The notes under the pieces: generated by a model
The model's database searches: none
What the model was told of the DNA's origin: nothing
What the model saw: the letters and a program-made list of their open reading frames with translations, nothing else
In this document: positions 1 to 64,000 of the stretch, piece after piece
Layout: each line of letters starts with the position of its first letter
Numbering within the stretch: the stretch's first letter is position 1
Translations under genes and position numbers: made by a program
From: Escherichia phage vB_EcoS_MM-1
Sequence record: PV577657
Strand: one strand, 5' to 3'
Length of the DNA: 64,000 nt

Positions 1-126
1 TACCAACGTAGCCCCCATGGGTACGAAGATATTACTTGGAGTATTAAACAATATCTTAAAGATGTATACTCTAGTTTTTCTGATGAAGACCTAGAAACAG
101 TTGCAGTGGAGTTTAATAATGACTAA
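1..126 (+). CDS. 3' end of an upstream gene (partial), hypothetical protein
   Basis: Open frame runs from the window edge to TAA at 124-126; no start visible in window. Confidence 0.4.
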   Translation, partial: YQRSPHGYEDITWSIKQYLKDVYSSFSDEDLETVAVEFNND

Positions 127-325
127 GAATGTGAAACACCTTAAATATCGCTTAATTTACAACGGACGTATGGAAACGGAAGACCTGGCCAAATTAGCTA
201 TTAACTCTAATGAGGTTACAGTGCGTGCGCTGGCAATTGAAAAGTTGCGTGCCTCTTATGAAAATCGTGTTATGGAACTAGAGGAGAAACTTTATGGCAT
301 TCTCGAAGCCGATGCTACCAGATAA
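119..325 (+). CDS. hypothetical small protein
   Basis: ATG at 119 preceded by GGAG at 107-110; ORF track frame (track start is TTG at 101). Confidence 0.5.
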   Translation: MTKNVKHLKYRLIYNGRMETEDLAKLAINSNEVTVRALAIEKLRASYENRVMELEEKLYGILEADATR

Positions 326-515
326 GGGTTTAAACGCCGCTTTGGAAAACGCATTAATGCAGCACTGGGAAACTGGCTATAAGGATGGTGTTGAATCCTG
401 CGCTACTATGCTAGAAGTTATTGCTAATACCTTAATGGAGAAAGGCAATAAAGAATTAGCTGAGCTATTAGACAGTATTGGGCAAAACTTCAGAGAACAG
501 GTGAAAAATGCGTAG
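294..515 (+). CDS. hypothetical small protein
   Basis: ATG at 294 with GAGGAG at 281-286; overlaps neighbours in the tight packing typical of phage operons. Confidence 0.55.
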   Translation: MAFSKPMLPDKGLNAALENALMQHWETGYKDGVESCATMLEVIANTLMEKGNKELAELLDSIGQNFREQVKNA

Positions 516-1344
516 ATTAATTATTATTAGCGGTGCAGGTTTGAGTGTTGAAAGTGGTGTACGAGCTTTTCGTACTGATACTGCTAGTGGTAAAGCATTG
601 TGGGATGACTATGATCTAGAAGAAGTATGTAATATTCATGCCTTTCGTGGTAATTTTTATCATAAAACCCACATGTTTTACAACAAGCGTCGTGAAGAGC
701 TAAAAACTGTTGAACCCAATCTTGCGCATTTGCGTATTGGTGAATGGTATAAACAATATCCAGGTCAAGTAGTAAACTTGACTACCAACGTTGATGACCT
801 TATTGAGCGTGCTGGCGTCCCACATAGTGACATTCTGCACATTCACGGATATTTAAAAGAGGTTGTTGTAGCTGATAGCTACAATAGTAGCAATAAACGG
901 ATTATTGATGTAGGATACAATTCTATTGATCCAGATGATTATAAATGGGTTAAACCTAATGTAATCTTCTTTGGAGAGCATGCTCCTGCATACGCAGAAA
1001 TGTATAATGTTTTTGATGGTATTACCAGTCAAGATATGATCATTGTGGTTGGTTGCTCTAACCAAGTAATTAACTTCTACTGGGAATTATTTCCTGTTCT
1101 TAATTTGACTGCTGCGAAACTTATGGTTGTTAACTACTATGATAGTGCCCTCGCAGCGGAACCGGTCTATCAAGGTATGACTCGTAGTGAGATGTACCAG
1201 CTGGAGGAACGCGGTATCCCTTACTGGAGTAAAGGTGCGGTAGATGCTTTCAGTGACCCTGATTTTATTGCTCGTGTAGAAGCTCATTTAGAGGGTAGAC
1301 CTTATGTGTCGAGAAGCAAGAGAAACAGGTATGTCCATAGTTAA
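508..1344 (+). CDS. Sir2-family (sirtuin-like) NAD-dependent protein, no zinc ribbon
   Basis: Sirtuin motifs in order: GAGLSVESGVRAFR (GAGIS-ESGIP-FR), LTTNVDDL..AG (TQNID-L), HIHG catalytic-His motif, PNVIFFGE; no CxxC pairs. Confidence 0.8.
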   Translation: MRRLIIISGAGLSVESGVRAFRTDTASGKALWDDYDLEEVCNIHAFRGNFYHKTHMFYNKRREELKTVEPNLAHLRIGEWYKQYPGQVVNLTTNVDDLIERAGVPHSDILHIHGYLKEVVVADSYNSSNKRIIDVGYNSIDPDDYKWVKPNVIFFGEHAPAYAEMYNVFDGITSQDMIIVVGCSNQVINFYWELFPVLNLTAAKLMVVNYYDSALAAEPVYQGMTRSEMYQLEERGIPYWSKGAVDAFSDPDFIARVEAHLEGRPYVSRSKRNRYVHS

Positions 1345-1513
1345 ATCTGTATATACACATCCCGACGATATATTTGTATGGGCAGATGGTAGTTGGTGCT
1401 ATCGCTGTGAGCTGTGGGAGATGGACTATAAATCCGATGACTATGGTGTTATATATGTTGATACGGTTGAGTATGATACGTTCTTAGAAAGGAACAAAAA
1501 TGGAAATAAGTAA
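1331..1513 (+). CDS. hypothetical small Cys-containing protein (start uncertain, alternative 1304)
   Basis: ORF track 1304..1513; internal ATG at 1331 sits after the Sir2 coding overlap. Confidence 0.4.
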   Translation: MSIVKSVYTHPDDIFVWADGSWCYRCELWEMDYKSDDYGVIYVDTVEYDTFLERNKNGNK

Positions 1514-2006
1514 TACTCCAATTATTTTTCTAGATATTGATGGGGTGCTCAATTCGAGCATCTCCCACCATCATGCACCTGATGACGAAAAGATTTTCTT
1601 TGGAAGTGACTGGGTTTTCAAGCCGCTTCTCAAGGCTTTTCAGGACTTTATTCGTCCTTCTCCAATAATGATTGTTGGAGTATCATCTTGGTTCTCTGTC
1701 AGAAATGAGATGGAGAACGTTCAGATTATGACCGGATTAGGTCTTATCGATCGTTTTCTTGGTACAACGGATTTTACTGGGGGTGGGTTATCTAGGGGTA
1801 ATTCTGTCCTTCGCTTCGTTGAAAAGCATAAGCTCAAACATTGGTGTGTTCTGGATGACGCTGGTGCTATGATGTATCAGTATCCAACGGTTATAGTCAA
1901 CGGTAGAACTGGAATAAATCTTCAAGATTTAATGGCTGTTAGCTATATGTTAGAGTTTAGTCCAGATCTTGAAATGTGTAAATCCTTACAACAATTTAAG
2001 GTGTAA
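1500..2006 (+). CDS. HAD-superfamily-like hydrolase/phosphatase
   Basis: N-terminal IIFLDIDGVLN matches HAD motif I (DxDGV). Confidence 0.6.
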   Translation: MEISNTPIIFLDIDGVLNSSISHHHAPDDEKIFFGSDWVFKPLLKAFQDFIRPSPIMIVGVSSWFSVRNEMENVQIMTGLGLIDRFLGTTDFTGGGLSRGNSVLRFVEKHKLKHWCVLDDAGAMMYQYPTVIVNGRTGINLQDLMAVSYMLEFSPDLEMCKSLQQFKV

Positions 2007-2008
2007 AT

Positions 2009-2437
2009 ATGTTCAATAATGTATTCTCTAAAGAAGCTAACCCAATTTTGGTTAACTTTTGGCGTACTCTCCCAGCTAGCCTGTATAATGAGGCTATTAA
2101 CTCCTTGAAAATATGGTGTGAGAATAACGAAATCTCCTTTGCTTTTAAAGATGATATTGATGAGGCCCCCTGTATTGGTTTAATTGTGCAGGTAGAGGAT
2201 GGTCTTGAAGAGATTGTCGGCTGGAAAGAGTTAGATGAAATGGGCTTAATTTTTGCGTTAAACTATAAGCTGTTTATGCCTGCTAAGCATCGCCTAGTTG
2301 TTAACTATAAAACTAGTGAATCTCCTGGTTTTCAGGTTAATGAACGTTATGGTTGGTCTTACTCACCGGAAGAAGTAAATGAGGGGATTCAGAAACTTCG
2401 ACGTTTCGGGTATATGATCCCAGGTTTAACTGCTTAA
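2009..2437 (+). CDS. hypothetical protein, paralog A of a tandem duplicated pair
   Basis: RBS AAGGTG before ATG; shares the block CIG..(W)(K/N)ELDEMGLI(F/V)ALN..LF.P with the downstream ORF. Confidence 0.65.
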   Translation: MFNNVFSKEANPILVNFWRTLPASLYNEAINSLKIWCENNEISFAFKDDIDEAPCIGLIVQVEDGLEEIVGWKELDEMGLIFALNYKLFMPAKHRLVVNYKTSESPGFQVNERYGWSYSPEEVNEGIQKLRRFGYMIPGLTA

Positions 2438-2446
2438 GGAGGCAGA

Positions 2447-2838
2447 ATGGAACAAGTATATTGGCGTCAGATTGACCCTAGTTTGGTGAAACGTGCGGAG
2501 AAGCTGCTACAACGTTGGTTGTGGGTAAGACAAGCCTCCTTCACTTTTCCGAGCAGCAAACAGATGATCCCTGTATTGGTGTTTTCCTATCCGGCTACGC
2601 CGGGGAATGGGAATTGGATTGGAATGAATTGTCTGCTATGGGTTTAATTGTTGCCCTAAATTTCTCTTTGTTCCATCCACGTGGGTTGGCCATACGTCGT
2701 GTGCCGGGTGATGGTTGTTCGCCCCATTTTTTACAGGTGGAAGATGATATTTGGGAGTACACTCCAGATATTCTCGCAGAAGCTAAAGAACAATTAAATC
2801 GTGTTGGGATTTATGTTCCAGGCCTAAATGATGAATGA
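2447..2838 (+). pseudogene. paralog B of the duplicated pair, interrupted by an apparent 1-nt frameshift (frame of 2447 switches to frame of 2515 near 2545-2551)
   Basis: Strong RBS AAGGAGG at 2434-2440 and ATG at 2447; the conserved domain continues in the 2515..2838 frame; adding one T to the T4 run at 2545-2548 restores ...SFTF-SEQQTDDPCIG, aligning with paralog A ISFAFKDDIDEAPCIG. Confidence 0.5.
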
Positions 2839-2906
2839 TTTTTATTAGCTGAAATTTGTAATCCGGGCTATTAGTGCTCGGATTATTACATAATCTTTTC
2901 AGTCGA

Positions 2907-2960
2907 TTGACAGTCAAAATAAATTGTCGTTGACAATTTGGATGGATTATGTAATAATAT
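2907..2960 (+). promoter_or_regulatory. promoter with two operator-like inverted repeats upstream of the HNH gene
   Basis: TTGACaGTCAA (2907-2917) and ATTGTC-gtt-GACAAT (2923-2937); -35 TTGACA 2931-2936, -10 TAATAT 2955-2960. Confidence 0.45.
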
Positions 2961-2977
2961 ATGTATTGGAGGTGAGG

Positions 2978-3430
2978 ATGTCATTCACACAGCAAGAACT
3001 TTTAGATAACTTCCGATATGAAGATGGTAAGTTATTTAGAACTACAGGAAGAAATGCAGGGAAAGAATGTTGTGTTTCTACAGGTAACGGATATTATCGT
3101 ATATCTCTAGGGAATAGGACTATGCTTCGGCATAGAGCAATATTTTTAATGCATCATGGATACTTACCTGATTTAGTAGATCATGTGAATACTATAAAAG
3201 GTGATGATCGTATTGAAAATCTTAGAGAGCAGACAGTATCCGGTAATCTAAGAAATATCAAATATAAGAAAGGAATGCATGTTTACCCTTCTGGTAGTAA
3301 GAACTGGCAAGTGGTATTTACTATTAACCGTAAACGTATAGTTAAAGGAACATATGACAACTATGAGGTTGCATGTTCTATGGCCAAGATGTTTAGAGGT
3401 CAATTATACGGTAGGGAATCAATCCAGTAA
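2978..3430 (+). CDS. HNH homing endonuclease
   Basis: RBS GGAGGTGAGG then ATG at 2978; motif HRAIFLMHHGYLPDLVDHVN...DDRIENL typical of phage HNH endonucleases. Confidence 0.8.
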   Translation: MSFTQQELLDNFRYEDGKLFRTTGRNAGKECCVSTGNGYYRISLGNRTMLRHRAIFLMHHGYLPDLVDHVNTIKGDDRIENLREQTVSGNLRNIKYKKGMHVYPSGSKNWQVVFTINRKRIVKGTYDNYEVACSMAKMFRGQLYGRESIQ

Positions 3431-3438
3431 AATTTCAT

Positions 3439-3468
3439 TTGCAAGGGAGTATTATTTTATAGTATAAT
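3439..3468 (+). promoter_or_regulatory. sigma70-type early promoter (T5-like)
   Basis: TTGCAA, 18-nt spacer, TATAAT (3463-3468), then ATTCCCATAAATGAGAGA, resembling the PN25 downstream box. Confidence 0.5.
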
Positions 3469-3498
3469 ATTCCCATAAATGAGAGACATTAGTAAAAA

Positions 3499-3528
3499 TT
3501 GATTTTGCTAATTTTTCTTGTTTACAAT
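3499..3528 (+). promoter_or_regulatory. possible second promoter
   Basis: TTGATT, 18-nt spacer, TACAAT. Confidence 0.35.
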
Positions 3529-3534
3529 CCGCGA

Positions 3535-3953
3535 TACGGAACAGTTAGGCTGCCCCATTAAGGGTTGTTTTAACTGTTACGTGTTAGTTTTTAAACAAAT
3601 AGTTAATAGAATACTTAGCGATCTACATCCCGTAGGAACCCTGGTAAGGCCTCGAAGCAACCTAGTGTGAGGTGGTTGTGAAGTGAGACGGGAAGAGTGA
3701 AAAACTCTGAGAAGTGATGACGTAAGGTATACTGCATCTAGTATGAGCTAGTACATGAAGCATTAGGTGAGCAAATCTGGCTTAGCGGCCATCCTCAAGG
3801 ATTTGTGCGGTATAGTGAAGCGGCAGTGTAGCGTGAAAGGGGAAGTTGCCACCCCCCTTCAGTATTTGCGATTAATTTGTTGAGAAATTGACAGTAACAG
3901 TTGTTCTATTCTTTCTGAATAGTCCTAAAGAAAACTTATTTCATTTCCAACAC
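3535..3953 (+). ncRNA. candidate structured untranslated leader or ncRNA (no ORF of 60 aa or more on either strand)
   Basis: About 420 nt between promoters and the RBS at 3954; purine/G-rich composition unlike the AT-rich flanks; hairpins GAGTgaaaaACTC, ATCCTcaAGGAT and GGGG-N11-CCCC. Confidence 0.3.
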
Positions 3954-3965
3954 AGGAGTATTGTT

Positions 3966-6752
3966 GTGTTCTCAATCCTACAAGGTCATGCAGGATTTCA
4001 TCGCGATTTAGCCACAGGCATTTGGCGAGAAGTTAAAGCAGAAGACTATCTTTTTGCTAAAAGATTTTCCTCAAAGCATCCTGAAGGTAAACCAGCTTCA
4101 ATGCCCTTCAAGTTTGATGTAATTGATGAAGTTGATCCTCAAACCCTAGTAGAAATGCTCCCTCTTATGAGACGTTTAACGTCTGACCCTCATATCGTTG
4201 CGGTACGAGGTCGATGTCTTGCACCCAAAAATAATGTGCGGCGTAAGAAGGGCAACTTTAATGTATCTAACCCAAGTCATATAATTGCAATGGACGTGGA
4301 TGGTATTGTAGATACAGGTGGTTGTAACAAGTTTGATCTTGTTGGCATGGCTCGACATATTATTAGAATGTTAAATAGTATTAGTGAGGATATGTTTCCT
4401 CTTGATGCAGGGTTTATTGCTCATGCATCGTCTTCGGCTGGGCTAAAACCAGGTATCCGAATGCACTTAATACTAGAATCTAATGTTAAAGTAACTCAGG
4501 GTCAAATCAAATTCTTATTTACATCTATCAATGAAAGTAGTAGACAAAAGTATGGCTTTGATATTGCCGACTTAGCTTATTACTCTTCCGTACAGCTCCA
4601 TTATTTTGCAGATCCGTTATTTACCGATGGTATAGTAGATCCGTTTAAGGCGGAGGGTGCTTCACGTCTGGTATTTGTTAAGGGTTCTAAAGTAAACTTA
4701 CCTAATAATCTGGTTGACTATGAAACAACTAGAGGTGAGTTTAAGGAGGAGTTTTACTCTTTACTCGATCAAATTAAAGGTAAAAAAGCTGCCTCCGATA
4801 AAGTAGAGGAAACTATCAGCGAACTAGAAGAAGCTGAGGATGGAGTGTATCTACGTATCATACCTAAACTCTATCACAGAGCTTTAGAGGATGGTGTTGA
4901 TTTTGCATGGCTAGAAAAAGAAATCCGTCCAGCCTTATCAGAATATATTGCAACCAAAGATAATAGTCGTAATATTCAAGATTACTTTAATAACGGTCGT
5001 AAACAGGCTCTGAAAGCATTTGTTAATAATTCTAAACGCGATATACCTGATGTTTTAAAAGGTATTCCACTTAAAAAGCTAGAAACTAACTCTCTAGAAA
5101 CTGATAACTTCTTGAAATTAAATACTGTACCACCAGAAGGTTATATGACTTTTGTAAAAGCAAGTCTAGGTACAGGTAAAACTACGGCGGTTGTGCGTTG
5201 GTTAGATTCAGGAGTTATTAAAGGTAATTTCTTAGCAATTACCAATACTCGAGCACTGGTATCTTCAAATGCTAAGAAATTTAGTGCAGGACAATATGAT
5301 AAGTCTGTAGATATGCTTAATTTTAAGCGTGGTGCTATTGACCGTATGTCCACAACTATTCACTCTTTGCATAAGTTCAAGAGTTTTATTGGTCAAATCG
5401 ATGCAATCTTTATAGATGAATGTGATGCTGTAATGAATGACCTATTATTCGCCCCGGTTGTTAAACAACGTCGTGAATGTATTCAGGTTCTTCGGGATAT
5501 TCTTGCAACTGCAAAAATCATTATATTATCTGATGGGGATATTAGTGCAGAAACAATTGAAGCATATGGTTCTTTAATTGAGTTTGATAAACCGGTTGCA
5601 TTTTATAATCATCACCGAAAAATGCTATCAAAAGCTCATGCCTACGAGTTCCCTGATGAATCCAGTATTTGGGTTGCACTTCAGACTTCTCTAGAGATGG
5701 GTGAGAAATCTATCCTAGTATCTGACTGTGGGCCGGATGAACTGAATGAGAAGGGCATGGCGTTGCGTCGTAATACGGGTGCGTTAGTTAAGGAAATCCA
5801 CTCAAACTCTACGTCTGATGTAGATATTCGACGTATTCTGGATTACACAACTAATGAGTTAATTGACCAACAAATTGATTGCTTATTATGTAGTCCATCC
5901 GTAACGAGTGGTGTTGACTTCAACTATTTTGATAACGTATTCGTTATTACTAGAACCAGTAACCAAGCGCCAAACATGCGTTTTCAAGCAATCAGGCGCG
6001 ACCGTGGTGCTCAGAACATTTATTATTTTATTGATAAATCTACGAGTGGATTCTCCGCAGGCTCTGAACAATATAATATTGATGAAGGTTGGCTGGAGTT
6101 AGCACAGCAATTATACGCACGTCGTAGGGAGCTGGAGTCTAGGAACTATACTAGTACTTTACGTTATTACTTGCTTGATCAGGGTGCAACTATTGATATT
6201 TTCAGTGAAAGCTGGGGAACTATCGAAGGTGCAGGTAAAGAGTATACAGAAGAGCGAATCAAAGCCATTTTGTATTCAACTCCTGATTATTGTGCTCCAC
6301 GCCATGCAGATGCATATGAAGCTAAACTACTTCTTGTTCGCTATTATCATCTTGAGTCTATTAAAGATGTAACAGTTGAGCATGTTGAGCAATACATTAA
6401 GGATAAACCGAATGATCGAGCGGCATTCTTCCATAAAATGCACGAGATGTTCTGGGAAGATATTAAGAAGTGTTCAAATGTCACTATCAAACCATTCATA
6501 GAAGCTCTGAAAGGCAAGAAGAAAGATTTCTTCCTTAAAACAGGTCAGAGTGCTAACCCAAAATATGCCAGAATGTATCTTGGTATGATGGGTATTGGCA
6601 AGGATATGAACACGGAGAATATTGTAGACTGGTACAGAACTTATTGTAAAATCGAGTGTATGCCAATTCCTTTCAAATTCATGACAGAGGAAGAGAAGGC
6701 TATGGCAGAAGAAGTACTGTCCGAACTTGGAGCAACTAATGAAGACGCATAA
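3966..6752 (+). CDS. large replication protein: AEP-primase-like N-domain fused to a P-loop helicase domain (possibly the replication-origin-binding type protein of T5-like phages)
   Basis: In-frame GTG at 3966 with AGGAG at 3954-3958 (track start TTG 3888 is less likely); DxD motif IIAMDVDG, GIRMHLIL, Walker A ASLGTGKTT, Walker B IFIDECD. Confidence 0.6.
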   Translation: MFSILQGHAGFHRDLATGIWREVKAEDYLFAKRFSSKHPEGKPASMPFKFDVIDEVDPQTLVEMLPLMRRLTSDPHIVAVRGRCLAPKNNVRRKKGNFNVSNPSHIIAMDVDGIVDTGGCNKFDLVGMARHIIRMLNSISEDMFPLDAGFIAHASSSAGLKPGIRMHLILESNVKVTQGQIKFLFTSINESSRQKYGFDIADLAYYSSVQLHYFADPLFTDGIVDPFKAEGASRLVFVKGSKVNLPNNLVDYETTRGEFKEEFYSLLDQIKGKKAASDKVEETISELEEAEDGVYLRIIPKLYHRALEDGVDFAWLEKEIRPALSEYIATKDNSRNIQDYFNNGRKQALKAFVNNSKRDIPDVLKGIPLKKLETNSLETDNFLKLNTVPPEGYMTFVKASLGTGKTTAVVRWLDSGVIKGNFLAITNTRALVSSNAKKFSAGQYDKSVDMLNFKRGAIDRMSTTIHSLHKFKSFIGQIDAIFIDECDAVMNDLLFAPVVKQRRECIQVLRDILATAKIIILSDGDISAETIEAYGSLIEFDKPVAFYNHHRKMLSKAHAYEFPDESSIWVALQTSLEMGEKSILVSDCGPDELNEKGMALRRNTGALVKEIHSNSTSDVDIRRILDYTTNELIDQQIDCLLCSPSVTSGVDFNYFDNVFVITRTSNQAPNMRFQAIRRDRGAQNIYYFIDKSTSGFSAGSEQYNIDEGWLELAQQLYARRRELESRNYTSTLRYYLLDQGATIDIFSESWGTIEGAGKEYTEERIKAILYSTPDYCAPRHADAYEAKLLLVRYYHLESIKDVTVEHVEQYIKDKPNDRAAFFHKMHEMFWEDIKKCSNVTIKPFIEALKGKKKDFFLKTGQSANPKYARMYLGMMGIGKDMNTENIVDWYRTYCKIECMPIPFKFMTEEEKAMAEEVLSELGATNEDA

Positions 6753-7257
6753 ACCAATGCCTCCTATGGCATTTATCCTAGAAAAGCTTAGGTATGACGA
6801 AAGTACTGGGGACTTAATTTGGTTATCTGGCCCAAGGAAGGGAAAGGTAGCGGGCTCCAAAATGAAAACTGGGAGACAGCTAGAGTTTATGATAAATGGG
6901 GGGCGGACAGCTTACTTAGCCCATAGAATAATCTGGTTTATAAAGACAGGTGAAGATCCTGGAGATAAAACTATTGACCATAAAGACGGTGATAGTTTAA
7001 ACAACTTGTGGGATAATTTACGTAAGGCTACCTATTCCGAAAATGGAAAGAATAAGAAGTGTTCTACTAATTCTACCGGATTCACTGGAGTTGTAAAACG
7101 AGGTAATAGGTATATGGCCTACGCTTACTGCGATGGAAAGCAACATATTTTTGGTAGACGAGATACCCCGGAAGAAGCCCATCAGCTATACCTTAGGGGA
7201 GTTAAAGAGCTGTTTGGTGAATTTAATCCCTCGGAGAGATATGACAGTGAAGAATAA
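6727..7257 (+). CDS. HNH homing endonuclease
   Basis: AYLAHRIIWFIKTGEDPGDKTIDHKDGDSLNNLWDNL; start overlaps the 3' end of the preceding gene. Confidence 0.8.
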   Translation: MEQLMKTHKPMPPMAFILEKLRYDESTGDLIWLSGPRKGKVAGSKMKTGRQLEFMINGGRTAYLAHRIIWFIKTGEDPGDKTIDHKDGDSLNNLWDNLRKATYSENGKNKKCSTNSTGFTGVVKRGNRYMAYAYCDGKQHIFGRRDTPEEAHQLYLRGVKELFGEFNPSERYDSEE

Positions 7258-7474
7258 AAAATGGGAAACAAGGAAGTTTCCAGTAAAAGAACGTAAAGTT
7301 CCTGTTTATGATACTTCGGAGAAGCTATGTAGGGTGGTACCGCACAGATTAGCTGGCATCCCTAACATATCCGAGTGGTTACTTAAACAACGGAGGACTA
7401 GCGTATCCCTTCGCATAGGGTTTGAGTTAGATAAAGTATATGCTGAACTTTCTTCTTTGCTCAAGGAATCGTAA
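7241..7474 (+). CDS. hypothetical basic protein
   Basis: ATG at 7241 with GGAGAG RBS; in frame with track ORF 7133..7474. Confidence 0.4.
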   Translation: MTVKNKKWETRKFPVKERKVPVYDTSEKLCRVVPHRLAGIPNISEWLLKQRRTSVSLRIGFELDKVYAELSSLLKES

Positions 7475-7482
7475 AAATTTAT

Positions 7483-7511
7483 TTGCATAGTGCAAAAAAT
7501 TTCTGTATAAT
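7483..7511 (+). promoter_or_regulatory. PN25-like strong early promoter
   Basis: TTGCAT, 17 nt, TATAAT, then AGATTCATAAATTTGAGAGAGGAG, near-identical to the T5 PN25 core and downstream box; palindrome TTTGCA-tag-TGCAAA overlaps the -35. Confidence 0.75.
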
Positions 7512-7542
7512 AGATTCATAAATTTGAGAGAGGAGTTTAAAT

Positions 7543-8247
7543 ATGGCTGGTTCTCGTAGAAAGAAACATATCCATGAAATCCCGGATGAAGTCTTTAAAA
7601 AGGTTATAGAGCATCTGGAGAACGGTGGTACTAAGAAAGCAGCATGTGAAATGCTCGGCGTATCATCCAATCCAACTATGGAAAGGATGATTGAAGAATG
7701 GCAAGACCGCCAGATTCAAGTTGCCGAAATGAAGAAAAAGAAACGTGGCACACTCATTGAAGGCATTGAGTTAGCTAACGTTATTGAGCAGTATTTATCT
7801 GGTGATTCTTTTGAAGAAATTGCCGATCGTAATTACCGCTCTGTAGCAATGGTTAAATCTGTTCTGGAACGATATGGTGCTCTACTTCGTTTGAACGATA
7901 TTGTAGATCCATTGAATCCTCCAATTATTCCTGATGATGCTGTAGCAGAAGAATTTGCAGTTGGTGAGCTTGTTTGGGTTCCTGGATACCAGTGTATCGG
8001 TGAAATCAAAAAAGCAATGGATAATCCTGTTGGTTGCTACCGTGTATGGCTTCTATCCGAAGGCAAACAACAGAACGTTCATTATATGAATTACGAGCTG
8101 GCTTCTGTTAAACATCTGGAAAAGTTAGGGGTAGACGTAAAATCTCTAGGGTATAAGTGGACTCGTGAAGAAATTATTACGTTGATTAACGAAGCTGTTA
8201 AGGCTGCTCTGAAACTTGATAAAGAAAAAGGAAAACGCCGTGAGTAA
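7543..8247 (+). CDS. helix-turn-helix DNA-binding protein
   Basis: RBS GAGAGGAG; N-terminal GGTKKAACEMLGVS HTH-like segment. Confidence 0.55.
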   Translation: MAGSRRKKHIHEIPDEVFKKVIEHLENGGTKKAACEMLGVSSNPTMERMIEEWQDRQIQVAEMKKKKRGTLIEGIELANVIEQYLSGDSFEEIADRNYRSVAMVKSVLERYGALLRLNDIVDPLNPPIIPDDAVAEEFAVGELVWVPGYQCIGEIKKAMDNPVGCYRVWLLSEGKQQNVHYMNYELASVKHLEKLGVDVKSLGYKWTREEIITLINEAVKAALKLDKEKGKRRE

Positions 8248-8491
8248 GCTAACAGATTTGCTTAAGGATGGTGAAACAAAAACCGTGTATCGTAGAAGCT
8301 GGGATAATGACAATAATGGCTTAGTGTTACTAACTTTAGACGCTGACTCAGATGTAGCTACCCAACATACCTGGGTAGCTGGTAATTATCCCTATAGTGA
8401 GGTTGTTACGTTAACAGTATGCGAAGCTATTGCCGACGATTGGGAGATTGCCAGCATTGATGATATGCTTGCTGTTGGCCTGGTGGAGTAA
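8216..8491 (+). CDS. hypothetical protein (start may be GTG at 8240)
   Basis: ORF track; overlaps upstream gene. Confidence 0.5.
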   Translation: MIKKKENAVSKLTDLLKDGETKTVYRRSWDNDNNGLVLLTLDADSDVATQHTWVAGNYPYSEVVTLTVCEAIADDWEIASIDDMLAVGLVE

Positions 8492-8508
8492 CTACTGAAA
8501 AATTTCAG

Positions 8509-8537
8509 TTGCTTAATCCTATAATTCTTGATATAAT
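8509..8537 (+). promoter_or_regulatory. sigma70-type early promoter
   Basis: TTGCTT, 17 nt, TATAAT. Confidence 0.6.
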
Positions 8538-8594
8538 ATTCTCATAGTTTGAAAGAACTATTCTGTTTAATTCTTAATTAAGGAAATATAAAAT

Positions 8595-9005
8595 ATGACT
8601 ACTCCAACTCAGTGGACTGATGAACTGTTCGAAAAAATGTCTTCCGAATACGTTGCTCGTATGGAGCAATTCCCAGAGGATGAACGTCCGGGTGTTAGCA
8701 TGGAAATTGTTAGCGAAATTGCCCAGGAAAATGGTGTAACTCCGAACGGTTTTCGTATGAAGCTGACTAAAGCAGGTTTGTATATCAAGAAAGCTGCTGG
8801 CTCTGCTTCTAAATCTAGCGCATCTACTGGAGAAAAGGCTTCTGGTGGTTCTCGTACCTCCAAAGCTCAAGCTCATGCCGATCTTCGTTCAGCATTCTCT
8901 GATGCTGGCTTAGCACCGGATTTTCTGGATGATGCAATTATCGATAAACTGACCGGTAAAGCGGCTGCTCATCTGGCAGAAGCAATCCGAGCTATCACTA
9001 AGTAA
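8595..9005 (+). CDS. hypothetical protein with HeH/SAP-like motif; codon usage suggests high expression
   Basis: Motif EIAQENGVTPNGFRMKLTKAG resembles the repeats in 12003..12770; GCT/CTG-rich codon usage. Confidence 0.55.
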   Translation: MTTPTQWTDELFEKMSSEYVARMEQFPEDERPGVSMEIVSEIAQENGVTPNGFRMKLTKAGLYIKKAAGSASKSSASTGEKASGGSRTSKAQAHADLRSAFSDAGLAPDFLDDAIIDKLTGKAAAHLAEAIRAITK

Positions 9006-9041
9006 TTTTTAGATAAATCCACCAACAAAAGGAACACAGTT

Positions 9042-9338
9042 ATGACCAAAGCTGAAATTATCGCACAATGTGAAAAATTTGGTGAGTTTTATCTTCATTA
9101 CGAGAAACTTCGTCAGAAAGGAACCACGTATCTTCAGGGTACGATGGAATTTGATCCAGCCCAAGATAAATATCTAGCTGAGCGTATTAAACGTGAACGT
9201 ATTCGTAAAGCGAAAGATGATGAGATCCTTGTCTTCTCTCGTACTAATGATAGCTTCCGTTTTATTCCTGTCGAAAAAGTCCGTCGTGTGACTAGCCTCC
9301 AATCAGAGTTAGATCGTGCTTCTCCAGTAGGCCGATAA
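9042..9338 (+). CDS. hypothetical protein
   Basis: ORF track; terminator immediately downstream. Confidence 0.55.
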   Translation: MTKAEIIAQCEKFGEFYLHYEKLRQKGTTYLQGTMEFDPAQDKYLAERIKRERIRKAKDDEILVFSRTNDSFRFIPVEKVRRVTSLQSELDRASPVGR

Positions 9339-9348
9339 GAAACCAATT

Positions 9349-9371
9349 AGCCCCTATATGGGGCTTTTTGT
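9349..9371 (+). terminator. rho-independent terminator
   Basis: AGCCCC-tata-GGGGCT followed by TTTTT. Confidence 0.7.
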
Positions 9372-9388
9372 GTATTTGGGATATGTAA

Positions 9389-9697
9389 ATGAGCGAACAG
9401 GTAAATCAAAACTATGAAGGACACGTTGATGACCAGTCCATCATACTTTGGGAGAAGGAGGGAGAACAAGTAAGATTAACAGTATCTGAATTTCGTGGGA
9501 ATCTATACATGGGTATTCGTTACTGGCTTCTTGATATTAATGATGAGTGGTTTCCAACGAAATCTGGCTTCTCTTTTCCTTACACCCTAGAAACAACATC
9601 ACAGCTTTTCTATGCGTTTACACAGATTCTTAGCGAATCTGAGGTTTTACATGAAGTACAGAAACGAGCTGAAGAACTCAAAGCCAAGAATGCCTAG
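9389..9697 (+). CDS. hypothetical protein
   Basis: ORF track. Confidence 0.55.
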   Translation: MSEQVNQNYEGHVDDQSIILWEKEGEQVRLTVSEFRGNLYMGIRYWLLDINDEWFPTKSGFSFPYTLETTSQLFYAFTQILSESEVLHEVQKRAEELKAKNA

Positions 9698-9713
9698 TTC
9701 TTGGCTTTTTCTT
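9683..9713 (+). terminator. rho-independent terminator overlapping the stop codon
   Basis: GCCAAGAA-tgcctag-TTCTTGGC then TTTTT. Confidence 0.65.
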
Positions 9714-9724
9714 TATAAATGTAC

Positions 9725-9753
9725 TTGCTTTCAACTCAGTTTTGTTATATAAT
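9725..9753 (+). promoter_or_regulatory. sigma70-type early promoter
   Basis: TTGCTT, 17 nt, TATAAT, then ATTTATATAAATTAATGAGAGGG. Confidence 0.6.
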
Positions 9754-9783
9754 ATTTATATAAATTAATGAGAGGGTTGCAAA

Positions 9784-10056
9784 GTGAAAAAGATAAGTAT
9801 AAGTACACTTAAACCTTTCCCGTACATCGGACAGCCTCTTATACTTATGTGGGAGGAGAAGATTAATGGGGAAAAGTATACTAAAACTAGAAGTGGGTAT
9901 AAGCTGACTTCACTTCATTACGAAAAAGAAGTATTAGTAGCTGAAATATACTCTCCGTTGTCAGATAGGCTAGTAAAAACTACATATTTGCATCGTTGCA
10001 AAAATTATACATGGCACGGATCCACTAGACAACCCTCATACTGTGAGGCAGAATAA
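9784..10056 (+). CDS. hypothetical protein (GTG start)
   Basis: ORF track. Confidence 0.45.
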   Translation: MKKISISTLKPFPYIGQPLILMWEEKINGEKYTKTRSGYKLTSLHYEKEVLVAEIYSPLSDRLVKTTYLHRCKNYTWHGSTRQPSYCEAE

Positions 10057-11028
10057 ATGACCAATGTAAAAGACTTTATTAAACGCTGTCAAGAAGCATA
10101 TTATCAAGGTATGTCTTTAATCTCTGACGAAGAATATGATCGTCTGATTAAAAGATTTCCGTTAGAAGAAGAGATCGGGCCTAAGGGCGATATTCCACAT
10201 CTGTATCGTATGTATTCTTTACAGAAAGTTTATTATAATCGTGGAGATAAACCCCCGTTTAACCCATTAGGTCAGGTAGAAACTGATAAGTTAGATGGTT
10301 GTGCAATTTCTCTGTTATATATTAATGGCGAATTTGTTCAAGCACTAACTCGTGGTAACGGTATTCTAGGGAATGATGTCACAAGCAACGTAAGATTGCT
10401 GAACATCCCTAAAAAGATTTCCCAAAAAGTACCTACTCAAATCACTGGTGAAGTTCTAATTACAAAAGAAGTAGAAAATAAACGTAACTTTGCCTCTGGT
10501 GCTATTAACCTCAAAGATAGTGATGATTTTGTACAACGTATCGGAGAAGGTGGTTTAATCTTCGTTGCATATGGTATCCAGTGTTCTGCTGAATCTGTAG
10601 GTATTACAGAAGCATATTTAAAAGATATGCTTTGGCTGGAGAATGAGAACTTCTTAACAGTTGTTAATGTGCGTTCTTTCTTTAAATGGATTCCGACGGA
10701 CGGTAAAGTTGTTCGTATTAATGATAACAACAAATTCTTCCGTGAAGGCTGGACTAATAAATTCCCTCGTGGAGCATTCGCTATTAAAGAGGATGAAGAA
10801 GGCGAGATTACAACTCTTACTAAAGTTGAATGGCAGGTAGGAGCTTCTGGTAAAGTAACTCCAGTTGGTTATTTCGAACCGGTAATTATTGATGATGCTA
10901 CAATTGTTAAAGCGACTCTTAATAACGTTGATTATATTAACTCTCTTGATCTAGAGATCGGTTGCCAGATTCGAGTGATTCGTGCTGGTGGTGTAATCCC
11001 GTGCATAGTAGAGCGAGTATATGATTAA
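10057..11028 (+). CDS. NAD-dependent DNA ligase, adenylation and OB-fold part (subunit A of a split ligase)
   Basis: KxDG adenylation motif (KLDGCA), TRGNGILGNDVT, OB-fold end IRAGGVIPCIVERV. Confidence 0.85.
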   Translation: MTNVKDFIKRCQEAYYQGMSLISDEEYDRLIKRFPLEEEIGPKGDIPHLYRMYSLQKVYYNRGDKPPFNPLGQVETDKLDGCAISLLYINGEFVQALTRGNGILGNDVTSNVRLLNIPKKISQKVPTQITGEVLITKEVENKRNFASGAINLKDSDDFVQRIGEGGLIFVAYGIQCSAESVGITEAYLKDMLWLENENFLTVVNVRSFFKWIPTDGKVVRINDNNKFFREGWTNKFPRGAFAIKEDEEGEITTLTKVEWQVGASGKVTPVGYFEPVIIDDATIVKATLNNVDYINSLDLEIGCQIRVIRAGGVIPCIVERVYD

Positions 11029-11068
11029 TACATAGCCCTTTGCTACCCATCTACCATATCGGAATTAT

Positions 11069-11097
11069 AAAGTGGTTATTGACATTTTCGCCGCTTA
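11069..11097 (+). promoter_or_regulatory. sigma70 promoter inside the ligase spacer
   Basis: TTGACA, 17 nt, TATACT. Confidence 0.55.
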
Positions 11098-11171
11098 GGT
11101 ATATACTATTATCATTCAGTTGAGGGATAGAAAGTTATGGCGAGGGTAAGCAAAGTTAGTTAAAATTGTAG

Positions 11172-11200
11172 TTGCTAAATGCTTAAATACTTGTTATAAT
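11172..11200 (+). promoter_or_regulatory. sigma70-type early promoter
   Basis: TTGCTA, 17 nt, TATAAT, then ATTTATATAAATTGA. Confidence 0.6.
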
Positions 11201-11230
11201 ATTTATATAAATTGATAAGGAAGAAATTTG

Positions 11231-12010
11231 ATGAAAATCGAAATTCCAACACAATGTCCCTCTTGTGGTTCTAAGCTAGATCTTGTCAACGGACAATTAT
11301 TTTGTCGGAATAAGTCCAACTGTCCAGCGCAATCAAGTAAGTTAATTGAGAACTTCTGTACAAAAATGAAGTTAAAGGGCTTTGGTCCAAAAACTATTGA
11401 AAAGCTGGAGCTGACGAAGATCTCAGAACTATTTTACCTAACCGAAGAAGATTTGGTTAGAGCCGTGGGTAGCAAGGTTGCCGCTAAGTTAATTAGCGAA
11501 TTAAATACTAAAGTTCGCGGAGACATTGACTTTGGTTCAGTTCTCGGTTCTTTAGGAATCCCTCTAATTGGAGAGGTTGCAGCAAAGAAATTATCCCAAA
11601 ATTGCACTAGCTTCCACGATGTGAAGGCTGACGGCAAGGCTGGAGAAAACTACAAAGCCTGGCTAAATTCCCCGCAAGGCAAGGATGTTATCGAACTACC
11701 GTGGAAATTCTCAACTGGTATTAAGGGCACTAAAGCTGACGTCATCATTACAGATGAATTAGTTGCCCAGCCAAATGGAATCGCGGTATGTATTACCGGA
11801 TCTTTGCAAGATTTTGCAAATCGAACGGATGCAACAAACTATTTAGAAAGTCTAGGGTATACGGTTAAGAAATCCGTTACCAAAGACGTAAAATACCTGA
11901 TCTGTGAGGATGAATCAAAACGTTCTTCCTCATCTTATAAGAAAGCCGAAACGAATGGGATAGAAATCCTGTCGATTAAAGAACTATTGGAGAAAAATAA
12001 TAATGTCTAA
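11231..12010 (+). CDS. NAD-dependent DNA ligase, Zn-finger/HhH/BRCT part (subunit B)
   Basis: CPSCGSKLDLVNGQLFCRNKSNCPAQ matches the LigA zinc finger; BRCT-like C-terminus; RBS AAGGAAG. Confidence 0.85.
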   Translation: MKIEIPTQCPSCGSKLDLVNGQLFCRNKSNCPAQSSKLIENFCTKMKLKGFGPKTIEKLELTKISELFYLTEEDLVRAVGSKVAAKLISELNTKVRGDIDFGSVLGSLGIPLIGEVAAKKLSQNCTSFHDVKADGKAGENYKAWLNSPQGKDVIELPWKFSTGIKGTKADVIITDELVAQPNGIAVCITGSLQDFANRTDATNYLESLGYTVKKSVTKDVKYLICEDESKRSSSSYKKAETNGIEILSIKELLEKNNNV

Positions 12011-12770
12011 ACTGAACTGGAACGTAGAAGGTGTAACCGAGTCTCTGAAAGCAAAAGCCACTGCTCTGGGTGTTTCTGTAATCTCTCAAGAACAAGTAGC
12101 TGCTATCGCTGCTGAACTGGCTGCTGAAACTGGCAAAGATGTTACTGCTCGCTCTGTTGGCTCTAAACTGCGTAAAGAAGGTTTTGAAGTACAGAAAGCT
12201 AACGAAGTACAGAAATCCCCGTGGACTCCTGAGCAGGAAGCTGAACTGGTTGATTTCCTGAACGCTCATGCTGGTCAGTATACCTATGCTGAAATCGCTG
12301 CTGCTGTAGCTGGTGGTCAGTTCGGTGCTAAACAGGTACAGGGTAAGATCCTGAGTCTGGAAATGACCGCTTCTGTTAAACCAACTGAAAAAGCTGCTGC
12401 TGTTCGTTCCTTTACTCCGGATGAAGAAACTGATTTTGTTAATCAGGTTGTTGCTGGTGCTACTATTGAAGCTATCGCTGCTCACTTCGGTCGTAATATC
12501 AAGCAGATCCGTGGTAAAGCTCTGAGCCTGCTTCGTGAAGGTCGTATCGCTGCTATGCCGGTACAGGAAACTTCCAGTGCTAAAACTCGTGAAGATCTGT
12601 TAGAAGGTCTGGATCTGGTTAACATGACTGTTGCTGAGATCGCTGAGAAAACTGGTAAGTCTGAGCGCGGTGTTAAATCTATGCTGTCTCGTCGTGGTCT
12701 GGTTGCTAAGGACTATGATGGTGCCGCTAAGCGTGCTAAACTGGATGCAAAAGCTGCGGCTGCTGAATAA
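12003..12770 (+). CDS. abundant DNA-binding-like protein with three HeH/SAP-like repeats (possibly the D5-type protein)
   Basis: Internal repeats (VTARSVGSKLRKEG / AKQVQGKILSLE / IKQIRGKALSLLREG / ERGVKSMLSRRG); strongly biased GCT/CTG codon usage; size about 28 kDa. Confidence 0.5.
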   Translation: MSKLNWNVEGVTESLKAKATALGVSVISQEQVAAIAAELAAETGKDVTARSVGSKLRKEGFEVQKANEVQKSPWTPEQEAELVDFLNAHAGQYTYAEIAAAVAGGQFGAKQVQGKILSLEMTASVKPTEKAAAVRSFTPDEETDFVNQVVAGATIEAIAAHFGRNIKQIRGKALSLLREGRIAAMPVQETSSAKTREDLLEGLDLVNMTVAEIAEKTGKSERGVKSMLSRRGLVAKDYDGAAKRAKLDAKAAAAE

Positions 12771-12786
12771 TCTGGTAAATTAAACC

Positions 12787-12820
12787 TAAGGGGAGGGGGC
12801 TATGCTCCTTCCCCTTTTTG
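12787..12820 (+). terminator. rho-independent terminator
   Basis: AAGGGGA ... TCCCCTT stem followed by TTTTT. Confidence 0.6.
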
Positions 12821-12852
12821 CATTTAGAAGGCACGAAAGCGTGCAAAGGAGA

Positions 12853-14325
12853 ATGACCTTGTTTAACGTGCAAGCTGTAGTGTTGAAGATGCTTCTAGCT
12901 TCTGAACAGAAGCAAATAGCATTGGAAACATTCTCAAAACTGCATAAAGATCATTTTAATGACGCTTTCTCCTCAATTTACCAAGCCGTCCAGAATTATT
13001 ATAAAAAATATAACACAATGCCGTCCATTGACGCACTGATGCTTGAGGCTAATAGGAACGCCCGCCTTTCTCAAGCTCTAGTCGTTTTAGCTAACACTCA
13101 AATTCCAGAAGTGAGCATGGAACAGGCACTTGAAGTCCTAGAGGCCGAATATACACAGGATTTATTCCTAAAGCTTCTAGAAACAGACGTGCTTCAAGAT
13201 TTAACAATGCTGGATCAGGGAGAAATTCTCAACCGAGTTGCCTCCCTTCACTTAAAATTAGAAGAGAAAGTAACGAATACTGGAAAAGTATTCAACGCAG
13301 ATAACATGCGTATTTTCCAGAGAGAAGAAGATACCAAACTGAACCTAATCGCTCTTGGTATTTGTAATGAGTTCGACGCTCAAATTGGTTTAGCTCGCAC
13401 AGAAACGTTACTGCTTGGTGGTTGGCGTGGTACTGGTAAATCCATTATCTGTTCAAACATACAGGTTCAGCAATATTTGAATGGAGATATTGCTCCATAC
13501 TTCTCAATTGAGATGAAAGAACATGAAGTATTTAGACGTAATCTAGCCATGCTAGCTGGTGTATCAGCACTAGCAATGCGTAATAATACTCTAGAAGGTG
13601 CAGCTCTGTTGAGACTAGCCAGAACTAGAGCTAGGATGTTCAACGGTGGTGAAGAGCTTTTCGATAACTTCGTTAAACAGTATACAATGGCTAAGATGAG
13701 TGATTTCTACGATATGGAGAGTAAGCTAATAGAAGGGTATGAGCTACATACTCCTATGATTATTGTTTATGACCCTGAGTTGTCTATTACAACAGTTGAC
13801 GTAGAATTAAATAAATTAGTTGCTAGATATGGTGATAAAGTTACAGTAGCTCTACTTGACTATATTAACCAAACCCGACTTCCAGACTCTAAAACCATTG
13901 ATATGTATGACTGGAAAGAACAGATGGTTGTTAGCTCGTCTTTCAAATCTATCTGCCAGAAACATAACGTGGCTGGCGTAGCTCCTTACCAGATCGATCA
14001 AGACGGTAGAACACGTATGTCAAAGGGGATTCTTGATTCCGCAGACATGGCTGCTAATCTTAATGCTGCAAAAGCTGATAATGGTCAAGGTGCTATTATG
14101 TTTGACTTCGTTAAGACTCGTTCTTCTGATAGCGTGAAGTTTATGCCTAAAATGAACTGGGAAACTCTGCGAATGGATAACACTACCAACCTAGCAATGG
14201 AAGATATATCTCAAATGGAAGCTGAGTTCGTTATCCCTATTGAGAAGGATAAGCCGGCTCAACCTAAACGTGCTAAGAAAGACAAAGCTGAAAATTCAAC
14301 AGGTGAACAGGCCAGCGATATATGA
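12853..14325 (+). CDS. DnaB/gp4-like replicative helicase (RecA-fold)
   Basis: Walker A GGWRGTGKS; ATG 12853 with AAAGGAGA RBS (track start 12802 lies inside the terminator hairpin). Confidence 0.7.
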   Translation: MTLFNVQAVVLKMLLASEQKQIALETFSKLHKDHFNDAFSSIYQAVQNYYKKYNTMPSIDALMLEANRNARLSQALVVLANTQIPEVSMEQALEVLEAEYTQDLFLKLLETDVLQDLTMLDQGEILNRVASLHLKLEEKVTNTGKVFNADNMRIFQREEDTKLNLIALGICNEFDAQIGLARTETLLLGGWRGTGKSIICSNIQVQQYLNGDIAPYFSIEMKEHEVFRRNLAMLAGVSALAMRNNTLEGAALLRLARTRARMFNGGEELFDNFVKQYTMAKMSDFYDMESKLIEGYELHTPMIIVYDPELSITTVDVELNKLVARYGDKVTVALLDYINQTRLPDSKTIDMYDWKEQMVVSSSFKSICQKHNVAGVAPYQIDQDGRTRMSKGILDSADMAANLNAAKADNGQGAIMFDFVKTRSSDSVKFMPKMNWETLRMDNTTNLAMEDISQMEAEFVIPIEKDKPAQPKRAKKDKAENSTGEQASDI

Positions 14326-14855
14326 TAACACAGGAAAGGCTAAAAGAGTTATTTGATTACTCCCCAGGAACTGGGGAGTTTACTAGAAAAGTATCTAGAG
14401 GTAATCAGAAAGCTGGTAGTATAGCTGGTTCTTTAAGAAAAGATGATTATATATGTATATGGGTAGATGGAAAGCCTTACTATGCGCATCAACTAGCTTT
14501 TCTCTATATGGAAGGTTATTTACCTGAAGAAGTAGACCATATAAACCGTATACGAAGTGATAATCGTTGGGTTAACCTTAAAGATTCTTCTCACCAAGAG
14601 AATAGCAGGAATAAAGCAGCTAAAAGTAAATCAGGGTATATAGGAGTTAGTTGGAATAAACAAAGGCAAAAATGGCAAGTTCAACTAAGAGATACCAATA
14701 AAAAGAAAATATTCGGTGGATATTTTGAGTACCAGAATTTAGAATCAGCAGTAGATAAGATTAATAATCTACGATTACAATTTCATGGGGAAAATGCTAT
14801 TCAAGAAATATTCGACCCGTCTAATTATCCTGCATTAGAGGAGATAAATTCATGA
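14322..14855 (+). CDS. HNH homing endonuclease
   Basis: YAHQLAFLYMEGYLPEEVDHINRIRSDNRWVNL; overlaps both helicase end and primase start. Confidence 0.8.
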   Translation: MITQERLKELFDYSPGTGEFTRKVSRGNQKAGSIAGSLRKDDYICIWVDGKPYYAHQLAFLYMEGYLPEEVDHINRIRSDNRWVNLKDSSHQENSRNKAAKSKSGYIGVSWNKQRQKWQVQLRDTNKKKIFGGYFEYQNLESAVDKINNLRLQFHGENAIQEIFDPSNYPALEEINS

Positions 14856-15742
14856 GTAGAATAACAGAATTACTTGATCTTAAGGGAATTGAGTATAAAG
14901 ATACTGGTGGAGATATTTTAATCTGTTGCTTAAATCCATATCATGATGATAAACACCCAAGTTTGCGTATTGATCCTGAAACCGGGATTATGCACTGCTT
15001 GAGTTGCGGTTTTGGCAAAGGTATACCTAGTATTTATCATTATTTTAATGAGACTCAATATAGACAATCTCCAAGACTATCCCAAGTACGTAAAAAGATT
15101 TCAGAGATTAGAAATGGATCTACGAATCTTGCAATCCCAGAATCTGCCTGCCTTTTCGAAGGTGATTTCCGAGGTATAAGTTCTAAGACCTTGAAGAAAT
15201 ATTTTGCTTTCCAACACCAAGAGAACTGGGAAGGCAGAATTGTATTCCCAATCACAGATGCTGTTGGACGCAATATCCTATTTTTGGGTCGTTCTATAAA
15301 CAGTTCTGCCCCTCCTAAATACTTAGTAAAACCAAAACAGGTTTCACCACCAATTTTCCCTGTACGATATAATACTCCAGTTCTTATTCTAGTTGAAGGT
15401 ATCTTTGATATGCTGAACCTAGAGGATAGTGGTATAGACTATGCTTCTTGCTGCTTTGGTACACATCAGTTTACTTCAGACAACATTGCAGATAAGTTCA
15501 GTCCGTACATTATTGCTGGTGTTAAAGTTGTTGTTATCTTACTAGATAATGATGCTTCTGGTAATAAAGCTGCACAAGCACTGGCCAAGCTAATTCGTAC
15601 AAAAACGCGTTTAACACCTGTAGTTGCTAACTTTCTTCTGCCTGAAGGTAAAGACCCAGGTGACTTAAATAAAGAAGAAATTGATATGTTAGCAAAACGT
15701 ATTGAAATTTTAGTTGCTGAATCGCTTAAAGATTTGGTATAA
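14852..15742 (+). CDS. DnaG-like DNA primase (zinc-binding domain plus Toprim)
   Basis: CCLNPYHDDKHPSLRIDPETGIMHCLSCGFGK zinc-binding motif; Toprim-like LVEGIFD and LLDNDASG. Confidence 0.85.
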   Translation: MSRITELLDLKGIEYKDTGGDILICCLNPYHDDKHPSLRIDPETGIMHCLSCGFGKGIPSIYHYFNETQYRQSPRLSQVRKKISEIRNGSTNLAIPESACLFEGDFRGISSKTLKKYFAFQHQENWEGRIVFPITDAVGRNILFLGRSINSSAPPKYLVKPKQVSPPIFPVRYNTPVLILVEGIFDMLNLEDSGIDYASCCFGTHQFTSDNIADKFSPYIIAGVKVVVILLDNDASGNKAAQALAKLIRTKTRLTPVVANFLLPEGKDPGDLNKEEIDMLAKRIEILVAESLKDLV

Positions 15743-15768
15743 TAGTCCTAAATAACTGAGGAGTTACT

Positions 15769-16098
15769 ATGGAATATGTATATATTTATGCGGATGTTCC
15801 AGTGTATGATAGTATAACACACAAAGAGGTTAAACTAGAGCGGTTTACAACACTGGAGTCCCTTAACAAACGAAAGAATTTCCATTTATTTGGTGATCCT
15901 AAATTACCTGCATCTTATATTTACTTTAAAGTAAAAGATACAGGTCAAGAGGTATACCTAACATATGATTGGGCTGTTGTAGAAAATACTGAGCAATCTA
16001 TGAAAGCGCTAGATGCTTTTCTGCGCATAGATGAAGAATTTCGGGTACTAGAAAAGCAGCGCAATGAAATGCGTAAATTACTTCACACATATAAATAG
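15769..16098 (+). CDS. hypothetical protein
   Basis: ORF track; RBS GAGGAG. Confidence 0.55.
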   Translation: MEYVYIYADVPVYDSITHKEVKLERFTTLESLNKRKNFHLFGDPKLPASYIYFKVKDTGQEVYLTYDWAVVENTEQSMKALDAFLRIDEEFRVLEKQRNEMRKLLHTYK

Positions 16099-16101
16099 TA
16101 T

Positions 16102-16130
16102 TTGCTATTATCCCAATATTTTGATATAAT
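16102..16130 (+). promoter_or_regulatory. sigma70-type early promoter
   Basis: TTGCTA, 17 nt, TATAAT. Confidence 0.6.
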
Positions 16131-16191
16131 ATATTGGTAAGTTAGAGAAGAAACACTGAAGTTATACTTACTTACCAAGAGGAGATTAAAT

Positions 16192-18759
16192 TTGAAAATC
16201 GCAGTAGTTGATAAAGCTCTAAATAACACTCGTTACGATAAACATTTCCAGCTATATGGCGAGGAAGTTGATGTATTTCATATGTGTAACGAGAAGTTAT
16301 CTGGTCGTTTGCTTAAAAAGCACATTACTATTGGAACACCAGAAAACCCATTTGATCCGAATGATTACGATTTTGTTATACTAGTAGGTGCTGAACCTTT
16401 CCTGTATTTCGCAGGTAAGAAAGGCATTGGTGACTATACTGGTAAACGTGTAGAGTATAATGGATATGCTAACTGGATTGCGAGTATCAGCCCAGCCCAG
16501 TTACACTTTAAACCTGAAATGAAACCAGTTTTCGATGCAACAGTAGAAAATATCCACGATATTATCAATGGTCGTGAGAAGGTTGCAAAAGCTGGTGATT
16601 ACCGTCCTATTACTGACCCTGACGAGGCGGAAGAATATATCAAGATGGTGTATAATATGGTTATCGGACCTGTCGCATTCGACTCCGAAACCTCAGCACT
16701 ATACTGTCGAGATGGTTATCTGCTTGGTGTTTCTATGTCTCACCAAGAGTATCAGGGTGTATATATCGATTCTGATTGTCTCACCGAGGTTGCAGTATAT
16801 TATCTCCAGAAAATTCTGGATAGTGAAAACCACACTATTGTTTTTCACAACCTGAAGTTTGATATGCACTTTTATAAGTACCATCTGGGACTTACTTTTG
16901 ATAAAGCGCATAAAGAACGCAGGCTCCATGATACTATGTTGCAGCATTATGTTCTAGATGAACGTCGTGGTACTCATGGCTTGAAATCTCTAGCAATGAA
17001 GTATACCGATATGGGTGACTATGACTTCGAACTAGATAAGTTCAAAGAGGATTACTGCAAAGCACATAAAATCAAGAAAGAAGATTTCACCTATGATTTA
17101 ATTCCGTTTGATATTATGTGGCCTTACGCTGCGAAAGATACCGATGCTACCATACGTTTGCACAACTTCTTCTTACCAAAAATTGAGAAGAATGAAAAAC
17201 TTTGTAGTCTGTATTATGATGTCCTAATGCCTGGTTGTGTATTTCTCCAGCGTGTTGAGGATCGTGGTGTACCTATTTCTATTGATCGTTTAAAAGAAGC
17301 TCAGTACCAGTTAACCCATAATCTGAATAAAGCTCGTGAAAAACTGTATACTTATCCAGAAGTCGTTCAGCTAGAGAAAGATCAGAACGAAGCGTTTAAC
17401 CCAAACTCTGTTAAACAACTCCGTGTTCTTCTGTTTGATTATGTTGGCTTAACTCCAACAGGTAAATTGACGGATACTGGAGCAGATTCTACAGATGCAG
17501 AAGCTCTGAACGAATTGTCTACGCAGCATCCAATTGCTAAGACTCTACTAGAGATTCGTAAGCTAACTAAGCTGATCTCTACTTATGTTGAGAAGATTCT
17601 TCTGAGTATTGATGCAGATGGTTGCATTCGTACTGGTTTCCACGAACATATGACTACTTCTGGTCGTCTGAGTTCTTCCGGTAAACTGAACTTGCAACAG
17701 TTACCTCGTGATGAATCTATTATCAAGGGTTGTGTAGTAGCTCCTCCTGGGTATCGTGTAATCGCATGGGACTTAACAACTGCGGAAGTTTATTATGCTG
17801 CTGTTCTATCTGGTGATAGAAATATGCAACAAGTATTTATCAACATGAGAAATGAACCAGATAAATACCCCGACTTCCACTCTAACATCGCACACATGGT
17901 ATTTAAGCTCCAATGCGAGCCTCGTGATGTTAAAAAGTTATTCCCAGCTCTGCGTCAAGCAGCTAAAGCAATCACCTTTGGTATTCTGTATGGTTCTGGC
18001 CCAGCTAAAGTAGCTCATTCTGTTAACGAAGCTCTTCTGGAACAGGCTGCTAAGACAGGCGAACCGTTTGTAGAGTGTACGGTTGCAGATGCTAAAGAGT
18101 ATATAGAAACTTACTTCGGTCAGTTCCCGCAGCTTAAGCGTTGGATTGATAAGTGCCATGATCAGATCAAGAATCATGGATTTATCTATAGTCACTTTGG
18201 TCGTAAACGTCGTCTGCATAATATCCACTCCGAAGACCGTGGTGTTCAAGGTGAAGAAATCCGTTCTGGATTTAACGCAATCATTCAGTCTGCTTCTTCT
18301 GATAGTCTCCTTTTAGGTGCTGTAGATGCAGATAATGAGATCATTTCTCTTGGCCTAGAACAAGAGATGAAGATTGTTATGCTGGTTCACGACTCCGTAG
18401 TTGCTATTGTTCGTGAGGATTTGATCGACCAATACAATGAAATCCTAATTCGTAATATTCAGAAAGACCGCGGTATTAGTATTCCTGGCTGTCCGATTGG
18501 TATTGATTCAGATTCTGAAGCTGGAGGTTCTCGCGACTACTCTTGTGGTAAGATGAAGAAACAGCACCCATCAATCGCTTGTATTGATGATGATGAATAT
18601 ACTCGTTATGTCAAGGGTGTATTACTTGATGCAGAATTCGAGTATAAGAAACTAGCTGCAATGGATAAAGAGCATCCAGATCATAGCAAATACAAGGATG
18701 ATAAGTTTATTGCTGTATGTAAAGATTTGGATAACGTGAGAAGGATTCTCGGTGCTTGA
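16192..18759 (+). CDS. family-A DNA polymerase with 3'-5' exonuclease domain (T5 D7-D9 type)
   Basis: 855 aa (T5 polymerase size); TTG start after AAGAGGAG; polymerase motifs RRLHD, QLPR, KAITFGILYG, LVHDSV. Confidence 0.9.
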   Translation: MKIAVVDKALNNTRYDKHFQLYGEEVDVFHMCNEKLSGRLLKKHITIGTPENPFDPNDYDFVILVGAEPFLYFAGKKGIGDYTGKRVEYNGYANWIASISPAQLHFKPEMKPVFDATVENIHDIINGREKVAKAGDYRPITDPDEAEEYIKMVYNMVIGPVAFDSETSALYCRDGYLLGVSMSHQEYQGVYIDSDCLTEVAVYYLQKILDSENHTIVFHNLKFDMHFYKYHLGLTFDKAHKERRLHDTMLQHYVLDERRGTHGLKSLAMKYTDMGDYDFELDKFKEDYCKAHKIKKEDFTYDLIPFDIMWPYAAKDTDATIRLHNFFLPKIEKNEKLCSLYYDVLMPGCVFLQRVEDRGVPISIDRLKEAQYQLTHNLNKAREKLYTYPEVVQLEKDQNEAFNPNSVKQLRVLLFDYVGLTPTGKLTDTGADSTDAEALNELSTQHPIAKTLLEIRKLTKLISTYVEKILLSIDADGCIRTGFHEHMTTSGRLSSSGKLNLQQLPRDESIIKGCVVAPPGYRVIAWDLTTAEVYYAAVLSGDRNMQQVFINMRNEPDKYPDFHSNIAHMVFKLQCEPRDVKKLFPALRQAAKAITFGILYGSGPAKVAHSVNEALLEQAAKTGEPFVECTVADAKEYIETYFGQFPQLKRWIDKCHDQIKNHGFIYSHFGRKRRLHNIHSEDRGVQGEEIRSGFNAIIQSASSDSLLLGAVDADNEIISLGLEQEMKIVMLVHDSVVAIVREDLIDQYNEILIRNIQKDRGISIPGCPIGIDSDSEAGGSRDYSCGKMKKQHPSIACIDDDEYTRYVKGVLLDAEFEYKKLAAMDKEHPDHSKYKDDKFIAVCKDLDNVRRILGA

Positions 18760-19249
18760 TTTCAAATTGCCCGTATATGCTTTACGGGCTTTTGTATCAA
18801 TTGAGCAAGAAGGTGATTATTCCGTAATTACAACAAGATATAATAAATATGTACTAGATAACAGGAAGTTGCCTGGCACTTTTTCTCAACGTAGGCTTAT
18901 TCTATTTGAGAAACGGAAAGAATTACCATATAAGCTCTATCCTATTAGGGGCAGAATATCCATGTTGTCTCAATTAGTTGGGTCAAAGCGTAGCCAATTT
19001 ATAGATTCTGATGGAAATCTTATTAACTGGAAGAAAACTACGTTTTATGATGTTGTCACCTCTAAAGTTTTGCATTCAGCTAGAATTTACAACGGAAAAT
19101 ACCAATGCTATGTAGCTAAAGTTCCATATCCATTTGTATTATCCTATGTTCCAGCTTATATAAGCTATATTCTGGTAAATAATAGCCCTGTTATTTACCA
19201 AGTCCATCAAGAGGAGCCTGAAATTCCTAGACTTAGAATAAAATTATGA
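18752..19249 (+). CDS. hypothetical protein
   Basis: ORF track; coupled to flanking genes. Confidence 0.5.
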   Translation: MLDFKLPVYALRAFVSIEQEGDYSVITTRYNKYVLDNRKLPGTFSQRRLILFEKRKELPYKLYPIRGRISMLSQLVGSKRSQFIDSDGNLINWKKTTFYDVVTSKVLHSARIYNGKYQCYVAKVPYPFVLSYVPAYISYILVNNSPVIYQVHQEEPEIPRLRIKL

Positions 19250-20598
19250 AGGTTGTTATATCTAATAAAGCCTATTTCAAGCCCGATGATGAACTTTGGG
19301 ATTATTGTAGTAAACAAACCACTTATCACATTGAGACAATGACTAGTAAATACCCTATTATGTATAAGAATAGTGGTGTTGTTGCCAAAGAGATTAAGTG
19401 GATTCCTATCACGCGTCTGGATTTACTAGATGCTAAAGGAGTAAAATACGAATTAGTCGATAAACGCACATTAGCTCCAGTAGATATACCAAGACCTAAG
19501 TTCAAGCTGCGTGAAGAAGACCAGCTCCCAATATATGAAGAGTGCGATGATACCTGTATTATTAATGGTAAGCCTGGATTTGGCAAAACTATCCTAGCCC
19601 TGGCACTTGCGTATAAATTTGGCCAGAAAACTTTGGTAATTTGTACCAACACATCTATTCGTGAAATGTGGGCGGCAGAAGTTCGTAAATGGTTTGGGTT
19701 TGAACCAGGTATCATAGGTTCTGGAAAATACAATATTGATCCACCAATTGTGGTCAGTAATATTCAAACAGTGAATAAACATGCGAATAATCTTTCTAAA
19801 GTATTCGGTACTGTTATAGTTGATGAAGTTCACCATTGTGTGGCTACAACTTTCACTAACTTCCTAGAAATATCATGTGCTCGCTATAAGATTGGGCTAT
19901 CTGGAACATTAAAACGTAAAGATGGTCTACAAGTTATGTTCAAAGATTTCTTTGGATATAAGATCTTTAGCCCACCGGTTAATAATACTGTTGCACCTAC
20001 AATCCATAGGTATTCCGTACCTGTTGAGTTATCAGGAAATCAGAATGTGCCATGGGCATTACGTGCTAACGATGTATACAACCATCCTGAGTATCGAGAG
20101 ACTATTATAAATCTAGCACATTTATACGTGAATATGGGACATAAAGTACTCATTGTAAGTGATAGAACAGAGCTAATCCAAACAGTACTAGAAGCTCTTA
20201 CACAACGTGGTGTTACAACGTATGAAATTATAGGGGCAACCCACTTGGATGACCGATTAAAAATTCAGGAAGATATAGCAAAAGGTGGACCTTGTGTACT
20301 TGCAGCCGCTCAAAGTATCTTCTCTGAAGGTATTTCTCTTAATGAGTTGTCTTGTTTAATAATGGGAAGTCTTATTAATAATGAGTCTCTCATTGAACAG
20401 CTTGCAGGTCGTGTTCAACGTATTGTTGATGGTAAACTCGACCCGATTGTTGTAGATCTAATTATGAAAGGTGGCACTGGGCTAAGGCAGGCTTCTGGAC
20501 GTATGGCAGTATATCGTAACAACGGGTGGAAAACTATTACTATGACTCCAGAGAAAGCAGTTCAATTAGCTAAAATTGCATTTGGCAACAGCTCATAA
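19246..20598 (+). CDS. SF2 DEAD/DEAH-box helicase (T5 D10-like)
   Basis: Walker A GKPGFGKT, DEVH box VIVDEVHH; 450 aa. Confidence 0.8.
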   Translation: MKVVISNKAYFKPDDELWDYCSKQTTYHIETMTSKYPIMYKNSGVVAKEIKWIPITRLDLLDAKGVKYELVDKRTLAPVDIPRPKFKLREEDQLPIYEECDDTCIINGKPGFGKTILALALAYKFGQKTLVICTNTSIREMWAAEVRKWFGFEPGIIGSGKYNIDPPIVVSNIQTVNKHANNLSKVFGTVIVDEVHHCVATTFTNFLEISCARYKIGLSGTLKRKDGLQVMFKDFFGYKIFSPPVNNTVAPTIHRYSVPVELSGNQNVPWALRANDVYNHPEYRETIINLAHLYVNMGHKVLIVSDRTELIQTVLEALTQRGVTTYEIIGATHLDDRLKIQEDIAKGGPCVLAAAQSIFSEGISLNELSCLIMGSLINNESLIEQLAGRVQRIVDGKLDPIVVDLIMKGGTGLRQASGRMAVYRNNGWKTITMTPEKAVQLAKIAFGNSS

Positions 20599-20610
20599 AT
20601 GATGTATAAT
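20582..20610 (+). promoter_or_regulatory. sigma70-type promoter
   Basis: TTGGCA, 17 nt, TATAAT, then ATATACATAAATTTGAGAGAG. Confidence 0.5.
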
Positions 20611-20681
20611 ATATACATAAATTTGAGAGAGAAAGTTTCGGATTGATAAGAAAGTCCGAAGCAGAAAAATAAAAATTTTAG

Positions 20682-20711
20682 TTGCTAAATTCTCTCGAAA
20701 TCTAGTATAAT
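20682..20711 (+). promoter_or_regulatory. sigma70-type promoter
   Basis: TTGCTA, 18 nt, TATAAT, then ATATACATAAATTCGAGGAG. Confidence 0.55.
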
Positions 20712-20818
20712 ATATACATAAATTCGAGGAGAAAACAAAAATTAAATTCTTCGATTATGAAAAGCTATACTTACTAGCTAGAGGAAATTCCGACCTAATT
20801 ATTAAGTTATTCAAAAGA

Positions 20819-21103
20819 ATGCTTACAGAGCCTGATGCTCACCAATTGTTGGTCGGTTCCTCATTCATTTTGAATGAATCAACTATTGTTGATAATCCAA
20901 ATAAATTGTCTAATAGACAACTGGCAGAATATCTAGGAATTTTAAGTCTACGAAATTATGCCGAATACAAGTTTACAAACGATCCTAGTTTGGACATGCA
21001 ATATGTTCCAGTATGGATACCACGTTTAGTAATCGACACTAACCCATTAATCGCAATTAACAAATCAAAATTAATCTTTAAAGAGGAAATAAAATATGGC
21101 TAA
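20819..21103 (+). CDS. hypothetical protein (weak)
   Basis: ORF track only; poor RBS. Confidence 0.35.
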   Translation: MLTEPDAHQLLVGSSFILNESTIVDNPNKLSNRQLAEYLGILSLRNYAEYKFTNDPSLDMQYVPVWIPRLVIDTNPLIAINKSKLIFKEEIKYG

Positions 21104-21869
21104 GTCTTGGGGCGAAACTACTGGCGGTTCTAACGATAAAATCGAATTCCTGAAGTTCAACAACGGTATCACTCGTGTTCGTATCGTTTCTGGTGTTCTT
21201 CCACGTTATGTCTATTGGCTGACTAATAAAGAGGGTAACGTAGCTCCTTTCGAATGTCTCCGTTTTAATCGTGACAAAGAGAGCTTCGTTCGCGGTAAAG
21301 CTGATCCGGTTCATGAGATGGGCTTCTTCGAGAAAGAGCTGGATAAAGATGGTAATCGTGTTCCGCTGAAACCGAAGAAAAACTATATCGCTTTTGTTAT
21401 CGATCGCTCTGATAACAAACTGAAAGTAATGGAAGTCAAGGCTACTATTCTGAAAGGCATCCAGTCTATCATGAAGCAGTTGAGTCTGGCAACTCCGTTT
21501 GATATTGATATTTCTATCGAGAAAAAAGGTAAAGGTTTCGATACTGAGTATGATGTACAGCAGATTGCTGCTATGCAGTTCCAGATTAAGCTGCAAGATC
21601 CTAACAGTGCAGAATCTAAGCAATATGCTGCAGATGTAGATCTGATCGGTGAAGCTATGTGTGATGAAGATGGCGACATCATTAAGTTCGAAAAAGTTCC
21701 TTCTCTGGAACAAACCTATCCGGTTCCTACCTATGAAGAGCAGAAAGAAGCAATTCTAGCCTTCATGGAGGGTCGTGAGAATAAAGATGATGATGCCAAA
21801 TCTGGTAATAGCAATGCAGGCTCCCAGAAAGGTATTGACACAGAAGCTGCAAGCGATCTGGACGACTAA
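21096..21869 (+). CDS. putative single-stranded DNA-binding protein (gp2.5-like)
   Basis: Strong RBS AAAGAGGAAAT; acidic C-terminal tail EAASDLDD; position within replication genes. Confidence 0.5.
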   Translation: MAKSWGETTGGSNDKIEFLKFNNGITRVRIVSGVLPRYVYWLTNKEGNVAPFECLRFNRDKESFVRGKADPVHEMGFFEKELDKDGNRVPLKPKKNYIAFVIDRSDNKLKVMEVKATILKGIQSIMKQLSLATPFDIDISIEKKGKGFDTEYDVQQIAAMQFQIKLQDPNSAESKQYAADVDLIGEAMCDEDGDIIKFEKVPSLEQTYPVPTYEEQKEAILAFMEGRENKDDDAKSGNSNAGSQKGIDTEAASDLDD

Positions 21870-21875
21870 TAAATA

Positions 21876-21901
21876 GAGGGGCTTCGGCCCCTTTCTTTTT
21901 A
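21876..21901 (+). terminator. rho-independent terminator
   Basis: AGGGGC-ttcg-GCCCCT followed by a T-run. Confidence 0.7.
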
Positions 21902-21905
21902 ACCA

Positions 21906-22883
21906 ATGAGAATATTATTTAGTGCTGATCATCATATCAAACTAGGACAAGATAAAGTTCCAAAGGAATGGCAGAAGCGTCGCTTCCTGATGCTAGGAGA
22001 ACGGTTAAATGATATATTCCATAATCATAACTGTGATCTTCATATTGCTGGTGGTGATATACTTGATGTTGCCGACCCGTCATCAGAAGAAGTAGAACTG
22101 CTTGAACAGTTCATGTCAAGACTTGACCATCCAGGCAAAATCTTTACTGGAAATCATGAAATGTTAACGAAAACCATTTCATGCCTATATCATTATGCAG
22201 GAGTTATTAATAAAGTAACGAGTGGTAAGTGGGAAGTAATTACCAAACCATATCGTTCCCCTGAATTTGATATTGTTCCGTATGACGAAATCCATAAATC
22301 TAAGTGGAAACCATCTGAATCAAAACTATGTTTCACGCATGTTCGCGGTGAAATCCCTCCGCATGTAAAACCAGAAATTAATCTAACTAAGTACAACTGT
22401 TATGATACTGTAATTGCTGGTGATTTACATTCTTATACTAATAGCCAGACTATCGGGTCTACTAGACTCCTCTACCCAGGGTCTCCATTAACTACATCGT
22501 TCCATAGAGAACGCACAAAAGGTACAAATGGTTGCTTTATAGTTGATACCGACACATTAAAAGTAGAATGGATTGAACTCGGTGATTTACCACAACTGAT
22601 TCGTAAAACAATCGGAGCTGGTGAAGAGATGGAACCTAGTGATTATGATCGTGTAGTCTATGAAGTTACTGGTGACGTTGTTCAATTAAAGTCTATCAAA
22701 GACTCTGATTTATTAGATAAGAAGATTAACCATCGAGTTACTAAAGACGCTAAGTTAAATCTTGTTGATCTTGATATGTTAGGCGAACTTGAACTTTACT
22801 TCCGTGAAGTTGAGAAGCTATCTCAAGGTGACATTGATAGAATCTTGGCTAGAGCTGCGAAATATGTCAAAGATTACAATTAA
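21906..22883 (+). CDS. SbcD/Mre11-like metallophosphoesterase nuclease
   Basis: Calcineurin-like motifs FSADHH, GGDILD, GNHE. Confidence 0.8.
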   Translation: MRILFSADHHIKLGQDKVPKEWQKRRFLMLGERLNDIFHNHNCDLHIAGGDILDVADPSSEEVELLEQFMSRLDHPGKIFTGNHEMLTKTISCLYHYAGVINKVTSGKWEVITKPYRSPEFDIVPYDEIHKSKWKPSESKLCFTHVRGEIPPHVKPEINLTKYNCYDTVIAGDLHSYTNSQTIGSTRLLYPGSPLTTSFHRERTKGTNGCFIVDTDTLKVEWIELGDLPQLIRKTIGAGEEMEPSDYDRVVYEVTGDVVQLKSIKDSDLLDKKINHRVTKDAKLNLVDLDMLGELELYFREVEKLSQGDIDRILARAAKYVKDYN

Positions 22884-24702
22884 GACACTAAAATTTAGTA
22901 ACGTTATGTCTTACGGTAAGGACATCGTAATTCATTTCGACAAGAATCCAGTTACTCAACTAATTGGTGGCAATGGGCTAGGGAAATCCACCATCGCTAC
23001 GGTTATCGAGGAATTGTTTTATAACAAGAACTCACGGGGTATTAAGAAGGATGCTCTGTTCTCTTGGTCTTCTCCGAAAAAAGAGTATGATATGCACGCT
23101 TACTTCTCAAAAGATGAAGATGAGTATGAATTGCATAAAGTAGTTAAATCAACTGCTAAAGTAACCCTTATTAAGAATGGAGAAGATATTAGTGGACACA
23201 CGGCGACCCAAACATACAAGATGATTGAAGAAATTATGGGTGGTGACTTCCAAACATTCACCAAACTTATTTATCAATCAGTGGGTTCTAATCTAGACTT
23301 TCTAAAAGCAACAGATGCAACACGTAAGGCTTTTCTTGTCAACTTGTTCAATCAAGAACAGTACAAAGAAATGTCAGAAACTATTAAGGCTGACCGTAAA
23401 GAAATAGCAAATACCTTAAATAATTTGCAGGGCCAAATGGCTGTAATTACGAAAATTCTTAATGGAAAGAATAACTTGGGAACTTTGCAGGAACCTGTAG
23501 AAGTACCGGAGTTTGATGAAGAGCCGTTAGCACAAGAACTTACTGAATCGAAAATTAAGGCGGCATTAGCCAAGTCTCAAGAGGCTAATATTACTAAATT
23601 GCGTAATTTGGACAAAGCTGTACAAGTTGCCGAACAATCTTTCGAGCCTTTCAAAAATTTACCCGCGCCCACTGACCAAAATGAAGAGATCTCGAGTGTT
23701 ACGCGTGACCTAACGATTGTGACCTCACGTGCGAGCGAAGTTAAGAAACGTTATCAGAAGTTCAAGCAAGAGGCTTCAAATACTGAATGTCCTACCTGTG
23801 GTACTCATCTGGATACAACTGCTGCGCAAAAAGCAATGGATATGGCTAGAACAGAATATGATCCTCTGTTCAAAGAGAAGCAATCTCTTGAAGCTAAGCT
23901 AGAACAGTTGAAGAAGGAACAACTTGAGTACGTTGCGTATACTAGAGCAAAGGATGCTTTGGATAAGGCAGTGGTAGCTAGAGACGAGTTCAAAAATTCA
24001 ATGAGTGATGCTTCTTTTGAAGAACTCAATGTGCAAATCCTACAGGTGCAAATCCGACAATTAGAACAGGAAATAGCTGATGGACGTTCTAAGGTTGCAA
24101 TTGCTAAAGAACATAATGCAAATATTGAGTTAGCCAATGCAAAATATAAGGCGAAACTAGAACAGATTGAGAAAGCTGAGGCAGAAATGTCTGAGATTAC
24201 ATCCAAACTGGATGGAGTATCAGAAGCTGTTGCTGATCTCGATATTCTGATTGCTGCATTAAAGAATCTAGTAGGATATAAGCTAGAGCATAGTGTGAAA
24301 GTATTTGAAGAACTTATCAATAAATACCTTTCTATTATGACTGGCGGTAAGTTCGCACTTGGATTTGAACTTGATGAAACGAAATTGCAAGTAGTAATCT
24401 TCAATGATGGAAACCGTACCAGTATGGAGAATTGCTCTACTGGTCAGCAAAGTCGAATCAACCTAGCAACTCTGTTAGCTATTCGAATGCTACTAACATC
24501 TATTAGTAAAGTTAATATTAATCTTCTATTCCTTGATGAAGTAATTAGCTTTATTGATACTAAAGGACTTGACACCCTTGTTGAATTATTAAATGAGGAA
24601 GAAAGTCTAAATTCTATCATTGTTTCTCATGGGCATACGCATCCATTAGCCCATAAGATTACTGTCAAAAAAGATGCAGAAGGATTTTCCTACTTAGAAT
24701 AA
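22864..24702 (+). CDS. SbcC/Rad50-like ATPase
   Basis: Walker A GGNGLGKST, zinc-hook CPTCGT, Walker B LLFLDEV, long coiled-coil middle; ATG 22864 gives the typical MSKITIKTLKF N-terminus. Confidence 0.8.
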   Translation: MSKITIKTLKFSNVMSYGKDIVIHFDKNPVTQLIGGNGLGKSTIATVIEELFYNKNSRGIKKDALFSWSSPKKEYDMHAYFSKDEDEYELHKVVKSTAKVTLIKNGEDISGHTATQTYKMIEEIMGGDFQTFTKLIYQSVGSNLDFLKATDATRKAFLVNLFNQEQYKEMSETIKADRKEIANTLNNLQGQMAVITKILNGKNNLGTLQEPVEVPEFDEEPLAQELTESKIKAALAKSQEANITKLRNLDKAVQVAEQSFEPFKNLPAPTDQNEEISSVTRDLTIVTSRASEVKKRYQKFKQEASNTECPTCGTHLDTTAAQKAMDMARTEYDPLFKEKQSLEAKLEQLKKEQLEYVAYTRAKDALDKAVVARDEFKNSMSDASFEELNVQILQVQIRQLEQEIADGRSKVAIAKEHNANIELANAKYKAKLEQIEKAEAEMSEITSKLDGVSEAVADLDILIAALKNLVGYKLEHSVKVFEELINKYLSIMTGGKFALGFELDETKLQVVIFNDGNRTSMENCSTGQQSRINLATLLAIRMLLTSISKVNINLLFLDEVISFIDTKGLDTLVELLNEEESLNSIIVSHGHTHPLAHKITVKKDAEGFSYLE

Positions 24703-24705
24703 AAC

Positions 24706-25188
24706 ATGGCTGTAGATAGTAGAGAGAAAGGTAAACGTGGTGAATATCAGGTAAGAGATATTCTACGTGAGCGTACAGGTCTTGAGTGGGAACGTGTTCC
24801 TGGCTCTGGTGCTTTTGGCCAGAGCCACGGACTGAAGGGTGACATCTACCTTCCACCACAAAGTGGACACATTAGTAAATACTGCTTCGAAGTTAAGTGG
24901 TATAAAGATGATAATATCTCAAGTAATTTATTTAATGTTGGTGAATCCACTCTAGAGAAGTGGTGGCAGCAGTGCTCACGTGAAGGTGAGCAGATGAACT
25001 CCAAACCTGCATTAATATTCAAAAAAGACAGAGGACAGTGGTTAATAGCTTTGGATAGCTCAGACCCGATGGTTGACAACTTAATGAGTCGTACCCATAT
25101 GGTGTTAAATAAAAAAGACATGGAAATCGTAATTGGTTTATTTGAGCCGTGGCTACATCATGCATCTGTTGAGGACTTAATTAAATAA
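24706..25188 (+). CDS. PD-(D/E)xK nuclease, Hjc-like Holliday junction resolvase candidate
   Basis: KGKRGEYQVRDIL...GSG...GDI...FEVK matches the Hjc-type pattern. Confidence 0.5.
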   Translation: MAVDSREKGKRGEYQVRDILRERTGLEWERVPGSGAFGQSHGLKGDIYLPPQSGHISKYCFEVKWYKDDNISSNLFNVGESTLEKWWQQCSREGEQMNSKPALIFKKDRGQWLIALDSSDPMVDNLMSRTHMVLNKKDMEIVIGLFEPWLHHASVEDLIK

Positions 25189-26063
25189 TGAGTAAATCCT
25201 GGGGAAAATTTATTGAAGAAGAGGAAGCTGAAATGGCTTCCCGTCGTAACCTAATGATTGTCGATGGAACTAACTTAGGCTTTCGCTTCAAACATAACAA
25301 TAGTAAAAAACCATTTGCCTCAAGTTATGTTTCCACTATTCAGTCTCTAGCAAAATCTTATTCTGCTAGAACTACAATAGTTTTAGGAGATAAGGGGAAG
25401 TCTGCATTCCGCTTAGAGCATTTACCTGAGTATAAGGGTAATCGAGATGAGAAATACTCTCAGCGTACGGAAGAGGAGAAAGCGTTAGATGAGCAGTTCT
25501 TCGAGTATTTGAAAGATGCTTTCGAGTTATGTGAAACTACATTCCCAACTTTCACTATTCGGGGTGTAGAAGCAGATGATATGGCAGCTTATATTGTTAA
25601 ACTGATCGGGCATCTATATGATCACGTTTGGCTGATTTCTACTGACGGTGACTGGGATACTTTATTAACTGATAAAGTATCTCGCTTCTCTTTCACAACA
25701 CGTCGTGAATACCATCTTCGTGATATGTATGAGCATCATAATGTTGACGATGTAGAGCAGTTTATCTCCCTGAAAGCAATTATGGGTGATTTAGGGGATA
25801 ATATCCGAGGTGTTGAAGGTATTGGGGCAAAGCGCGGGTATAATATTATTCGTGAATTTGGTAACGTTCTGGATATTATTGATCAGCTTCCACTGCCTGG
25901 AAAACAGAAATATATACAGAATTTAAATGCTTCGGAAGAATTGCTTTATCGAAACCTAATTCTGGTTGATTTACCTACCTACTGTGTGGATGCTATTGCT
26001 GCTGTAGGTCAAGATGTATTAGATAAATTTACAAAAGATATTTTGGAGATTGCAGAACAATGA
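25188..26063 (+). CDS. 5'-3' flap endonuclease/exonuclease (T5 D15-like)
   Basis: 291 aa (T5 FEN size); LMIVDGTNL, VEADD, H3TH-like GDLGDNIRGVEGIG. Confidence 0.85.
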   Translation: MSKSWGKFIEEEEAEMASRRNLMIVDGTNLGFRFKHNNSKKPFASSYVSTIQSLAKSYSARTTIVLGDKGKSAFRLEHLPEYKGNRDEKYSQRTEEEKALDEQFFEYLKDAFELCETTFPTFTIRGVEADDMAAYIVKLIGHLYDHVWLISTDGDWDTLLTDKVSRFSFTTRREYHLRDMYEHHNVDDVEQFISLKAIMGDLGDNIRGVEGIGAKRGYNIIREFGNVLDIIDQLPLPGKQKYIQNLNASEELLYRNLILVDLPTYCVDAIAAVGQDVLDKFTKDILEIAEQ

Positions 26064-26506
26064 TTAAAATTAAATTAACTCATCCAGATTGTATGCCTAA
26101 GATTGGTTCCGAAGATGCCGCAGGTATGGATCTGCGAGCATTCTTTGGTACTAATCCTGCCGCAGACTTACGCGCTATTGCACCAGGCAAATCTCTTATG
26201 ATTGACACCGGTGTCGCGGTAGAAATTCCGCGAGGTTGGTTCGGTTTGGTAGTTCCGCGTAGTTCTTTAGGTAAACGCCATTTGATGATTGCAAATACCG
26301 CAGGAGTGATTGACTCAGACTATCGTGGAACTATTAAGATGAATCTGTTTAACTACGGTTCTGAAATTCAAACTCTGGAGAATTTTGAAAGACTTTGTCA
26401 GCTAGTAGTAGTACCACACTACTCAACTCATAATTTTGAAATCGTTGACGAACTAGGGGAGACTGATCGTGGGGAAGACGGATTTGGAAGTTCAGGAAGC
26501 AAATAA
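26060..26506 (+). CDS. dut: dUTP pyrophosphatase
   Basis: dUTPase motifs AGMDLRA, GVIDSDYRG, C-terminal RGEDGFGSSG. Confidence 0.85.
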   Translation: MIKIKLTHPDCMPKIGSEDAAGMDLRAFFGTNPAADLRAIAPGKSLMIDTGVAVEIPRGWFGLVVPRSSLGKRHLMIANTAGVIDSDYRGTIKMNLFNYGSEIQTLENFERLCQLVVVPHYSTHNFEIVDELGETDRGEDGFGSSGSK

Positions 26507-26732
26507 TTTTACTGATCCTAATATGATAGGTATTGATACTAATATGTCAACTTATCAGATTAAAACTGCTGAACCAGAAACGTTTGTGCTAAAAACAGAT
26601 AAAGAAGGTAATGTTACTTTCTGGGACCCTGAAGGTTTTGTAGAGCTTTGTACTAATACGGATAATGAGCATTTAAAACTACTATTAGCTATTTATAATC
26701 TTGGTATTATAGAAGGTTGTAGAAGCAAGTAA
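26469..26732 (+). CDS. hypothetical protein
   Basis: ORF track; start uncertain. Confidence 0.4.
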   Translation: MGKTDLEVQEANNFTDPNMIGIDTNMSTYQIKTAEPETFVLKTDKEGNVTFWDPEGFVELCTNTDNEHLKLLLAIYNLGIIEGCRSK

Positions 26733-26735
26733 TAG

Positions 26736-26772
26736 AAAAACCCCGGTGGATTTTGTCCACCGGGGTTTCTTT
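26736..26772. terminator. bidirectional rho-independent terminator between convergent early and late blocks
   Basis: CCCCGGTGGA-tttt-GTCCACCGGGG flanked by A-run upstream and T-run downstream. Confidence 0.8.
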
Positions 26773-26788
26773 GTACTATGTATATGTA

Positions 26789-29557
26789 CTATGAGTTATC
26801 TGGCTTAATAAGCTCGCTAACAAGTTTCTTCAGTTCGGTTAATTCTTGCTCAAGTTTGTTAACTTTATCAGCTTGATAACGAAATGCGCAAGCTAGGTCT
26901 GCCATAATGACGTTGTTATCAAGCGCTAATGTGTCATCTGCTTTGTCAACAACAATTTGACGATCTACATATTCTTCACCTTCATCGTTAACACCTACAA
27001 CATCTGCAAAAATATCACCTCCCGGGATTAATTTTACGTATTCGGGATCTATTTTTAGCAGGTCTTGGGCTATTAAGCCGAATCGTTGGATATCGCTACC
27101 GTTGTATTTAAACATCGTTGGCAACCACTGCATAACTCGGTCATAGCTTTCTTTTCCATCTGTATAAATTATATCGTGCTTTAAATCTCTGTCAGAGTTA
27201 GCGGCCTTTTGAAAAATGAAATTTCCACTTGATGACCATGTGGTTATATCGTTTGAGGCTGGCTGAAACTGGAAGTTACAGAAAAAATTACCATCACCAC
27301 GAAGTCTTAGCGAGCAAAAAGGCCAAGCATTATTTCCCTGTGGGATAAGTCCCCAAGTTGCGCGAATTGGATAACCACCAGTGGATTGTGTACCCCATGA
27401 AAGGCCAGGTGCCCATCCACCATCATTGTTAGCAATAGTCTCACCCCAAACAAGAGCATTACCCCAATAGTTAGGAGCATCCCATCCCATTTGTTGGGTT
27501 TTGCCAGTGTATTGAGCAGAATGCGTTCTGCCGTCAGGGTAAAACTTGTGCATATAGGACCGTATCCCTGCTTGATACAACTCTATTCCAAAAGATTCAA
27601 CGTGTGTGTCGCCTCTTCTGATTAAACCAGCGATAGCGTAATCGTCATACCAGTTGTAACGACTTACACCAGTCCATGTGTTTATTGGTGGATTCATGAT
27701 TGAAAATAGTTGTGACGCATTGCGTTCATTCCCATCTGCATAAATACCAGCCCCAGGAGCTAAGGAAATACTTTTCGCTCCTGAAAAAGTACCATTTTCA
27801 TTAAACTGATAATACTGTGATGCCCCATTATGAAATACGCCTATTGTATGCTTTCCTACGCCTACTTGAGTCTCAAAATAAGACTGAGAAGAACCAATAT
27901 CTTCGCCTTGTGTATTCTTTAATTTTGAATGATATATACCTGCATTTGCAGTAGTTGCATTTTCCGTTTCGTTTTCAACATTAAGACTTAGGAACTTTGG
28001 TGCATGTTTCTCACCAAGCCCTATATTATTTCTGATACCATTCGCATCCTTAGCACCTGTACCACCAAATTGAATACCTAGTGGTAGCCATTGATTGGTT
28101 GTAGCATCATAAACGCCCCAATGATCCCCACCATCTGGAATGGTTAGATACTTGTTTTTATTTGGAGAATATAAAATTGTTTCACCAGAATTCTGAAACA
28201 GCCTATCAACTCCTAAATTATATCTAGCACCTTCAGGAGTATCTGCTCCTGTACCACCAGCCGCAGTTGATAATGGAAGAGTTTCCCATGATATTCCATC
28301 ACCTTTTGTATCTCTCTGAAGTACAATAAGACCATCATCTCTAATAACAAATCTATATAATCTATTATGTGAATATAGAAAAGTATGAACCCCATCTTGT
28401 ACAAGTGAGTCTATAAGGAGTGTCTGACGAGAAGCATTGATATTTGACAGATCTGAGAGATTATTTTCTTTTAGTAACGATTTACTAATGATACCTTCAG
28501 CTTTTCCAGCAGCTACTTCCGCACGCCCAGCGTCTGTAGATGCACTTTGTGCGCTACCAGCAGCATTGCTAGCTTGTTGTCCTGCTTCGGTAGCGCTATT
28601 ACTTGCTTGTGCAGCCGAGGCTGCAGCAGCATCTTTTAGCACTGTAGTTTCCGTTACCGCACTATCCTTAATACCTTGTGTGTCTGTTTTTAATTGCTCA
28701 ACATCAGATTTTAAAGCCGTTGTTTCACCTATAGTGCTGTCTTTAATTAGTTGAGTATCTGTTTTTAATTGCTCAACATCTGATTTTAAGCCTTGAATAG
28801 TAGTTACTGATTGGTTAGCTGAGGCTGCGGAATGGGCTGCATTAGTCTCACTAGTTTTTGCATTGGTTTCACTAGTTTTTGCATTGGCTTCACTAGCTTT
28901 TGCATTAGTTTCCGAGGTTTTTGCAGCGGATGCTGATGCGGCGGCTTGTGCAGAGAATATTTCTGCCCCATCTCTATAGCCTTTAGAATCCGAAGCAGAA
29001 GCAGCAGCATTAGTTTCACTAGCCTTTGCCTTATCTTCACTAGTCTTTGCTGCAATAGCAGAAGCAGCAGCATTAGTTTCACTAGCCTTTGCCTTATCTT
29101 CGCTAGCCTTTGCATTAGTCTCACTAGTTTTTGCGTTAGTCTCACTAGTTTTTGCATTAGTTTCACTAGCCTTTGCCTTATCTTCGCTAGTTTTAGCATT
29201 AGTCTCAGATATTTTAGCTGCAGCTGCTGATTCCTCCGATTTAGTAGCTGATGCAGCAGATTGAGTAGCAGATGTAGCGGACTGAGTGGCAGAGGCTTCA
29301 GAAGCTCCAGCAGAAATAGCAGCTTCCTGTTCAGAGTTCTTAGCATTAAGCTCCGAAGTTTTAGCCGCTATCTCAGAATCTTTTGCAGCTGCAGCAGACT
29401 TAGCTGCAGCCTCAATAGAAGATACTAACTCACTTGCAGTAATAGAGCTAATAGAATTACCTAGAGTTACTGTATATCTAGGAAACTTACTAGCAGTAGC
29501 TTTAGTATCATCAATATTTAATATTTGTTGTACAATAATTTTAGTAGTTACTGCCAT
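26789..29557 (-). CDS. L-shaped tail fibre (pb1-like) with C-terminal intramolecular-chaperone domain
   Basis: N-terminal Ala/Ser-rich heptad repeats (TSETNAK); C-terminal SDRDLKHDIIYTDG...FGLIAQDLLKIDPEYV resembles the S74 auto-processing chaperone domain. Confidence 0.75.
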   Translation of the reverse strand: MAVTTKIIVQQILNIDDTKATASKFPRYTVTLGNSISSITASELVSSIEAAAKSAAAAKDSEIAAKTSELNAKNSEQEAAISAGASEASATQSATSATQSAASATKSEESAAAAKISETNAKTSEDKAKASETNAKTSETNAKTSETNAKASEDKAKASETNAAASAIAAKTSEDKAKASETNAAASASDSKGYRDGAEIFSAQAAASASAAKTSETNAKASEANAKTSETNAKTSETNAAHSAASANQSVTTIQGLKSDVEQLKTDTQLIKDSTIGETTALKSDVEQLKTDTQGIKDSAVTETTVLKDAAAASAAQASNSATEAGQQASNAAGSAQSASTDAGRAEVAAGKAEGIISKSLLKENNLSDLSNINASRQTLLIDSLVQDGVHTFLYSHNRLYRFVIRDDGLIVLQRDTKGDGISWETLPLSTAAGGTGADTPEGARYNLGVDRLFQNSGETILYSPNKNKYLTIPDGGDHWGVYDATTNQWLPLGIQFGGTGAKDANGIRNNIGLGEKHAPKFLSLNVENETENATTANAGIYHSKLKNTQGEDIGSSQSYFETQVGVGKHTIGVFHNGASQYYQFNENGTFSGAKSISLAPGAGIYADGNERNASQLFSIMNPPINTWTGVSRYNWYDDYAIAGLIRRGDTHVESFGIELYQAGIRSYMHKFYPDGRTHSAQYTGKTQQMGWDAPNYWGNALVWGETIANNDGGWAPGLSWGTQSTGGYPIRATWGLIPQGNNAWPFCSLRLRGDGNFFCNFQFQPASNDITTWSSSGNFIFQKAANSDRDLKHDIIYTDGKESYDRVMQWLPTMFKYNGSDIQRFGLIAQDLLKIDPEYVKLIPGGDIFADVVGVNDEGEEYVDRQIVVDKADDTLALDNNVIMADLACAFRYQADKVNKLEQELTELKKLVSELIKPDNS
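28810..29260 (-). repeat. in-frame 21-nt tandem repeats encoding the TSETNAK heptads of the tail fibre
   Basis: Repeated GCATTAGTTTCACTAGCCTTT-type units on the plus strand. Confidence 0.7.
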
Positions 29558-29979
29558 TATTTAGTTACCCCATCACTGATAAATACTTTACCCTCCATTA
29601 TACGAAAGGAGCTAATTGCAGATCCTATAACATCTCTAGTCATAATTATATCATAGTATCCTGCGAATCGCTGACGAGGGTTATATTTATCTCTATCTTT
29701 AGATGCTCTAGCCCCTATATTTTCCACAGATTCTACTGGCAAACTTATAGCTACAGCCCCTTGAGCAGCATCAATAATATTAGTAGTAAAGGATGCTAAT
29801 ATCTCCGCATTCTCATCTAGGCTATTTTTTATAGTACCCCTTAGAGAATACCCGGTTAAGTTAACGGGGGTATTTGTAGGTGGATAAGTACTATCATCAA
29901 CATCTAAGAACCGCATCATTAAACCATATGGTACTTTCTCATCTATTACTAAATCTATAACTCTATTTTCAGTACTCAT
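29557..29979 (-). CDS. tail/collar protein (T5 p140-like by size and position)
   Basis: 140 aa, between pb4-like and fibre genes. Confidence 0.5.
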
Positions 29980-29982
29980 TAT

Positions 29983-32055
29983 TTACCTTATATGGATGTA
30001 CCCGTTTTGCAGGTCTATCTTCATTCTGTAATAGGCTTCCGGATTATCAGATAATGCAGCGTTTCTATCATAAATAACGTTAACACCGATCTGAGATAAG
30101 AAGGCATTATTTGCTACAATCTTACTGGCGGTTACCGTACCATTAACTATCATATCGCCATGCAGTACCATTGCTGGGTTAACCCAACCGGAACCATTCC
30201 ATTGACGAGTAAATGCAGATTGCGGAGCATTACTATTAAACTCTGTCAATACATCATATCTAACTGGAGGACTACCAAAGTTATTCTGGAAGAAGGCATT
30301 AGCCTGCCCATCATCCCAACCACCAAGACCAGGAATACCTAAGGAATACATTCCAGGACCACGTTGTCCATCATGTCCTATAGTACCTTCAGTACCACTC
30401 CACTGAACTACATCAGACCAGCTAGTACCTGCAAGTAGCTTATTAGTAACTGGGTCAAGTGTACCCGTAGTCGCATAGATATTTTGTGTCATATCTGTAC
30501 GATTAGGTGGAGTTTTTGACCAACCAGGAGGCGGATAATCTTGTTCTAGTGGCTTTGCTGGAAGTGCAGTTGATATCTTATAAACAAATACTGTTTGCTT
30601 GCCCTGTATACCTGTTTGGATATCTACATCGCCATTTGGTGTTCCAATTACTACTCCACTAGAAATACGTAGTACATCACCATCATAACGAATCCACTGT
30701 GTGGCATTACCAATGTCTAACTTAGCTTTGGCAGAGGTATTATCCATGCCCATCCAAATACCGGAGTTATTATCCCCCCAAGATTTACCTTGAGTGTAAA
30801 TTGCTGGATTATCCTTACCGGATAAGTTAGTCATGATAAAATTCGCAGCATTAATATCTCTAGTAATTACTTTACCATCAACGTTAACAACACGGTTTAT
30901 AGGATCAAAAGAAATAGGTGCTTTTCCCTCTTCATCTAGCAGACCAATGTTAATAGCACCAGTAGCTGCATCGATTAAGAATGTCTGTCTCCAGATTTCT
31001 CCATCTTTCATGCTGCCCTTAATAAAGGCATAGTTAACATCAATACCAGTCTCATTGACAAAGCTGTTATCTAGAGGAGTATCTTCATTCAATATAAATG
31101 TTACAGGAGCTGATTCTGTTATATCTTGTTTATTTGGTCCCCAGGCAATTGATGATACCTTAAAGGTATGTTCAACTTTCCATGGGAATGATATAATTGT
31201 TGCAGCTCTGGCAGCACCAACGTTTATCTTTTGAGCTTTAGCCCAGCCAGTCTTAGCGTATTCTTCAGAATTTATATATGTAACCAAGAACTCACGAACA
31301 TTAGCACCACCACCGCGTTCCCAATCCCACTCAATTCTAACATCATATCGTTCTTTACCATCAGCAATTCGTGCAGCTTTAAAAACAATATTGATAGGTG
31401 CAGTAGGAGGAACAAAATTATAAGCTACTGTTAAAATATTAGGGAATTCATAGTACCCAGAAGAATCAACTGTAACACCATCAGGCATAGTTACTTGACC
31501 AGATATTCTGATCTTATAATCTCCGATAGGAACTCCACCAAATTTAATAGTAGAACCTAAAGCCCCAATGTAATACTTAGTCCAAGGACTGTCTTCAGTA
31601 GCTGTACTTTTTAACTCAATAGTACAGTAGCTTGCTTCACCAGTTGTTTCTACGACAACTATCGGTGCACCTACCCCAACATCCACAGGTTCTGATTCAG
31701 ATCTTGCTGCAACAATTATTGGCTTCTCTTTTGTCCTAAAGTTAGTCTCATTAGAGAGATTGATACCAATCTTAGCCTCTAGCAGTTCAGAATCAATAAT
31801 AGAGTCGTAGAAAGCCCCTTGAATCTCGTAAGAGGTTGAAGGGGTCAGGTTATTAATCATTATGAAGAAAGTATCTATACCAGTATAATCACGTCTATCT
31901 ATACTTTCTCCTGTCTTTAACCAAAAAGATCTACCAATAACGTCATAGTCAGTATATATAGAGTGCTGGACATATGCCATTGTATATCCAGTCATTATAC
32001 TATTTAAAACCATTTTGGCTGGTGCATTATTCGAAATCATTAAATGGATGCCCAC
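29983..32055 (-). CDS. baseplate/tail-tip protein (pb4-like)
   Basis: 690 aa, follows the baseplate hub as in T5. Confidence 0.6.
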   Translation of the reverse strand: MGIHLMISNNAPAKMVLNSIMTGYTMAYVQHSIYTDYDVIGRSFWLKTGESIDRRDYTGIDTFFIMINNLTPSTSYEIQGAFYDSIIDSELLEAKIGINLSNETNFRTKEKPIIVAARSESEPVDVGVGAPIVVVETTGEASYCTIELKSTATEDSPWTKYYIGALGSTIKFGGVPIGDYKIRISGQVTMPDGVTVDSSGYYEFPNILTVAYNFVPPTAPINIVFKAARIADGKERYDVRIEWDWERGGGANVREFLVTYINSEEYAKTGWAKAQKINVGAARAATIISFPWKVEHTFKVSSIAWGPNKQDITESAPVTFILNEDTPLDNSFVNETGIDVNYAFIKGSMKDGEIWRQTFLIDAATGAINIGLLDEEGKAPISFDPINRVVNVDGKVITRDINAANFIMTNLSGKDNPAIYTQGKSWGDNNSGIWMGMDNTSAKAKLDIGNATQWIRYDGDVLRISSGVVIGTPNGDVDIQTGIQGKQTVFVYKISTALPAKPLEQDYPPPGWSKTPPNRTDMTQNIYATTGTLDPVTNKLLAGTSWSDVVQWSGTEGTIGHDGQRGPGMYSLGIPGLGGWDDGQANAFFQNNFGSPPVRYDVLTEFNSNAPQSAFTRQWNGSGWVNPAMVLHGDMIVNGTVTASKIVANNAFLSQIGVNVIYDRNAALSDNPEAYYRMKIDLQNGYIHIR

Positions 32056-34889
32056 TCCACAGACTGTTCTCCATCATCTCCTTCTGCTCTAATACGAAAA
32101 TATAGTTTTCTATTTATTCCTAGAGCATCACTGTTATGAAGAGCAAAATCTGCCTTATTATACATTAATAAATAGTCATAAGTATACTGATTTTCAATAC
32201 GTACACTTCTTAGCATTCTATTCTGGGAGTCATAGATTTCCAGAGTATAGAATATACTTTCTATTATATCTTCTTCTGGTATCCTATCCCAAGCTAGTTT
32301 TACATCTGGGCCTACAAATTCAGTTACATCCCCAGAAGCCGTATTAGTTACCCTAAAATTAGATACTATACTTAGGTTTTTAGCAGAGTTAAGTTCTATA
32401 GATAAGGTTACTGGAGAACTTCTTCTACCATTTATATCCACAGCCCTTATTTCAAATATCGCTAAGCCTGCAGGCTCTCCAATTATCTCTTGGATCATGC
32501 GTTCATTGGGATTTGTTTCTAGTTGCTGCACAATATAAGGCTCAGCATGCCCGGAATGCACGATAGAGTAATAAACTACGTTATTAGTTAAGCTTGGAAG
32601 CCAAGATAACTCACCATTTTTTCCTATAGAACCAACTAAACCACCGGGTGTAGGAGTATATTTAAAATCTCTAGGAGGAAGAACGTTGTTACTAATATCT
32701 GGTATATCATTACCACTATTATCTACTTGATCAGAGTTGATAAATACATCTTCCCCATACTCCTGTAGAGTAACATTTATCTTTCCTTCTCTAGAGTTTT
32801 CGACTTCATCTACTAAAAAGTACTTCTTATCCCATCCGTAACGGTCGTATGTAAATGCAATAGCATCGTTAGGCTCAATACCAATGAATTGATATGGTAA
32901 AGAAAATGAGAGGGTTCTAGAATACCTAGATTTCTTAAGTTCTCTGTCTGCAAAACTTCTAGCAGTATAGTAGTTAGTTATATTTGCAAAAGATAATTGT
33001 AATTTTTTATCTAAATTTTTATCCTGCTCTTTATATTTAGAGTTATAAAAGGTAATAGAGTTAGTTTTCCAGCTAAGAGCTGGGTCTACTATGGATGCTT
33101 GAACTGAGTTGAATTTATTTCTACCAGTAGTATCTGATAGCTCTAAATCACCATAAGTATCCAGAAAATTAATCTCTAATGGAGTATTAGAATATTTTTC
33201 TACAGTAATCCTATATTGACCAGATAAGTTGTTAATAGCCCCACCGTAGGATTCTAGTAAACCTTGCACATTTTTAAATACTGATTCAGATGTATCTAGA
33301 ATAGTATTCATTTGTACTATTTGTCTATTTTCTGCTAATGGATCAGTCCACCCAACATATCTCCAGTATGGCTGCCAGGATACTTGGTAAGATTCATCTA
33401 TAATATCTAAGATAGCAGCTTCTTGTACCAATTGTTGTAGGGGGAACTGATCAATAGCAATGTTTGCACCATACCTATCTGAAGTTAAGTAGTCAAGTGT
33501 TTGCCAAATACCATTTAAACTAGTACTATTAGCAGTTACTCTACCATCAGGATGATAGATTTTTATCTTCTTACCCTGAATCTCAGCACTAACTTCTGGA
33601 ATCTCAGTTCTATTTTCATTAATAGTAAAGCGTACTACCGCGTATGCAGTATCTAATAGTTTATATCTAGCATCCCAGTACTCAGGCCCATTACCGTTCA
33701 TATTTTGGAGATAGAACCCACGTTCCTTCGCTATATTTACTAATACTTCAGAAGCCGTTTGATCAGCTTTTCCATGATAAGTCCAAATCCTTATATCACC
33801 ATTACCATCATTATATTTATATTCCTGACCGTGCACAGAAGGACTACTAGAAGATATTCCTGATGCTATTCTTTGCATGGTGTCTCCTGCTACTTTTTTA
33901 ACACCGAAACAGGTTCTAGCAGAGCTATCATTAGAGTCCATACAAATCATAGGGTTATCCCCAAAGGAAAAGTCAAGAAAACCGTCTATCTCTCCTTCAG
34001 CAAAAGCGTATACTACGTAAACTATATTAGGATTGTGTAATTCCGTATCCGCAAAAATAGGTATTCCCGGTATTTTCTGTACACCATAAACTACTGGTAT
34101 ATACTTAGCAGCAAGGTTAAAATCTATATCTACTTCTTTAGTAACAGTCTCATAATACTTTTTAAGACTATAACTTCTAGATAGTCCAAATAGCTTTTTC
34201 TTAGACTTTAGCTTGTATCTTTCTTCCTGTACCTGATACTTTGCTAGAATAGAGATACTTTTATTGGCATGAAAGAACCCATAATCTTCCTGGTACTCAA
34301 GTCTTTTAGCCCCGTTAGATGGAACTAATTGTCCTGCTACAACCTCAAGCCCTCTATGAGAAGCATCATCAGTAAACCTACCGTTAACCCTATCAAAATC
34401 ATAGAATTGGTTAGAACAATTCCAAGTAATTGTAGAGGTTCCAACCCCAGAAGTACTAATGTTGTCCTTAATACCTCCACCAGTAATTCTCCCTCTAAAG
34501 TATAATAAAGGGCCATTTGTGTCTGGGTCTACAGGTAAAATAGAACCATCCTCTGTAATAATTGCTTGATGAATTGATACTAGTCTATCTAAAAAGGACA
34601 CACCATTCTGCACTAATTTCAGTACTTCATCCTGCGCTGTACCTGTAATAGTAAAGGATAGGCTGCCAATAGATAAATCTCTATTTTGTTTATGTGTGCT
34701 AATAGACTTAACTTTACCGGCCTGGTACAAAATACCATTATATAGTACATCTCTAAAATAGTCAGTTAAGTAAATAAAAGCAGTACTAGTACCAGTAGAG
34801 CCGGGTAATTCTAGAGAAATTAGACTAGCAGTTTTTATTCTGCTATTATTTTTTAAGTAGTTTCTAGCACTATCTAATATTTTTTTCAT
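32040..34889 (-). CDS. baseplate hub / tail-tip protein (pb3-like)
   Basis: 949 aa, same as T5 pb3; downstream of distal tail protein. Confidence 0.7.
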   Translation of the reverse strand: MKKILDSARNYLKNNSRIKTASLISLELPGSTGTSTAFIYLTDYFRDVLYNGILYQAGKVKSISTHKQNRDLSIGSLSFTITGTAQDEVLKLVQNGVSFLDRLVSIHQAIITEDGSILPVDPDTNGPLLYFRGRITGGGIKDNISTSGVGTSTITWNCSNQFYDFDRVNGRFTDDASHRGLEVVAGQLVPSNGAKRLEYQEDYGFFHANKSISILAKYQVQEERYKLKSKKKLFGLSRSYSLKKYYETVTKEVDIDFNLAAKYIPVVYGVQKIPGIPIFADTELHNPNIVYVVYAFAEGEIDGFLDFSFGDNPMICMDSNDSSARTCFGVKKVAGDTMQRIASGISSSSPSVHGQEYKYNDGNGDIRIWTYHGKADQTASEVLVNIAKERGFYLQNMNGNGPEYWDARYKLLDTAYAVVRFTINENRTEIPEVSAEIQGKKIKIYHPDGRVTANSTSLNGIWQTLDYLTSDRYGANIAIDQFPLQQLVQEAAILDIIDESYQVSWQPYWRYVGWTDPLAENRQIVQMNTILDTSESVFKNVQGLLESYGGAINNLSGQYRITVEKYSNTPLEINFLDTYGDLELSDTTGRNKFNSVQASIVDPALSWKTNSITFYNSKYKEQDKNLDKKLQLSFANITNYYTARSFADRELKKSRYSRTLSFSLPYQFIGIEPNDAIAFTYDRYGWDKKYFLVDEVENSREGKINVTLQEYGEDVFINSDQVDNSGNDIPDISNNVLPPRDFKYTPTPGGLVGSIGKNGELSWLPSLTNNVVYYSIVHSGHAEPYIVQQLETNPNERMIQEIIGEPAGLAIFEIRAVDINGRRSSPVTLSIELNSAKNLSIVSNFRVTNTASGDVTEFVGPDVKLAWDRIPEEDIIESIFYTLEIYDSQNRMLRSVRIENQYTYDYLLMYNKADFALHNSDALGINRKLYFRIRAEGDDGEQSVEWASI

Positions 34890-35500
34890 AGACTTTCCCG
34901 TAAATTTAATGAGATGTTGGAGTATGTTCCGTTATTATTTAGTGTAGATCCAAAAGCATCACCATTCATGAGTTTTGTTCTAAATAGTATTCCATTAAAT
35001 ACTGGCTTCTCCGCTCCAGTAGTAGTTATAAATAAATCAGGGTATAAGTTTATGGACCATGTATTACCTGATTTGTTAAATGATGTTATTTTATATACTT
35101 TTGGGTGGTTAGACAGCTTAAACAGATCTCCCGGTTTTGGAGTACCTGTAAGAAGTCCTTTTGTATCCATAGTTATATTAGAACCTTTCTGTCCAGCAGG
35201 TATATTTACTAGACTAGTATTACCTCTAACTCTAAAAGCTTCGTATTGGGGTAATATAACATCTATATAACCACCAGTCCTTTTGTATTCTAGAATAAAA
35301 GCATCTAGAACACTATATTCATCTGGAAATAATTCTGGATAAGAAATATTTATACCCCAGTATTGAGCAGATACCTTAACTTCGTTAACTTTACCATTTG
35401 GTAACTCATCACGAATTACTGGGTCATTATCAATCAGGTTAACACTTTCGAATCCTAAGCCTGAAAGTTCTGGATTCGTGTATGGGTCTGGTAATCTCAT
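34886..35500 (-). CDS. distal tail protein (pb9-like)
   Basis: 204 aa, immediately after the tape measure gene. Confidence 0.6.
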   Translation of the reverse strand: MRLPDPYTNPELSGLGFESVNLIDNDPVIRDELPNGKVNEVKVSAQYWGINISYPELFPDEYSVLDAFILEYKRTGGYIDVILPQYEAFRVRGNTSLVNIPAGQKGSNITMDTKGLLTGTPKPGDLFKLSNHPKVYKITSFNKSGNTWSINLYPDLFITTTGAEKPVFNGILFRTKLMNGDAFGSTLNNNGTYSNISLNLRESL

Positions 35501-35569
35501 AGTTAATTTCTCCTCTTTAATAACAATATTATAATAGTATTAGAAAATTTTATCAAGAAATTTTTATTT

Positions 35570-35603
35570 TTCCATAAAGAAAAGGAGGACTCAAAGTCCT
35601 CCT
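35570..35603 (-). terminator. hairpin terminator/attenuator after the tape measure gene
   Basis: AGGAGGACT-caaa-GTCCTCCT with T-run on the minus strand. Confidence 0.5.
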
Positions 35604-35609
35604 CCAGTT

Positions 35610-38600
35610 TTAAGAGTTTCCTAATGTTTTCAGACTAGCACCGTTCTCATTCAGAGCTAATTCTACTGCGTCTCTTAGAGCACTACTATTACTAGAAGCA
35701 AACTCTCTGAAACTTGCGGCATCCATAGCACTAATATTCAAGATGATAGGTCTTCCTGAAGTTGAGTTAGATGAGGCTTTTAGCTCATCATTAGGTGTAG
35801 CTTTCATAGGAACCATAGGGGTAACTACTTCTGTACCATGTTCACCCATTTGGTAACTAACCCCTGGGTACATATTACCACCTTCAGCACGAGGAACGAA
35901 AGAGTTGGCACTACCTATACCTTGATCGCCACGAATATAAGATAGTTCACCTGCATTAGCAGACATGGACACATCTATATTCTTTTGACGCTCTCCTAAG
36001 GTTAAGTAACTAGTTGTATCAGCTCCCGAATCAGCAATACTCGACATACTCGATGCAGAGGATGCTTGGGCGAGGGCCAGAGCACCTGCCAAACCTGCCG
36101 CTACCATCAGAGGGATAGAGAACGGGTATGGAACAGCTGTTGCCGCCTGCATTACAGCTACTGCAGTTTGGATGATAATCTGCTTCTTAGCTGCGTCTTG
36201 TTGAATCTTCAGCTTTTCAGCTTCTAACTTTTTCAGTTTAGCTTTAGATGCCTCAGATTTACCATCTCGTTTCTGCTCTGCTGCAATAGCCTGATCAATT
36301 GCACTAACCTGTTGACTAGTACTATATTGAATCATAGAGGCCACAGTCTGCATACCTGAAGCAATCATAGATGTAGTATCTAAAGATCCCTGGGAGAATT
36401 GAATCATAGCATTGGTTAGGTTACCCATGCTTTGAGCTACAGCGGTTGCTTCAGAGTTTAGCTCAGATAGTTTAGAGATTGCCTGATCATAAGAAGCCAT
36501 TCTATTTTGCATATCAGCAAAATCTTTATCTTCTCCAGATAATCCAGTTGTAGGGGTATACACAGCACCTACAGAAGACCCTACCTGTTGCTGCATCTGG
36601 CTATCTCTCTGTTTTCTAAGCTGTTCTAAGGCTGCTGAAGTTTTATAAATCTCATTACGATATTTAATTTCTTCTTCAGTATTACCTTTAGACAGCTCCA
36701 GCTGCTGCTGCAGAATAGATAACCTTTCAGTGAGAATCTGGGACTGACCAGTGACATTTCTCTGCGTTTGGCTAACCTCTAAGGCATCCATAAGGGCGGA
36801 TACATGAGTAGCAGTAGCTTGTTTCTCTGCTTCCCATAACTCTCTACTTATCTGTGCTTGAGCACGTCTAGACTGTTCTGCCTCTTTTTGTTTATCCGCT
36901 TGTTTTAAGTACCACTCATATTTTTCTTCCTCTATAGTTAGTTCTAGCTTTAACTGTGCTAATCTATACTGAGTGCTAGTCATAGTACGGTCATTCAGAA
37001 GAGCTATCTCACGATCTACACCCAGAATTTTATCTGTGTAATCCTTGACCTTTTTCTGGGCTTCCATACCCTGATTAGTAAGCTTAAGTTTCTCCAGCTG
37101 AATTTTTTCAATTTCTTTCTCAACAGCTTTATTTCCCTGGTTTGTTTGAAGAACACGGCGTAAAGCAGCTTCTTGCTCTTCTAACTGTTGGAGTTCTAAA
37201 TGCCTACCAGCTTCCTGTGCTTTTTCTTTATCCTTAGTTTGGTTATATACATCAGCTATCTTCTGTTGAACTGCTAACTGATTTTTAGTTTCATTACCAG
37301 TTAGTTTAACATACTCAGATAGAGCCTGAGATGCAGTTTTCATTTCAGATAGGGTGTTAAACCCTAAGTTGAGACTTTTAACGTACTCATCAGCACTCTT
37401 ACCAGTTCCTGCGGATAGAGACGATACGTTTTTAATTACTTCTTCAAAAGTTGCACTGGTTTTAGCGGCAGTATCTGTGCTAGTAGCTATATTTTGAAAG
37501 TCATTAGCTAAATCACTAGACGTTTTCTTAGTTTGGTTATATGCTTTTTGTTGCTCTGTCAGACCCTTTAGAGCAGCAGAATTAAAGTCATATACAGCAT
37601 CTGGGTCATATACATCTTTCTGTAGATTAATCTGTTTCTGGAACTCCGGATTAGCCTTTGCAGCAGCAGCTCCTGCAGTTTGGAAGGCCGATTTCCAAGC
37701 AGTAAGGTTTTCAGTAGAATCTTCTACTTCTTTATCTAACCTACTTACTTGTAGACCCATAGCGGCGGTTTCTGCTACAAATTGCTTATTGGCCTCCGAA
37801 GCACCTGCTGCTGCAAGACCAACAGGAATACCTTCACCAACTTGACGTATAGCTAGTTTTGTATAGAAATCTGCTTGTTCCATTCGTTTATCGAACTCAG
37901 ATTTTAGCTTATTACGCTTATCAAGAGATTCCTTATACATATCTAGAGCTTTATTATAGCCTTCTTCAGAAGCAGCTAAACTTAAAGCAACAGCACCAAC
38001 GTTGGTAGGGTCTATCTGTCTATTAGTTTTTTCTTGGGCCCTAGCTGCCTCAGCAGATATAGAAGCCTGAGATGTATAAAATACTGTGTTGATAGCATCA
38101 ATTACTGGCCCTAAATACTTAGCAGCAGCTTGTTGTATTTTTCTTAGTGCAGCATCTGCATTAGCAGCAAATTGCTCCCATGGGGTTGCACGTAGTACTT
38201 CATCTAGGTAGCCAAACCGCTTAGTAGATTCAGCAATTACCGCGTTAGCATATGCTTGTTGTTTCTGGAAAGTGGTAAGACTATTAACATTATATGTTAT
38301 ACCTGTGTTTGCAGCATTTAACTGTTTAACATAATCAGCGTATGCGTCATTAAGACGGATGGTGACACCAAGTTCATCCAGAAGTTCAATTTCTTGTTTA
38401 GATACGCCCTTAATTACACGGTTAAGTGCATCAGTCATATCAACGCCAAGAACAGCAGCAGCACGACGAGCTACTAAACCAAATTTATTAAGTTGTTCAG
38501 CATCAAATCCATAAGCAGATGCTGAAGATGCCTGTCTCATTGCTTCCTCAAAAGAAATAGCATATCCAGCAGCTTCTTGTAGTGATCTAGCAAGGGTCTG

Positions 38601-39290
38601 AACAGGAGTACCTGTCTGAGTACCTACTATAACACCAAATTTTTCTAGACGATTTAGCTGATCACCTAGTTTAAGTTGTTCAAATGCTGATTGCAAAACG
38701 AAGATGTTGGAAGCAAGAGCTGCGTACATAATAGGTAAACTACCACCTATCTTAGCCATTGCCGCAAAATCACGAGTTGCACCACGTGCTGAACCAGAAG
38801 TATTACCAATAGCTCTAGAAGCTCTACCAGCGGCACCAGCAGTGTCGTTAAAACCTCTAGCTGTACCACCTAATGCTCTATTAGTATCGTATAATCTATC
38901 CTGGACTTTTTCTGTTGCAGCTGCAACATCATTACCCATTGTTTTAACAGATCTAGAAACTCCATCAAATCCGACTTCTAATTTATCTGCTACTTCAATC
39001 ATTGTAATAGCGAGGTCGTCTAACTTAGCCCCTATATCATTAATAGATTTAGTAACACTAAGCATACCCCTACTAGCTTGCATTTTAGTAAGACTTTTCG
39101 CTGCTCTGTCTGCTGCCCTCTCAATGGAATAAAGAGTTCTGGGCATTTTACCTAACTGCTCATTTGTCAGTTCGGAAGCAGCAGCAGCATTTTCCAACGC
39201 ATCAGATACGTTTTCAATAGACTTTGCAGTACGAGTTGCCCCCTTCTGTTTAACGTCTATTAGTAATTCTCGTATTAGCTTATCAGTCAT
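35610..39290 (-). CDS. tail tape measure protein (pb2-like)
   Basis: 1226 aa; long coiled-coil middle, hydrophobic Ala-rich segments. Confidence 0.85.
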   Translation of the reverse strand: MTDKLIRELLIDVKQKGATRTAKSIENVSDALENAAAASELTNEQLGKMPRTLYSIERAADRAAKSLTKMQASRGMLSVTKSINDIGAKLDDLAITMIEVADKLEVGFDGVSRSVKTMGNDVAAATEKVQDRLYDTNRALGGTARGFNDTAGAAGRASRAIGNTSGSARGATRDFAAMAKIGGSLPIMYAALASNIFVLQSAFEQLKLGDQLNRLEKFGVIVGTQTGTPVQTLARSLQEAAGYAISFEEAMRQASSASAYGFDAEQLNKFGLVARRAAAVLGVDMTDALNRVIKGVSKQEIELLDELGVTIRLNDAYADYVKQLNAANTGITYNVNSLTTFQKQQAYANAVIAESTKRFGYLDEVLRATPWEQFAANADAALRKIQQAAAKYLGPVIDAINTVFYTSQASISAEAARAQEKTNRQIDPTNVGAVALSLAASEEGYNKALDMYKESLDKRNKLKSEFDKRMEQADFYTKLAIRQVGEGIPVGLAAAGASEANKQFVAETAAMGLQVSRLDKEVEDSTENLTAWKSAFQTAGAAAAKANPEFQKQINLQKDVYDPDAVYDFNSAALKGLTEQQKAYNQTKKTSSDLANDFQNIATSTDTAAKTSATFEEVIKNVSSLSAGTGKSADEYVKSLNLGFNTLSEMKTASQALSEYVKLTGNETKNQLAVQQKIADVYNQTKDKEKAQEAGRHLELQQLEEQEAALRRVLQTNQGNKAVEKEIEKIQLEKLKLTNQGMEAQKKVKDYTDKILGVDREIALLNDRTMTSTQYRLAQLKLELTIEEEKYEWYLKQADKQKEAEQSRRAQAQISRELWEAEKQATATHVSALMDALEVSQTQRNVTGQSQILTERLSILQQQLELSKGNTEEEIKYRNEIYKTSAALEQLRKQRDSQMQQQVGSSVGAVYTPTTGLSGEDKDFADMQNRMASYDQAISKLSELNSEATAVAQSMGNLTNAMIQFSQGSLDTTSMIASGMQTVASMIQYSTSQQVSAIDQAIAAEQKRDGKSEASKAKLKKLEAEKLKIQQDAAKKQIIIQTAVAVMQAATAVPYPFSIPLMVAAGLAGALALAQASSASSMSSIADSGADTTSYLTLGERQKNIDVSMSANAGELSYIRGDQGIGSANSFVPRAEGGNMYPGVSYQMGEHGTEVVTPMVPMKATPNDELKASSNSTSGRPIILNISAMDAASFREFASSNSSALRDAVELALNENGASLKTLGNS

Positions 39291-39302
39291 GTTTTATTTT
39301 TC

Positions 39303-39337
39303 CCAATAAAAAAGGCTCTGGGCAAATCACCCAGAGC
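39303..39337 (-). terminator. hairpin terminator/attenuator upstream of the tape measure gene
   Basis: GGCTCTGGG-caaatca-CCCAGAGCC with T-run on the minus strand; flank TTTTCCCAATAAAAAAGG shared with the 44306..44337 element. Confidence 0.55.
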
Positions 39338-39373
39338 CAAGCCTCATCGTGGAACGCCCATTGGAGGAAACTT

Positions 39374-39742
39374 TTACCGTGCACGAGATCTAGCATGTGG
39401 CTTAACGTTAGGAATCCTTCCGTTTTGCGGTTTATGCTTCTCAGCACGTTTACGTGCAGCATCTACAGCTTTAGCATCAAATATATTGATAATGTGTAGA
39501 ACAAATTCTTTTTCTATAGGATCAGTAATCCCATAAATATCAAATAAAACACCTAGTGCAGCCTTATCCTTACCTATAAAAATAGGAAAGTCACCCGGTA
39601 TGAAACAGTCAATCAGACTGTTATAAATATTCATACTAATAGATACAATAGGTGGAAAATCTTCGAGTTCAACGGGCATAGCCTTAGGATCAGGCTCTAT
39701 ACCCATTGACTCGCAAAGTATTAAATATTGTTGTTTAGTCAT
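39374..39742 (-). CDS. tail assembly chaperone-like protein (by position), possible frameshift extension product
   Basis: Lies just upstream of the tape measure gene; its frame is open upstream to 39829, overlapping the end of 39804..40208. Confidence 0.45.
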   Translation of the reverse strand: MTKQQYLILCESMGIEPDPKAMPVELEDFPPIVSISMNIYNSLIDCFIPGDFPIFIGKDKAALGVLFDIYGITDPIEKEFVLHIINIFDAKAVDAARKRAEKHKPQNGRIPNVKPHARSRAR

Positions 39743-39803
39743 TTTAGATGCTGAGCTTTTAATACATTTGTCTGCAAAATCAGCAACAGCATCTAGAAGT
39801 TCT

Positions 39804-40208
39804 TTACGCTTTTGAGCTACGAAAAGTGTCTAAGTGGAACACTGTCTGGTTGATCCAAGAATCAAACGCAGCAGAGTTCTGCATGAGCATTACAGCATTA
39901 TCGCGGCTAAAAGGAACTTCAGTAGCAGGATCAGCATCTGTTTCAATCAGCATCAGTTTTTCAACGTCACCTACAGTCAAACCAGTCCAACCTTTAATAG
40001 CTGCGTCAACAAAGGCTTCAATGAACTTATCATCATCCTGTACCTGAACCAAAGTACCATTAACCCATTCATCGCGTTTAGCAGAAGAAATAACACGTTT
40101 AGAGGTAGCACGAGACATATAGTTAAGTTCTAGTTTAAAGTTCGGCATACCTGGGTAGGAAAGAGTAATAGTACGAGTATCAAGAGTAATATCTTTTAAA
40201 TTAATCAT
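39804..40208 (-). CDS. tail assembly chaperone-like protein (by position)
   Basis: 134 aa between tube and tape measure genes. Confidence 0.45.
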   Translation of the reverse strand: MINLKDITLDTRTITLSYPGMPNFKLELNYMSRATSKRVISSAKRDEWVNGTLVQVQDDDKFIEAFVDAAIKGWTGLTVGDVEKLMLIETDADPATEVPFSRDNAVMLMQNSAAFDSWINQTVFHLDTFRSSKA

Positions 40209-41104
40209 TTTTTAATTTCTCCAAAGAAATCTATTCTCACTGGGTCTGAAGAAGCAGTAGGTATAATGTCCCACTCAACTCTATACACATCTGAGAACTC
40301 TAGGCGTTTTGTAATACGTGCTGAAGGAAAATCTATAGAAATATTATTATTTCTTATCGTTAAAGGTAGATCTGTCTCCGGTTCGATAGTGTAAACCATA
40401 TCTCCTGCAAAACGTTTTAAGTAATATAGAGAAATGGTTGCCGAAGCATTCATTTCATTTACATAAGCTCTTTTATTATTATAAATTTTATTTATATCAA
40501 AAACACTCTTATCTTCTCTCCAAGAGCACTGCTGTTGGAAAGATAAAGAGGCAGAAATAAGACCGGGTAAGATGCTGCCATTAGTAGAAGCTATTACTGG
40601 GCTGTAAGACATTACTTCACCCTGTATAATAGAAGCTGCTTCTCTATACGTAGATACTTCGGAAAATTTTCCCGATTCAATACCAACATTAAGAATTGGT
40701 ATGTTCTTATCTAAAGAAAAATCTACCGTAGATACATAACAGTTTTCAAAATATACACAGTTATTATCTTTATTTACTATATAGATATTGAACATAATAG
40801 GTTCAATATTACTACTATATAGTGGGAGTAAGAAAGTATTACCTTTTCTATCAAAACCTAACCATTCAAAGAAGTTAGCCTCAGTAAGAGTATTACTGAA
40901 ATTTACTGCTAGAGAGATAGAAGAGGGGGTTTGAGCATTTATAATAGAGTCTGCATAGTTAGTTCTACGATGAACAGTCCTACGAAGAGTCTTGAATTCC
41001 TCGTAGGAAGTCTGTATATCATAGTTTGATAGGGCATCAAAATGAAATGCCCTACCATCATACTCAACTATAACTTTTGACTCTCTCATTAGAGAGTAGT
41101 ACAT
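40205..41104 (-). CDS. tail protein, function unknown
   Basis: 299 aa, immediately after the tube gene. Confidence 0.5.
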   Translation of the reverse strand: MYYSLMRESKVIVEYDGRAFHFDALSNYDIQTSYEEFKTLRRTVHRRTNYADSIINAQTPSSISLAVNFSNTLTEANFFEWLGFDRKGNTFLLPLYSSNIEPIMFNIYIVNKDNNCVYFENCYVSTVDFSLDKNIPILNVGIESGKFSEVSTYREAASIIQGEVMSYSPVIASTNGSILPGLISASLSFQQQCSWREDKSVFDINKIYNNKRAYVNEMNASATISLYYLKRFAGDMVYTIEPETDLPLTIRNNNISIDFPSARITKRLEFSDVYRVEWDIIPTASSDPVRIDFFGEIKK

Positions 41105-41108
41105 TTAA

Positions 41109-42503
41109 TTAGCCACCTGCTGTTACAGTAATCTGTTTAGTACCTTTAACTCCAGAACCATCTTTAGCAGTAGCTTCTACAGTAACTGCACCAGTTTTAC
41201 TAGCATCTGCTGTTAACAGTCCGGTCGCACTGATAGTAGCTGCATCGCCGGCAGTGATAGCCCAAGTAACTTCCTTATTCTTTGCGGAAGAAGGAGTAAC
41301 TTCAACACTCATTTGAAGAGTAGCCGAGTTGTTTACTGTAGTAGCATCACCAGCAGATTTAACAGTAATTGCGGTTACAGCATTAGTAGCACCATCACCA
41401 TTAACAATCAAGTTATTAATAGTTGTTTTGGTATATTTACTAGAGAAGCCTAAGTAACCTTCATCACCAGCATCCAGATCAGATGGAATAGCTTTAAACT
41501 CTACTGAAGTACCAAGTACATCATCAGTTTCAATAGTAGGAATATTAACGTGTGCTTGTTTAGCTACCAAAATAGCCGCAGGACGTTCTTCATCGTATTC
41601 GCCACCAAGTACTAGAGCAATTTCGAAGCGGTTAACTACCTTCAGAGTTTTGATAAGATCTTTATACAGCTCCATAGAACCAAGAGATTTATCATTCAGA
41701 TAAGCAGTTAATGAACCAGTTAGTTCAAATGCGCCAGTAAATGAACCGATCGGAATATTTACACGGGACATAATATTTGGGGTTAGATACGTGATATTAT
41801 TATTAATGGTGAAAGTACCACCAGTAATAGGTATGTCATAAGACTTATTGGTATCCATATCCTTAATTTTCAAGATAGTCAGTTTGTTCTTAATATAAGA
41901 ACCCTGGATAGTCATATAAGTTTCATCATCAATACCTACCTCATCTGGATCAAATGGTTGCTCATCCAGAGGAATAAGCTGATTACCATTACCAGACCAA
42001 GTTACACGGCCAATATCTTCAATATCAACATTAACTTCTGCCTGATTAATCTGACAGGAATCAATATAACTCCATGCTTTATCAGTCAGAATATAAATAT
42101 GTAACATTGCTAACTCGTGATAAGAGTTATCTTTGAAGTTAACCATAAAGTTAGCTTCGTTATTGTGTGCCCCTGTATTACCCCCTAAGTTAATAGCTTT
42201 ACCACTAGAAAGTGCATGCCATAACATATAGTCAGGAACGATTTGCTTCTGATCCTCTTTATTGATATAGGGCAGGATGTAAGTGGAGAAACTCCACTCA
42301 GCTGCGTTTAAAGAGTCATTAAAACGTTTAGAACCACGAGTTGGACGCGGACCAGCTTCATTAACAGTAATATCTGTTGAGTTACTGTCCTGACCCCAAG
42401 AAATATCATCCTGAACTAGAATCTCTTGCGTGTTGGTCTTATTATGACCAGTCTTAACCGTAGACACGAAGATTCGAGTATTACGTAATAGTTGTAAAGA
42501 CAT
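41109..42503 (-). CDS. major tail tube protein (pb6-like) with C-terminal Ig-like (Big_2) domain
   Basis: 464 aa, same as T5 pb6; C-terminal Ig-like segment. Confidence 0.8.
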   Translation of the reverse strand: MSLQLLRNTRIFVSTVKTGHNKTNTQEILVQDDISWGQDSNSTDITVNEAGPRPTRGSKRFNDSLNAAEWSFSTYILPYINKEDQKQIVPDYMLWHALSSGKAINLGGNTGAHNNEANFMVNFKDNSYHELAMLHIYILTDKAWSYIDSCQINQAEVNVDIEDIGRVTWSGNGNQLIPLDEQPFDPDEVGIDDETYMTIQGSYIKNKLTILKIKDMDTNKSYDIPITGGTFTINNNITYLTPNIMSRVNIPIGSFTGAFELTGSLTAYLNDKSLGSMELYKDLIKTLKVVNRFEIALVLGGEYDEERPAAILVAKQAHVNIPTIETDDVLGTSVEFKAIPSDLDAGDEGYLGFSSKYTKTTINNLIVNGDGATNAVTAITVKSAGDATTVNNSATLQMSVEVTPSSAKNKEVTWAITAGDAATISATGLLTADASKTGAVTVEATAKDGSGVKGTKQITVTAGG

Positions 42504-42529
42504 TTAATTATTTTCTCCTAATCTGTAAC

Positions 42530-43015
42530 TTATCTGCGAAGTGACCTACGTGGAGGCTGATACCTCACTGTTACATTTATTTCTGCTAAACCATATGGGG
42601 CCAGTAGACCCTCATCTGTACTAACTGATGTAATGATCATATCAGTTGCCTCACATGGGAAGGTCGATCCATTAGGTTTACTAACAGTATATTCTAAATT
42701 TCCACCTGTGTCAATAACGGTTTTTATATCCGCTACGAGTTTTTCAAGTTGCTCTTGAATGTCTGTTTTCTCTTTATCGTACACCAGGATTGGAAGTTCT
42801 AAAAACATCCACTGTTGGCCCGAAGGAAGATACTGCCCAGTTTCAGTTCCGATATGGACTGCCACATAAGGAAACTCTCGTATTTCCTCAAATTTATAAG
42901 TTTGACGAGAAACGTTTCCATATAGGTTATTAAAATATTCATCAGGTTGAGAGCCATCCAACTGTTTAGATATACGGTCAACCAGAGCTTGTGCAATACT
43001 TGTTCTATGATCCAT
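42530..43015 (-). CDS. tail completion/terminator protein
   Basis: 161 aa, upstream of the tube gene. Confidence 0.5.
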   Translation of the reverse strand: MDHRTSIAQALVDRISKQLDGSQPDEYFNNLYGNVSRQTYKFEEIREFPYVAVHIGTETGQYLPSGQQWMFLELPILVYDKEKTDIQEQLEKLVADIKTVIDTGGNLEYTVSKPNGSTFPCEATDMIITSVSTDEGLLAPYGLAEINVTVRYQPPRRSLRR

Positions 43016-43018
43016 TTA

Positions 43019-43786
43019 TTAGGTTCCTTGATTAACCTTGATTTTATATCTAGAGTGAATCAGGTCTCTTGCAGCTTTTGCTATAGCCTCACCAATAAGT
43101 TTTTGGGGGTTTCTAGCGCCTGGGTAAGGTCGTAGAGATAATCTTCGATATGTAGATACTGCTGGATTAAATACAGAATATGGACGTACCATATAATTAT
43201 ACGTCACGTTTAGTTCGGGGGCACCTTTACTAGTCTCTGCATCCCTAAGCATAACATCTTTAATTTTTAGAGAATTTGCAAATCTACCAGTTCTAAACTT
43301 TAATGGCGCTCCTGCCTTTTTCATATCTTTTATCAAATATTCCTTAGCAACTATTTCAAGAATAGTACGCATATTACTATTTGATACAAAACGACCGGAA
43401 GCACCTGTTACTGCACCAGAATAACCATCTTCCACATCTCTAGGATCACCGAAGTTTACCTGTACTCTACCTGTAGAACGTTTTTTACCTACAGCAGATT
43501 TTTTACCCGCGGTTGCTTGTATTAAGTTCTCTAGAGCACCTAAATCTCCCGAAAGATCTAAACTAGAGGATACCGCTTTTAGTATAGAGGCTGTTCTAAC
43601 ATCAAGAAGATCTTGTGATACGGGTTTTGAAAACTTAAAAGATACTTGAGCAACAGTACCATCTCTGGTAGGATCTTTTAACCCTGTCTCAACAGAGTAC
43701 ACAACAGTATTCTTATTATTTTCAGATCGTCCTGCAGTATCTAGCTGCTCTTTAATAATTTGTTTAGCTAGATCGGAAAGAGACAT
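43019..43786 (-). CDS. head-tail joining protein
   Basis: 255 aa, between capsid and tail genes. Confidence 0.45.
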   Translation of the reverse strand: MSLSDLAKQIIKEQLDTAGRSENNKNTVVYSVETGLKDPTRDGTVAQVSFKFSKPVSQDLLDVRTASILKAVSSSLDLSGDLGALENLIQATAGKKSAVGKKRSTGRVQVNFGDPRDVEDGYSGAVTGASGRFVSNSNMRTILEIVAKEYLIKDMKKAGAPLKFRTGRFANSLKIKDVMLRDAETSKGAPELNVTYNYMVRPYSVFNPAVSTYRRLSLRPYPGARNPQKLIGEAIAKAARDLIHSRYKIKVNQGT

Positions 43787-44298
43787 TATACTCTCCTGTA
43801 TACTTCAATAATAGTACGAATATGCTCTGGAATACCAGACTTAGTGCTATTGAAGGTTACTGTTTCACCACCAATTGTTTTAGCTTGGCGATAATCTTGT
43901 TTATGCCAATGATCTACTAGCATACACGCTGCTAACTTAAGATCTTCAGGCACTGGGTTAAATCCACCTTGTGTATACGCTACGTCCATATAACCTTCTG
44001 GAGGATTAAATTTGAGAAGGATAATACCGTCAGAGTATAGTTTATACTGCTCTGGGTCAATCTCATTATCATTAATCGTCACTTTAGTTACGGAGGTAGC
44101 AGATGGTGAACTCAGAAAATATTTCCTACGTGTAGGTTTTGTATTGATTAACTGGTCTACCGCATCAGCATCATCCATGCCTAGAAGGCTCGTAATCAGC
44201 GCATTGGCAGCAGTAATCATCATTTCTACACCGGATTCTAGTTCAGGTCGCTTTAAGCTACCATATAATCTATAGTCTTCGGCTGTAATGATTTGCAT
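43786..44298 (-). CDS. head completion/adaptor protein
   Basis: 170 aa, follows the major capsid gene. Confidence 0.45.
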   Translation of the reverse strand: MQIITAEDYRLYGSLKRPELESGVEMMITAANALITSLLGMDDADAVDQLINTKPTRRKYFLSSPSATSVTKVTINDNEIDPEQYKLYSDGIILLKFNPPEGYMDVAYTQGGFNPVPEDLKLAACMLVDHWHKQDYRQAKTIGGETVTFNSTKSGIPEHIRTIIEVYRRV

Positions 44299-44305
44299 TT
44301 ATTTT

Positions 44306-44337
44306 TCCCAATAAAAAAGGAGAGCCGAAGCTCTCCT
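44306..44337 (-). terminator. hairpin terminator/attenuator after the major capsid gene
   Basis: AGGAGAGC-cgaa-GCTCTCCT with T-run on the minus strand. Confidence 0.55.
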
Positions 44338-44357
44338 TATCGGCTGAAAAGCCTGTA

Positions 44358-45734
44358 TTAAGATGCAGCGTAAGCACCAGATACAACGCCGTTATTAAAG
44401 TAACGTTGCAGGTTAACACGCTGAGTAACGTAGTACGCATCACGCTGTTTACCAGCTTGGCGCTCACGTTCAACAGTAACAGCACGCTGACGCGGCATTA
44501 CGAAGTTATCTTTATAAACAATAACTGCGAACTCTGCAGAGTTAGCTTTAGCCGGGAAGAACTCAGAAACTACAACCGGCAGACCGTAAATACGACCAAC
44601 CTGACCTTGCAGTTTAACAGCATCATTACCAACTTGGGCAACATCCTGCCATTCTTCATCTTCCAGCAGATCGTAATAAGCATCCATAGATACAATCAGT
44701 ACCAGTTTGCTCAGTTTCAGACCATGACGGCCCAGTTTACGGCGCAGTTTAGAGATAGTTTTAGCAGTTACCAGAACAGAACCATCAGCTTTAGCTTCAG
44801 TAATAACTTTAGCACTATCGCCTTCAGCCAGTTTCAGCAGACCCTTAGGCTTACCAGTACCGTCACCAGTCATGAAAGCTTCTTCGATAGAAACAGCGTG
44901 TGCTTCAATCAGACGCTTACGCAGCAGCGGTAGCAGGGAGAAGATTGCATCTTCTTCAGTTTCATCAGTAATGAAGGACTTAGCAGCCAGTTTATAGGTT
45001 TTGAACTGAATTTCAGTCAGAGCACCTTTAACTTCGTCACCAGTAGTAGCATCAGTACCATATGCGCTAGCATCTACCCAAGTAGCTTTACCAGCATCTG
45101 GTTCAACCAGCATAGTAAGAATTTTGCTGGACATTGGCAGTTCTTCAAACAGAGCACCAACTACTAGTTCTTTCTGCAGGTCACGAATAATACGCTGGGA
45201 GAAAATAGTTTCGTAGCTTTCACTAGAAACTTCTACTGAAGAGGACTGGTTTACAGTTTTCAGGTGTCTCTGGCCATGTTCGGTATCAAATACACCTTTT
45301 TCCATCACGTAAGACAGAAGAACCAGTTTTTCAACTTCATCTTCAAAGTTTTCCTGAGTACCGTACAGTGCTTTAGTTACGCTATCACCAACGAAGGAAC
45401 GACCTTCACGAGCTGCTAGCAGAGATTTGATTTCGTCCTGAAGACCAACAATAGTTTCCTGCTGTTTTTCTACAGTCTGTGCAAACAGTTCTGCGCTCTT
45501 CTTAGATTTCTCATCCAGGGATTTAACCAGTTCCAGAGCTTCTTCTAGCTTCTGACGATCTTCGCCAACTGCTTTAGAAACCAGGTCATTCATACGAGCC
45601 AGTTCTTTTTCTTCCTGCTCTTTACGCATACGTTCAGCTTCAGCAGCTTTCTGAGCAGCGGTCAGACCTTCCAGAGATTTAGCCAGATCACCCAGACCAA
45701 GTTCTTCTTTCAGCTTATTAATATCAATAGTCAT
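44358..45734 (-). CDS. major capsid protein precursor (HK97 fold, pb8-like) with N-terminal scaffolding delta domain
   Basis: 458 aa, same as T5 pb8; coiled-coil N-terminus (EELGLGDLAKSLEGLTAAQKAAEAERMRKEQEEKEL). Confidence 0.85.
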   Translation of the reverse strand: MTIDINKLKEELGLGDLAKSLEGLTAAQKAAEAERMRKEQEEKELARMNDLVSKAVGEDRQKLEEALELVKSLDEKSKKSAELFAQTVEKQQETIVGLQDEIKSLLAAREGRSFVGDSVTKALYGTQENFEDEVEKLVLLSYVMEKGVFDTEHGQRHLKTVNQSSSVEVSSESYETIFSQRIIRDLQKELVVGALFEELPMSSKILTMLVEPDAGKATWVDASAYGTDATTGDEVKGALTEIQFKTYKLAAKSFITDETEEDAIFSLLPLLRKRLIEAHAVSIEEAFMTGDGTGKPKGLLKLAEGDSAKVITEAKADGSVLVTAKTISKLRRKLGRHGLKLSKLVLIVSMDAYYDLLEDEEWQDVAQVGNDAVKLQGQVGRIYGLPVVVSEFFPAKANSAEFAVIVYKDNFVMPRQRAVTVERERQAGKQRDAYYVTQRVNLQRYFNNGVVSGAYAAS

Positions 45735-45751
45735 TTTTAAATAATTCTCCG

Positions 45752-46384
45752 TTATTCTTTAACGTAGCCTAAAGCTATCGCAAGTTTTTCTAGTTCAGAA
45801 AGATTACGTTCTTGAGCTGGGACAGCTTTAGAACTTATTGCAGTAAAAGATTTACGCCATTCAGTATAATCATGACCATTCATACTCTTAGCGAGATTGA
45901 ATGTTGAGTCCTGATTACAAGGTACAGAAACTACCGAAACTTCGTATAGTTCTAAATCTTTAATAATAAATATATCAGTAGCTTCATCCCACTCTGCATC
46001 TAGGCAGCGGAATCCGATACTAAAAGTTTTCAGTACACCGTTTTTAATTAGCGAAAAGATAGCCGGGTCAGAACTTTCATAGATCTCACATTCGATTTCG
46101 AGACCCATTTCAGTAGGATTAAGATCAATACACTTGCCGATTGGACGACGATGGTCGTGTCCGAAAAGAATAATCGGGTTTTTCATGTAGTTAGCAAGTG
46201 CATTAGATGTTTTCCATGCAGAGGCAGGAATTACATCACCAGCGCGATCTTTACTAATTGTATTAGCGAATCCACGGATTTTTACAACACCCTCTTTGGA
46301 TTCGCTATCAATAGATTTAATATAAGCATCTAAATGAACCGGTGCTGATTTTAACTTGTTATAGTCAATAGCAGCTTGTGTCAT
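45752..46384 (-). CDS. prohead protease (pb11-like)
   Basis: 210 aa, same as T5 pb11; between decoration/portal and capsid genes. Confidence 0.7.
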   Translation of the reverse strand: MTQAAIDYNKLKSAPVHLDAYIKSIDSESKEGVVKIRGFANTISKDRAGDVIPASAWKTSNALANYMKNPIILFGHDHRRPIGKCIDLNPTEMGLEIECEIYESSDPAIFSLIKNGVLKTFSIGFRCLDAEWDEATDIFIIKDLELYEVSVVSVPCNQDSTFNLAKSMNGHDYTEWRKSFTAISSKAVPAQERNLSELEKLAIALGYVKE

Positions 46385-46387
46385 TTA

Positions 46388-46870
46388 TTAGCCTCCAACA
46401 CCGGGATTAACCGTTACTGTGCATGCAGTAGAAGGTTTACTAACTTTCTTGCTATCTGTAACCGTTACTTTATAGACTCCCGAATCATCAGTAGCTGCTG
46501 CAGGCTTAGTATAGGTAGCTCCTGAAGCATCTGGAATAGGAGAACCATCTTTAGTCCATGCATAAGTATATGGACCAGTACCGCCGGTTGCAGTAACTGA
46601 AAGGGTTAATGCTGCTCCCTCTTCAACGGACATGCTAGCAGTTAAATCTTTAGAAAGAGTTAATGGTGGAGCAGGAGGAACTGCTTTACCATATGCCTCT
46701 ACAAATTTCTTCCATACTTTACGGTTAGTATGCGCAGATGAAAGTCCTAGTTCTCTACGCAGAAAAGCGTAACTAGGAACATATTTATGCGCAGCAACCG
46801 TAGCAAAGAAGATATGAGATTCTGGCAGTTTTTCACCAAAAATGGTCTTTAGACCATTATAATCAATCAT
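46388..46870 (-). CDS. capsid decoration protein with Ig-like domain (pb10-like)
   Basis: C-terminal Ig-like segment TYAWTKDGSPIPDASGATYT. Confidence 0.6.
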   Translation of the reverse strand: MIDYNGLKTIFGEKLPESHIFFATVAAHKYVPSYAFLRRELGLSSAHTNRKVWKKFVEAYGKAVPPAPPLTLSKDLTASMSVEEGAALTLSVTATGGTGPYTYAWTKDGSPIPDASGATYTKPAAATDDSGVYKVTVTDSKKVSKPSTACTVTVNPGVGG

Positions 46871-48084
46871 TCTTTATCTCCCTCGGTGGAACCTTGAGGT
46901 CTACCACCTTCTTGACCAGACACACCTGTTGCAGAACCAGCAACGTTAGCAGGAATACGAATCTTATCCATCTGCTCATCATCTAAAGGTTCAAGGTTCA
47001 GCTCTAAACGAGCTTCGTTACCAGTCATAATACCATTATTAACCAATGAGGTTAAATGTTTAGCCTCAGCTTCTTTATCTGGTGTTAATGCAGCTACTTC
47101 CTTAGTATTAGGAGTAATCTTATAACCAAAAAAGAAAGTAAGAGAACTAGTCAGTTTGTTCAGCATAGGAATGATAGTCATGTAATAGAACAGTTCGATA
47201 TTTGGTCGAATGTTCGCGTTATTACCACCATCAAGTAACACTTGCGGAACACCAAAGGCTAGACAGATAGATTTATTAAATCCTTCAATGTCTTCCTTAA
47301 AGTCTAGATCTTTAAAAGAGGATATTTGGGAGTACGGTTTAGCTTTCATACCACCATCTAGAATCAGGACAGAGGACTGACCAGTACTAGGATTATAATC
47401 TAGTTGTAATTCTTCTTGTTTACGCTCACGCAATTTCTTGTTCAGGATTTCATCCGTCTCAAGAATAAGTCCAATCACGGTTCCGTTATCGAGGAATTTC
47501 TCTTTAAAGTTAAGCATCTTAGAACGCTTCTCAAGAGAATCAATAACAGTAGCAACACGAGATTGTCCAGAAATTTGAGAATTTGTGCCACACACGTAAC
47601 TGTTATCCTTTATAAAGATAATCTCATCTACGCGATAGTCTATCTGGTTATTAAATATAAATTTTTTGATAAACTTATTGGCATCTGCCTCTACTTGCAT
47701 TAATGCAGCAGGGACATGGTAAAGTGCTGTGCCATCCCAATAGATGTATGCACAACCTTCAAAAAGTAGGTCAGTGACTACAAGTCTACGGAATGTGCTT
47801 ATATCCATGAATGGATTAGGTCGTACATTTAAGAGAGTGTCTAGAGTCTTTGCCTTGATGCCATTGGCATACGTGACAATATTATATTTATCTCCGACAG
47901 TATAAGAACACTCCGCCGCACTATCTATAACCATATTAGCAGTTCTATTGAGAATCTCAATTTTACTGTAGGCTTGTCCAGTGGTAAAAGGCTTACGGTT
48001 AGTGCGATGACTAACTGGTTCCATGTCTCTTATAATACGTTGACCCGGATTTAGCTTTTCAGTAATCCAGCTTTTAAAACCCAT
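46867..48084 (-). CDS. portal protein (pb7-like)
   Basis: 405 aa, directly downstream of terminase/HNH. Confidence 0.8.
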   Translation of the reverse strand: MGFKSWITEKLNPGQRIIRDMEPVSHRTNRKPFTTGQAYSKIEILNRTANMVIDSAAECSYTVGDKYNIVTYANGIKAKTLDTLLNVRPNPFMDISTFRRLVVTDLLFEGCAYIYWDGTALYHVPAALMQVEADANKFIKKFIFNNQIDYRVDEIIFIKDNSYVCGTNSQISGQSRVATVIDSLEKRSKMLNFKEKFLDNGTVIGLILETDEILNKKLRERKQEELQLDYNPSTGQSSVLILDGGMKAKPYSQISSFKDLDFKEDIEGFNKSICLAFGVPQVLLDGGNNANIRPNIELFYYMTIIPMLNKLTSSLTFFFGYKITPNTKEVAALTPDKEAEAKHLTSLVNNGIMTGNEARLELNLEPLDDEQMDKIRIPANVAGSATGVSGQEGGRPQGSTEGDKE

Positions 48085-48521
48085 TATAAGAACCTTGCGA
48101 ATCCTGATTTTGTTTCAGTCTTGACTTGTGTCTTTTCTTGAGGATTCTGTAATTTGTCTTTCTGCTTTTGAACCCACACTTTTTGCTTATTAGCAGAAAA
48201 TAAAGGAGGTTCTTTTGTGTAAACCTTATGTAATAATTGGTGATGGTGTACACAAAGGGTAACAGTGTCTTCTACTAGCTCATGCCTATATCGATCATAG
48301 AATGCCGTCCTATTTGAAAGGACTATTTCTTCGTCAGTGAAATCCAATTGGAGTTCTTTAGCAAATTTTTTAACTAGTAGAGACACCGTATGGTAATGAT
48401 GAAGCTCTAATTCTTCAGCACAACCGCAGATAGCACATTGAGAGTCTTTTTTATATTGACTTTTTATTCCGTCTCTCATAAGGGATATAGCATCGCGTTT
48501 ATATTTTATATTGCTTGCCAT
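48084..48521 (-). CDS. HNH endonuclease inserted between terminase and portal genes
   Basis: CAICGCAEELELHHYH...CVHHHQLLHK; start taken at MASNIK with GGAGAA RBS (track start 48608). Confidence 0.7.
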   Translation of the reverse strand: MASNIKYKRDAISLMRDGIKSQYKKDSQCAICGCAEELELHHYHTVSLLVKKFAKELQLDFTDEEIVLSNRTAFYDRYRHELVEDTVTLCVHHHQLLHKVYTKEPPLFSANKQKVWVQKQKDKLQNPQEKTQVKTETKSGFARFL

Positions 48522-48635
48522 AGTGTTCTCCTCAACTGTATGAATATAGTATACATAATCGTATCGAATTTGTAAAGGGGATTTTAAAATGCAGGAATGG
48601 GATACCAACTGAGTAGTATCCCTTCCTATACTTAT

Positions 48636-49952
48636 TTATTTACCACGGGAAATAGAGTAAATTCCATAGCGCAGAGCATCACAGAGGTGAGAGTTAGCAT
48701 CATGACGTGGTTTTTCACGTGATAATTTTTCTTCACCTTCTTGGAAATCCCACTTGTAATTCTGCAATGCGTGAATTAATGAGGAACATGAAGCATCCAC
48801 AATAATCTTGCCTTGTTGGAATAGTGCTTGTAAACATGCTAATCCATCTAGGACAGATTTTTTAGCTGGAGCCGATGCAATTTCATGTTCATAAGCTAAG
48901 TCCTGACGGAACTGAGCTGCGGCAGAGTCAACAAAAACACGATCAACTTTATAACGATCTATACAGTGCTGAATGTAAGCCGCATGCTGAGCTGTGGTTT
49001 TCTCCGCCTGCTGGTACTCTTCTAATACATAGTAGGTATCTGTATCATAGTGGTACTTAATAGTAAGAACTGCTGTAGGATCACGATAACCAACGTCAAT
49101 ACCAAGCAACGTTTCGAATGCTTCATCATCTTTAAAGAAGTGACGCATACCTTTAAGGTCTTTAACATGGTCTATAGCATTAAAGGTATCAAAGATCTGA
49201 CCTTCGAATACAGAGAAGTCAGCCTCATATTCCTGACGAAAGTAGTTTTTACTAACTGTACGACGTGCTTCTTCGATATCATTCAGATCAGCACGTGGGT
49301 TATCACGATACGTACCATGAATAGATACCCAGTTAGGTAATGTATCATCAAATCCATAGGCATAAAACTCTTTAAACCAGTTACCACCACGAGGAGTAGA
49401 GATAAATAGAGCCTTAGAGTTTGGTTTATCTAGGGTAGGACGCAACTGAACTCTAAAGGCATCACCACCCACATCGGAAATTGCCGCCTCATCAAAGATG
49501 ATAAAGTCATATGAACGCCCAACTGCGGAGTCAGCCTGCGCCGCAGAAGCTAGTTTAAACAGAGAACCATTAGCTAACTCAATCTCTTTATCTTTAGCAT
49601 TCTCACGTTCGGTTTGTAGGCCATATTTTTTAATAAGACCACGAATCTGAGACCATCCGATGTTGGCCAGTGAGTAGTTAGGAGCAACTACTAGCACCTT
49701 TACGTTAGGCTCCAGCAACTTTAGAAACCCAAGTGTGTATGCGATGAAGGATTTACCTACACGGCGTGATACACACGCCGTTACAAAACGATGTCTAGGG
49801 TCTTCTAGCGCATTGATAATCGCTATTTGAGGACCATTAGGTGTAATACCCTCTTGAGCTAGTATTCCTGAAACAGGTAGACGAAAGAAACGTTTGTCTA
49901 TTCCGAAATCAATAACATCAACTGTGTTAACGTAGGGTCTTGATACTTCCAT
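48636..49952 (-). CDS. terminase large subunit
   Basis: 438 aa; Walker A-like CVSRRVGKS; C-terminal nuclease-like region. Confidence 0.85.
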   Translation of the reverse strand: MEVSRPYVNTVDVIDFGIDKRFFRLPVSGILAQEGITPNGPQIAIINALEDPRHRFVTACVSRRVGKSFIAYTLGFLKLLEPNVKVLVVAPNYSLANIGWSQIRGLIKKYGLQTERENAKDKEIELANGSLFKLASAAQADSAVGRSYDFIIFDEAAISDVGGDAFRVQLRPTLDKPNSKALFISTPRGGNWFKEFYAYGFDDTLPNWVSIHGTYRDNPRADLNDIEEARRTVSKNYFRQEYEADFSVFEGQIFDTFNAIDHVKDLKGMRHFFKDDEAFETLLGIDVGYRDPTAVLTIKYHYDTDTYYVLEEYQQAEKTTAQHAAYIQHCIDRYKVDRVFVDSAAAQFRQDLAYEHEIASAPAKKSVLDGLACLQALFQQGKIIVDASCSSLIHALQNYKWDFQEGEEKLSREKPRHDANSHLCDALRYGIYSISRGK

Positions 49953-50434
49953 TACTTCTTACCTCCAGTAGCTAGGGAAGTAATTAAGTCCATGTAGTTT
50001 TGATCCCCAGCTCCAGCAATAATATTATTCTGGATATTGGTCTGATTAGCAGGAGCACGGACGGCAGCTTTAGCTTTTTCTAGCTCCACCATCATTTTCA
50101 TCTCTTCCATCTTCATTTTATGTGCCTTCCAGAGAATATCCATAATATCCTGGTCAGAACCCATGCCAGTTTCTTCCAGTTCCTCCAGCTTACGTTTAAT
50201 AACTTCATCTAGAACACCGAACAAACGATCTCTGTTACGGAATCCACTCTCCATAAAAATATCGTTCAAGTAATTCTTAACTTCACTACGATTCATAATA
50301 TCTCGGAAAGCAATTTCAGACATTCCAAGACTACGTGCGGCAGAAGGCACATCGCTACCGCACTGTAAATAAGCTTCAATCACATCCATCCCTTCAGGGG
50401 ACATAAGATCTGGTACTAATATATCATTTGCCAT
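49952..50434 (-). CDS. terminase small subunit candidate (HTH)
   Basis: 160 aa immediately upstream of the large subunit; HTH-like [17 protein letters not shown]. Confidence 0.5.
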
Positions 50435-50444
50435 ATTTCCTCCT

Positions 50445-52202
50445 TTAGGTAAGGCGTTGAACTGTTACTCTTAATCTAGGTAGAAAAACTGCACTACCTA
50501 AACTTACGTGCATAACTACCCCTAACTCTACATTTCCATTCCCCAGATTTTTAGCAGTATATATAAAACTATTTCTACTTAGGGCATTGTTAGGTGTGTA
50601 TCTAAAAGCAGATGTAGTATGAAAAGGTACTAAATACCCTACTGGTAATGTTAAAATCTGGTGGAATATCGCGTCACCATTACTATAACTATATGCTCTT
50701 CTTCCTTGCACCTGAAACACACCGTTATTCCATGTATTAGCAGGGACACCTGCACAGTTAAGATTACCTGATATAACTTCAGTGGTAAGAATTACTGTAG
50801 CATTGCCACCCGGTATACCTAGCCCAATAGTTGATAAACCAACGTATCTATCTCCTGTTCCTGGGTAGCTGGGGGTAATATCATCTCCCATATAAGAACT
50901 ACCTACATTTCCACCAAAAAGTCGTAATGGAACTGCTGATGGTCCCCAAACAACCCCGTGTTCATTACCGATAGTATTATCATTAGAGTTTACGTACCAT
51001 TGCTTACCAGCTCCGAATTTGTAAATACTAATTTGAGACTTAGCCCCTCCATAGTCCACAGGAGACCATAAACTCCCGTTACTAGAACCTACAAGTTCAC
51101 ACCTTGCGGTGGTATCCCCAAAGGCCCCAGTATATGCTGCATTATTTCCAATATATTCCATATCTGGTCTATAACCTAAGTTACCGAAAGCGTTCTGGTT
51201 AATAAACTTGTATCCAGTATTGGGAAGACTAACCCCTTTAATTATGAAATTAGAAGGAGATATAAGAATATCTGAACCAGTAAAAGGATTACCAGAGATA
51301 CTCATACCACCATTTGAGTATCTTAAATTCAAAACGTACCAAATAACTTTAGTAGGAGTTATGTTATACCAATCTTGTAGTATTGTAGAATCACCAGATT
51401 GATTAGCTAAATTAGTTGTAGAACCCCTACAAACAAACCTATTACCCCCATCATGATACATAGTATTTACATTACCAGGAAGACCTTGTCTTACCCCACC
51501 ATACCCACGTATGTTAGAGTTACAAACATAGAACCAATCGTGCCCTCTGTGTGCTGATCCTAAAGGAGACATCCATCCTGGGTCCCAGTAATTTTGGTTA
51601 TTCCCATCTATAGGTACTGTACTACTATTAGTAGGGAATCCTAACTGTGCAAAAGCTTCTGCAACAGTAACCCCTACTGGAGCTCCTGCACCTGGCCTAA
51701 CTATACCATGATACGTACTATGTAGGGTAGTTCCACCAGTACCATTCCTAGAAATAGATTCTTCATGCCCTATAGATGGATTATAGTTATATGTACCAGA
51801 TGCCAGGCTATTACCAAATGCAAATCCACTAGTCTGGGAAACACTAGCAAAAGATCTAAAAGGATCTGCTTGAGTGGCAACTATAGTTTGACCCACCTTA
51901 CTCTGAGTACCATTAAGAAAAGCTCTGTGAGTACCATTAATCTCAATAGCAGTTAATATAACTCTACCAGGATCGTTAGATTTAATATTTATTATGTCAG
52001 AGGGCATCTGACATACAAAAAACCCATTTCCGGCATTTCCTAACCCAGCCTCATAAGTACCATCAACTAGGACAAATGGCATATCACTATGAAAAATACT
52101 ATTGGCATTTGGACTATAGTGACGATTAATGTCACCACCAGATTCAGTATTTAAAGATAGTACGGTCTTACCATCGCTATATTTTCCAGCGAAAAAACCC
52201 AT
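50445..52202 (-). CDS. receptor-binding tail protein (pb5/Oad-like)
   Basis: 585 aa, Gly/Asn-rich, divergently adjacent to the llp-like lipoprotein as in T5. Confidence 0.6.
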
Positions 52203-52227
52203 ATAATCTCCTATTATAAAAATGTAT

Positions 52228-52256
52228 TTGCTTTCATCCCTCTATTTTGCTATAAT
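52228..52256 (+). promoter_or_regulatory. PN25-like early promoter driving llp
   Basis: TTGCTT, 17 nt, TATAAT, then AGATTCATAAATTAGAAATGGAGAG. Confidence 0.65.
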
Positions 52257-52287
52257 AGATTCATAAATTAGAAATGGAGAGATAAAT

Positions 52288-52554
52288 ATGAAAAAGTTTG
52301 TGATTGCACTAGTTGCCGCAGTTATGTTATCTGGTTGTGCACCTGCTCCCAAACCATTTTGTACTGGATTTGTAAAATCTTTTGGTGGTGCGGGAGAAGA
52401 ACATTACGGCCTCAAGGTTCAAAAAGTTCGTATTAAGGGAGATCGCTTCCCAGTAGTACAGCTCCGTACTAAGTTTGGATGGTGGGATCTCAGTCAGTTT
52501 GACCTTAAATATGGTGATTGTAAATTTAAACTAGAGCAATCTAACTACATGTAA
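52288..52554 (+). CDS. llp: lytic-conversion lipoprotein (Llp-like), receptor-blocking superinfection exclusion
   Basis: Signal peptide with lipobox LSGC; small size; divergent from the receptor-binding gene. Confidence 0.7.
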   Translation: MKKFVIALVAAVMLSGCAPAPKPFCTGFVKSFGGAGEEHYGLKVQKVRIKGDRFPVVQLRTKFGWWDLSQFDLKYGDCKFKLEQSNYM

Positions 52555-52731
52555 TTAGTATAAAGCAAAAAGACATCTAAGTAAACTAAATTTTTTATTT
52601 TTTGGATGGTATATTGGCAGAAACCACTATGTAAGAAAATGAGAAGTCCTTCTAGGAAGTCACAAGCATGGTTGGTTATATACAAATTATAAAATATTTT
52701 AAAATACCATACTCATAGGAGCAAGAAAGAT

Positions 52732-52860
52732 ATGTCAAATAAAAGAAAGAACAGACGCGGAGAAGTGTACGAAGCGTGGATTAATATTTACGGATTTGGT
52801 TTTGTATTATTCCTAATCTTCGTAGGTTTTTGGTTAGCAGCTATGGCGGGGTGGATTTAA
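52732..52860 (+). CDS. small basic protein with one C-terminal transmembrane helix (42 aa)
   Basis: RBS AGGAGCAAGAAAG then ATG; MSNKRKNRRGEVYEAWINIYGFGFVLFLIFVGFWLAAMAGWI. Confidence 0.45.
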   Translation: MSNKRKNRRGEVYEAWINIYGFGFVLFLIFVGFWLAAMAGWI

Positions 52861-53015
52861 TGGAATGGGTAATTATTGGCATATTCGTCTTATTGATACT
52901 TCTCTTTGTAGGCTTACGTGTAATAGATACCTCTGTAACCCAAACAGAAATTAAATTAATGCAGTTGAGTAATAGATTATCTAGAATTGAAACTTTATTA
53001 GAGGAGCGTAAATAA
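52860..53015 (+). CDS. small single-pass membrane protein, paralog 1 (51 aa)
   Basis: ATG overlaps previous stop (TAATGG); MEWVIIGIFVLLILLF...RIETLLEERK. Confidence 0.5.
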   Translation: MEWVIIGIFVLLILLFVGLRVIDTSVTQTEIKLMQLSNRLSRIETLLEERK

Positions 53016-53122
53016 TGGAATGGGTAATTATTGCACTACTGGGGATTGTGATTATTGGGCAATGTATTTTAGATAATTATTTAGCTAGAATTGAAACCTT
53101 ACTATCGGAGAAACGTAAATGA
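53015..53122 (+). CDS. small single-pass membrane protein, paralog 2 (35 aa)
   Basis: ATG overlaps previous stop; MEWVIIALLGIVIIGQ...RIETLLSEKRK. Confidence 0.45.
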   Translation: MEWVIIALLGIVIIGQCILDNYLARIETLLSEKRK

Positions 53123-53313
53123 TGGAAGTGGGAATTACACTAATAGTAATATTAGTCTGGGTAATCCTCATTGTCTCTCGTATAGTGTATCTCCGCCTAA
53201 AAACTCTAGAAGCTCAGGTGAAACAACAACAAGTTATTCTAGAAAAGTTAGTACTACTGCAACGTTGTGATAGCACCCGTATTCTGCAAATTGAGAGGGA
53301 ATTAGATGTTTAG
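53119..53313 (+). CDS. small single-pass membrane protein, paralog 3 (64 aa)
   Basis: ATGA overlap with previous gene; MMEVGITLIVILVWVILIV then amphipathic helix. Confidence 0.5.
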   Translation: MMEVGITLIVILVWVILIVSRIVYLRLKTLEAQVKQQQVILEKLVLLQRCDSTRILQIERELDV

Positions 53314-53551
53314 TATTGTAATTGCTTTTATTATCGGGATACTTGCGGGAGTTTTCGGGACAACTGCGGCAATCAACAAGCATCGTAAATATATTGCGGA
53401 AGTATCGCGGGAGATTGCGGAAAGGGAGCGGAAGTTTGACGAGAAACGTGCGGAGTTTGAGCGGGAGTGGTCGGACGGATCTCGGGCGTCGCGGAAGAGA
53501 TTCCGTGAGTTCAGACCAGAACACAGGTTTGATGACCATTCTATGCGCTAA
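53306..53551 (+). CDS. small membrane protein with Arg/Glu-rich C-terminal tail (81 aa)
   Basis: 8-nt overlap with previous gene; N-terminal TM helix MFSIVIAFIIGILAGVFGTTAA. Confidence 0.5.
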   Translation: MFSIVIAFIIGILAGVFGTTAAINKHRKYIAEVSREIAERERKFDEKRAEFEREWSDGSRASRKRFREFRPEHRFDDHSMR

Positions 53552-53716
53552 TTTGACTTTTGCCAAATTTCATAAGATTACACATGGAGGTGTGTCCAGT
53601 GGGTCGGGGGAGAATACTTAGTCTGCTAACCGCCACCCCCCGTTACTATTATCATGGTAATTGTTTCACCCTGCAATTAAAATGGTTGCAGGGTGAAACA
53701 ATTTCAACTTTAATTA

Positions 53717-54493
53717 TTACGCAACTTTTAATTTCTCGATATATTGTTGCGGGCTGCAACTATATTCTGCGCGTTCTTCCTCGGTCATACCTTCCCAACA
53801 TAATTTCAAACGATCAGCTAGGAATTGATAATCATTATCATCATCGAGGGATTCATCAATAAAGGTTTCACCTATCAATGCCACGCCGATTGATAGAATA
53901 TCGTTAACGGCTTGCGCGTCCAGCGTTTTAAATCCGTATGATGCCGCCGCTGATAGTACACCCTTATGATCATCAATCATTGTAAAATCAGCGTTCGGAT
54001 ATAACTGTTTAAATAATTCAAAATAATAAGATTTATAAACTGCGTCTTTGCTGTGGTATATCTCGCTAACTTTATCAGCCTCAAAATATTTATGCAGTGT
54101 ATCGCGAGAAAACACGCGGATATTACTATCACCACGACCGCGCAAGCCTTGTTTGCGCAAATAATAATAGTCCGACTTGCTCATTAGTCGAGCGGTACAA
54201 ATAATGTTTAAAGTATTTGCGTCATTCATGCACTGGCGCATATATGTAACAAGGGGCAATAAAGTATCTTGCATTATTAAATCATGTTTGCAGGCTTCAT
54301 TTTTATACTTATTTAAATCTAAATTGCCCTCGCTATCAAAGCAAGGCGCTACACGATGGAAAGAATTAATGATAGTGCCGTCCAGATCCCAAATCATGAC
54401 GCGGGAAATATGCGGGAAATTACGGGTAATATTCATTTTAACTTGATTCATTTTGTTACGTTCTCCATTAAAGGGATTTAGTTTATCCAGCAT
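53717..54493 (-). CDS. dmp: HAD-family 5'-deoxyribonucleotidase-like protein (Dmp-like)
   Basis: HAD motif I MIWDLDGTIINS; first gene of the pre-early-like block. Confidence 0.65.
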   Translation of the reverse strand: MLDKLNPFNGERNKMNQVKMNITRNFPHISRVMIWDLDGTIINSFHRVAPCFDSEGNLDLNKYKNEACKHDLIMQDTLLPLVTYMRQCMNDANTLNIICTARLMSKSDYYYLRKQGLRGRGDSNIRVFSRDTLHKYFEADKVSEIYHSKDAVYKSYYFELFKQLYPNADFTMIDDHKGVLSAAASYGFKTLDAQAVNDILSIGVALIGETFIDESLDDDNDYQFLADRLKLCWEGMTEEERAEYSCSPQQYIEKLKVA

Positions 54494-54531
54494 TACCCGC
54501 TATTTATAAGCGGGTAATAATAAATCAACTA

Positions 54532-54924
54532 TTAAAGACCATAAGCCAACGCATCAGCGATAAAACTAACATCCTCACCGGATACGCTAGAACGAATCCC
54601 CGCGCAGGTGTATACCTTTGCGCTCGCTAGCTGATCATCAAGGCAAGCGGGGCAAGGCGCGACAACTGCAAAGGCTAGACCAGATTTTACCGCGTCAATA
54701 ATGATTGTTTCTTGTTTCATCGTGTCAACATAAACGCCTTTTGCTTTAATATGGCTGGTTAGTTTGCCTTGCGTATAGGCAAAGGTAGTAACCTGTAAAG
54801 CGTCATTGAAATCTAATAATTCATCAATAACGTGCCCCGCCTCGACGTGGTAACGTTCACCATTAGAATAAACCAGAACAATGGAAGACTGAGCGCGATC
54901 GAATGGAATATTTTGCTTTTTCAT
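54532..54924 (-). CDS. hypothetical pre-early protein
   Basis: ORF track; terminator hairpin downstream. Confidence 0.5.
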   Translation of the reverse strand: MKKQNIPFDRAQSSIVLVYSNGERYHVEAGHVIDELLDFNDALQVTTFAYTQGKLTSHIKAKGVYVDTMKQETIIIDAVKSGLAFAVVAPCPACLDDQLASAKVYTCAGIRSSVSGEDVSFIADALAYGL

Positions 54925-54963
54925 ACTTATAAAACTCCAATTAGTTTAATATAGGGATTTAAT

Positions 54964-55254
54964 TTATTTGATAATAATCTGCATCTGGTACGGCGTTAAT
55001 TCACCGTTTACGGGTAAATTATTATCGCTTAGCCACTCATAAAAAGCGCCATCATCATCAAAAGGAACAACATCATTATCACGATAATCGATGGAAATAA
55101 TGCCATCCGTATTAGTTTTGGCGGCTAGGATAGGCCCAAAGCTGTAAACTTTATCGGATTCCATTTCATCCGGTGAGATGAATGCTTTTTCGTCCAATGT
55201 TTTGGGTAATGTAACTTTCATTTTTTGACTCCTGTAATAGCGGCTATATTTCAA
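54964..55254 (-). CDS. hypothetical pre-early protein
   Basis: ORF track. Confidence 0.5.
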   Translation of the reverse strand: MKYSRYYRSQKMKVTLPKTLDEKAFISPDEMESDKVYSFGPILAAKTNTDGIISIDYRDNDVVPFDDDGAFYEWLSDNNLPVNGELTPYQMQIIIK

Positions 55255-55274
55255 GCCGCTAGGGGATAATTTAA

Positions 55275-56939
55275 TTACGCGAAAAATTTACCGTTTTTAA
55301 AGTCAATCAAAGTGCGCTGACCGTTTGCATAGGTAATTAAATGCGTTTGCGTCCAGCTTGACGCGCCAACGTTGTAACCCATATCCAGACTACCAGCTAC
55401 GCCAGCGGTATAAACGCCACCGTAAATGCTAGCGGTATGGGTGTGTCCCGTGTTTAGCTTGCCCAATTTCTTAAACTGTTTAGGATTGCCACGACTGCCG
55501 TTAATGCCGTTGTGACCGTGTACGCCGCACTCAATGCCTGCAATCTTGAAAGATTGATCAGTGGTTAGGAAAATGGCGTTAAACTCACAACCTGCAACCT
55601 TGCGCAGCGCATAATCTAGCACGTTAAAAGTATCATCATGATCACTGATCGCCGCGTAAATTGCAGCATTCAGGCGGTGATATAGTTCGGCGTTGGCTGG
55701 ATCGTCTTTGATGTTAGCATTACGATCATCTAACCAGCGGGATAGCGCCAAATCGTGATTAGATTCAACAATGATTGTTTGAGAGAAATCACGTTCCATT
55801 GATTCCAGCACGCGCCCCGTATCGATAAGATCATCCAGAACTTTATCACGTCCAGCGGCATACTGTTTTGCTAGGAATACACCGGATGCACGGTTATGAT
55901 GATTGCGCGATGTAAAATCATGCACGTCATGGATAAACTGATATTTTGGTTTAAGAATATCAAGCAAGCTATTTTCGCCAGCCCATGACGCAACGGCACA
56001 ATCATCATCTAATTTTTCCGCATGAATATCGCCATACTGCAAGCCTAAAACATGCCCCGATGTTTCATAGCATCCGGCAGGAGTAGCGCAAACATTCAGA
56101 TCATAAAACACCCCGCTTTCGTCCATTGTTTCAAGCTGGCGAACAAAAAATTCCCCGTCCTCGTCGAACTCAACAATCAGCGCGCCGAAGTTATGCAGAG
56201 CTTCCGCTTTTTGTCCTGCTTTCTGCTGAATATAGTTTTTAAGCGTTGCCGTTCCGGTTGAATACATACGGCGCACTACTTCACCTTTTAAAGCTGGCAC
56301 GCTTTCAGCGGTGATTTTAGCGTGACCAATTGCCAGCCCCTCAATATTGAGCGCCGTTGCAGTTTCTGCAAATCCTGAAAGCGGGTAATCTGCGGTTGGC
56401 AAAACATTAATTTCAGCCATGAAAGCAAAACGGCGGTTATTTAAAAACACGTTTTTGCTGCAAATATATTTATCAAATGCGGGATCGTATTTGATACCGT
56501 CTGCACCTTCTTCATTCTGGAAGCCATTTTTATTATAAATATACTTAGAAACAAGCAAATCAGCACCGATATATTCAGCGAATTTTTCCAGACTTGCTAA
56601 AAAGTTTTTATGCGGGAAAGTATTATTTTGAATCGACGTAATAATAAAGCGTTTACCCTGTTTTACTTCCCATTGCTCAACCGTACTAGAAACAATTCCC
56701 GCCGCTTCTGGGCGCTCATCGTTTTTAATGGCTTTTGCTACTTTTGCCGCTTTCGGTTTAGCTGGTTTATTTGCTTCCAGCCAGTCGCAGATAGCGGTTG
56801 AATGCTTCGTTGTATCGTAGACCGCTTTTGATATATCGTCGCAGACTTCCAGTTTAGTAGCGCGCAGACGTTTACCATAGAAATTAAAGTCAGCGGCCAT
56901 TTTCAGGATAACGGTTTGTTTTTCTGCGGAAATAATCAT
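55275..56939 (-). CDS. A1: A1-like pre-early protein, metallophosphatase fold
   Basis: 554 aa (T5 A1 is 556); phosphoesterase motifs GDIHAE and GHTHTASI. Confidence 0.7.
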   Translation of the reverse strand: MIISAEKQTVILKMAADFNFYGKRLRATKLEVCDDISKAVYDTTKHSTAICDWLEANKPAKPKAAKVAKAIKNDERPEAAGIVSSTVEQWEVKQGKRFIITSIQNNTFPHKNFLASLEKFAEYIGADLLVSKYIYNKNGFQNEEGADGIKYDPAFDKYICSKNVFLNNRRFAFMAEINVLPTADYPLSGFAETATALNIEGLAIGHAKITAESVPALKGEVVRRMYSTGTATLKNYIQQKAGQKAEALHNFGALIVEFDEDGEFFVRQLETMDESGVFYDLNVCATPAGCYETSGHVLGLQYGDIHAEKLDDDCAVASWAGENSLLDILKPKYQFIHDVHDFTSRNHHNRASGVFLAKQYAAGRDKVLDDLIDTGRVLESMERDFSQTIIVESNHDLALSRWLDDRNANIKDDPANAELYHRLNAAIYAAISDHDDTFNVLDYALRKVAGCEFNAIFLTTDQSFKIAGIECGVHGHNGINGSRGNPKQFKKLGKLNTGHTHTASIYGGVYTAGVAGSLDMGYNVGASSWTQTHLITYANGQRTLIDFKNGKFFA

Positions 56940-57029
56940 AGTAATAAAACTCCATTAAAGGGATTAGATTAATAACGGCAATATTGCCAAATATAACGCC
57001 TCAAATAATAGGCGTTATAATTTGCAACA

Positions 57030-57227
57030 TTAATTTAAAGGCACTAGGCTAGAACTAACACCACAAGCAACGGCAGCGATAAAACAAAGCAAGCCCAAAC
57101 GTTTTGCTAATTTAGATTTACGTTTAAAATAATATGAATCTAAATCATTTTGAAAATAAGCGAACAATAACGAGGGCGCCATAATAAACAAGCCTAGAAT
57201 TAATGATTCAGTAGGATAAAAGATCAT
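57030..57227 (-). CDS. small hydrophobic protein
   Basis: ORF track; two hydrophobic segments. Confidence 0.4.
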   Translation of the reverse strand: MIFYPTESLILGLFIMAPSLLFAYFQNDLDSYYFKRKSKLAKRLGLLCFIAAVACGVSSSLVPLN

Positions 57228-57284
57228 TTTAAAAACTCCTGATTTAAGGGAAGAAAATAACTATCGCTAAACAGTTATATTATT

Positions 57285-57315
57285 GCCCCCTCACTAAAAA
57301 AAGGGGGGCAAGGTA
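57285..57315 (-). terminator. hairpin terminator after the A2-like gene
   Basis: GCCCCCT-cactaaaaaa-AGGGGGGC. Confidence 0.55.
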
Positions 57316-57321
57316 TAACTA

Positions 57322-57729
57322 TTATTCGCCTGCGGCTTGTTTTACTTCCTCGGCAACGCCTAACAATTGCGCTACTGCGTCCAGCGTTTCAAGTTTTGCA
57401 CTTTCAAGGCTTGCCAGATCATCGGCATCTTTGATAATGCCGGAATCGATAGCGTGTTTTGCAATAACGCGTACATAATGAGCTTTGCGGATTGAACTAC
57501 CGCCGCCAACTTTGCGGGGCTTACCGCTTTTTTGATATGCTTTTGCGCTGGTCAATTTTGACCGAACGGATACGGGAGAAGCCGCGCCTACTGCTTTTGC
57601 AATCTCTTTCAGGCCGTCGCTATTTGCGAAATCTAAACCGTTTTCATTAATTAACTGTTGATACATGGAAACAGCTTTCTGAGTGTTTTCTTCATTCCAT
57701 GCGAATTTTGCGGTTTTAGCGTTAGTCAT
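57322..57729 (-). CDS. A2: A2-like pre-early DNA-binding protein
   Basis: 135 aa, basic centre (KSGKPRKVGGGSSIRKAH), adjacent to A1-like gene. Confidence 0.55.
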   Translation of the reverse strand: MTNAKTAKFAWNEENTQKAVSMYQQLINENGLDFANSDGLKEIAKAVGAASPVSVRSKLTSAKAYQKSGKPRKVGGGSSIRKAHYVRVIAKHAIDSGIIKDADDLASLESAKLETLDAVAQLLGVAEEVKQAAGE

Positions 57730-57825
57730 GATGTAACTCCTATTAGTTTAATTTAAGGGATTAGATTAACTTAATGTTAATCGTTATATCCCCCTGAAAT
57801 AAGGGGATATAAAGTTAACACTAAT

Positions 57826-58077
57826 TTACAATACAGCTTCCCATTTTTCGTTGCGTTGAACAACCTTTACAACATCGCCGGATTTAACGCGAACGCTAAA
57901 AACGGGCTTGCCGTTGTTACTACGTTCATTTTCAGCGTATACCGCGTCGATTGTATCGAACGGCATAAGCGCCGCACCTTTAATACGTTCGGCCTTTCCG
58001 GTTAATTCATCCGTTTTAGTAACGAAAGGAATGAAGACGAATTGACCAACTTTCGGCGCGGTAATAACGTTTTGCAT
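57826..58077 (-). CDS. hypothetical pre-early protein
   Basis: ORF track; hairpin TATATCCCC-N9-GGGGATATA downstream. Confidence 0.5.
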   Translation of the reverse strand: MQNVITAPKVGQFVFIPFVTKTDELTGKAERIKGAALMPFDTIDAVYAENERSNNGKPVFSVRVKSGDVVKVVQRNEKWEAVL

Positions 58078-58307
58078 AATATAAACTCCTAGTTATTTGG
58101 GGATTGTTCCGCATTACCTGCTAGAAAGTAACAGCAGGTAATAAGTAACAATCCGCTCGCCAATATAATCAATTTTAAAGAACTCCACGTAGGCCGCTAT
58201 ATCCCGTTAGGGGGCGGGATGCATTATGGTAAGCACCGACCGTCAAATTTTATCAAGTTATCGCTCTTATCGAACTGGGTACATCTTAAAACCTATCGGC
58301 TAGGTTG

Positions 58308-58511
58308 TCAAACAATTTTTTGCAATTTTTTATGATTTTCTTTTAGGTCAATCATAATATTTCGCCAGATCATTTCCAGACCTTGCTGGCGACCTTTCTT
58401 GTACTGCGTGAATCTATATCTTACTGATCTTTGAGCTACTGTCAACAAATTTTTTGTTTTGCTATCTAGTGCCTTAATAGGCTTGCCAGTGATCAAAAGC
58501 GTTTGTTTCAT
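58308..58511 (-). CDS. small basic protein
   Basis: RBS AAGGAA on the minus strand before ATG. Confidence 0.45.
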   Translation of the reverse strand: MKQTLLITGKPIKALDSKTKNLLTVAQRSVRYRFTQYKKGRQQGLEMIWRNIMIDLKENHKKLQKIV

Positions 58512-58956
58512 ATCGTCGATTCCTTATAATGAATAAGTTTACCGCCGATAGGCTTTAAGATGTACCCAATTTTTAAAGAGCGTGGCGGTAAACTTCCCGC
58601 CGTGTAGTTCGTCATTGCCGCCCTACGAGATAAATAATAGGGGATTCCCGAAAATGGCGCAACCTTATTTTTGTAAAGAAATGTAAAGGTAAAACTCACC
58701 GGACACCGTGCGGCGACGGCCTAAAATTAAAAGAAACGGGCGCGCGAATACCACAAAATAAAGCAAATAGGCAAGTAATTTTTTCATTTATATTTGCTTT
58801 GCCCTACTTGACAAAATCTAAAAAGCTCGTGGTAACGATAAACGGCTTATCCCCTTATGATGGGATGGCTAAAAACTTTATTGCGTTCTGGAGCGTTTTA
58901 GGCGCATTCTAGCCTTGTTGATAACTTATCCCCAAAAGCAAAAATGAAATTTTCCT

Positions 58957-58993
58957 AGTTATCCACTTGACTTTTATTTTCCAGTGGATAACT
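58957..58993. promoter_or_regulatory. inverted pair of DnaA-box-like sites
   Basis: AGTTATCCACT ... AGTGGATAACT flanking TGACTTTTATTTTCC. Confidence 0.5.
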
Positions 58994-59255
58994 ACTTATT
59001 TTATGAAATAAATTAATTGACTTTTATTTGTTAGTATGCATCGGAAAGATAGCAGACTAATAATTGCTAGAATGATAATCATGCTGGTGGATTGTAACGA
59101 CCTGAATTATTAGCAGACTATTAATCACGGAAAAATCTCATTAGCCAACTAACTATTTCATGATATATAATATACATATAAATTAATGAGAAATAATAAC
59201 TATAAGAAATCATCTAGCTAAGTGAGAACCACTATCATTTAAGTTATACACAAAG

Positions 59256-59264
59256 TTATCCACA
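59256..59264 (+). promoter_or_regulatory. consensus DnaA box
   Basis: TTATCCACA exact 9-mer. Confidence 0.5.
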
Positions 59265-59333
59265 GCACTTTTTGACTTGACACGATAGGCGGCGATATAA
59301 GGACTTTTACACAGACTTATCTACAGGTTATTC

Positions 59334-59353
59334 CACTGTATAAATATACAGGG
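59334..59353. promoter_or_regulatory. LexA (SOS) box-like palindrome
   Basis: cACTGTATAAATATACAGgg = CTGT-N8-ACAG with AT-rich core. Confidence 0.55.
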
Positions 59354-59618
59354 TAAAAAGGTAGTGTTAACAACTGCAATCAATTTTAAGCGGCTTAAAT
59401 CGCATTCTAACGAGCTAAACGCTGCGGGGTAATATTAAAGTAAAGCCTTAATGCGTCGCCCTGGTGGCTTCGCCGTGGTTTGCTCTTTATTGCACCGCTG
59501 CGCGGTTAGCATAAAAATAGGCGCTAGGCAAGGAAAATAAAAAGGTAAAATAATATTTGCCTATGCTAGAAATTTACCTTTATCATTCACTCACCGATTA
59601 ACGAGGGAGGCCGAACAA

Positions 59619-60398
59619 ATGAGGCTTTATAAACCTGATAATGCCACCGTTTTAAAAGGTGCATTGCGCAACCTGCTGGATGGTAGCAAGTCAACCAGCA
59701 TTAAACATTTTATTAACAAGATTGAAACTATTCATCAAAACTTTTTTGATGATTATGACGCTTATGATATGGATAGTTTTCTACCCTTATATAGACAAGG
59801 GGCAACGCTAGTTTTATATAATCGGGATTGCCATATCTTTACAGGCAGGGGAGCGGGGCCGGATACCGATTTTATTGTTGCGCAGGGTAATAATATTGTT
59901 GCGTATCATAGCAATTCAGGCCGTCAATCATTTAATATAAATAGTTTTGAGCTTATTGGACTTGATCTGATAAATGGACTTTCTAGCATTGAGGGATTTT
60001 TAGATGTTATCTGGAAGTATTTACCCGCTGGATGGCATAAGCCGGATAACGACGGATCTCAATATACCGGTATAATGGCTTTTGATGGCGACGGTAATTT
60101 TTTGTTACCACGGGAGCTATACCCATATATTTATGATGGGGATATAGAAAGCGCTGGTTTTTCTTTCTGGAAAGATGAAGATCAGATTATTGACAGCGTA
60201 GAAAACCATGCTGTAAATTCTAACACTCAAAGCGTTAACACTCAAACTACTGAAAACAAAGGAAAAAACACTATGACCAAGATTGCTAACATCGTTGCCG
60301 CTAATAAATCCGCCGTTGTAAATGCTGCAAAACTGGAAGCGGGTAAAATTGCACTGACTCAAATCACGAAAGTAGCGGCTAAAAAGCACCGTTCATGA
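59619..60398 (+). CDS. hypothetical protein
   Basis: Strong RBS GAGGGAGG; 259 aa. Confidence 0.6.
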   Translation: MRLYKPDNATVLKGALRNLLDGSKSTSIKHFINKIETIHQNFFDDYDAYDMDSFLPLYRQGATLVLYNRDCHIFTGRGAGPDTDFIVAQGNNIVAYHSNSGRQSFNINSFELIGLDLINGLSSIEGFLDVIWKYLPAGWHKPDNDGSQYTGIMAFDGDGNFLLPRELYPYIYDGDIESAGFSFWKDEDQIIDSVENHAVNSNTQSVNTQTTENKGKNTMTKIANIVAANKSAVVNAAKLEAGKIALTQITKVAAKKHRS

Positions 60399-60628
60399 TT
60401 AAAGGCTATATTGATACGCCGATTGGTCGAGTAGTGATTGCTAACCTGCTAAGTGTAGCGGTTGACCAGTACGCACCGACTAACCAGAAAGCGAAAGCGG
60501 TAGCAGGGGCGGCTATGGAAGCGGCAATGCTGGAAATGGTGCAAAGTTTTAACATCGCTGAAATGATTGATGAAATGGTGAAAGGTATTGATATTTCTAC
60601 TTTTACCACTAGCACCGAAATCGAGTAA
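60395..60628 (+). CDS. hypothetical protein
   Basis: ATGA overlap with previous gene; terminator hairpin AGTGGGGA-ttatt-TCCCCACT after stop. Confidence 0.5.
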   Translation: MIKGYIDTPIGRVVIANLLSVAVDQYAPTNQKAKAVAGAAMEAAMLEMVQSFNIAEMIDEMVKGIDISTFTTSTEIE

Positions 60629-60693
60629 TAATATTTAGTGGGGATTATTTCCCCACTTTACTACTCCCTTGTTAATTAATAGGAGGCTAACTA

Positions 60694-61188
60694 ATGGCTG
60701 AGGAAAAATACGGCTTCTCGCTAGGAGAAGTGAGCACGGCTAAACATGATATGATCATTTTAGTCGATTGTCATACTGGCTATTGCGGAGAAGGGAACAC
60801 CGAAGAATACTTTGTTCCTGCTGGTACGGATCTGGACGCTTTCGCTCATGAAATGGCTATTGATAATGCTTCTCGTTTTGGTAGCGATGGCTATGAAGAC
60901 GAAGAAACTGGCGAATGGTATGAAAATGAAAACGTATATGCAAGCCTTTATCATTATCAGCTAAGTAAATCCGGCACATATGTAAACGGCGGCGATCCTA
61001 TTAATTCCGTCATGAAATTAATTATTAAATATGGTGGCGTCGAGATAATTGATAACAAAGCGGTAATATACGCAAACCGATTAAAACAGCTTGTTTATAT
61101 TCCTGATAGTACCCGATGGGATGAATACGCTGTTTTGCATGACGAATTGAAACGATGTTTCAATATTGAATCCCTGCAAGTAGTCTAA
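60694..61188 (+). CDS. hypothetical acidic protein
   Basis: Strong RBS AGGAGG; 164 aa. Confidence 0.6.
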   Translation: MAEEKYGFSLGEVSTAKHDMIILVDCHTGYCGEGNTEEYFVPAGTDLDAFAHEMAIDNASRFGSDGYEDEETGEWYENENVYASLYHYQLSKSGTYVNGGDPINSVMKLIIKYGGVEIIDNKAVIYANRLKQLVYIPDSTRWDEYAVLHDELKRCFNIESLQVV

Positions 61189-61293
61189 TGTAAAGTTTTG
61201 TAAAGGTCGCCTTTTATGGTGGCCTTTTTTGTTATAATGCTTTTACACCAAAACGGTGGATTGAAAATTTTCCCAAAAATTTGGAGGCTTAAA

Positions 61294-61524
61294 ATGGTTG
61301 CTTATTCTTCTGCTAGTCATCTGTTTACCGCGCAAGGCTGGGTATCTAATCGTGCTGTCATCTATGAAATGGTGCAGGAGTTCGGCATTGCTAAAACTTA
61401 TAATACCATTCAGGAACTATATAACGCCGATAAAATCGATCAGCAAACGGCTGGCTTTTTACTGGATACCCTGAAAGCTGAACATTGCACTAAAAAACAA
61501 GCCGCTAAAATTGTTTTAATGTAA
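61294..61524 (+). CDS. hypothetical protein
   Basis: ATG 61294 with GGAGG RBS (track start 61216); terminator CGGGGCG-ttacttt-CGCCCCG downstream. Confidence 0.5.
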   Translation: MVAYSSASHLFTAQGWVSNRAVIYEMVQEFGIAKTYNTIQELYNADKIDQQTAGFLLDTLKAEHCTKKQAAKIVLM

Positions 61525-61573
61525 TTAATAACGGGGCGTTACTTTCGCCCCGATAACTAGGAGGCTATCACAA

Positions 61574-61723
61574 ATGGTTATTTTTCGATCTATTTTAGCG
61601 GGTATCTTGGGCGCTATTTTATCGTTATTTGCGATAGCTTTCGGCGTTCACGCTGTTATTATTGGCGCTGGCATTGCTGCGTTTTCTTATCTGCTGGGCT
61701 GCATGACTAGTAAAGGAGAATAA
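61574..61723 (+). CDS. small two-helix hydrophobic protein (49 aa)
   Basis: RBS AGGAGG; Gly/Ala-rich TM segments; below ORF-track length cutoff. Confidence 0.45.
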   Translation: MVIFRSILAGILGAILSLFAIAFGVHAVIIGAGIAAFSYLLGCMTSKGE

Positions 61724-61725
61724 AA

Positions 61726-61938
61726 ATGATCCGCAACGTTTCCCTTGCACGTTCGAAAGGCTTTAAGCTGGTGGATGTTAACACGTTCGAGTGGGAAGAT
61801 TGTAAAATCGAATATGTAGCACGTAACAAAAATGCCTTTCGTGTTACCGAGAAAAAATTTGATAAGCGCGGCAACGTGATAGCTGAAACAGTTAAACATT
61901 TTGCCACCTTTTACGCTGCTTTCCGTGGGGTATTATGA
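61726..61938 (+). CDS. hypothetical protein
   Basis: RBS AAAGGAGAA. Confidence 0.5.
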   Translation: MIRNVSLARSKGFKLVDVNTFEWEDCKIEYVARNKNAFRVTEKKFDKRGNVIAETVKHFATFYAAFRGVL

Positions 61939-62057
61939 TTCAGCAAATTAAAACGGCTTTTCGTTTTTGGGGCGTCCTGCCTTCAATTGGTTTTATTCTG
62001 ATAATTATTAGTCAGCTAATGATCATCGGCGGAACTATTTGGGAGCTATGCAAATGA
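61935..62057 (+). CDS. small hydrophobic protein (40 aa)
   Basis: ATGA overlaps at both ends. Confidence 0.35.
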   Translation: MIQQIKTAFRFWGVLPSIGFILIIISQLMIIGGTIWELCK

Positions 62058-62398
62058 TAATTTATGAAGGCAATCGCTTTGTTGCTAATTGCCGTCCGGC
62101 ATTATTAGCAAACTATTTAAACCAGCTTTCCCCAGCTTATAAGGGCGTTATTAATATTTATGAGGGAAAGGCGCATTATAAAATTAATGCGGTCGTTGCC
62201 CGTGAACTAGCATTTCAATTTTTGACCTTTGCATCTTGTGACGTTCAGGTTATGGGTGAGGCATTAATCGCGGAAAATGAAGAGGATTTTATTAATATTT
62301 TCCGTAAGGTATGCACTGAGCGCTTGATAATGAAAGGCGCGTATATTCAATCAACTGCGGAAAGTATTGAAACAGCATTTCGAAAGGTGGCGCAATGA
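62054..62398 (+). CDS. hypothetical protein
   Basis: ATG 62054 (track start TTG 62039); 114 aa. Confidence 0.5.
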   Translation: MIIYEGNRFVANCRPALLANYLNQLSPAYKGVINIYEGKAHYKINAVVARELAFQFLTFASCDVQVMGEALIAENEEDFINIFRKVCTERLIMKGAYIQSTAESIETAFRKVAQ

Positions 62399-62498
62399 GA
62401 TTATATATTTTCGTTGGTAATGTTAAGGCAGCTAATGATTCCGCTGGTGGCGACAACGTTCGCCACCATTGGCAAAAATATATTTACTAGGAGTTATT

Positions 62499-62606
62499 AT
62501 GTCTGGTTTAATGTTTACCTTATTAGTAGTTTATAGCATAATTACGGCAGGAATAGTAACTTATGTTACTAGTAAAATTTGGCCGGGAATATATGGTAAT
62601 TTTTAA
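62499..62606 (+). CDS. small hydrophobic protein (35 aa)
   Basis: RBS AGGAG; single TM helix. Confidence 0.35.
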   Translation: MSGLMFTLLVVYSIITAGIVTYVTSKIWPGIYGNF

Positions 62607-62621
62607 TAACGGAGCGTTATT

Positions 62622-62825
62622 ATGAGCAATAAAATTATTGTAACCAAAATCAGTACAATGGTTGATGTTTTTTACGTGCCAGATACGCCGGAGAATCGGC
62701 AAGCGGTCGAGCGGGGCGAATATGATAAAGTGATTTATGATCACGATGGTTATTATCAGTATTTGGTGGATTCCTACGGGGAGGAGGAGAAGATCACGCA
62801 TCGACTACCGGAGGAGGGTTTATGA
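62622..62825 (+). CDS. hypothetical acidic protein
   Basis: RBS ACGGAG; 67 aa. Confidence 0.5.
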   Translation: MSNKIIVTKISTMVDVFYVPDTPENRQAVERGEYDKVIYDHDGYYQYLVDSYGEEEKITHRLPEEGL

Positions 62826-62980
62826 AACGATGGTTTAATCACTGGTACAAGCGGTTTTTAGTACGCCGTCGCAAGTCTAGGCATCAAGATGAGTGGCGGG
62901 AGTGGGCAAAGCGTAACGGTTGCCCGCTACTATAATAATCACGGGGCGCAACTATCGGGAAGTGCCCCCAATTCTCAAAT

Positions 62981-63001
62981 GAGAATCATTCTCATTTGAC
63001 C
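62981..63001. repeat. perfect 21-bp palindrome
   Basis: AAATGAGAAT-C-ATTCTCATTT; partial copies recur at the ends of the 67-bp repeats. Confidence 0.8.
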
Positions 63002-63192
63002 GCGCCCGCGATGGTTAGCCTGCTAATGATTAGGGTGTTACGTGTCGCCTTGTGTGATCGTTAGCGAGCTAACTAATTTTCAAGCCTCCTCCAATTTTGC
63101 CCTTGTTTTAGTATCTCCACCAAAATTAAACGCGTTAGAATGCGATCTAGGACGTTTTAACGCTATATTAGAATTATTCACTGCGTAGGAAT

Positions 63193-63212
63193 ACTGTATA
63201 TTTATACAGTAG
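63193..63212. promoter_or_regulatory. LexA (SOS) box-like palindrome
   Basis: TACTGTATATTTATACAGTA. Confidence 0.6.
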
Positions 63213-63219
63213 GATAAGC

Positions 63220-63302
63220 TGTGGATAAGTCTGTTAATAACACCCCAAAATGGCTAGGATTCTGTCAAGTCAAATCGTGCTGTTAATAAGTCTGTGGATA
63301 AC
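63220..63302. promoter_or_regulatory. two consensus DnaA boxes within an inverted motif pair
   Basis: TGTGGATAA at 63220-63228 and 63294-63302, each linked to GTCTGTTAATAA. Confidence 0.5.
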
Positions 63303-63317
63303 TTAAATAATAGTGTT

Positions 63318-63488
63318 TCTCACTTCCGTTCTTAAATACGAATCACTATCATTTGCGTTCCACTTTCTAAATGAGAATCATTCTGCTTTTTAAAGGAGAA
63401 TCGTTTCACTTCCTGAATAATTCTCACTTCCATTCTTAAATGCGAATTATTATCATTCTCATTCCGCTTTTTAAATGAGAATCATTCT
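63318..63488. repeat. two about 67-bp direct repeats, each ending in the AAATGAGAATCATTCT half-palindrome
   Basis: Units at 63318-63384 and 63422-63488 are near-identical. Confidence 0.75.
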
Positions 63489-63511
63489 CATTATCATTCG
63501 CATTCAGGCGA

Positions 63512-63529
63512 GCAGGGCAATTGCCCTGC
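63512..63529. repeat. perfect 18-bp palindrome
   Basis: GCAGGGCAA-TTGCCCTGC. Confidence 0.7.
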
Positions 63530-63535
63530 GCTTTT

Positions 63536-63758
63536 GTGCAAATCCGACATTGCTCCACGGGTGTTACGTGCGGGCGTGTATGTGCGAATCCGACAATTTT
63601 TGGTAGTGTGCAAATCCGACCCGAAAAATTTTTATAGTGTGCAAATCCGACAATGAATTTTCCTAAAAACTCCAGCAATCACGAACTGCGTTCGAATCCT
63701 GTGGGGTATGTGCAAATCCGACACGGTTTTTCTAGGATTAAGATGTGCGAATCCGACA
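63536..63758 (+). repeat. array of six direct copies of GTGC(A/G)AATCCGAC(A), irregularly spaced, each followed by a T-rich tract
   Basis: Copies at 63536, 63582, 63608, 63638, 63710 and 63745. Confidence 0.8.
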
Positions 63759-64000
63759 AGATTTTTGTGACTTCGATTGGAGGGTGTGTGATTGTGTGAG
63801 TTTGGGGAGAAGTTGAGAGAGCGAGAAAAATTTGAGGGAACTGCGGGAGGGGCGCATGTTTGGTGCGGAGCACCTGATTTGCGGGGATTTTGGGGAAGAG
63901 TTGAGAAGATTTGGGTTAATTTGAGATTAGTGCAGAAAAAGTAAAATTTTATTAGCTAAATGGAGCAAAATAGCTTGACAAGTGAAAATTCTTGTGGCTC

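What the first reader, a model, noticed from the sequence alone, without database searches (positions are those of the whole stretch)
14322..14855. HNH homing endonuclease wedged between helicase and primase, overlapping both; four freestanding HNH genes in the window
HNH endonuclease genes occur at 2978, 6727, 14322 and 48084 (minus strand). The one at 14322 overlaps the stop of the DnaB-like helicase gene and the start of the primase gene; the one at 48084 sits between terminase and portal. These are hallmarks of mobile freestanding homing endonucleases targeting conserved essential genes, and they mark probable recombination hot spots.
Basis: partly seen in the sequence, partly recalled or inferred. 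Interest (0 to 1): 0.35.

Follow-up and report, generated by a model that had tools for sequence, protein, structure and literature searches.

The report
Mobile HNH endonuclease gene in T5-like phage
The gene wedged between the helicase and primase genes of this T5-like phage is an optional, selfish homing-endonuclease gene (a variant of T5 hegJ) of a kind long known in this phage group, while the supposed fourth copy, between terminase and portal, is a conserved core nicking enzyme and not mobile.

Summary
The window is a T5-like coliphage (vB_EcoS_MM-2). ORF 14322-14855 is real: 177 aa with an HNH_3 catalytic domain and an AP2-fold DNA-binding domain. Its ATG overlaps the helicase stop and its stop overlaps the primase ATG. 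Among about 442 T5-like GenBank records with 80-98% identical flanks, only about 71 carry a gene there. The rest have helicase and primase joined at a single ATGA, an exact 530-bp difference.

Two alleles occupy the site: T5 hegJ/P-TflX and the rarer window type, 63-66% identical in protein. Both are under purifying selection. Carrier genomes share synonymous changes in the first ~70-300 nt of primase that no empty-site genome has. Farther out, their closest relatives are empty-site genomes. This is the signature of a freestanding homing endonuclease with co-conversion.

The genes at 2978 and 6739 (T5 hegI) are equally patchy. ORF 48084-48521(-) is different: it is present in every listed relative with full coverage and is the orthologue of T5.153, deposited in PDB as "Nicking endonuclease".

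T5's nine HNH genes and their patchiness are already published, so interest is low.

The parts
12802..14325 (+). DnaB-like replicative helicase gene (T5 D6 homologue). Its stop codon TGA at 14323-14325 lies inside the ATGA shared with the HNH start.
   Evidence: Pfam DnaB_C E 7.8e-9. Annotated 'DnaB-like replicative helicase' in PV577658.1. 97-100% aa identity across close T5-like loci.
14322..14855 (+). Freestanding HNH homing-endonuclease gene, 177 aa, the window-type allele of T5 hegJ (P-TflX). Layout: N-terminal beta-hairpin region, HNH_3 His-Me finger (about residues 55-97; D72 H73 N81 N85 N97), and a C-terminal AP2-fold DNA-binding domain (about residues 105-160).
   Evidence: Pfam HNH_3 E 1.7e-13, AP2 weak. 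PHROG 99 E 9e-66. Invariant D72/H73/N81/N85/N97 in a 55-sequence alignment. AlphaFold2 model with pLDDT 90.9. Foldseek match of the C-terminal domain to AtERF1 1GCC, TM 0.76 normalised to the target, probability 1.0. Same junction and same length as T5 hegJ, 63-66% aa identity.
14326..14855 (+). The 530-bp segment present here and absent from empty-site relatives. The empty site reads ...GCCAGCGATATATGA|GTAGAATAACAG... The insert follows the ATGA and ends in its own ATGA, so a 4-bp repeat flanks it and both gene overlaps are rebuilt.
   Evidence: Junction sequences of 9 occupied and 18 empty loci printed side by side with the window. In GenBank, record spans are 1534 versus 1004 bases.
14838..14843 (+). 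GAGGAG Shine-Dalgarno-like hexamer inside the 3' end of the HNH gene, 8 nt upstream of the primase ATG. The element carries a ribosome-binding site for the downstream gene.
   Evidence: Read directly from the sequence. Conserved in all occupied loci. The function is inferred.
14852..15742 (+). DNA primase gene (T5 pri homologue).
   Evidence: Pfam Zn_ribbon_DnaG plus Toprim domains; annotation.
14870..15150 (+). Tract of clustered, almost entirely synonymous substitutions in the primase 5' end that travels with the HNH gene. It is interpreted as a co-conversion tract. Its length differs between carrier genomes, from about 70 to about 340 nt.
   Evidence: Primase nt 1-100: divergence is 0.9% among empty-site genomes, 10.5% among carriers and 13.3% between the classes, against 3.5% on the helicase side. 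Window versus an empty-site genome over the first 120 codons: 36 synonymous and 1 non-synonymous codon changes. dS is 1.15 in codons 1-40 versus 0.30 in codons 41-296. Nearest neighbours in this tract are other carriers, whereas outside it they are often empty-site genomes, all four of them for the window in the helicase segment.
14896..14926 (+). Candidate recognition/immunity region (primase nt 45-75, just upstream of the Cys-Cys codons of the zinc ribbon). It holds the only three positions that separate all carriers from all empty-site genomes: primase nt 51, 66 and 69, which are window 14902, 14917 and 14920.
   Evidence: Haplotype table; three fixed differences in the 3-kb flank alignment. 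That this is the cleavage or recognition site is inference only.
2978..3430 (+). Second HNH_3 gene, 150 aa, 32% identical to the main one. It lies in an intergenic stretch: 609 bp here replace 99 bp of T5. Absent from T5 and from most relatives.
   Evidence: Pfam HNH_3 E 2.9e-11. 42 of 447 records cover at least 80% of the query. Pairwise comparison with T5. Identity matrix.
6739..7257 (+). Third HNH_3 gene, the orthologue of T5 hegI (P-TflIX), 97.7% aa identity. It is inserted at the junction between the origin-binding-protein gene and the T5.110 homologue, with an 8-nt repeat that rebuilds the downstream start codon. Absent from most relatives.
   Evidence: Pfam HNH_3 E 1.4e-12. 23 records cover at least 80%; most have a span of 1017 against 1519. 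T5 annotation. Identity. Junction versus DT57C.
48084..48521 (-). Not part of the mobile set. This is a conserved 145-aa nuclease gene between the portal and large terminase genes, the orthologue of T5.153 ('Nicking endonuclease' in PDB 9QGV/9QGX).
   Evidence: PDB sequence match at E 1e-80. 84% aa identity to T5.153. Present in all 516 records with full query coverage, and annotated 'nicking endonuclease' in several. No Pfam hit.

Best explanation
ORF 14322-14855 is a freestanding (intron-less) homing endonuclease gene of the I-HmuI-like HNH_3/AP2 class. It is an allele of phage T5 hegJ (P-TflX).

Shown here:
- It is an optional 530-bp element sitting exactly on the ATGA where the helicase stop and primase start overlap in relatives that lack it.
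- It rebuilds both overlaps and carries a GAGGAG ribosome-binding site for primase, so the replication operon stays intact.
- It is kept as a working protein gene.
- It is linked to a block of synonymous changes in the first 70-300 nt of primase, which moves with it across otherwise unrelated genetic backgrounds.

Inferred:
- During mixed infection the enzyme binds through its AP2-like domain to the HNH-less allele, most likely in the conserved primase 5' region around nt 45-75, about 50-70 bp downstream of the insertion point.
- It nicks or cuts there with the His-Me finger.
- Recombinational repair from the HNH-carrying genome then copies the gene and the adjacent primase 5' sequence into the recipient.
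- The synonymous changes (fixed at primase nt 51, 66 and 69) and/or the insertion itself protect the carrier from its own enzyme.

The genes at 2978 and 6739 are separate elements of the same class at other junctions. The gene at 48084-48521(-) is not such an element. It is the group's conserved nicking endonuclease.
For: Identity:
- HNH_3 E 1.7e-13 and PHROG 99 E 9e-66.
- Invariant D72, H73, N81, N85, N97 across 55 homologues.
- Confident model, pLDDT 90.9, whose C-terminal domain superposes on the AP2/ERF DNA-binding domain 1GCC at TM 0.76 and rmsd 1.9 A.
- HNH_3 with AP2 is the I-HmuI group of homing endonucleases in the His-Me finger classification (PMC5714182).

Optional and precise:
- 71 records cover at least 80% of the junction query. 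About 442 records have flanks at 80% identity or more. The other rows in the spread sample span 1004 instead of 1534 bases.
- 9 occupied and 19 empty among 28 close IMG/VR loci (10 occupied with the window); more distant Demerecviridae are all empty of it.
- The empty site and both junctions are read base by base.

Functional gene: dN/dS is 0.03-0.08 within the T5-type allele at dS up to 0.78, and 0.22-0.32 between alleles.

Discordant history:
- Helicase and primase proteins are 95-100% identical where the HNH proteins are 63-66% identical.
- The first 90 nt of the two alleles are identical, then identity falls to 47-77%.

Co-conversion signature:
- A divergence peak only in primase nt 1-300 of carriers.
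- The changes are synonymous, with dS 1.15 versus 0.30.
- In primase nt 1-120 the nearest neighbours of carriers are carriers in 8 of 10 cases. In the helicase 3' end and primase nt 401-890 they are often empty-site genomes.
- No empty junction carrying the carrier-type codon 17 was found in IMG/VR, against 18 with the usual codon.

Hot spot: a distant marine contig has a GIY-YIG gene directly upstream of its primase gene.

Literature: T5 has nine HNH genes, Stitch none and AKFV33 two, and homing endonuclease genes are the main local differences between T5-like genomes (PMC4319617; PMC3326045; PMC10644984).
Against: - No enzymatic activity, cleavage site or preferential inheritance has been shown for hegJ or this allele. 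'P-TflX' in the T5 record means putative.
- The fixed differences rest on 10 carrier and 18 empty genomes (the 19th empty locus, L013, was too short on the helicase side to include), which are related to one another. The planned permutation test was lost when the script machine failed.
- The flank pattern could come from ordinary recombination with a divergent donor, without any nuclease.
- Two carriers (L005, L006) keep the empty-type sequence through primase nt 1-40, so the site cannot be placed firmly, and it might instead span the insertion point.
- Foldseek did not recover I-HmuI or another HNH structure with significance.
- A PDB sequence search found nothing.
Confidence: 0.85

Rival explanations
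1. The gene is a passenger cassette. It spreads only by general homologous recombination between co-infecting T5-like phages, helped by the near-identical helicase and primase flanks. Its nuclease plays no part in its own transfer. The protein may serve another purpose, such as attacking competitor or host DNA.
For: T5-like phages recombine readily and are mosaic (PMC10644984; BASEL paper). The flank pattern shows linkage, not cleavage. Another T5 HNH protein, HegG, damages host DNA when expressed alone, and the authors state that the role of the nine T5 HNH enzymes in infection is unclear (bioRxiv 10.64898/2026.04.02.716235).
Against: The divergence peak is one-sided and abuts the element, with tract lengths that vary from a common anchor, as expected from repair started near the element. 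Strong purifying selection on a gene absent from 84% of relatives is hard to explain without a benefit to the element itself. The domain set is that of known homing enzymes.
Confidence: 0.1
2. The gene is ancestral to the group and has been lost many times by precise deletion between the two ATGA repeats. Patchiness would then reflect loss, not invasion.
For: A 4-bp direct repeat flanks the 530-bp segment, so precise excision is formally possible.
Against: All more distant Demerecviridae examined (Klebsiella, Pectobacterium, Providencia, Vibrio-type and marine contigs) have helicase directly followed by primase, or other content, and never this gene. No empty-site genome carries the carrier-type primase 5' changes that a deletion would leave behind: 0 of 18. 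A 4-bp repeat is a very poor substrate for repeated exact deletion.
Confidence: 0.03
3. The gene is a domesticated replication accessory factor that works with the helicase and primase it sits between, or it is the enzyme that makes the T5 genome nicks.
For: Position inside the replication operon with translational coupling to both neighbours. One GenBank record labels the homologue a 'nicking homing endonuclease'.
Against: It is absent from about 84% of close relatives, which have the same helicase and primase. The nicking endonuclease of T5 is a different, universally conserved protein, T5.153, whose orthologue is at 48084-48521(-).
Confidence: 0.02

Closest known systems
Phage T5 hegJ (T5.120, putative H-N-H endonuclease P-TflX)
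   Same: Same junction (D6 helicase stop / primase start), same 534-bp length, and same ATGA overlaps on both sides. The first 34 residues are identical and the C-terminal tail nearly so (last 11 residues differ at 2 positions). Same HNH_3 catalytic residues.
   Different: Only 63-66% aa and about 72% nt identity overall, while the flanking genes are about 92% nt and 98-99% aa identical. The difference lies in residues 35-165, which cover the catalytic and AP2-like parts. About 14 GenBank records carry the window type, out of the 71 occupied records. Neither allele has been characterised biochemically.
I-HmuI / I-BasI (Bacillus phage SPO1/Bastille) and T5 F-TflI, F-TflII (HNH homing endonucleases that nick one strand)
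   Same: Same His-Me finger group (zf-His_Me_endon/HNH_3) with modular DNA-binding domains (PMC5714182). I-HmuI and I-BasI nick one strand of a long degenerate site (PMC3017599). The F-Tfl enzymes are T5's own experimentally shown site-specific endonucleases (cited).
   Different: I-HmuI is encoded inside a group I intron and uses NUMOD/HTH modules. The gene here is freestanding and uses an AP2-fold domain. Foldseek did not return 1U3E. Whether the enzyme nicks or makes a double-strand cut is unknown. The F-Tfl genes lie in the tRNA region, outside this window.
T4-type freestanding homing endonucleases (SegB, SegF, SegG, MobE): 'intronless homing' with co-conversion of flanking markers
   Same: A freestanding gene between conserved genes, optional among relatives, and a linked tract of flanking sequence that moves with it. 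SegB is described in PMC2330249. MobE between nrdA and nrdB is cited in PMC3326045.
   Different: The Seg enzymes are GIY-YIG, and MobE is HNH of another subgroup. Cleavage and marker exclusion are demonstrated for those enzymes but not here.
HNH-AP2 endonucleases discussed as the origin of the plant AP2/ERF domain (Magnani et al. 2004; Wessler 2005, cited in PMC5714182)
   Same: HNH catalytic domain followed by an AP2-fold DNA-binding domain. Many database homologues carry both PF13392 and PF00847. Structural match to AtERF1.
   Different: The AP2 part of this protein scores below the Pfam cut-off: 18.8 bits against 33.3. It is recognised mainly by fold.
Phage T5 nicking endonuclease T5.153 (PDB 9QGV, 9QGX). 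Relevant only to ORF 48084-48521(-).
   Same: 84% aa identity, the same place between the portal and large terminase genes, and the same CxxC...HH...CxxxHH motif.
   Different: It is unrelated in sequence to the three HNH_3 genes and shows no presence/absence variation. T5 has an extra gene (T5.154) next to it that the window lacks. I found no paper in the library describing the PDB entries.

Membership tests
HNH_3 / I-HmuI-like His-Me finger endonucleases | Sequence match to the family profile above the curated threshold | tested here: met
   PF13392 E 1.7e-13, 50.4 bits against a cut-off of 24.8, covering profile positions 1-46 of 46. PHROG 99 E 9e-66.
HNH_3 / I-HmuI-like His-Me finger endonucleases | Catalytic His (general base) and metal-binding Asn residues on a beta-beta-alpha core | tested here: met
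   D72, H73, N81, N85 and N97 are invariant in 55 homologues. The model has strands 70-73 and 86-89 followed by helix 91-96. Assigning residues to roles is by analogy, not tested.
HNH_3 / I-HmuI-like His-Me finger endonucleases | Structural similarity to a solved member (I-HmuI, 1U3E) | tested here: inconclusive
   Foldseek against PDB gave no significant HNH hit. The only His-Me finger hit was I-PpoI at E 0.59. A PDB sequence search found nothing.
HNH_3 / I-HmuI-like His-Me finger endonucleases | Separate sequence-specific DNA-binding module (here AP2 fold) | tested here: met
   Foldseek: 1GCC (AtERF1 GCC-box domain) at probability 1.00, TM 0.76 normalised to the target, rmsd 1.9 A over 61 columns; also 5WX9. 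The Pfam AP2 hit is sub-threshold, 18.8 against 33.3 bits.
Freestanding homing endonuclease gene (mobile element) | Own ORF between host genes, not inside an intron or intein | tested here: met
   The ORF is bounded by the helicase stop and the primase start. Both neighbours are complete without it in empty-site genomes.
Freestanding homing endonuclease gene (mobile element) | Presence/absence polymorphism at one and the same site among close relatives, with a precise empty site | tested here: met
   71 occupied of about 442 GenBank records. 9 occupied and 19 empty among 28 IMG/VR loci (10 occupied with the window). Exact 530-bp difference at the ATGA.
Freestanding homing endonuclease gene (mobile element) | Distribution and gene history discordant with the flanking genes (horizontal movement) | tested here: met
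   HNH alleles are 63-66% identical where the flanking proteins are 95-100% identical. The nearest neighbours of carriers outside the element are empty-site genomes.
Freestanding homing endonuclease gene (mobile element) | Co-conversion of flanking sequence / target-site changes in carriers | tested here: met
   A one-sided block of synonymous changes in primase nt 1-300, with fixed differences at nt 51, 66 and 69. Whether a nuclease causes the pattern is not shown.
Freestanding homing endonuclease gene (mobile element) | Enzyme cleaves the element-less allele and spares its own genome | not testable with these tools
   Needs purified protein and substrates from empty-site and carrier phages.
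Freestanding homing endonuclease gene (mobile element) | Super-Mendelian inheritance in mixed infection, dependent on catalysis | not testable with these tools
   Needs phage crosses with wild type and an H73A mutant.
Freestanding homing endonuclease gene: applied to ORF 48084-48521(-) | Presence/absence polymorphism among close relatives | tested here: not met
   516 records cover at least 80% of the terminase-ORF-portal query, including Klebsiella and Yersinia phages. No record in the spread sample lacks the ORF.
T5 nicking endonuclease (T5.153): applied to ORF 48084-48521(-) | Sequence orthology and conserved position between the portal and large terminase genes | tested here: met
   PDB 9QGV/9QGX 'Nicking endonuclease' at E 1e-80 over all 145 residues. 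84% identity to T5.153 at the same position.

The most novel reading that the evidence does not exclude
The two alleles at the helicase-primase site are not just drifted copies but competing elements. They share identical ends: the first 90 nt, the conserved tail and the same insertion point. Their catalytic and AP2 DNA-binding core (residues 35-165) has been swapped or has diverged to about 55% identity. On this reading the rarer window-type allele would have a changed recognition specificity that lets it invade genomes already made resistant to the T5-type enzyme. The contested target would be the zinc-ribbon coding region of primase (nt 45-75). That would be a natural example of specificity switching within one homing site.
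Probability: 0.2. Interest if true: 0.4.

Novelty: already known. Interest (0 to 1): 0.18.

Why it matters
It matters little beyond careful annotation. The gene is the counterpart of T5 hegJ, annotated since 2004. The patchy spread of HNH genes among T5-like phages is already noted in the literature. The useful points are practical.

1. Phylogenies or typing schemes for T5-like phages should avoid the first ~300 nt of primase, and likewise the junctions at 2978 and 6739, because they carry element-linked mosaic sequence.
2. The small gene between terminase and portal should be annotated as the conserved nicking endonuclease. The MM-2 record calls it 'hypothetical protein', and it should not be grouped with the homing endonuclease genes.
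3. The empty site, the two alleles and the three fixed primase positions give a ready-made substrate set for anyone who wants to characterise P-TflX. It has never been tested biochemically and could yield a rare-cutting nickase.

Tried and rejected
- A PDB sequence search with the HNH protein found nothing.
- Foldseek with the full-length model recovered the AP2 domain but no significant HNH structure.
- I considered whether this HNH could be the enzyme that makes the T5 genome nicks. I rejected this because a different, universally conserved protein is deposited as the T5 nicking endonuclease.
- I looked for a paper describing PDB 9QGV/9QGX or a T5 nickase gene and found none in the library. 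One search failed on a term that was too short.
- I searched IMG/VR for an empty junction joined to the carrier-type primase codon 17. There were 0 hits against 18 for the control. The 18 control contigs are the empty-site genomes already fetched, so this adds no independent weight.
- The helicase dN/dS value (about 1.0) is an artefact of an out-of-register comparison, because T5 D6 is 5 codons shorter. I ignored it.
- I noticed a resemblance between the HNH N-terminus (MITQERLKELF) and the primase N-terminus (MSRITELLDLK) and considered a duplication of the primase start. I rejected this because the same N-terminal motif occurs in the paralogues at 2978 and 6739 and across the family.
- A label-permutation test of the flank association could not be run because the script machine was lost.
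- The promoter/terminator scan of 11900-16300 gave no terminator-like site and only weak promoter-like matches between the helicase start and the end of primase. This is consistent with one operon but is not informative on its own.
Full report
**What the window is.**
Bases 12800-15800 match Escherichia phage vB_EcoS_MM-2 (PV577658.1; Demerecviridae, Tequintavirus) at 100%. They match 444 T5-like records at 80-98%. Window position equals record position minus 53931. The window matches that record exactly up to 35800. It differs only by a few bases and by about 108 nt of a repeat near 63.6 kb.

**The observation.**
- The ORF listing gives an ORF at 14322-14855 (+), 177 aa.
- ATG 14322-14324 overlaps the helicase stop TGA 14323-14325. 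The stop TGA 14853-14855 overlaps the primase ATG 14852-14854.
- The protein hits Pfam HNH_3 at E 1.7e-13 (50.4 bits, cut-off 24.8), with a weak AP2 hit. It hits PHROG 99 'HNH endonuclease' at E 9e-66.
- The neighbours are a DnaB_C helicase and a Zn-ribbon/Toprim primase.
- The ORFs at 2978-3430 and 6739-7257 are also HNH_3. A tblastn of 120 family members against the window finds only these three loci. They are 24-33% identical to one another.
- The fourth ORF, annotated at 48084-48521 (-), has no Pfam hit. It has a different motif, CxxC...HH...CxxxHH.

**Presence and absence at the helicase-primase junction.**
I used a 1534-nt query made of the gene plus 500 nt on each side.
- It matched 557 records, about 442 of them at 80% identity or more.
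- Only 71 records cover at least 80% of it.
- In the spread sample every other T5-like row covers 66% in two pieces and spans 1004 bases instead of 1534.
- The gene is therefore absent from about 84% of close relatives.
- In IMG/VR, 28 close loci have helicase at 97% aa identity or more and primase at 95% or more. Nine carry an HNH gene and 19 do not; counting the window, 10 of 29 genomes are carriers.
- In all more distant Demerecviridae-like contigs the helicase gene is followed by primase without this gene.

**The empty site.**
- All 18 empty loci printed read ...GCCAGCGATATATGA|GTAGAATAACAGAAC... There the ATGA is both the helicase stop and the primase start.
- In carriers 530 bp follow that ATGA and end in ...GAGGAG(A/T)TAAATTCATGA.
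- The element is thus flanked by a 4-bp repeat. It restores both overlaps and places a GAGGAG 8 nt upstream of the primase ATG.

**Two alleles.**
- Within each type, proteins at this junction are 93-100% identical. Between types they are 63-67% identical.
- One type is T5 hegJ, 'putative H-N-H-endonuclease P-TflX'. It is found in most carriers.
- The other is the window type, which the window shares with NR01, DaisyDussoix, VAH1 and a few others. About 14 GenBank records are at 95% nt identity or more.
- Both types are exactly 177 aa.
- The first 90 nt are identical between types. Identity then drops abruptly to 47-77%.
- A protein search shows a graded series of further alleles (80, 69, 68, 66% and so on) in T5-like genomes. 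It also shows hundreds of more distant HNH_3 proteins, many with a recorded AP2 domain.
- The genes are under purifying selection. dN/dS is 0.03-0.08 within the T5 type at dS up to 0.78, and 0.22-0.32 between types. They are working genes, not decaying remnants.

**Flank signature.**
I removed the element and aligned 1.5 kb on each side.
- The helicase side shows no class difference (between classes 3.5% in the last 100 nt).
- In the first 100 nt of primase, divergence is 0.9% among empty-site genomes, 10.5% among carriers and 13.3% between classes. The excess fades by about nt 300-400.
- The changes are synonymous. Window versus an empty-site genome has 36 synonymous and 1 non-synonymous changed codons in the first 120 codons. 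dS is 1.15 in codons 1-40 against 0.30 in the rest.
- Tract lengths differ between carriers, from about nt 7-69 in T5 to about nt 18-340 in L016.
- Three positions separate all 10 carriers from all 18 empty genomes: primase nt 51, 66 and 69, which are window 14902, 14917 and 14920. They lie just upstream of the Cys-Cys codons of the zinc ribbon.
- In the helicase 3' 900 nt and in primase nt 401-890, the nearest neighbours of carriers are often empty-site genomes. For the window all four nearest in the helicase segment are empty-site genomes, at about 2%.
- In primase nt 1-120, the nearest neighbours of carriers are carriers in 8 of 10 cases.
- The gene and the adjoining primase 5' end therefore move together, independently of the background. 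This is the pattern expected from homing with co-conversion.
- The pattern does not by itself prove nuclease-driven transfer.

**Protein anatomy.**
- A 55-sequence alignment has invariant D72, H73, N81, N85 and N97.
- An AlphaFold2 model built on it is confident, with pLDDT 90.9.
- The model shows an N-terminal beta-hairpin region and a beta-beta-alpha core at residues 70-96.
- It also shows a three-strand-plus-helix domain at residues 109-158.
- Foldseek places that last domain on the AP2/ERF domain of AtERF1: 1GCC, probability 1.0, TM 0.76 normalised to the target, rmsd 1.9 A.
- No HNH structure was recovered with significance.
- In the published classification of the His-Me finger superfamily, HNH_3 belongs with I-HmuI. 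That group consists of homing endonucleases that use NUMOD, HTH or AP2 modules for DNA recognition (PMC5714182).
- I-HmuI and I-BasI nick one strand (PMC3017599). Whether this enzyme nicks or cuts both strands is unknown.

**The other three genes.**
- *Site 2978.* 42 of 447 records cover at least 80% of the query, and most span about 1090 instead of 1601 bases. T5 lacks the gene. In the window 609 bp replace 99 bp of a T5 intergenic stretch.
- *Site 6739.* The protein is 97.7% identical to T5 hegI/P-TflIX. Only 23 records cover at least 80%, and most span 1017 instead of 1519. Against DT57C the element sits on the start codon of the T5.110 homologue, with an 8-nt repeat that rebuilds that start. 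This is the same design as at 14322. Lindwurm carries a different HNH gene one gene further downstream.
- *ORF 48084-48521(-).* 516 records cover at least 80% of the terminase-ORF-portal query, including Klebsiella and Yersinia phages. Proteus and Vibrio records show a gene at the same spot. Several records name it 'nicking endonuclease'. It is 84% identical to T5.153. It matches PDB 9QGV and 9QGX, 'Nicking endonuclease', at E 1e-80. Those chains are T5.153 with the first His of the HH pair changed to Gln or Ala. This is a core gene of the group, not a mobile element.

**What is already known.**
- The T5 record has named hegI and hegJ since 2004.
- Papers state that T5 has nine HNH homing endonuclease genes, Stitch none and AKFV33 two (PMC4319617; PMC3326045).
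- They also state that homing endonuclease genes account for most local differences between T5-like genomes (PMC10644984).
- The BASEL authors avoided such regions when building trees because of gene conversion.
- A 2026 preprint notes that the contribution of the nine T5 HNH enzymes to infection is unclear.
- I found no biochemical study of P-TflX.

**Verdict.**
- The ORF and its overlaps are real, and the gene is an HNH_3/AP2 endonuclease gene.
- It is optional, precisely inserted, selectively maintained, allelically diverse and linked to a one-sided synonymous tract in primase.
- The best explanation is a freestanding homing endonuclease whose target lies in or near the primase 5' end (confidence 0.85 for the class, about 0.5 for the placement of the target).
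- The finding is ordinary for this phage group, and interest is low.

Noticed in passing
window 48084-48521 (-): A 145-aa gene between portal and large terminase is annotated 'hypothetical protein' in PV577658.1. It is the orthologue (84% aa) of T5.153 and matches PDB 9QGV/9QGX 'Nicking endonuclease' at E 1e-80. It is conserved across Demerecviridae. It sits where packaging-associated HNH proteins are often found, next to terminase and portal.
   Followed up: partly
T5 locus L081 5774-6607 (T5.154); GenBank hits H268, H269, H271: Some relatives (T5, vB_Sen_I1, NG_A1, EH7) carry an extra 720-830 bp between the nicking-endonuclease gene and the terminase gene. The window lacks it. In EH7 a 'putative endonuclease' is among the annotated features under the match, so a variable element may use that interval in other genomes.
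   Followed up: no
L059 2264-3025 (IMGVR_UViG_3300048672_000414): A distant marine viral contig has a 253-aa GIY-YIG protein gene directly upstream of its primase gene (Pfam GIY-YIG E 1.3e-4, 22.7 bits, just at the cut-off), in a 1.3-kb helicase-primase gap. A different class of endonuclease gene appears to use the same junction.
   Followed up: partly
window 6739-7257 and L083 (DT57C), L084 (Lindwurm): The hegI-type gene is inserted on the start codon of the downstream small gene (T5.110 homologue), with an 8-nt repeat that rebuilds that start. This mirrors the ATGA design at 14322. Lindwurm has a different 152-aa HNH gene one gene further downstream.
   Followed up: partly
window 2854-3462: The 609 bp holding the HNH gene at 2978 replace 99 bp of T5 that carry an annotated terminator and the start of an annotated promoter. 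This element sits in a regulatory intergenic region rather than on a gene overlap. SUT_E1620 and KKP_3831 have a partly dissimilar segment of equal length at the same place.
   Followed up: no
L016, L017 (HNH proteins at the helicase-primase junction): These T5-type alleles carry the window-type stretch 'VDHINRIRSDN' in the catalytic motif. They also share the window's long primase tract (nt 120-300). This suggests recombination between the two allele types.
   Followed up: no
window 10057-11028 and 11228-12010: The NAD-dependent DNA ligase is encoded as two separate genes about 200 bp apart, as in T5 (ligA, ligB), where two annotated promoters lie between them.
   Followed up: no
window 12788-12816: A strong terminator-like hairpin (13 pairs, 8 G-C, then a T run) lies between the D5-like gene and the helicase gene. 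It covers the helicase ATG at 12802.
   Followed up: no
window 63620-63690: The window differs from PV577658.1 by about 108 extra bases in a repeated stretch inside the right terminal repeat, plus 3 mismatches over 28.5 kb. It is therefore a slightly different version of the same genome.
   Followed up: partly

What the first reader, a model, noticed from the sequence alone, without database searches (positions are those of the whole stretch)
26789..29557. Tail fibre with a long in-frame heptad repeat array and an intramolecular-chaperone C-terminus
Residues about 100-250 are near-perfect TSETNAK/ASEDKAK heptads encoded by 21-nt DNA repeats, a substrate for slippage and recombination that could vary fibre length. 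The C-terminus resembles the self-cleaving chaperone domain of pb1/endosialidase-type fibres. At 922 aa it is shorter than T5 pb1, hinting at a different receptor-binding region.
Basis: partly seen in the sequence, partly recalled or inferred. Interest (0 to 1): 0.35.

Follow-up and report, generated by a model that had tools for sequence, protein, structure and literature searches.

The report
T5-type lateral tail fibre gene
This is the ordinary side tail-fibre gene of a T5-like coliphage: a repeat-built coiled-coil stalk whose length changes by whole repeat units between close relatives, a swapped-in host-binding tip, and a self-removing folding domain at the end.

Summary
Window 26789..29557 (-) is a 922-aa ORF, 100% identical to the annotated "tail fiber protein" of Escherichia phage vB_EcoS_MM-2 (Tequintavirus). 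It lies directly after the LtfC/p132 collar gene.

- Residues 51-253 are 29 heptads in unbroken register (Ala at position 1, Ser at position 4). They are encoded by 21-nt repeats (z=10 against codon shuffles). About 14 of them are near-perfect AK[TA]SE[TD][NK] units.
- The C-terminus is a genuine peptidase S74 intramolecular chaperone. Pfam PF13884 scores above its cut-off, Ser788 is invariant and Lys793 is conserved. The predicted fold matches endosialidase, T5 pb1, GA-1 gp12 and MyRF chaperone structures.
- Only residues 1-227 resemble T5 pb1. The distal part is a different module, shared at 74-88% identity with Seuratvirus fibres and in part with T1-like Hanrivervirus fibres.
- Relatives differ by whole repeat units (7, 14, 28, 49 aa; 11, 25, 36 aa).

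Everything fits known T5-like lateral-fibre biology, so interest is low. The receptor is unknown.

The parts
26789..29557 (-). ltf gene: lateral (L-shaped) tail fibre protein, 922 aa, 98.1 kDa precursor
   Evidence: ORF. It is 100% identical to the PV577658.1 'tail fiber protein'. PHROG tail-fibre families match with E down to 7e-244.
29423..29557 (-). Residues 1-45: N-terminal anchor that should insert into the LtfC collar ring
   Evidence: About 80% identical to DT57C LtfA residues 1-100 (8HQZ; E 1.7e-34 overall). 52% identical to T5 pb1 over residues 1-227. In DT57C the trimerising helix starts at T40 (PMC10713586).
28799..29407 (-). Residues 51-253: 29 heptads in one register (position 1 Ala 24/29, position 4 Ser 27/29). 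Predicted trimeric alpha-helical coiled-coil stalk.
   Evidence: No proline occurs in residues 45-355. The coiled coil is inferred from the LtfA structure and from the match to the T7 gp17 coil.
29009..29218 (-). Residues 114-183: main array of near-perfect AK[TA]SE[TD][NK] heptads. Contains exact DNA repeats of 45 nt (offset 63), 37 nt (offset 84) and 32 nt (offset 147).
   Evidence: The Ser codon is AGY in nine heptads of residues 121-183 (the degenerate heptad 163-169 is TCT) and three of residues 219-239, but TCN in the remaining Ser heptads. This marks a younger amplified unit.
28841..28924 (-). Residues 212-239: second array of four near-perfect heptads. Site of the +7/-7 aa variants.
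   Evidence: VEc33 has one extra heptad; P0027 and P0039 have one fewer.
28622..28798 (-). Residues 254-312: two 25-residue repeats (LKSDVEQLKTDTQxIKDS...ETTA) with an 11-residue sub-period. Site of the +11/+22/+25/+36 aa variants.
   Evidence: Protein identity at offset 25 is 0.65. A 23-nt exact repeat lies at offset 75. Variants are shown.
28487..28621 (-). Residues 313-357: Ala/Ser/Gln-rich end of the stalk. Recombination boundary with other T5-like fibre alleles, whose similarity ends at residue 354-370.
   Evidence: The profile matches the T7 gp17 coiled-coil region (7BOZ residues 162-268, E 8e-9).
27998..28420 (-). Residues 380-520: two ~68-aa modules, each a small beta unit followed by a GGTGA...AR.N(L/I)G motif
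   Evidence: AlphaFold secondary structure. The motif matches the SU10 tail fibre 7Z47. There is a weak pyocin L1/L2 lectin similarity (E 0.004).
27197..27997 (-). Residues 521-787: beta-rich distal tip, the presumed receptor-binding domain. It becomes the C-terminus of the mature fibre.
   Evidence: All-beta in the model. No solved relative was found by sequence. It is found in 171 phage records of several families.
26792..27196 (-). Residues 788-922: peptidase S74 intramolecular chaperone (135 aa, 15.4 kDa). Predicted autocleavage at Asn787|Ser788, with catalytic Ser788 and Lys793.
   Evidence: The cleavage position is taken by analogy with pb1 Thr1263|Ser1264 (PMC4690869).
26736..26770 (.). 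Bidirectional intrinsic terminator between the convergent ltf gene and the DUF7369 gene
   Evidence: 15-bp stem with 8 G-C pairs and T runs on both strands. T5 has an annotated bidirectional terminator at the same position.
29557..29979 (-). ltfC/p132 collar gene (140 aa), the attachment partner. Its stop codon overlaps the ltf start codon.
   Evidence: Pfam PF23926 LtfC, E 2.7e-14. Annotated 'collar tail protein'.

Best explanation
The gene encodes the lateral (L-shaped) tail fibre of a T5-like siphophage and probably works as follows.

- Attachment: three chains trimerise. Their first ~45 residues thread into the dodecameric LtfC collar, which is encoded by the gene just upstream.
- Stalk: residues ~46-356 form a proline-free three-stranded alpha-helical coiled coil of roughly 46 nm. 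It consists of 29 Ala/Ser-core heptads, then two 25-residue repeats, then an Ala/Gln-rich segment.
- Distal part: residues ~380-787 form beta-structured nodes and a tip. The tip reversibly binds a surface glycan, most likely an O-antigen or other LPS sugar. This speeds adsorption before the separate pb5-type protein engages the terminal receptor.
- Maturation: residues 788-922 are an S74 intramolecular chaperone. It drives trimer folding of the tip and then cuts itself off at Asn787|Ser788 through the Ser788/Lys793 dyad, unmasking the binding tip. The mature protein is 82.7 kDa.
- Evolution of the stalk: the 21-nt (and 63/75/84/147-nt) direct DNA repeats are recombination or slippage substrates. 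Only whole-unit, register-preserving indels survive, so stalk length changes in ~1-nm steps between lineages. The same low-complexity coil acts as the junction where distal modules are exchanged with other siphophage families.

Shown here: the sequence features, the homologies, the S74 fold, and the unit-wise indels. Inferred: trimeric coil geometry, autocleavage, glycan binding, and the repeat-mediated mechanism of the indels.
For: - Identity and annotation.
- Synteny with the T5 ltf locus (D13-D14-D15-dut ... ltf-collar-pb4-pb3).
- N-terminal homology: pb1 (52% over residues 1-227) and the solved DT57C LtfA (8HQZ, E 1.7e-34). The LtfA helix from T40 forms a three-helix coil bound by LtfC (PMC10713586).
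- Heptad statistics.
- S74 domain: Pfam PF13884 above its cut-off; Ser788 invariant and Lys793 conserved; profile hits to the chaperone regions of 8HQZ and 6F45; Foldseek hits to 3GW6, 7DC3, 4UW8 and 3GUD at probability 0.96-1.00. The secondary-structure order (two helices, long beta-hairpin, long C-terminal helix) matches the description of the pb1 chaperone.
- pb1 precedent: cleavage at Thr1263|Ser1264, and only the processed form competes for the receptor (PMC4690869).
- Unit-wise indels. Near-identical allele pairs differ only by 7, 36 or 49 aa. Exact repeats of 32-45 nt lie at offsets of 3, 4 and 7 heptads.
- Register constraint: in DT57C, a single-residue deletion (A198) in this coil abolished adsorption to the O-antigen host (PMC4728585). 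This fits selection for register-preserving changes only.
- Mosaic breakpoints lie in the coil, at residue ~198 and at residues 354-370.
- T5-like lateral fibres bind O-antigens and are dispensable on K-12 (PMC8594841).
Against: - No experiment on this protein exists. Cleavage, trimer state and ligand are all inferred.
- The monomer AlphaFold model of residues 348-922 is mediocre (pLDDT 70, pTM 0.28), and the tip gave no convincing fold match.
- The phage was isolated on K-12 W3110, which lacks O-antigen, so the fibre's ligand cannot be guessed from the host.
- Hosts of phages carrying this tip are mixed: K-12, O157:H7 and Salmonella.
- One of the indel cases may be an assembly artefact.
- The modal array length is the same in 33 of 91 homologue clusters, so the array is not wildly unstable.
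Confidence: 0.88

Rival explanations
1. The heptad array is a hypermutable contingency locus. Slippage is frequent enough that a single lysate holds a mix of fibre lengths, giving the phage standing variation in reach through different O-antigen or capsule thicknesses. This rival is not exclusive of the main explanation.
For: - Exact 20-45-nt direct repeats lie in frame.
- VEc33 and P0005 are 100% identical apart from one heptad.
- A contig 99.8-99.9% identical to the window over 8.6 kb carries a precise 147-nt deletion between the 32-nt repeats.
Against: - The same array length (landmark at residue 193) is kept in 33 clusters that have diverged to 72-96% identity.
- The units are 68-85% identical rather than perfect.
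- 21-nt units with mismatches slip far less than short simple-sequence repeats (established knowledge).
- No within-sample data could be obtained.
Confidence: 0.12
2. The apparent copy-number differences are short-read assembly errors in a repetitive gene, and the array is in fact constant within each lineage.
For: The -49 aa variant comes from a Logan (k=31) contig. Its junction is exactly the 32-nt exact repeat, which is the pattern expected from a de Bruijn graph collapse.
Against: - Expansions (+7 aa in VEc33, +36 aa in OSYSP) cannot arise by collapse.
- The same -49 aa length occurs in an unrelated allele, P0032.
- The variants occur in finished isolate genomes from different laboratories.
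- The differences between subfamilies are 14, 28, 49 and 70 aa.
Confidence: 0.08
3. The distal part is an enzyme (a depolymerase or esterase tailspike) rather than a purely binding fibre tip. S74 chaperones were first found on endosialidases.
For: - S74 domains are common on enzymatic tailspikes (established knowledge; 3GW6 hit).
- PDB depolymerases 7VYV and 7LZJ appear among the sequence hits.
Against: - The depolymerase hits cover only the heptad coil, residues 95-155.
- No hydrolase, lyase or beta-helix family was found in Pfam, even at E<=10 on the fragments.
- The tip is only ~270 aa of beta structure.
- pb1 and LtfA, the nearest relatives, are binding fibres.
Confidence: 0.06

Closest known systems
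T5 pb1 (Ltf), the L-shaped tail fibre; C-terminal structures 4UW7/4UW8
   Same: - Same locus and operon position.
- Homologous N-terminal anchor and AKTSETN-type heptad stalk (52% identity over residues 1-227).
- C-terminal S74 chaperone of almost the same size (135 vs 133 aa) with a Ser...Lys(+5) dyad.
- Fold match at probability 1.00.
   Different: - 922 vs 1396 aa.
- No detectable sequence similarity beyond residue 227, including the receptor-binding 'bullet' domain. The polymannose specificity of pb1 therefore cannot be transferred.
- The chaperone itself is recognisable only by profile or fold, not by BLASTP.
DT57C LtfA (cryo-EM 8HQZ) with the LtfC collar
   Same: - The best solved relative. 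The N-terminus is ~80% identical over the first 100 aa.
- The coiled coil starts near residue 40.
- An LtfC homologue is encoded just upstream.
- The S74 end aligns: residues 751-910 vs 931-1073 by single-sequence phmmer, with the profile match starting at chain residue 957.
   Different: - DT57C fibres are branched (LtfA plus LtfB). Only one ltf gene lies between ltfC and the terminator here.
- The middle and tip regions are not alike.
Lateral fibres of Seuratvirus ('Aeromonas phage SD04', 827 aa) and Hanrivervirus (slyngel, atuna, G29-2; 731 aa)
   Same: - Residues 198-921 are 74-88% identical to the Seuratvirus-type fibres.
- nt 1491-2672 are 87-92% identical to the Hanrivervirus fibres.
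- Same tip and same S74 domain.
   Different: Their N-terminal anchors differ (PF08400 phage_tail_N in the Seuratvirus type), matching a different virion attachment site.
Endosialidase K1F C-terminal intramolecular chaperone (3GW6), GA-1 gp12 (3GUD) and MyRF ICA (7DC3): the peptidase S74 family
   Same: Same fold and catalytic motif. The Foldseek hits have E 9e-6 to 6e-2 and TM 0.39-0.54 for a monomer model.
   Different: 14-19% sequence identity. The domain is attached to a different passenger domain.
T4-type fibritin gpwac: a segmented coiled coil evolving by segment gain and loss (Letarov et al. 2005, cited in PMC10713586)
   Same: A phage fibre stalk built of coiled-coil segments whose number varies between relatives. 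This comparison rests on my own knowledge plus the citation seen.
   Different: An unrelated protein, with a different attachment and a C-terminal foldon instead of an S74 chaperone.

Membership tests
T5-like lateral tail fibre (pb1/LtfA) | N-terminal anchor homologous to pb1/LtfA | tested here: met
   BLASTP against pb1 gives 52% identity over residues 1-227, E 3e-31. phmmer against 8HQZ LtfA gives E 1.7e-34. phrog_24369 (the pb1 family) matches with E 1e-48.
T5-like lateral tail fibre (pb1/LtfA) | Gene directly downstream of the LtfC/p132 collar gene in the tail-tip operon, ending at the bidirectional terminator next to dut | tested here: met
T5-like lateral tail fibre (pb1/LtfA) | Trimeric coiled-coil stalk starting near residue 40 | tested here: inconclusive
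   29 in-register Ala/Ser heptads and no proline in residues 45-355, plus homology to the solved LtfA coil. Oligomeric state was not modelled because only monomer prediction was available.
T5-like lateral tail fibre (pb1/LtfA) | Binds an O-antigen or surface glycan and accelerates adsorption | not testable with these tools
   Inferred from family biology only.
Peptidase S74 intramolecular chaperone | Match to Pfam PF13884 above the gathering score | tested here: met
   34-37 bits against a cut-off of 22, residues 788-842. All 33 aligned homologues match.
Peptidase S74 intramolecular chaperone | Catalytic Ser with Lys five residues downstream | tested here: met
   S788-D-R-D-L-K793. The Ser is invariant and the Lys is conserved in at least 90% of sequences. 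The pb1 equivalents are Ser1264/Lys1269.
Peptidase S74 intramolecular chaperone | Chaperone fold: helical hairpin, long beta-hairpin 'tentacle', C-terminal coiled-coil helix | tested here: met
   The model has pLDDT 83.7. The top 12 Foldseek hits are all S74 chaperones.
Peptidase S74 intramolecular chaperone | Autoproteolytic release after trimer folding | not testable with these tools
   Needs virion proteomics or expression of wild type against S788A.
Monocot mannose-binding (bulb-type, MMBL) lectin | QxDxNxVxY sugar-binding motif and a Pfam B_lectin match | tested here: not met
   There is only weak similarity to pyocin L1/L2 (E 0.004-0.1). The motif reads RxDxLxVxQ. No B_lectin hit appears in any of the 33 homologues.
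Repeat-based contingency (hypervariable) locus | Length variants among near-identical genomes | tested here: met
   Three allele pairs at 98.7-100% identity differ only by 7, 36 or 49 aa. One of them is possibly an assembly artefact.
Repeat-based contingency (hypervariable) locus | Length heterogeneity within one population at measurable frequency | not testable with these tools

The most novel reading that the evidence does not exclude
The stalk repeats act as a fast 'length dial'. Repeat-mediated gain and loss of whole heptads (about 1 nm each) would occur often enough to create fibre-length variants inside phage populations. Selection would then tune the reach of the tip to the thickness of the host's O-antigen or capsule layer. 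The same coil would serve as the universal splice point for swapping tips among Demerecviridae, Drexlerviridae and Queuovirinae.
Probability: 0.12. Interest if true: 0.5.

Novelty: new member of a known kind. Interest (0 to 1): 0.2.

Why it matters
Practical value is modest.

- The analysis gives a domain map, a predicted cleavage site (Asn787|Ser788) and natural splice points (residue ~198 and residues 354-370) for one allele of the T5-like lateral fibre. This is useful to anyone studying host recognition in laboratory coliphages.
- In this fibre family the quickest evolutionary change is gain or loss of whole stalk repeats. I did not find this described in the searchable literature. It is a small addition to a well-understood system.
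- It opens no long-standing question.

Tried and rejected
- Whole distal model (residues 348-922): pLDDT 70, pTM 0.28. Foldseek against the PDB gave only low-TM hits; 4UW8 ranked 2 (probability 0.94, TM 0.14-0.19) and the rest were propeller-like noise. This was not usable for assigning the tip fold.
- Direct BLASTP of the last 155 aa against the pb1 chaperone found nothing. Profile and fold methods were needed.
- Lectin idea for residues 385-497: weak pyocin L1/L2 similarity, a non-canonical motif and no Pfam support. Rejected as a family assignment and kept as a note.
- Enzyme (depolymerase) idea: no catalytic family was detected.
- Receptor guess from hosts: hosts of phages sharing the tip are mixed (K-12, O157:H7, Salmonella), and the OSYSP paper gives no receptor data.
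- The window's own assembly is not held for the genome search.
- The four extra 'places in record' reported by megablast are consistent with self-offsets of the repeats. The unit occurs only inside this gene within the window.
Full report
**What is there**

The window is part of Escherichia phage vB_EcoS_MM-2 (PV577658.1; Demerecviridae, Tequintavirus), isolated on E. coli K-12 W3110. The queried stretch is 100% identical to its annotated "tail fiber protein".

The ORF 26789..29557 (-) encodes 922 aa. Reading along the minus strand, the neighbouring genes are:
- pb3 (32040..34889),
- pb4 (29983..32055; Pfam PB4 domains),
- the 140-aa collar protein LtfC/p132 (29557..29979; PF23926),
- this gene,
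- a strong bidirectional terminator (26736-26770), facing the convergent DUF7369/dUTPase/flap-endonuclease genes.

This is the T5 ltf locus gene for gene.

**The repeats**

- Tandem Repeats Finder reports 21-nt arrays at 28838-28925, 29007-29201 and 29243-29293. Higher-order 42/63/84-nt periods are also present.
- When the protein is printed in sevens, a single register runs without a stutter from residue 51 to 253. That is 29 heptads, with Ala at position 1 in 24 of 29 and Ser at position 4 in 27 of 29.
- DNA identity at offset 21 is 0.572, against 0.374 +/- 0.019 for codon shuffles (z=10.4).
- About 14 heptads are near-perfect AK[TA]SE[TD][NK] units (residues 114-162, 170-183, 212-239). The rest are degenerate Ala/Ser heptads.
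- Nine heptads of residues 121-183 (the degenerate heptad 163-169 is TCT) and three of residues 219-239 spell their Ser as AGY, while the remaining Ser heptads use TCN. This marks a younger amplified unit.
- Exact direct repeats of 45, 37 and 32 nt lie at offsets of 63, 84 and 147 nt, that is 3, 4 and 7 heptads.
- Residues 254-312 are two 25-residue repeats with an 11-residue sub-period.
- Residues 45-355 contain no proline.
- T5 pb1 itself carries the same AKTSETN-type heptads, so the array is a family trait.
- In the solved DT57C virion, the homologous LtfA N-terminus threads into the LtfC ring, and a helix starting at T40 forms a three-helix coiled coil (8HQZ; PMC10713586).
- The end of the stalk also matches the solved T7 gp17 coiled coil.

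**The C-terminus**

- Pfam PF13884 (Peptidase_S74) matches residues 788-842 above its gathering score.
- The motif is S788-D-R-D-L-K793. The Ser is invariant and the Lys is conserved in at least 90% of 33 homologues that range down to 24% identity.
- A profile of the family also hits the chaperone parts of 8HQZ and of the S16 long-tail-fibre tip 6F45.
- An AlphaFold model of residues 775-922 (pLDDT 83.7) has two short helices, a long beta-hairpin and a 37-residue terminal helix.
- Its twelve best Foldseek hits are all S74 intramolecular chaperones: K1F endosialidase 3GW6, MyRF 7DC3, T5 pb1 4UW8 and GA-1 gp12 3GUD, at probability 0.96-1.00.
- In pb1 the bond Thr1263|Ser1264 is cut with Lys1269 as base. 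Only the processed fibre competes for the receptor (PMC4690869).
- By analogy I predict cleavage at Asn787|Ser788, giving an 82.7-kDa mature chain and a 15.4-kDa chaperone. Cleavage itself is inferred.

**A different receptor-binding part, and a mosaic**

BLASTP similarity to pb1 stops at residue 227. Homologue searches show two overlapping modules:
- Residues 1-354/370 are 72-84% identical to many T5-like fibres that continue with unrelated tips.
- Residues 198-921 are 74-88% identical to ~827-aa fibres of 59-60-kb Seuratvirus-type phages, which start with a different anchor (PF08400).
- nt 1491-2672 are 87-92% identical to fibres of T1-like Hanrivervirus phages.

The tip (residues 521-787) has relatives in 171 phage records from Demerecviridae, Drexlerviridae, Dhillonvirus and Queuovirinae. 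Both breakpoints lie in the coiled coil. Such allelic diversity of lateral fibres in these groups, and their role as O-antigen binders that are dispensable on K-12, are already described (PMC8594841; PMC4728585).

The tip has no solved relative by sequence. The monomer model of residues 348-922 was too weak for a fold assignment. The ligand is unknown.

**Does the repeat number vary?**

Yes, between relatives, and in whole units.
- A conserved landmark (GYRDxA, residue 193 here) sits at residue 193, 179, 165, 144 or 123 in different homologue clusters. These are steps of 14, 28, 49 and 70 aa.
- Alignments show clean indels of -49, -28, -14, +7 and -7 aa in the heptad arrays. In the 25/11-residue repeats they are +11, +22, +25 and +36 aa.
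- Three pairs of near-identical alleles differ by nothing else in length:
  - VEc33 and P0005 are 100% identical apart from one heptad.
  - OSYSP and P0006 are 98.7% identical apart from 36 aa.
  - The window and P0004 are 99.5% identical apart from 49 aa.
- The P0004 case comes from a Logan contig that is 99.8-99.9% identical to the window over 8.6 kb. Its junction is exactly the 32-nt repeat, so it could be a k=31 assembly collapse.
- The expansions in finished isolate genomes cannot be collapses.
- In DT57C, deleting a single residue (A198) in this coil abolished adsorption to the O-antigen host. This fits the idea that only register-preserving changes are tolerated.
- At 0.148 nm per residue the observed steps are 1 to 10 nm on a stalk of about 46 nm.
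- The modal length is kept across 33 diverged clusters. I therefore read this as occasional repeat-mediated change, not hypermutation.

**Verdict**

The object is a normal, already annotated member of the T5-like lateral tail-fibre family with a tip allele different from T5. The only point I did not find described is that whole-unit stalk indels are the fastest changes between near-identical alleles. Interest is low.

Noticed in passing
window 28069-28402 (residues 385-497 of the fibre): There is weak but repeated sequence similarity to the N-terminal MMBL lectin domain of pyocins L1/L2 (phmmer E 0.004-0.1; profile E 0.002-0.009). The motif YRFVIRDDGLIVLQ stands in place of the lectin's QxDxNxVxY. 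Each ~40-aa beta unit is followed by a GGTGA...AR.NLG motif. In a homotrimer, three such units could form a three-fold beta-prism. This is speculative.
   Followed up: partly
L007 (Logan ERR11439706 contig, 18.4 kb), gene at 3001-5622: A phage 99.8-99.9% identical to the window over 8.6 kb carries a precise 147-nt in-frame deletion in ltf. Its junction lies in a 32-nt exact repeat. It is either a real recombination product or a k=31 assembly collapse.
   Followed up: partly
phage records MG065643, MG065649, MG065657, MG065680, MG065681 ('Campylobacter phage' E6, A143, C4, A113, A139; 49.9 kb) and MH230177 ('Aeromonas phage SD04', Seuratvirus): These records are labelled with non-enterobacterial hosts, yet they carry fibre tips that match this coliphage's tip closely (nt: Campylobacter records 87.3%, SD04 89.8%; tip protein: Campylobacter records 85.8%), and they have coliphage-like genome sizes. 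The host labels look doubtful.
   Followed up: no
window 29557-29979 (-) compared with T5 NC_005859 features T5.135/T5.136: The collar gene is one intact 140-aa LtfC ORF here. The T5 reference splits it into two small CDSs. The DT57C paper attributes that split to a frameshift error in the T5 record.
   Followed up: no
window 28437-28754, 28946-29230 and 29286-29564 (+), and 28804-29346 (-): Long ORFs lie antisense or out of frame inside the repeat region. They are low-complexity by-products of the Ala/Ser codon repeats and not likely genes.
   Followed up: no
window 26772-26793: A 7-nt tandem repeat (TGTACTA, 3.3 copies) spans the ltf stop codon, just next to the bidirectional terminator.
   Followed up: no

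What the first reader, a model, noticed from the sequence alone, without database searches (positions are those of the whole stretch)
39804..39832. Possible +1 (not -1) frameshift fusing the two ORFs upstream of the tape measure gene
The two small ORFs before the tape measure gene occupy the canonical tail-assembly-chaperone position. The downstream ORF frame is open upstream to 39829 and overlaps the end of the upstream ORF. On the minus strand the overlap reads GAC ACU UUU CGU AGC UCA AAA GCG UAA A; the downstream frame is +1 relative to the upstream frame, so a fusion would need a +1 shift (for example at the UUU C or at the GCG-UAA-A stop context) rather than the usual -1 slip.
Basis: partly seen in the sequence, partly recalled or inferred. 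Interest (0 to 1): 0.4.

Follow-up and report, generated by a model that had tools for sequence, protein, structure and literature searches.

The report
T5-type tail chaperone +1 frameshift site
The two small genes in front of the tape measure gene of this T5-like phage are very probably joined into one 31 kDa tail-assembly protein when a few ribosomes slip one base forward on a conserved UUU-CGU site, which would mean T5 phages keep the usual tail-chaperone frameshift but run it in the unusual +1 direction.

Summary
On the minus strand, ORF1 (39804-40208) ends ...GAC ACU UUU CGU AGC UCA AAA GCG UAA. The downstream frame is +1, is open from 39829, and has no ATG/GTG/TTG before 39742.

The window is a Tequintavirus (T5-like). 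Comparative evidence strongly supports a +1 fusion and places it at UUU_C (39824-39821), not at the stop codon.
- All 48 distinct +1-type loci, covering about 15 genus-level Demerecviridae lineages, carry in-frame UUU CGU or UUU CGA 0-8 codons before the ORF1 stop.
- UUUCG is the only invariant multi-base block in 99 nt around the site.
- The stretch between the ORF1 stop and the first ATG evolves as coding sequence in the +1 frame (variable sites 5:1:15 by codon position).
- ORF2 has no conserved start codon or Shine-Dalgarno sequence.
- The conceptual fusion matches one tail-assembly-chaperone profile end to end.
- An environmental group of relatives joins the homologous ORFs by canonical -1 heptamers at the same Phe codon.

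No record inspected annotates the fusion, and one paper states that T5 lacks a predicted frameshift signal. Nothing here is experimental. I rate it a new variant of the known G/GT chaperone frameshift, of moderate interest.

The parts
39804..40208 (-). ORF1, the G-like tail assembly chaperone (134 aa, 15.1 kDa), product of standard decoding
   Evidence: It matches phrog_313 'tail assembly chaperone' at positions 12-141 of 258, E 6e-34. A GGAG lies 9 nt upstream of its ATG.
39819..39827 (-). Proposed +1 shift cassette ACU_UUU_CGU. The UUU Phe codon is 39824-39822 and CGU is 39821-39819. After slippage tRNA-Phe pairs with UUC at 39823-39821.
   Evidence: UUU CGU/CGA is invariant in 48 of 48 distinct +1-type loci. 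It is the only re-pairing site inside the window [-5,+6] nt allowed by all lineages.
39804..39829 (-). Overlap in which both the 0 frame and the +1 frame are open
   Evidence: Only 2 of 26 positions vary among 32 close relatives, against about 31% in the rest of ORF1. The TCA/CCA change is Ser/Pro in frame 0 but synonymous in +1.
39743..39803 (-). Linker that is nominally intergenic but is coding in the +1 frame and has no start codon
   Evidence: Variable sites fall 5:1:15 at codon positions 1:2:3 of the +1 frame, binomial p = 6e-4. The peptide VAQKRKELLDAVADFADKCIKSSASK is conserved in deep lineages.
39374..39820 (-). +1-frame part of the predicted fusion (T-like domain, 148 aa plus stop). 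The GT product would be 277 aa and 31.1 kDa.
   Evidence: The fusion matches phrog_313 continuously, 1-262 to 12-258/258, 182 bits. It aligns collinearly with the -1 fusions of relatives and in the nine-sequence alignment A1.
39374..39742 (-). ORF2 as usually annotated from its first ATG (122 aa). No Shine-Dalgarno sequence precedes the ATG.
   Evidence: The position of the first start codon ranges from -86 to +118 nt relative to the site among lineages, and no conserved SD is present.
39314..39338 (-). Terminator-like hairpin plus U tract between ORF2 and the tape measure gene
   Evidence: It is annotated as a terminator at the same place in phages Lindwurm, Sugarland, KEY, PR1 and Slocum.
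35610..39290 (-). Tape measure protein gene (pb2-like, 1226 aa), the presumed client of the chaperone
   Evidence: and annotation of the 100% identical phage MM-2.

Best explanation
ORF1 and ORF2 are the G and T parts of a lambda-type tail assembly chaperone pair. Most ribosomes translate ORF1 to its UAA and make the 15 kDa G-like protein.

A minority shift one base forward while peptidyl-tRNA-Phe sits on UUU (39824-39822). Its GAA anticodon re-pairs with the overlapping UUC, which replaces a G-U wobble pair with a G-C pair. Decoding then continues at GUA (39820) in the +1 frame down to 39374. The result is a 277-aa, 31 kDa G-T fusion (...HLDTF|VAQKRKELL...).

By analogy with lambda gpG/gpGT, the G part would coat the tape measure protein pb2 and the T part would recruit the tail tube protein pb6.

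Shown here: the geometry, the conservation of the site, coding-type evolution of the linker, the lack of an independent start, and homology of the fusion to full-length chaperone profiles and to -1 fusions.

Inferred: that the shift actually occurs, its efficiency (probably a few per cent or less), the P-site slippage mechanism, and the chaperone function.
For: (1) Frame relation and sequence are as described.

(2) In about 15 genus-level Demerecviridae lineages ORF2 is always +1, and in-frame UUU CGU or UUU CGA lies 0-8 codons before the ORF1 stop with the +1 frame open across it. These include Tequintavirus (T5 itself appears to be L027, a contig whose 121,750 bp length I recall as T5's), Epseptimavirus, Sugarlandvirus, Erwinia KEY/Pantoea AAS21, Enterobacter KKP_3711, Priunavirus, Myunavirus My1, Serratia Slocum, Novosibvirus, Vibrio PG07, AG74, D51 and D28, and Aeromonas AhSzw-1. 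The census gives 48 +1 loci, all TTTCGT or TTTCGA, 28 -1 loci and 0 in-frame.

(3) UUUCG is the only invariant multi-base block in a 99-nt anchored comparison. Only 27% of Phe-Arg dicodons in the window's genes are UUU-CGW.

(4) The window open in both frames shrinks to -5..+6 nt in My1 and D28 (UUU CGU UAA). Only UUU to UUC can re-pair there.

(5) The 61 nt between the ORF1 stop and the first ATG vary 5:1:15 by +1-frame codon position (p = 6e-4). This resembles ORF1 (27:5:87) and ORF2 (18:12:74). No canonical start codon exists in that stretch.

(6) No conserved start codon or SD exists for ORF2 in any lineage.

(7) The conceptual fusion gives one continuous match to phrog_313, 1-262 to 12-258/258, 182 bits, which is the sum of the two separate matches.

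(8) Environmental relatives (33-40% identity, some on ~100 kb contigs) have ORF2 in the -1 frame. They carry G_GGA_AAC, A_AAU_UUU or U_UUU_A at or next to the same Phe codon. Their -1 fusions align collinearly with the T5 +1 fusion over residues 2-260.

[quoted passage not shown] UCC_UUU_CGU is the influenza A PA-X +1 cassette (PMC5009743).

(10) UUU followed by a pyrimidine is depleted in the window's genes, 26% against 52% for UUC.
Against: There are no experimental data. I found no proteomic or reporter evidence, and the key T5 paper (Zivanovic 2014) was not readable here.

CGU is the commonest Arg codon in this phage (327 of 784). From general knowledge it is a major, fast-decoded codon in E. 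coli, so the usual 'hungry A-site codon' is missing.

I found no conserved upstream SD-like element or downstream RNA structure.

Ten other in-frame UUU CGU dicodons occur in the window's genes, so the bare motif cannot be very efficient.

Many ORF2 homologues in a 1.8-billion-protein library begin at the residue aligned with the T5 Met. Some independent initiation at that AUG therefore cannot be excluded.

The G-like identity rests on a PHROG annotation only. Pfam, NCBIfam and PDB gave nothing, and the structure model failed.
Confidence: 0.78

Rival explanations
1. ORF2 is an independent gene, translated from its own AUG at 39742 or by re-initiation after ORF1 terminates. No fusion is made.
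For: Every database record inspected annotates two separate CDS. Many homologues in the representative library start at the residue aligned with this Met. One paper states that T5 and Sugarland have no predicted frameshift signal (PMC6256483).
Against: No SD precedes the ATG, and the start position is not conserved: Ile, Val, Leu or Phe occupy that column in other lineages. The 27 codons upstream of the ATG evolve as +1-frame coding sequence and are conserved at the protein level, with no start codon available to translate them. The frame relation is +1 in 48 of 48 loci and the junction indels seen are multiples of three. The related environmental group carries canonical -1 slippery heptamers at the same spot.
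Confidence: 0.1
2. A fusion is made, but the shift happens elsewhere in the overlap. Candidates are the GCG-UAA-A stop context, AAA_G (39812-39809), or a -2 slip on CUUUUC.
For: In T5-like sequences AAA_G would allow tRNA-Lys to re-pair on AAG. A stop codon in the A site is a classical +1 stimulator. The run of four U in T5 could in principle support -2.
Against: The distance from the site to the stop varies from 0 to 8 codons and the stop context is not conserved. AAA_G is absent from most lineages: Sugarland has AAA_C, and KEY, PG07, AG74, D51, D28 and My1 have no AAA. In most lineages the codon before UUU is AAC, ACC, ACG, UCC, UCA, UUG or CGA, so a -2 shift cannot re-pair. Changes between UUU and the stop are synonymous in +1 but not in frame 0. 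Examples are TCA/CCA, and CAG/TCG in Sugarland against IME260.
Confidence: 0.05
3. The frame change is made at the RNA or DNA level, by transcriptional slippage on the T run or by sequencing or assembly error, rather than by the ribosome.
For: There is a short T run (TTTT) at the site in T5-like sequences.
Against: The run is only three or four T, and three in most lineages. From general knowledge this is far below the lengths that support RNA polymerase slippage. The same frame arrangement recurs in hundreds of independently sequenced genomes: 444 nucleotide-level and 909 protein-level records.
Confidence: 0.02

Closest known systems
Lambda gpG/gpGT and the conserved tail assembly chaperone frameshift of long-tailed phages (Levin 1993; Xu, Hendrix and Duda 2004, as summarised in PMC5009743)
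   Same: Two overlapping ORFs lie directly upstream of the tape measure gene. The shift site sits a few codons before the stop of the first ORF. The second ORF has no start signals of its own. The expected outcome is a minor fusion product alongside the short product. The related environmental group even uses G_GGA_AAC, close to lambda's G_GGA_AAG.
   Different: The direction is +1, not -1. The site is a single-tRNA UUU_C site, not an X_XXY_YYZ tandem site. An extra gene (p140) sits between the tail tube gene and the chaperone genes. No sequence-family link to gpG was detected beyond a PHROG annotation.
UUU_Ynn +1 shift-prone sites of bacteria: argI, and the Yersinia YopN-TyeA fusion (PMC5009743)
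   Same: The host group is the same (Enterobacteria). UUU is followed by a pyrimidine, no adjacent stop codon is needed, and the result is a fusion of two adjacent ORFs.
   Different: Here the following codon is specifically CGU or CGA, and the site is conserved across a whole phage family in a tail-assembly context.
Influenza A PA-X cassette UCC_UUU_CGU (Firth 2012, cited in PMC5009743). From my own recall, plant amalgaviruses also use a UUU_CGN motif.
   Same: The core UUU_CGN is identical and the shift is +1 with tRNA-Phe moving from UUU to UUC. Pectobacterium phage My1 has exactly UCC UUU CGU.
   Different: In eukaryotic hosts CGN codons are rare and slowly decoded. In this phage CGU is the commonest Arg codon. 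The resemblance may therefore be in the slippery part only, and these are unrelated viruses using different ribosomes.
prfB (release factor 2) +1 frameshift, CUU_UGA with an upstream Shine-Dalgarno-like stimulator
   Same: It is a bacterial +1 shift by P-site slippage onto an overlapping UUx codon.
   Different: Here there is no stop codon in the A site and no conserved SD-like element upstream. No autoregulatory logic applies.

Membership tests
G/GT-type tail assembly chaperone pair with programmed frameshift | Two overlapping ORFs immediately upstream of the tape measure gene and downstream of the major tail gene | tested here: met
   The gene order is pb6-like tube (41109-42503), p140 (40205-41104), ORF1, ORF2, tape measure (35610-39290). 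The extra p140 gene sits between the tube gene and ORF1.
G/GT-type tail assembly chaperone pair with programmed frameshift | The downstream ORF is in another frame, lacks its own initiation signals, and is coding upstream of any start codon | tested here: met
   It is in the +1 frame. No ATG/GTG/TTG occurs from 39829 to 39743, and there is no SD. The linker substitution pattern is 5:1:15.
G/GT-type tail assembly chaperone pair with programmed frameshift | [quoted passage not shown] | tested here: not met
   In the window the -1 frame is closed by a TAG at 39819-39817 and no heptamer is present. The feature is met in the related environmental group, which has G_GGA_AAC or A_AAU_UUU.
G/GT-type tail assembly chaperone pair with programmed frameshift | Sequence or fold relationship to known chaperones (gpG-like spiral fold) | tested here: inconclusive
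   phrog_313 and phrog_3914, both labelled 'tail assembly chaperone', match strongly. Pfam, NCBIfam and a PDB profile search found nothing. The single-sequence AlphaFold model had pLDDT 35.
G/GT-type tail assembly chaperone pair with programmed frameshift | Fusion protein actually made at a low fixed ratio and required for tail assembly | not testable with these tools
   This needs western blotting, mass spectrometry and genetics.
UUU_Ynn bacterial +1 shift sites | In-frame UUU followed by a pyrimidine, with the +1 frame open and tRNA-Phe able to re-pair on UUY | tested here: met
   UUU_C is present in all 48 distinct +1-type loci.
UUU_CGN +1 cassette (influenza PA-X type) | 0-frame A-site CGN codon that is rare or slowly decoded in the host | tested here: not met
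   CGU is the most used Arg codon in the window's genes, 327 of 784. Vibrio and Aeromonas lineages use CGA, whose rarity in those hosts was not tested.
prfB-type +1 frameshift | Stop codon in the A site plus an upstream SD-like stimulator | tested here: not met
   The stop lies 0-8 codons away and is never in the A site during the UUU slip. No conserved purine-rich element lies upstream.

The most novel reading that the evidence does not exclude
UUU_CG(U/A) may be an intrinsically effective +1 cassette on bacterial ribosomes, as it is in influenza A. If so, it would work without a rare codon, a stop codon or a stimulatory structure. The cause might be a property of the tRNA-Phe / inosine-tRNA-Arg pair, or a change in translation or tRNA supply induced by T5 infection. 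The phage family would then have switched between -1 and +1 recoding at one pivot Phe codon by single-U insertions or deletions (AAC UUU CGA against AAC UUU UCG A).
Probability: 0.2. Interest if true: 0.75.

Novelty: new variant of a known kind. Interest (0 to 1): 0.55.

Why it matters
T5 is a classical model phage, and its relatives make up hundreds of sequenced therapeutic and environmental isolates. Every record I inspected annotates two separate small genes, and one published note says T5 lacks a frameshift signal.

If the +1 shift is real, the conserved rule that long tails need a G and a G-T protein in a fixed ratio also holds for T5. It would be implemented in the opposite direction on a minimal UUU_CGN site. 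That would have four consequences.
- It corrects the annotation of about 900 genomes.
- It provides a natural bacterial example of the cassette known from influenza PA-X.
- It offers a matched pair of related lineages (+1 against -1 at the same codon) for studying how recoding signals evolve.
- It defines the true T5 chaperone (31 kDa) for tail-assembly work with pb2 and pb6.

Tried and rejected
- The word-indexed homology search with the fusion returned no hit.
I used single-protein queries instead.
- Pfam and NCBIfam had no family for either ORF. A PDB profile search found nothing.
- AlphaFold on ORF1 alone gave pLDDT 35, which is unusable, so I ran no fold search.
- The HMMER search of 1.84 billion representatives with the ORF2 frame found 147 homologues, nearly all 67-178 aa, and no natural in-frame G-T fusion. 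The two long hits are repetitive and look spurious.
- I looked for a stimulatory RNA structure or SD-like element. Downstream and upstream z-scores scatter from -2.5 to +1.3 and show no conserved pattern.
- No tRNA gene is present in the window.
- Literature searches on T5-like phages with frameshift and chaperone terms found only the negative statement in the Sugarland announcement. Zivanovic et al. 2014 could not be opened.
- I considered and rejected four alternatives: a shift at the stop codon, AAA_G, a -2 slip, and transcriptional slippage (see the rival explanations).

Full report
**What is there**

The region belongs to a Tequintavirus. It is 100% identical over 971 nt to Escherichia phage vB_EcoS_MM-2 and 86-98% identical to hundreds of T5-like Salmonella and Escherichia phages.

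The minus-strand gene order is as follows:
- tail tube gene with an Ig-like C-terminus, 41109-42503
- p140 baseplate-tube gene, 40205-41104 (Pfam PF23779, E 4e-140)
- ORF1, 39804-40208
- ORF2
- tape measure gene, 35610-39290

ORF1 ends GAC ACU UUU CGU AGC UCA AAA GCG UAA at 39830-39804. The downstream frame is +1, is bounded upstream by a TAG at 39832-39830, and is open from 39829 to its stop at 39376-39374. Its first ATG/GTG/TTG is the ATG at 39742. The -1 frame is closed by a TAG at 39819-39817.

**Is the pair a chaperone pair?**

ORF1 matches PHROG 313 ('tail assembly chaperone') at profile positions 12-141 of 258. The ORF2 frame matches positions 170-258 of the same profile, and also matches PHROG 3914.

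A conceptual +1 fusion (...HLDTF|VAQKRK...) gives one continuous match, residues 1-262 to profile 12-258, at 182 bits. That is the sum of the two separate scores. The profile therefore describes full-length proteins that contain both halves in this order.

Pfam, NCBIfam and PDB sequence searches gave nothing. A single-sequence structure model was unusable at pLDDT 35. The chaperone label thus rests on gene position and on the PHROG annotation.

**Comparative test of the frameshift**

tblastn with the fusion found 909 phage records. In every row listed that covers both halves the match came as two pieces in different frames.

I read the junction in about 15 genus-level lineages of Demerecviridae:
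- Tequintavirus, apparently including T5 itself (L027, a contig whose 121,750 bp length I recall as T5's)
- Epseptimavirus
- Sugarlandvirus and IME260
- Erwinia KEY and Pantoea AAS21
- Enterobacter KKP_3711
- Providencia PSTCR5 and PR1
- Pectobacterium My1
- Serratia Slocum
- Proteus M4H10_20
- Vibrio PG07, AG74, D51 and D28
- Aeromonas AhSzw-1

In all of them ORF2 is +1 relative to ORF1. In all of them the 0 frame reads UUU CGU or UUU CGA, 0-8 codons before the ORF1 stop, and the +1 frame is open across it.

In an ungapped comparison anchored on this codon, UUUCG is the only invariant multi-base block in 99 nt. The preceding codon (ACU, ACC, ACG, AAC, UUG, UCU, UCC, UCA, CGA), the following codon and the distance to the stop all vary.

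In a census of 76 distinct loci, 48 are +1 and all of these have TTTCGT or TTTCGA. The other 28 are -1, and none is in-frame.

In the window's own genes only 11 of 41 Phe-Arg dicodons are UUU-CGU or UUU-CGA. Uniform use of this dicodon across lineages with 26-55% protein identity is therefore not explained by codon bias.

**Where the shift must occur**

The stretch open in both frames runs from 5 nt before the UUU to the ORF1 stop. In My1 and D28 the stop directly follows CGU (UUU CGU UAA). The window common to all lineages is therefore only -5 to +6 nt.

Within it, the only codon whose tRNA can re-pair one base forward is UUU, moving to UUC.

A -2 slip cannot re-pair in the many lineages that have AAC, ACC, UCC and similar codons before UUU.

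**The 'intergenic' gap is coding**

I compared 32 distinct close relatives (85-98% identity, no indels). In the 61 nt between the ORF1 stop and the ATG at 39742, variable sites fall 5:1:15 at positions 1:2:3 of +1-frame codons. The binomial p for the third-position excess is 6e-4. The same pattern is seen in ORF1 (27:5:87) and in ORF2 after the ATG (18:12:74).

The encoded peptide is nearly invariant among these relatives. It is recognisably conserved in deep lineages: LLDAVADFADKC, LLKEIDAFAERC, LETALQRFAKQ, LFTRFAKQ.

This stretch contains no canonical start codon, so only ribosomes arriving from ORF1 can translate it.

Inside the overlap only 2 of 26 positions vary. The TCA/CCA polymorphism is Ser/Pro in frame 0 but synonymous in +1. 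Between Sugarland and IME260, CAG to TCG is Gln to Ser in frame 0 but silent in +1. The +1 frame is therefore the constrained one downstream of the UUU.

The first start codon of the +1 frame lies anywhere from -86 to +118 nt among lineages, and no conserved Shine-Dalgarno sequence precedes it.

**A related group that uses -1**

IMG/VR searches returned environmental contigs, some about 100 kb long, with 28-40% identity to ORF1. In these the ORF2 homologue is in the -1 frame.

At or next to the codon aligned with the T5 Phe they carry G_GGA_AAC, A_AAU_UUU or U_UUU_A. The first two are canonical X_XXY_YYZ heptamers.

Their conceptual -1 fusions align with the T5 +1 fusion as single collinear HSPs, for example residues 2-260 to 5-259, with E from 1e-30 to 1e-51.

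The two geometries differ by one U in the run: AAC UUU CGA A... against AAC UUU UCG A.... In both, the downstream frame reads (N)UU UUC GNN.

A rough NJ tree places the -1 loci in one cluster. The root, and therefore the direction of the switch, is not resolved.

**Mechanism and its weak points**

The review by Atkins et al. (PMC5009743) makes three relevant statements:
- It is the apparent site of the Yersinia YopN-TyeA fusion.
- UCC_UUU_CGU is the influenza A PA-X +1 cassette.

My1 has exactly UCC UUU CGU.

In the window's genes, UUU is followed by a pyrimidine in 26% of cases against 52% for UUC. This fits selection against accidental shifting.

Several points count against a strong signal:
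- CGU is the commonest Arg codon here.
- I found no conserved upstream SD-like element or downstream structure.
- Ten other in-frame UUU CGU dicodons exist in the window's genes.

None of the 12 other in-frame UUU CGN sites opens more than 32 +1 codons, against 149 at this site.

I therefore expect a low efficiency. That is what a G:GT pair needs: the review gives a 30:1 ratio for lambda.

**State of knowledge**

None of the annotated records I inspected joins the two CDS.

The Sugarland genome announcement says that, like T5, its tape measure chaperone has no predicted frameshift signal, citing Zivanovic et al. 2014. I could not open that paper.

The searchable literature held no proposal of a +1 shift for T5-like phages. 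This is absence of evidence in a partial library.

+1 G-T shifts have been suggested for other viruses, such as the archaeal virus HSTV-2. The kind is therefore known, while the site and the family are new as far as I can tell.

**Verdict**

The predicted fusion is 277 aa and 31.1 kDa, not 27 kDa.

My confidence that a +1 fusion is made is about 0.8. My confidence that it occurs by tRNA-Phe slippage at UUU_C, given that a fusion is made, is about 0.9.

Noticed in passing
L007 (Aeromonas phage AhSzw-1, NC_047950 94346-95911), especially locus 401-1166: The ORF1 and ORF2 homologues are interrupted by many in-frame stop codons, and the one checked at the nucleotide level is TAG. Examples are K*TTNN, FS*EKF, HV*EW, ED*DLEE and WVS*VVH. 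The record has no annotated CDS there. This looks like reassignment of the amber stop codon in this T5-like phage. The UUU CGA +1 arrangement is still present.
   Followed up: partly
window 39314-39338 (- strand): A strong terminator-like hairpin (11 bp stem, 7 GC pairs, then TTTTTTATT) lies between ORF2 and the tape measure gene. It is annotated as a terminator at the same place in several relatives. The chaperone genes and the tape measure gene may therefore be partly uncoupled transcriptionally.
   Followed up: partly
window 39283-39384 (- strand): A 33-aa 'hypothetical protein' is annotated in phages MM-2 and JLBYU43. It overlaps the end of ORF2, the terminator hairpin and the start of the tape measure gene. 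It is probably a gene-calling artefact.
   Followed up: no
whole window (56 ORFs of 100 aa or more): UUU is followed by a pyrimidine in only 26% of cases (116 of 439), against 52% for UUC (146 of 278). This fits genome-wide avoidance of the +1-prone UUU_Y context.
   Followed up: partly
L041-L065 and L071-L090 (IMG/VR environmental contigs, e.g. L057 102 kb, L059 100 kb, L087 106 kb): This is a group of uncultured phages, some on contigs of T5-like genome size. Their chaperone pair uses canonical -1 heptamers (G_GGA_AAC, A_AAU_UUU) at the codon where cultured Demerecviridae use +1. A single-U insertion or deletion interconverts the two arrangements.
   Followed up: partly
window 29557-29979 (- strand), codon 124 of 141: A second exact UCC UUU CGU (the influenza PA-X cassette) lies near the 3' end of a 140-aa ORF. 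The +1 frame closes after 2 codons and the next gene is in the -1 frame, so no fusion is expected.
   Followed up: yes
window 40205-41104 (- strand): The p140 baseplate-tube gene sits between the tail tube gene and the chaperone pair. The usual order of tube gene, G, T, tape measure gene is therefore interrupted in this family.
   Followed up: no

Follow-up and report, generated by a model that had tools for sequence, protein, structure and literature searches.

The window, by which we mean the whole stretch of DNA that was analysed, comprises 64,000 nt of Escherichia phage vB_EcoS_MM-1 (PV577657). Between positions 50445 and 52554, the gene for a receptor-binding protein (RBP) lies back to back with llp, the gene for a small lipoprotein. 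An earlier note, made from the sequence alone, had reported a 585-aa ORF and a divergent ORF at 52288..52554 in an arrangement like that of T5 llp/oad; both ORFs were recovered at these positions, with the gene order, divergence and promoter type of T5. The features of the locus, in window coordinates, are as follows.

48636..49952, minus strand: terL (PHROG/Pfam matches)
49952..50434, minus strand: terS (PHROG match)
50440..52650: receptor-binding/receptor-blocking cassette, approximate limits from sliding nucleotide identity against BF23, DT57C, SPC35 and T5
50445..52202, minus strand: RBP gene (pb5/Hrs family, BtuB subgroup), 585-aa ORF with ATG start
52203-52287: divergent intergenic region between the RBP gene and llp, 85 bp
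52208..52212, minus strand: Shine–Dalgarno sequence AGGAG of the RBP gene, 5 nt from the ATG, read directly from the sequence
52228..52256, plus strand: promoter of llp, T5 early sigma-70 class (PN25 family), from exact pattern and alignments
52276..52281, plus strand: Shine–Dalgarno sequence GGAGAG of llp, 6 nt from the ATG, from the sequence
52288..52554, plus strand: llp, 88-aa ORF with ATG start
52288..52335, plus strand: predicted signal peptide of Llp, residues 1-16, MKKFVIALVAAVMLSG, ending in the lipobox residues L-S-G and followed by Cys17 (Pfam LPAM_1, lipobox rule)
52336..52554, plus strand: mature Llp, 72 aa, and stop codon

The RBP gene is the first gene of a late operon that continues through terS and terL, all on the minus strand, and its position directly upstream of terS/terL is the same in T5, BF23 and DT57C. 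The divergent pairing of llp with the RBP gene is likewise found in T5, BF23, DT57C, SPC35 and phiR2-01. The published primer BF23Llp42-F (PMC4728585) contains a match to the Shine–Dalgarno sequence of llp.

The promoter of llp

The llp promoter consists of a -35 hexamer TTGCTT (52228-52233), a 17-nt spacer and a -10 hexamer TATAAT (52251-52256), with a TG at 52248-52249 forming an extended -10 element (TGcTATAAT). The pattern TTGCTT-N17-TATAAT occurs three times in the window, compared with an expectation of 0.05 from shuffled sequences. The llp promoter escaped a generic sigma-70 scan only because TTGCTT matches TTGACA at 3/6 positions; the exact-pattern search and the alignments show that the promoter is real and conserved.

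The PN25 70-mer is present without mismatch in T5 at 63048-63117, where it is annotated 'promoter P-N 25' and precedes the early gene D2. The llp promoter and PN25 have in common the -35 hexamer, an A-rich upstream stretch and an identical 19-mer, TATAATAGATTCATAAATT, which runs from the -10 into the transcribed region, and an ungapped comparison gave 45 identical positions out of 67. The PN25-like promoter previously proposed at 52228-52256 was exact in position, and its 19-mer is that of PN25. The discriminator, AGATT, is also the same as in PN25, and the consensus discriminator of T5 early promoters is ATATT (PMC7472727). BF23 and DT57C have the same promoter 5' of their llp genes, and T5 has a looser form of it. 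T5 llp is described as 'expressed early' (Decker 1994, as quoted in a citing paper), and by analogy the llp gene of the window would be transcribed early.

Orthologues of the classical T5 early promoters were found at 7483-9753, and the llp promoter belongs to the same small family. The PN25 orthologue (7483-7524, plus strand; -35 TTGCAT at 7483-7488, -10 at 7506-7511) carries a 19-mer identical to that of PN25 and precedes ORF 7543..8247, the D2 homologue. A PN26-like TTGCTT-17-TATAAT (8509-8537, plus strand) precedes ORF 8595..9005, and a further copy of this pattern (9725-9753, plus strand) precedes ORF 9784..10056. On the minus strand of the intergenic region, a TATTAT at 52257-52252, about 45 nt upstream of the RBP start, overlaps the llp -10 (52251-52256), and overlapping divergent promoters are annotated at the same place in T5. 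Because the two elements overlap, we speculate that early transcription of llp and late transcription of the RBP gene might compete for the same DNA.

The receptor-binding protein, the lipoprotein and the mosaic cassette

The 585-aa protein had been described as being of the receptor-binding type, and the profile and structure-database searches agree. It is a full-length member of phrog_4815 (residues 1-585, E 6.7e-275) and matched the T5 pb5 chains 8b14_B and 8a8c_B of the PDB (E 2e-50), as well as T5 pb5 by BLASTP (E 2e-55). No Pfam family was found for the RBP or terS, and no NCBIfam match for the RBP. The protein is identical to that of EC148 at 585/585 residues and to that of DaisyDussoix/Bas31 at 583/585 (99.7%), and the identity to the RBP of Citrobacter phage Cit2 is 97%. 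Among BtuB binders, the identity is 74% to SPC35, 73% to DT57C, 67-69% to BF23 Hrs and 56% to phiR2-01; outside this group, it falls to about 29% for T5 pb5 (FhuA) and 28% for H8 (FepA). By sequence, the RBP groups with the RBPs of BtuB-requiring phages and not with the FhuA or FepA clusters. The difference in length between the RBP and T5 pb5 (585 versus 640 aa) is accounted for in the alignment by shorter loops, and the shortening includes most of the segment aligned to loop L4 of T5 pb5 (residues 570-590), one of the four loops that pb5 inserts into FhuA (PMC9586334).

The N-terminus of Llp, MKKFVIALVAAVMLSGC, had been read as a lipoprotein signal peptide with the lipobox LSGC. This reading was supported by two approaches: Llp exceeds the gathering score of Pfam LPAM_1 (23.9 versus 20 bits, E 5e-5), and it conforms to a lipobox rule in the style of PROSITE PS51257, as do all 12 family sequences and T5 Llp. 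LPAM_1 was the sole Pfam match of Llp, and no NCBIfam match was found. The family is narrow, with just 11 clusters in a protein database search; the lipobox and Cys17 are invariant in 11/11 of these homologue clusters, and from the sequence we would expect Cys17 to be lipidated. Under the Lol sorting rule, lipoproteins that have no Asp at position +2 are directed to the outer membrane. The +2 residue of Llp is Ala, and A, V or T occupies this position in the homologues, never Asp; because of this Ala, Llp should sort to the outer membrane. Two further cysteines, Cys25 and Cys78, are invariant in the family and align with Cys26 and Cys73 of T5 Llp, in which a disulphide (C11-C58) is reported to be essential (preprint 10.64898/2026.03.26.714494).

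Llp is identical to BF23 Llp at 87/88 residues, the C-terminal residue being Met instead of the Leu of BF23. BF23 Llp is a published BtuB blocker, and the earlier description of the small ORF as Llp-like holds. The identity is 98% to DT57C, 98% to SPC35, 51% to phiR2-01 and 28% to T5 Llp. The phrog_1119 (Cor/Llp) profile matched both the full length (E 1.8e-26) and the mature part (E 2.6e-16) of Llp, and T5 Llp matched the same profile (full length E 1.1e-19, mature part E 1.4e-11). In the alignment with the pb5/Llp pairs of T5 and BF23 that the earlier note had proposed, the RBP and Llp both fall in the BF23 type.

Over the 2.5-kb region, nucleotide identity is 100% to vB_EcoS_MM-2 (PV577658) and 99.8% to DaisyDussoix/Bas31 (MZ501058). 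A sliding nucleotide identity profile along 49952-53600 against BF23, DT57C, SPC35 and T5 gave the following values.

terS: 93-97% against BF23, DT57C and SPC35; 91-95% against T5
RBP gene interior: 47-99%, mosaic, against BF23, DT57C and SPC35; 32-54% against T5
llp and its promoter, 52202-52651: 93-100% against BF23, DT57C and SPC35; 32-57% against T5
downstream of about 52650: 78-83% against BF23, DT57C and SPC35; 78% against T5

The flanks of the cassette are thus 78-97% identical at the nucleotide level to the T5-like phages compared, T5 included, whereas the interior is 32-57% identical to T5. At the protein level, residues 1-80 and 321-400 of the RBP are 98-100% identical to SPC35, whereas residues 161-280 share 42-62% identity with SPC35 and 28-55% with BF23. 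Conservation of Llp is 96-100%, and the RBPs that accompany it are 67-74% identical. Judged from these sequences, the exchangeable module is one of a nearly invariant blocker and recombining binders. A module that combines receptor binding with receptor blocking and is exchanged between phages has been described (Golomidova 2016, PMC4728585; Mondigler 2006, as cited in later papers), and it has been recognised before and carries this annotation in many genomes.

Of the known systems, BF23 hrs/llp (OR083247) has the same gene order, divergence, promoter, ribosome-binding site and receptor group (BtuB). The BF23 RBP is 595 aa long, compared with 585 aa here, and is 67% identical, with the greatest divergence of the window RBP from Hrs at residues 161-280 and near the C-terminus. 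Bas31, MM-2 and EC148 have essentially the same sequence as the window (99.8-100% nucleotide identity over 2.5 kb), differing by one or two amino acid substitutions only. The rbp/llp pair of DT57C (Golomidova et al. 2016, PMC4728585) combines an Llp of 98% identity with an RBP of 73% identity that has a different mosaic pattern. The T5 pair oad (pb5)/llp differs in its receptor, FhuA rather than BtuB, and in an RBP that exceeds the window RBP by 55 aa and has longer loops, L4 among them. Structures have been solved for the T5 proteins: 8A8C and 8B14 for FhuA-pb5 and 8A60 for FhuA-Llp.

Assignment of the receptor

We consider it highly probable that the locus is a BF23-type host-recognition module of Tequintavirus, in which the RBP binds BtuB and the early-expressed Llp blocks BtuB. 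The dependence on BtuB and the blocking of the receptor are drawn from the literature on identical or near-identical proteins, and the choice of BtuB follows from the work on BF23 and DT57C, from the listing of Bas31 and from the cluster membership of the RBP. The receptor of BF23 is BtuB, which is in turn blocked by BF23 Llp (Mondigler 2006, cited in PMC10644984 and PMC4728585; the results are relayed also in PMC8624392). For DT57C, cloned llp inhibited DT57C and BF23 and did not inhibit T5, resistant hosts carried btuB lesions, and BtuB was confirmed as the receptor by btuB mutations; expression of BF23 Llp or DT57C Llp is reported to make cells resistant to BtuB phages (PMC4728585). The terminal receptor of Bas31 is listed as BtuB (BASEL S5 Table), and the cluster to which an RBP belongs reportedly predicts the receptor. 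The analogy to T5 llp/oad, drawn in the earlier note with the receptor left uncertain, therefore stands as regards the type of module and fails as regards the T5/FhuA type, as sequence and literature point to BF23/BtuB.

The strongly mosaic RBP raises the question of whether the two halves of the module could have come apart, with Llp still blocking BtuB and the RBP having changed to a different TonB-dependent transporter, for example FepA, or gained one in addition. The divergence of residues 161-280 (28-62% to other BtuB binders), set beside the near-identity of residues 1-80 and 321-400 to SPC35, would allow such a change, and published work places a recombination point between hrs and llp (PMC4728585). 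However, the nearly identical RBP of Bas31 is listed as BtuB-dependent, and none of the BASEL isolates, which were all assayed by spotting on receptor knock-outs, showed a phenotype when fepA was missing. The DT57C RBP is equally divergent and still uses BtuB (PMC4728585), and the window RBP is only 28% identical to that of H8. Furthermore, about 100 phages in the database pair exactly this type of RBP with a BF23-type llp, which argues for a selected, matched pair. We regard a switch of receptor as very improbable.

A module of the T5 type, with FhuA bound by the RBP and blocked by the lipoprotein, is less probable again. Gene order, divergence and promoter type are as in T5 oad/llp, the window Llp and T5 Llp both belong to phrog_1119, and a published study assigns FhuA to phage Cit2 (PMC12980165), the RBP of which is so close to that of the window. 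Nevertheless, the RBP and Llp are 29% and 28% identical to T5 pb5 and T5 Llp, whereas Llp shares 99% identity with the BtuB blocker of BF23; Bas31, with an RBP of 99.7% identity, is listed as BtuB-dependent, and DT57C-type Llp gives no protection against T5 (PMC4728585).

The assignment of Cit2 itself rests on a stated identity of 96.9% between the Cit2 and T5 RBPs, from which FhuA was inferred (PMC12980165). This value was not reproduced against NC_005859: the Cit2 RBP (OP745948, 12561-14318) was 30% identical to T5 pb5 and 97% identical to the window RBP (50445-52202). The identities of the Cit2 RBP given in the same paper, 72% to SPC35, 67% to BF23 and 73% to DT57C, fit the BtuB group. On these sequence comparisons, FhuA was probably inferred for Cit2 in error, and the 'decoupling' of RBP and Llp that PMC12980165 discusses probably does not exist.

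Least probable of all, to the point of being negligible, is that the small lipoprotein is another phage outer-membrane lipoprotein, for example an o-spanin (Rz1-like) component of lysis, and no receptor blocker: o-spanins typically share its small size, signal-peptidase-II signal and outer-membrane sorting signal, and neither Pfam nor NCBIfam gave a functional family, but llp adjoins the RBP gene, no i-spanin or lysis cassette lies around or beside it, the promoter is early and not late, the protein is 99% identical to one reported to block BtuB, and it matches the Cor/Llp PHROG with E 1.8e-26.

With the BF23-type module as the preferred reading, the phage should be annotated as BtuB-dependent, and the 88-aa gene as encoding the cognate receptor-blocking (superinfection exclusion) lipoprotein. 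For the design of phage cocktails, cross-resistance through loss of btuB would be expected, and co-infecting BtuB phages would be excluded. The comparison also advises caution where FhuA has been assigned to this type of RBP, as in at least one publication.

Possible mechanism of receptor blocking, and neighbouring regions

We propose that the RBP, which sits on the tip of the straight central fibre of the tail, would bind the vitamin-B12 transporter BtuB and so commit the phage to ejecting its DNA. Shortly after most of the genome has entered, llp would be transcribed by the host sigma-70 RNA polymerase from its strong PN25-family promoter, and the product, to judge by its signals, would be exported, lipidated at Cys17 and sorted to the outer membrane. 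There Llp would bind BtuB and make it unusable by the RBP. The blocking of BtuB would result in superinfection exclusion, and would prevent progeny from being wasted on the debris of lysed cells.

By analogy with T5 Llp-FhuA, Llp most likely acts at the periplasmic face and plug of BtuB, closing the extracellular loops allosterically. T5 Llp sits at the periplasmic face of FhuA, where it binds a non-native conformation of the plug and causes EL7 and EL8 to fold inward over the pb5 site (PMC9586334); it is from this complex that we infer the periplasmic 'jamming' of BtuB.

Older papers called the Llp proteins of BF23 and T5 non-homologous (PMC10644984, PMC4728585). Our comparison provides evidence for a distant homology, because both proteins match phrog_1119, also without the signal peptide, and three cysteines align. 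We lean slightly towards regarding BF23-type Llp as truly homologous to T5 Llp/Cor, though highly diverged; on this view it would inactivate BtuB from the periplasm by jamming its plug, in a 'reverse allostery' like that of FhuA-Llp. Because Llp is 96-100% conserved and the RBPs are mosaic (67-74%), a single Llp would shut BtuB to many RBPs that bind it differently. If plug-jamming is indeed shared, Llp would be a general tool for closing BtuB, and E colicins and vitamin B12 would probably be shut out as well.

The Cor lipoproteins of T1, phi80, HK022 and N15 belong to the same phrog_1119 and are small outer-membrane lipoproteins that inactivate a TonB-dependent transporter. They differ from the window Llp in that they target FhuA, that their genes follow gpJ-like tail-tip genes in the genomes of small siphoviruses or of prophages, and that sequence identity is very low; a match of Llp in BFVD was to a Cor-like protein of phage CEC_Kaz_2018 (E 2.5e-3).

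No intrinsic terminator was found after llp, and the RNA of 52540-52740 folds like shuffled sequence (z 0.05). Because no terminator follows it, llp is probably read through into small downstream ORFs for membrane proteins. Five very small ORFs follow llp on the plus strand at 52732-53551 (42, 51, 35, 64 and 81 aa in the MM-2 annotation). They correspond to T5.159-162, annotated in T5 as single-transmembrane-domain proteins, and may be co-transcribed with llp. One of the small ORFs in this stretch, at 52860..53015, comes in addition to those of T5 and DT57C; over the region 52802-53101, identity to BF23, DT57C, SPC35 and T5 is only 31-55%.

A 46-aa ORF with a TTG start (52545-52685, minus strand) overlaps the 3' end of llp. 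It is annotated as a hypothetical protein in MM-2 and is unannotated in Bas31, BF23, DT57C and T5, and is probably a gene-caller artefact.

At the other side of the cassette, an ORF with an HNH motif (48084-48608, minus strand) lies between portal and terL; its homologue is annotated as the nicking endonuclease in BF23 and as T5.153 in T5. The endonuclease gene T5.154, which in T5 lies between T5.153 and terL, is absent from the corresponding interval of the window (48522-48635). By colinearity with MM-2, the right terminal repeat begins near 53594 and carries the pre-early region, with dmp (53717..54493), A1 and A2, and the end of the window lies about 108 nt past the end of the MM-2 record.
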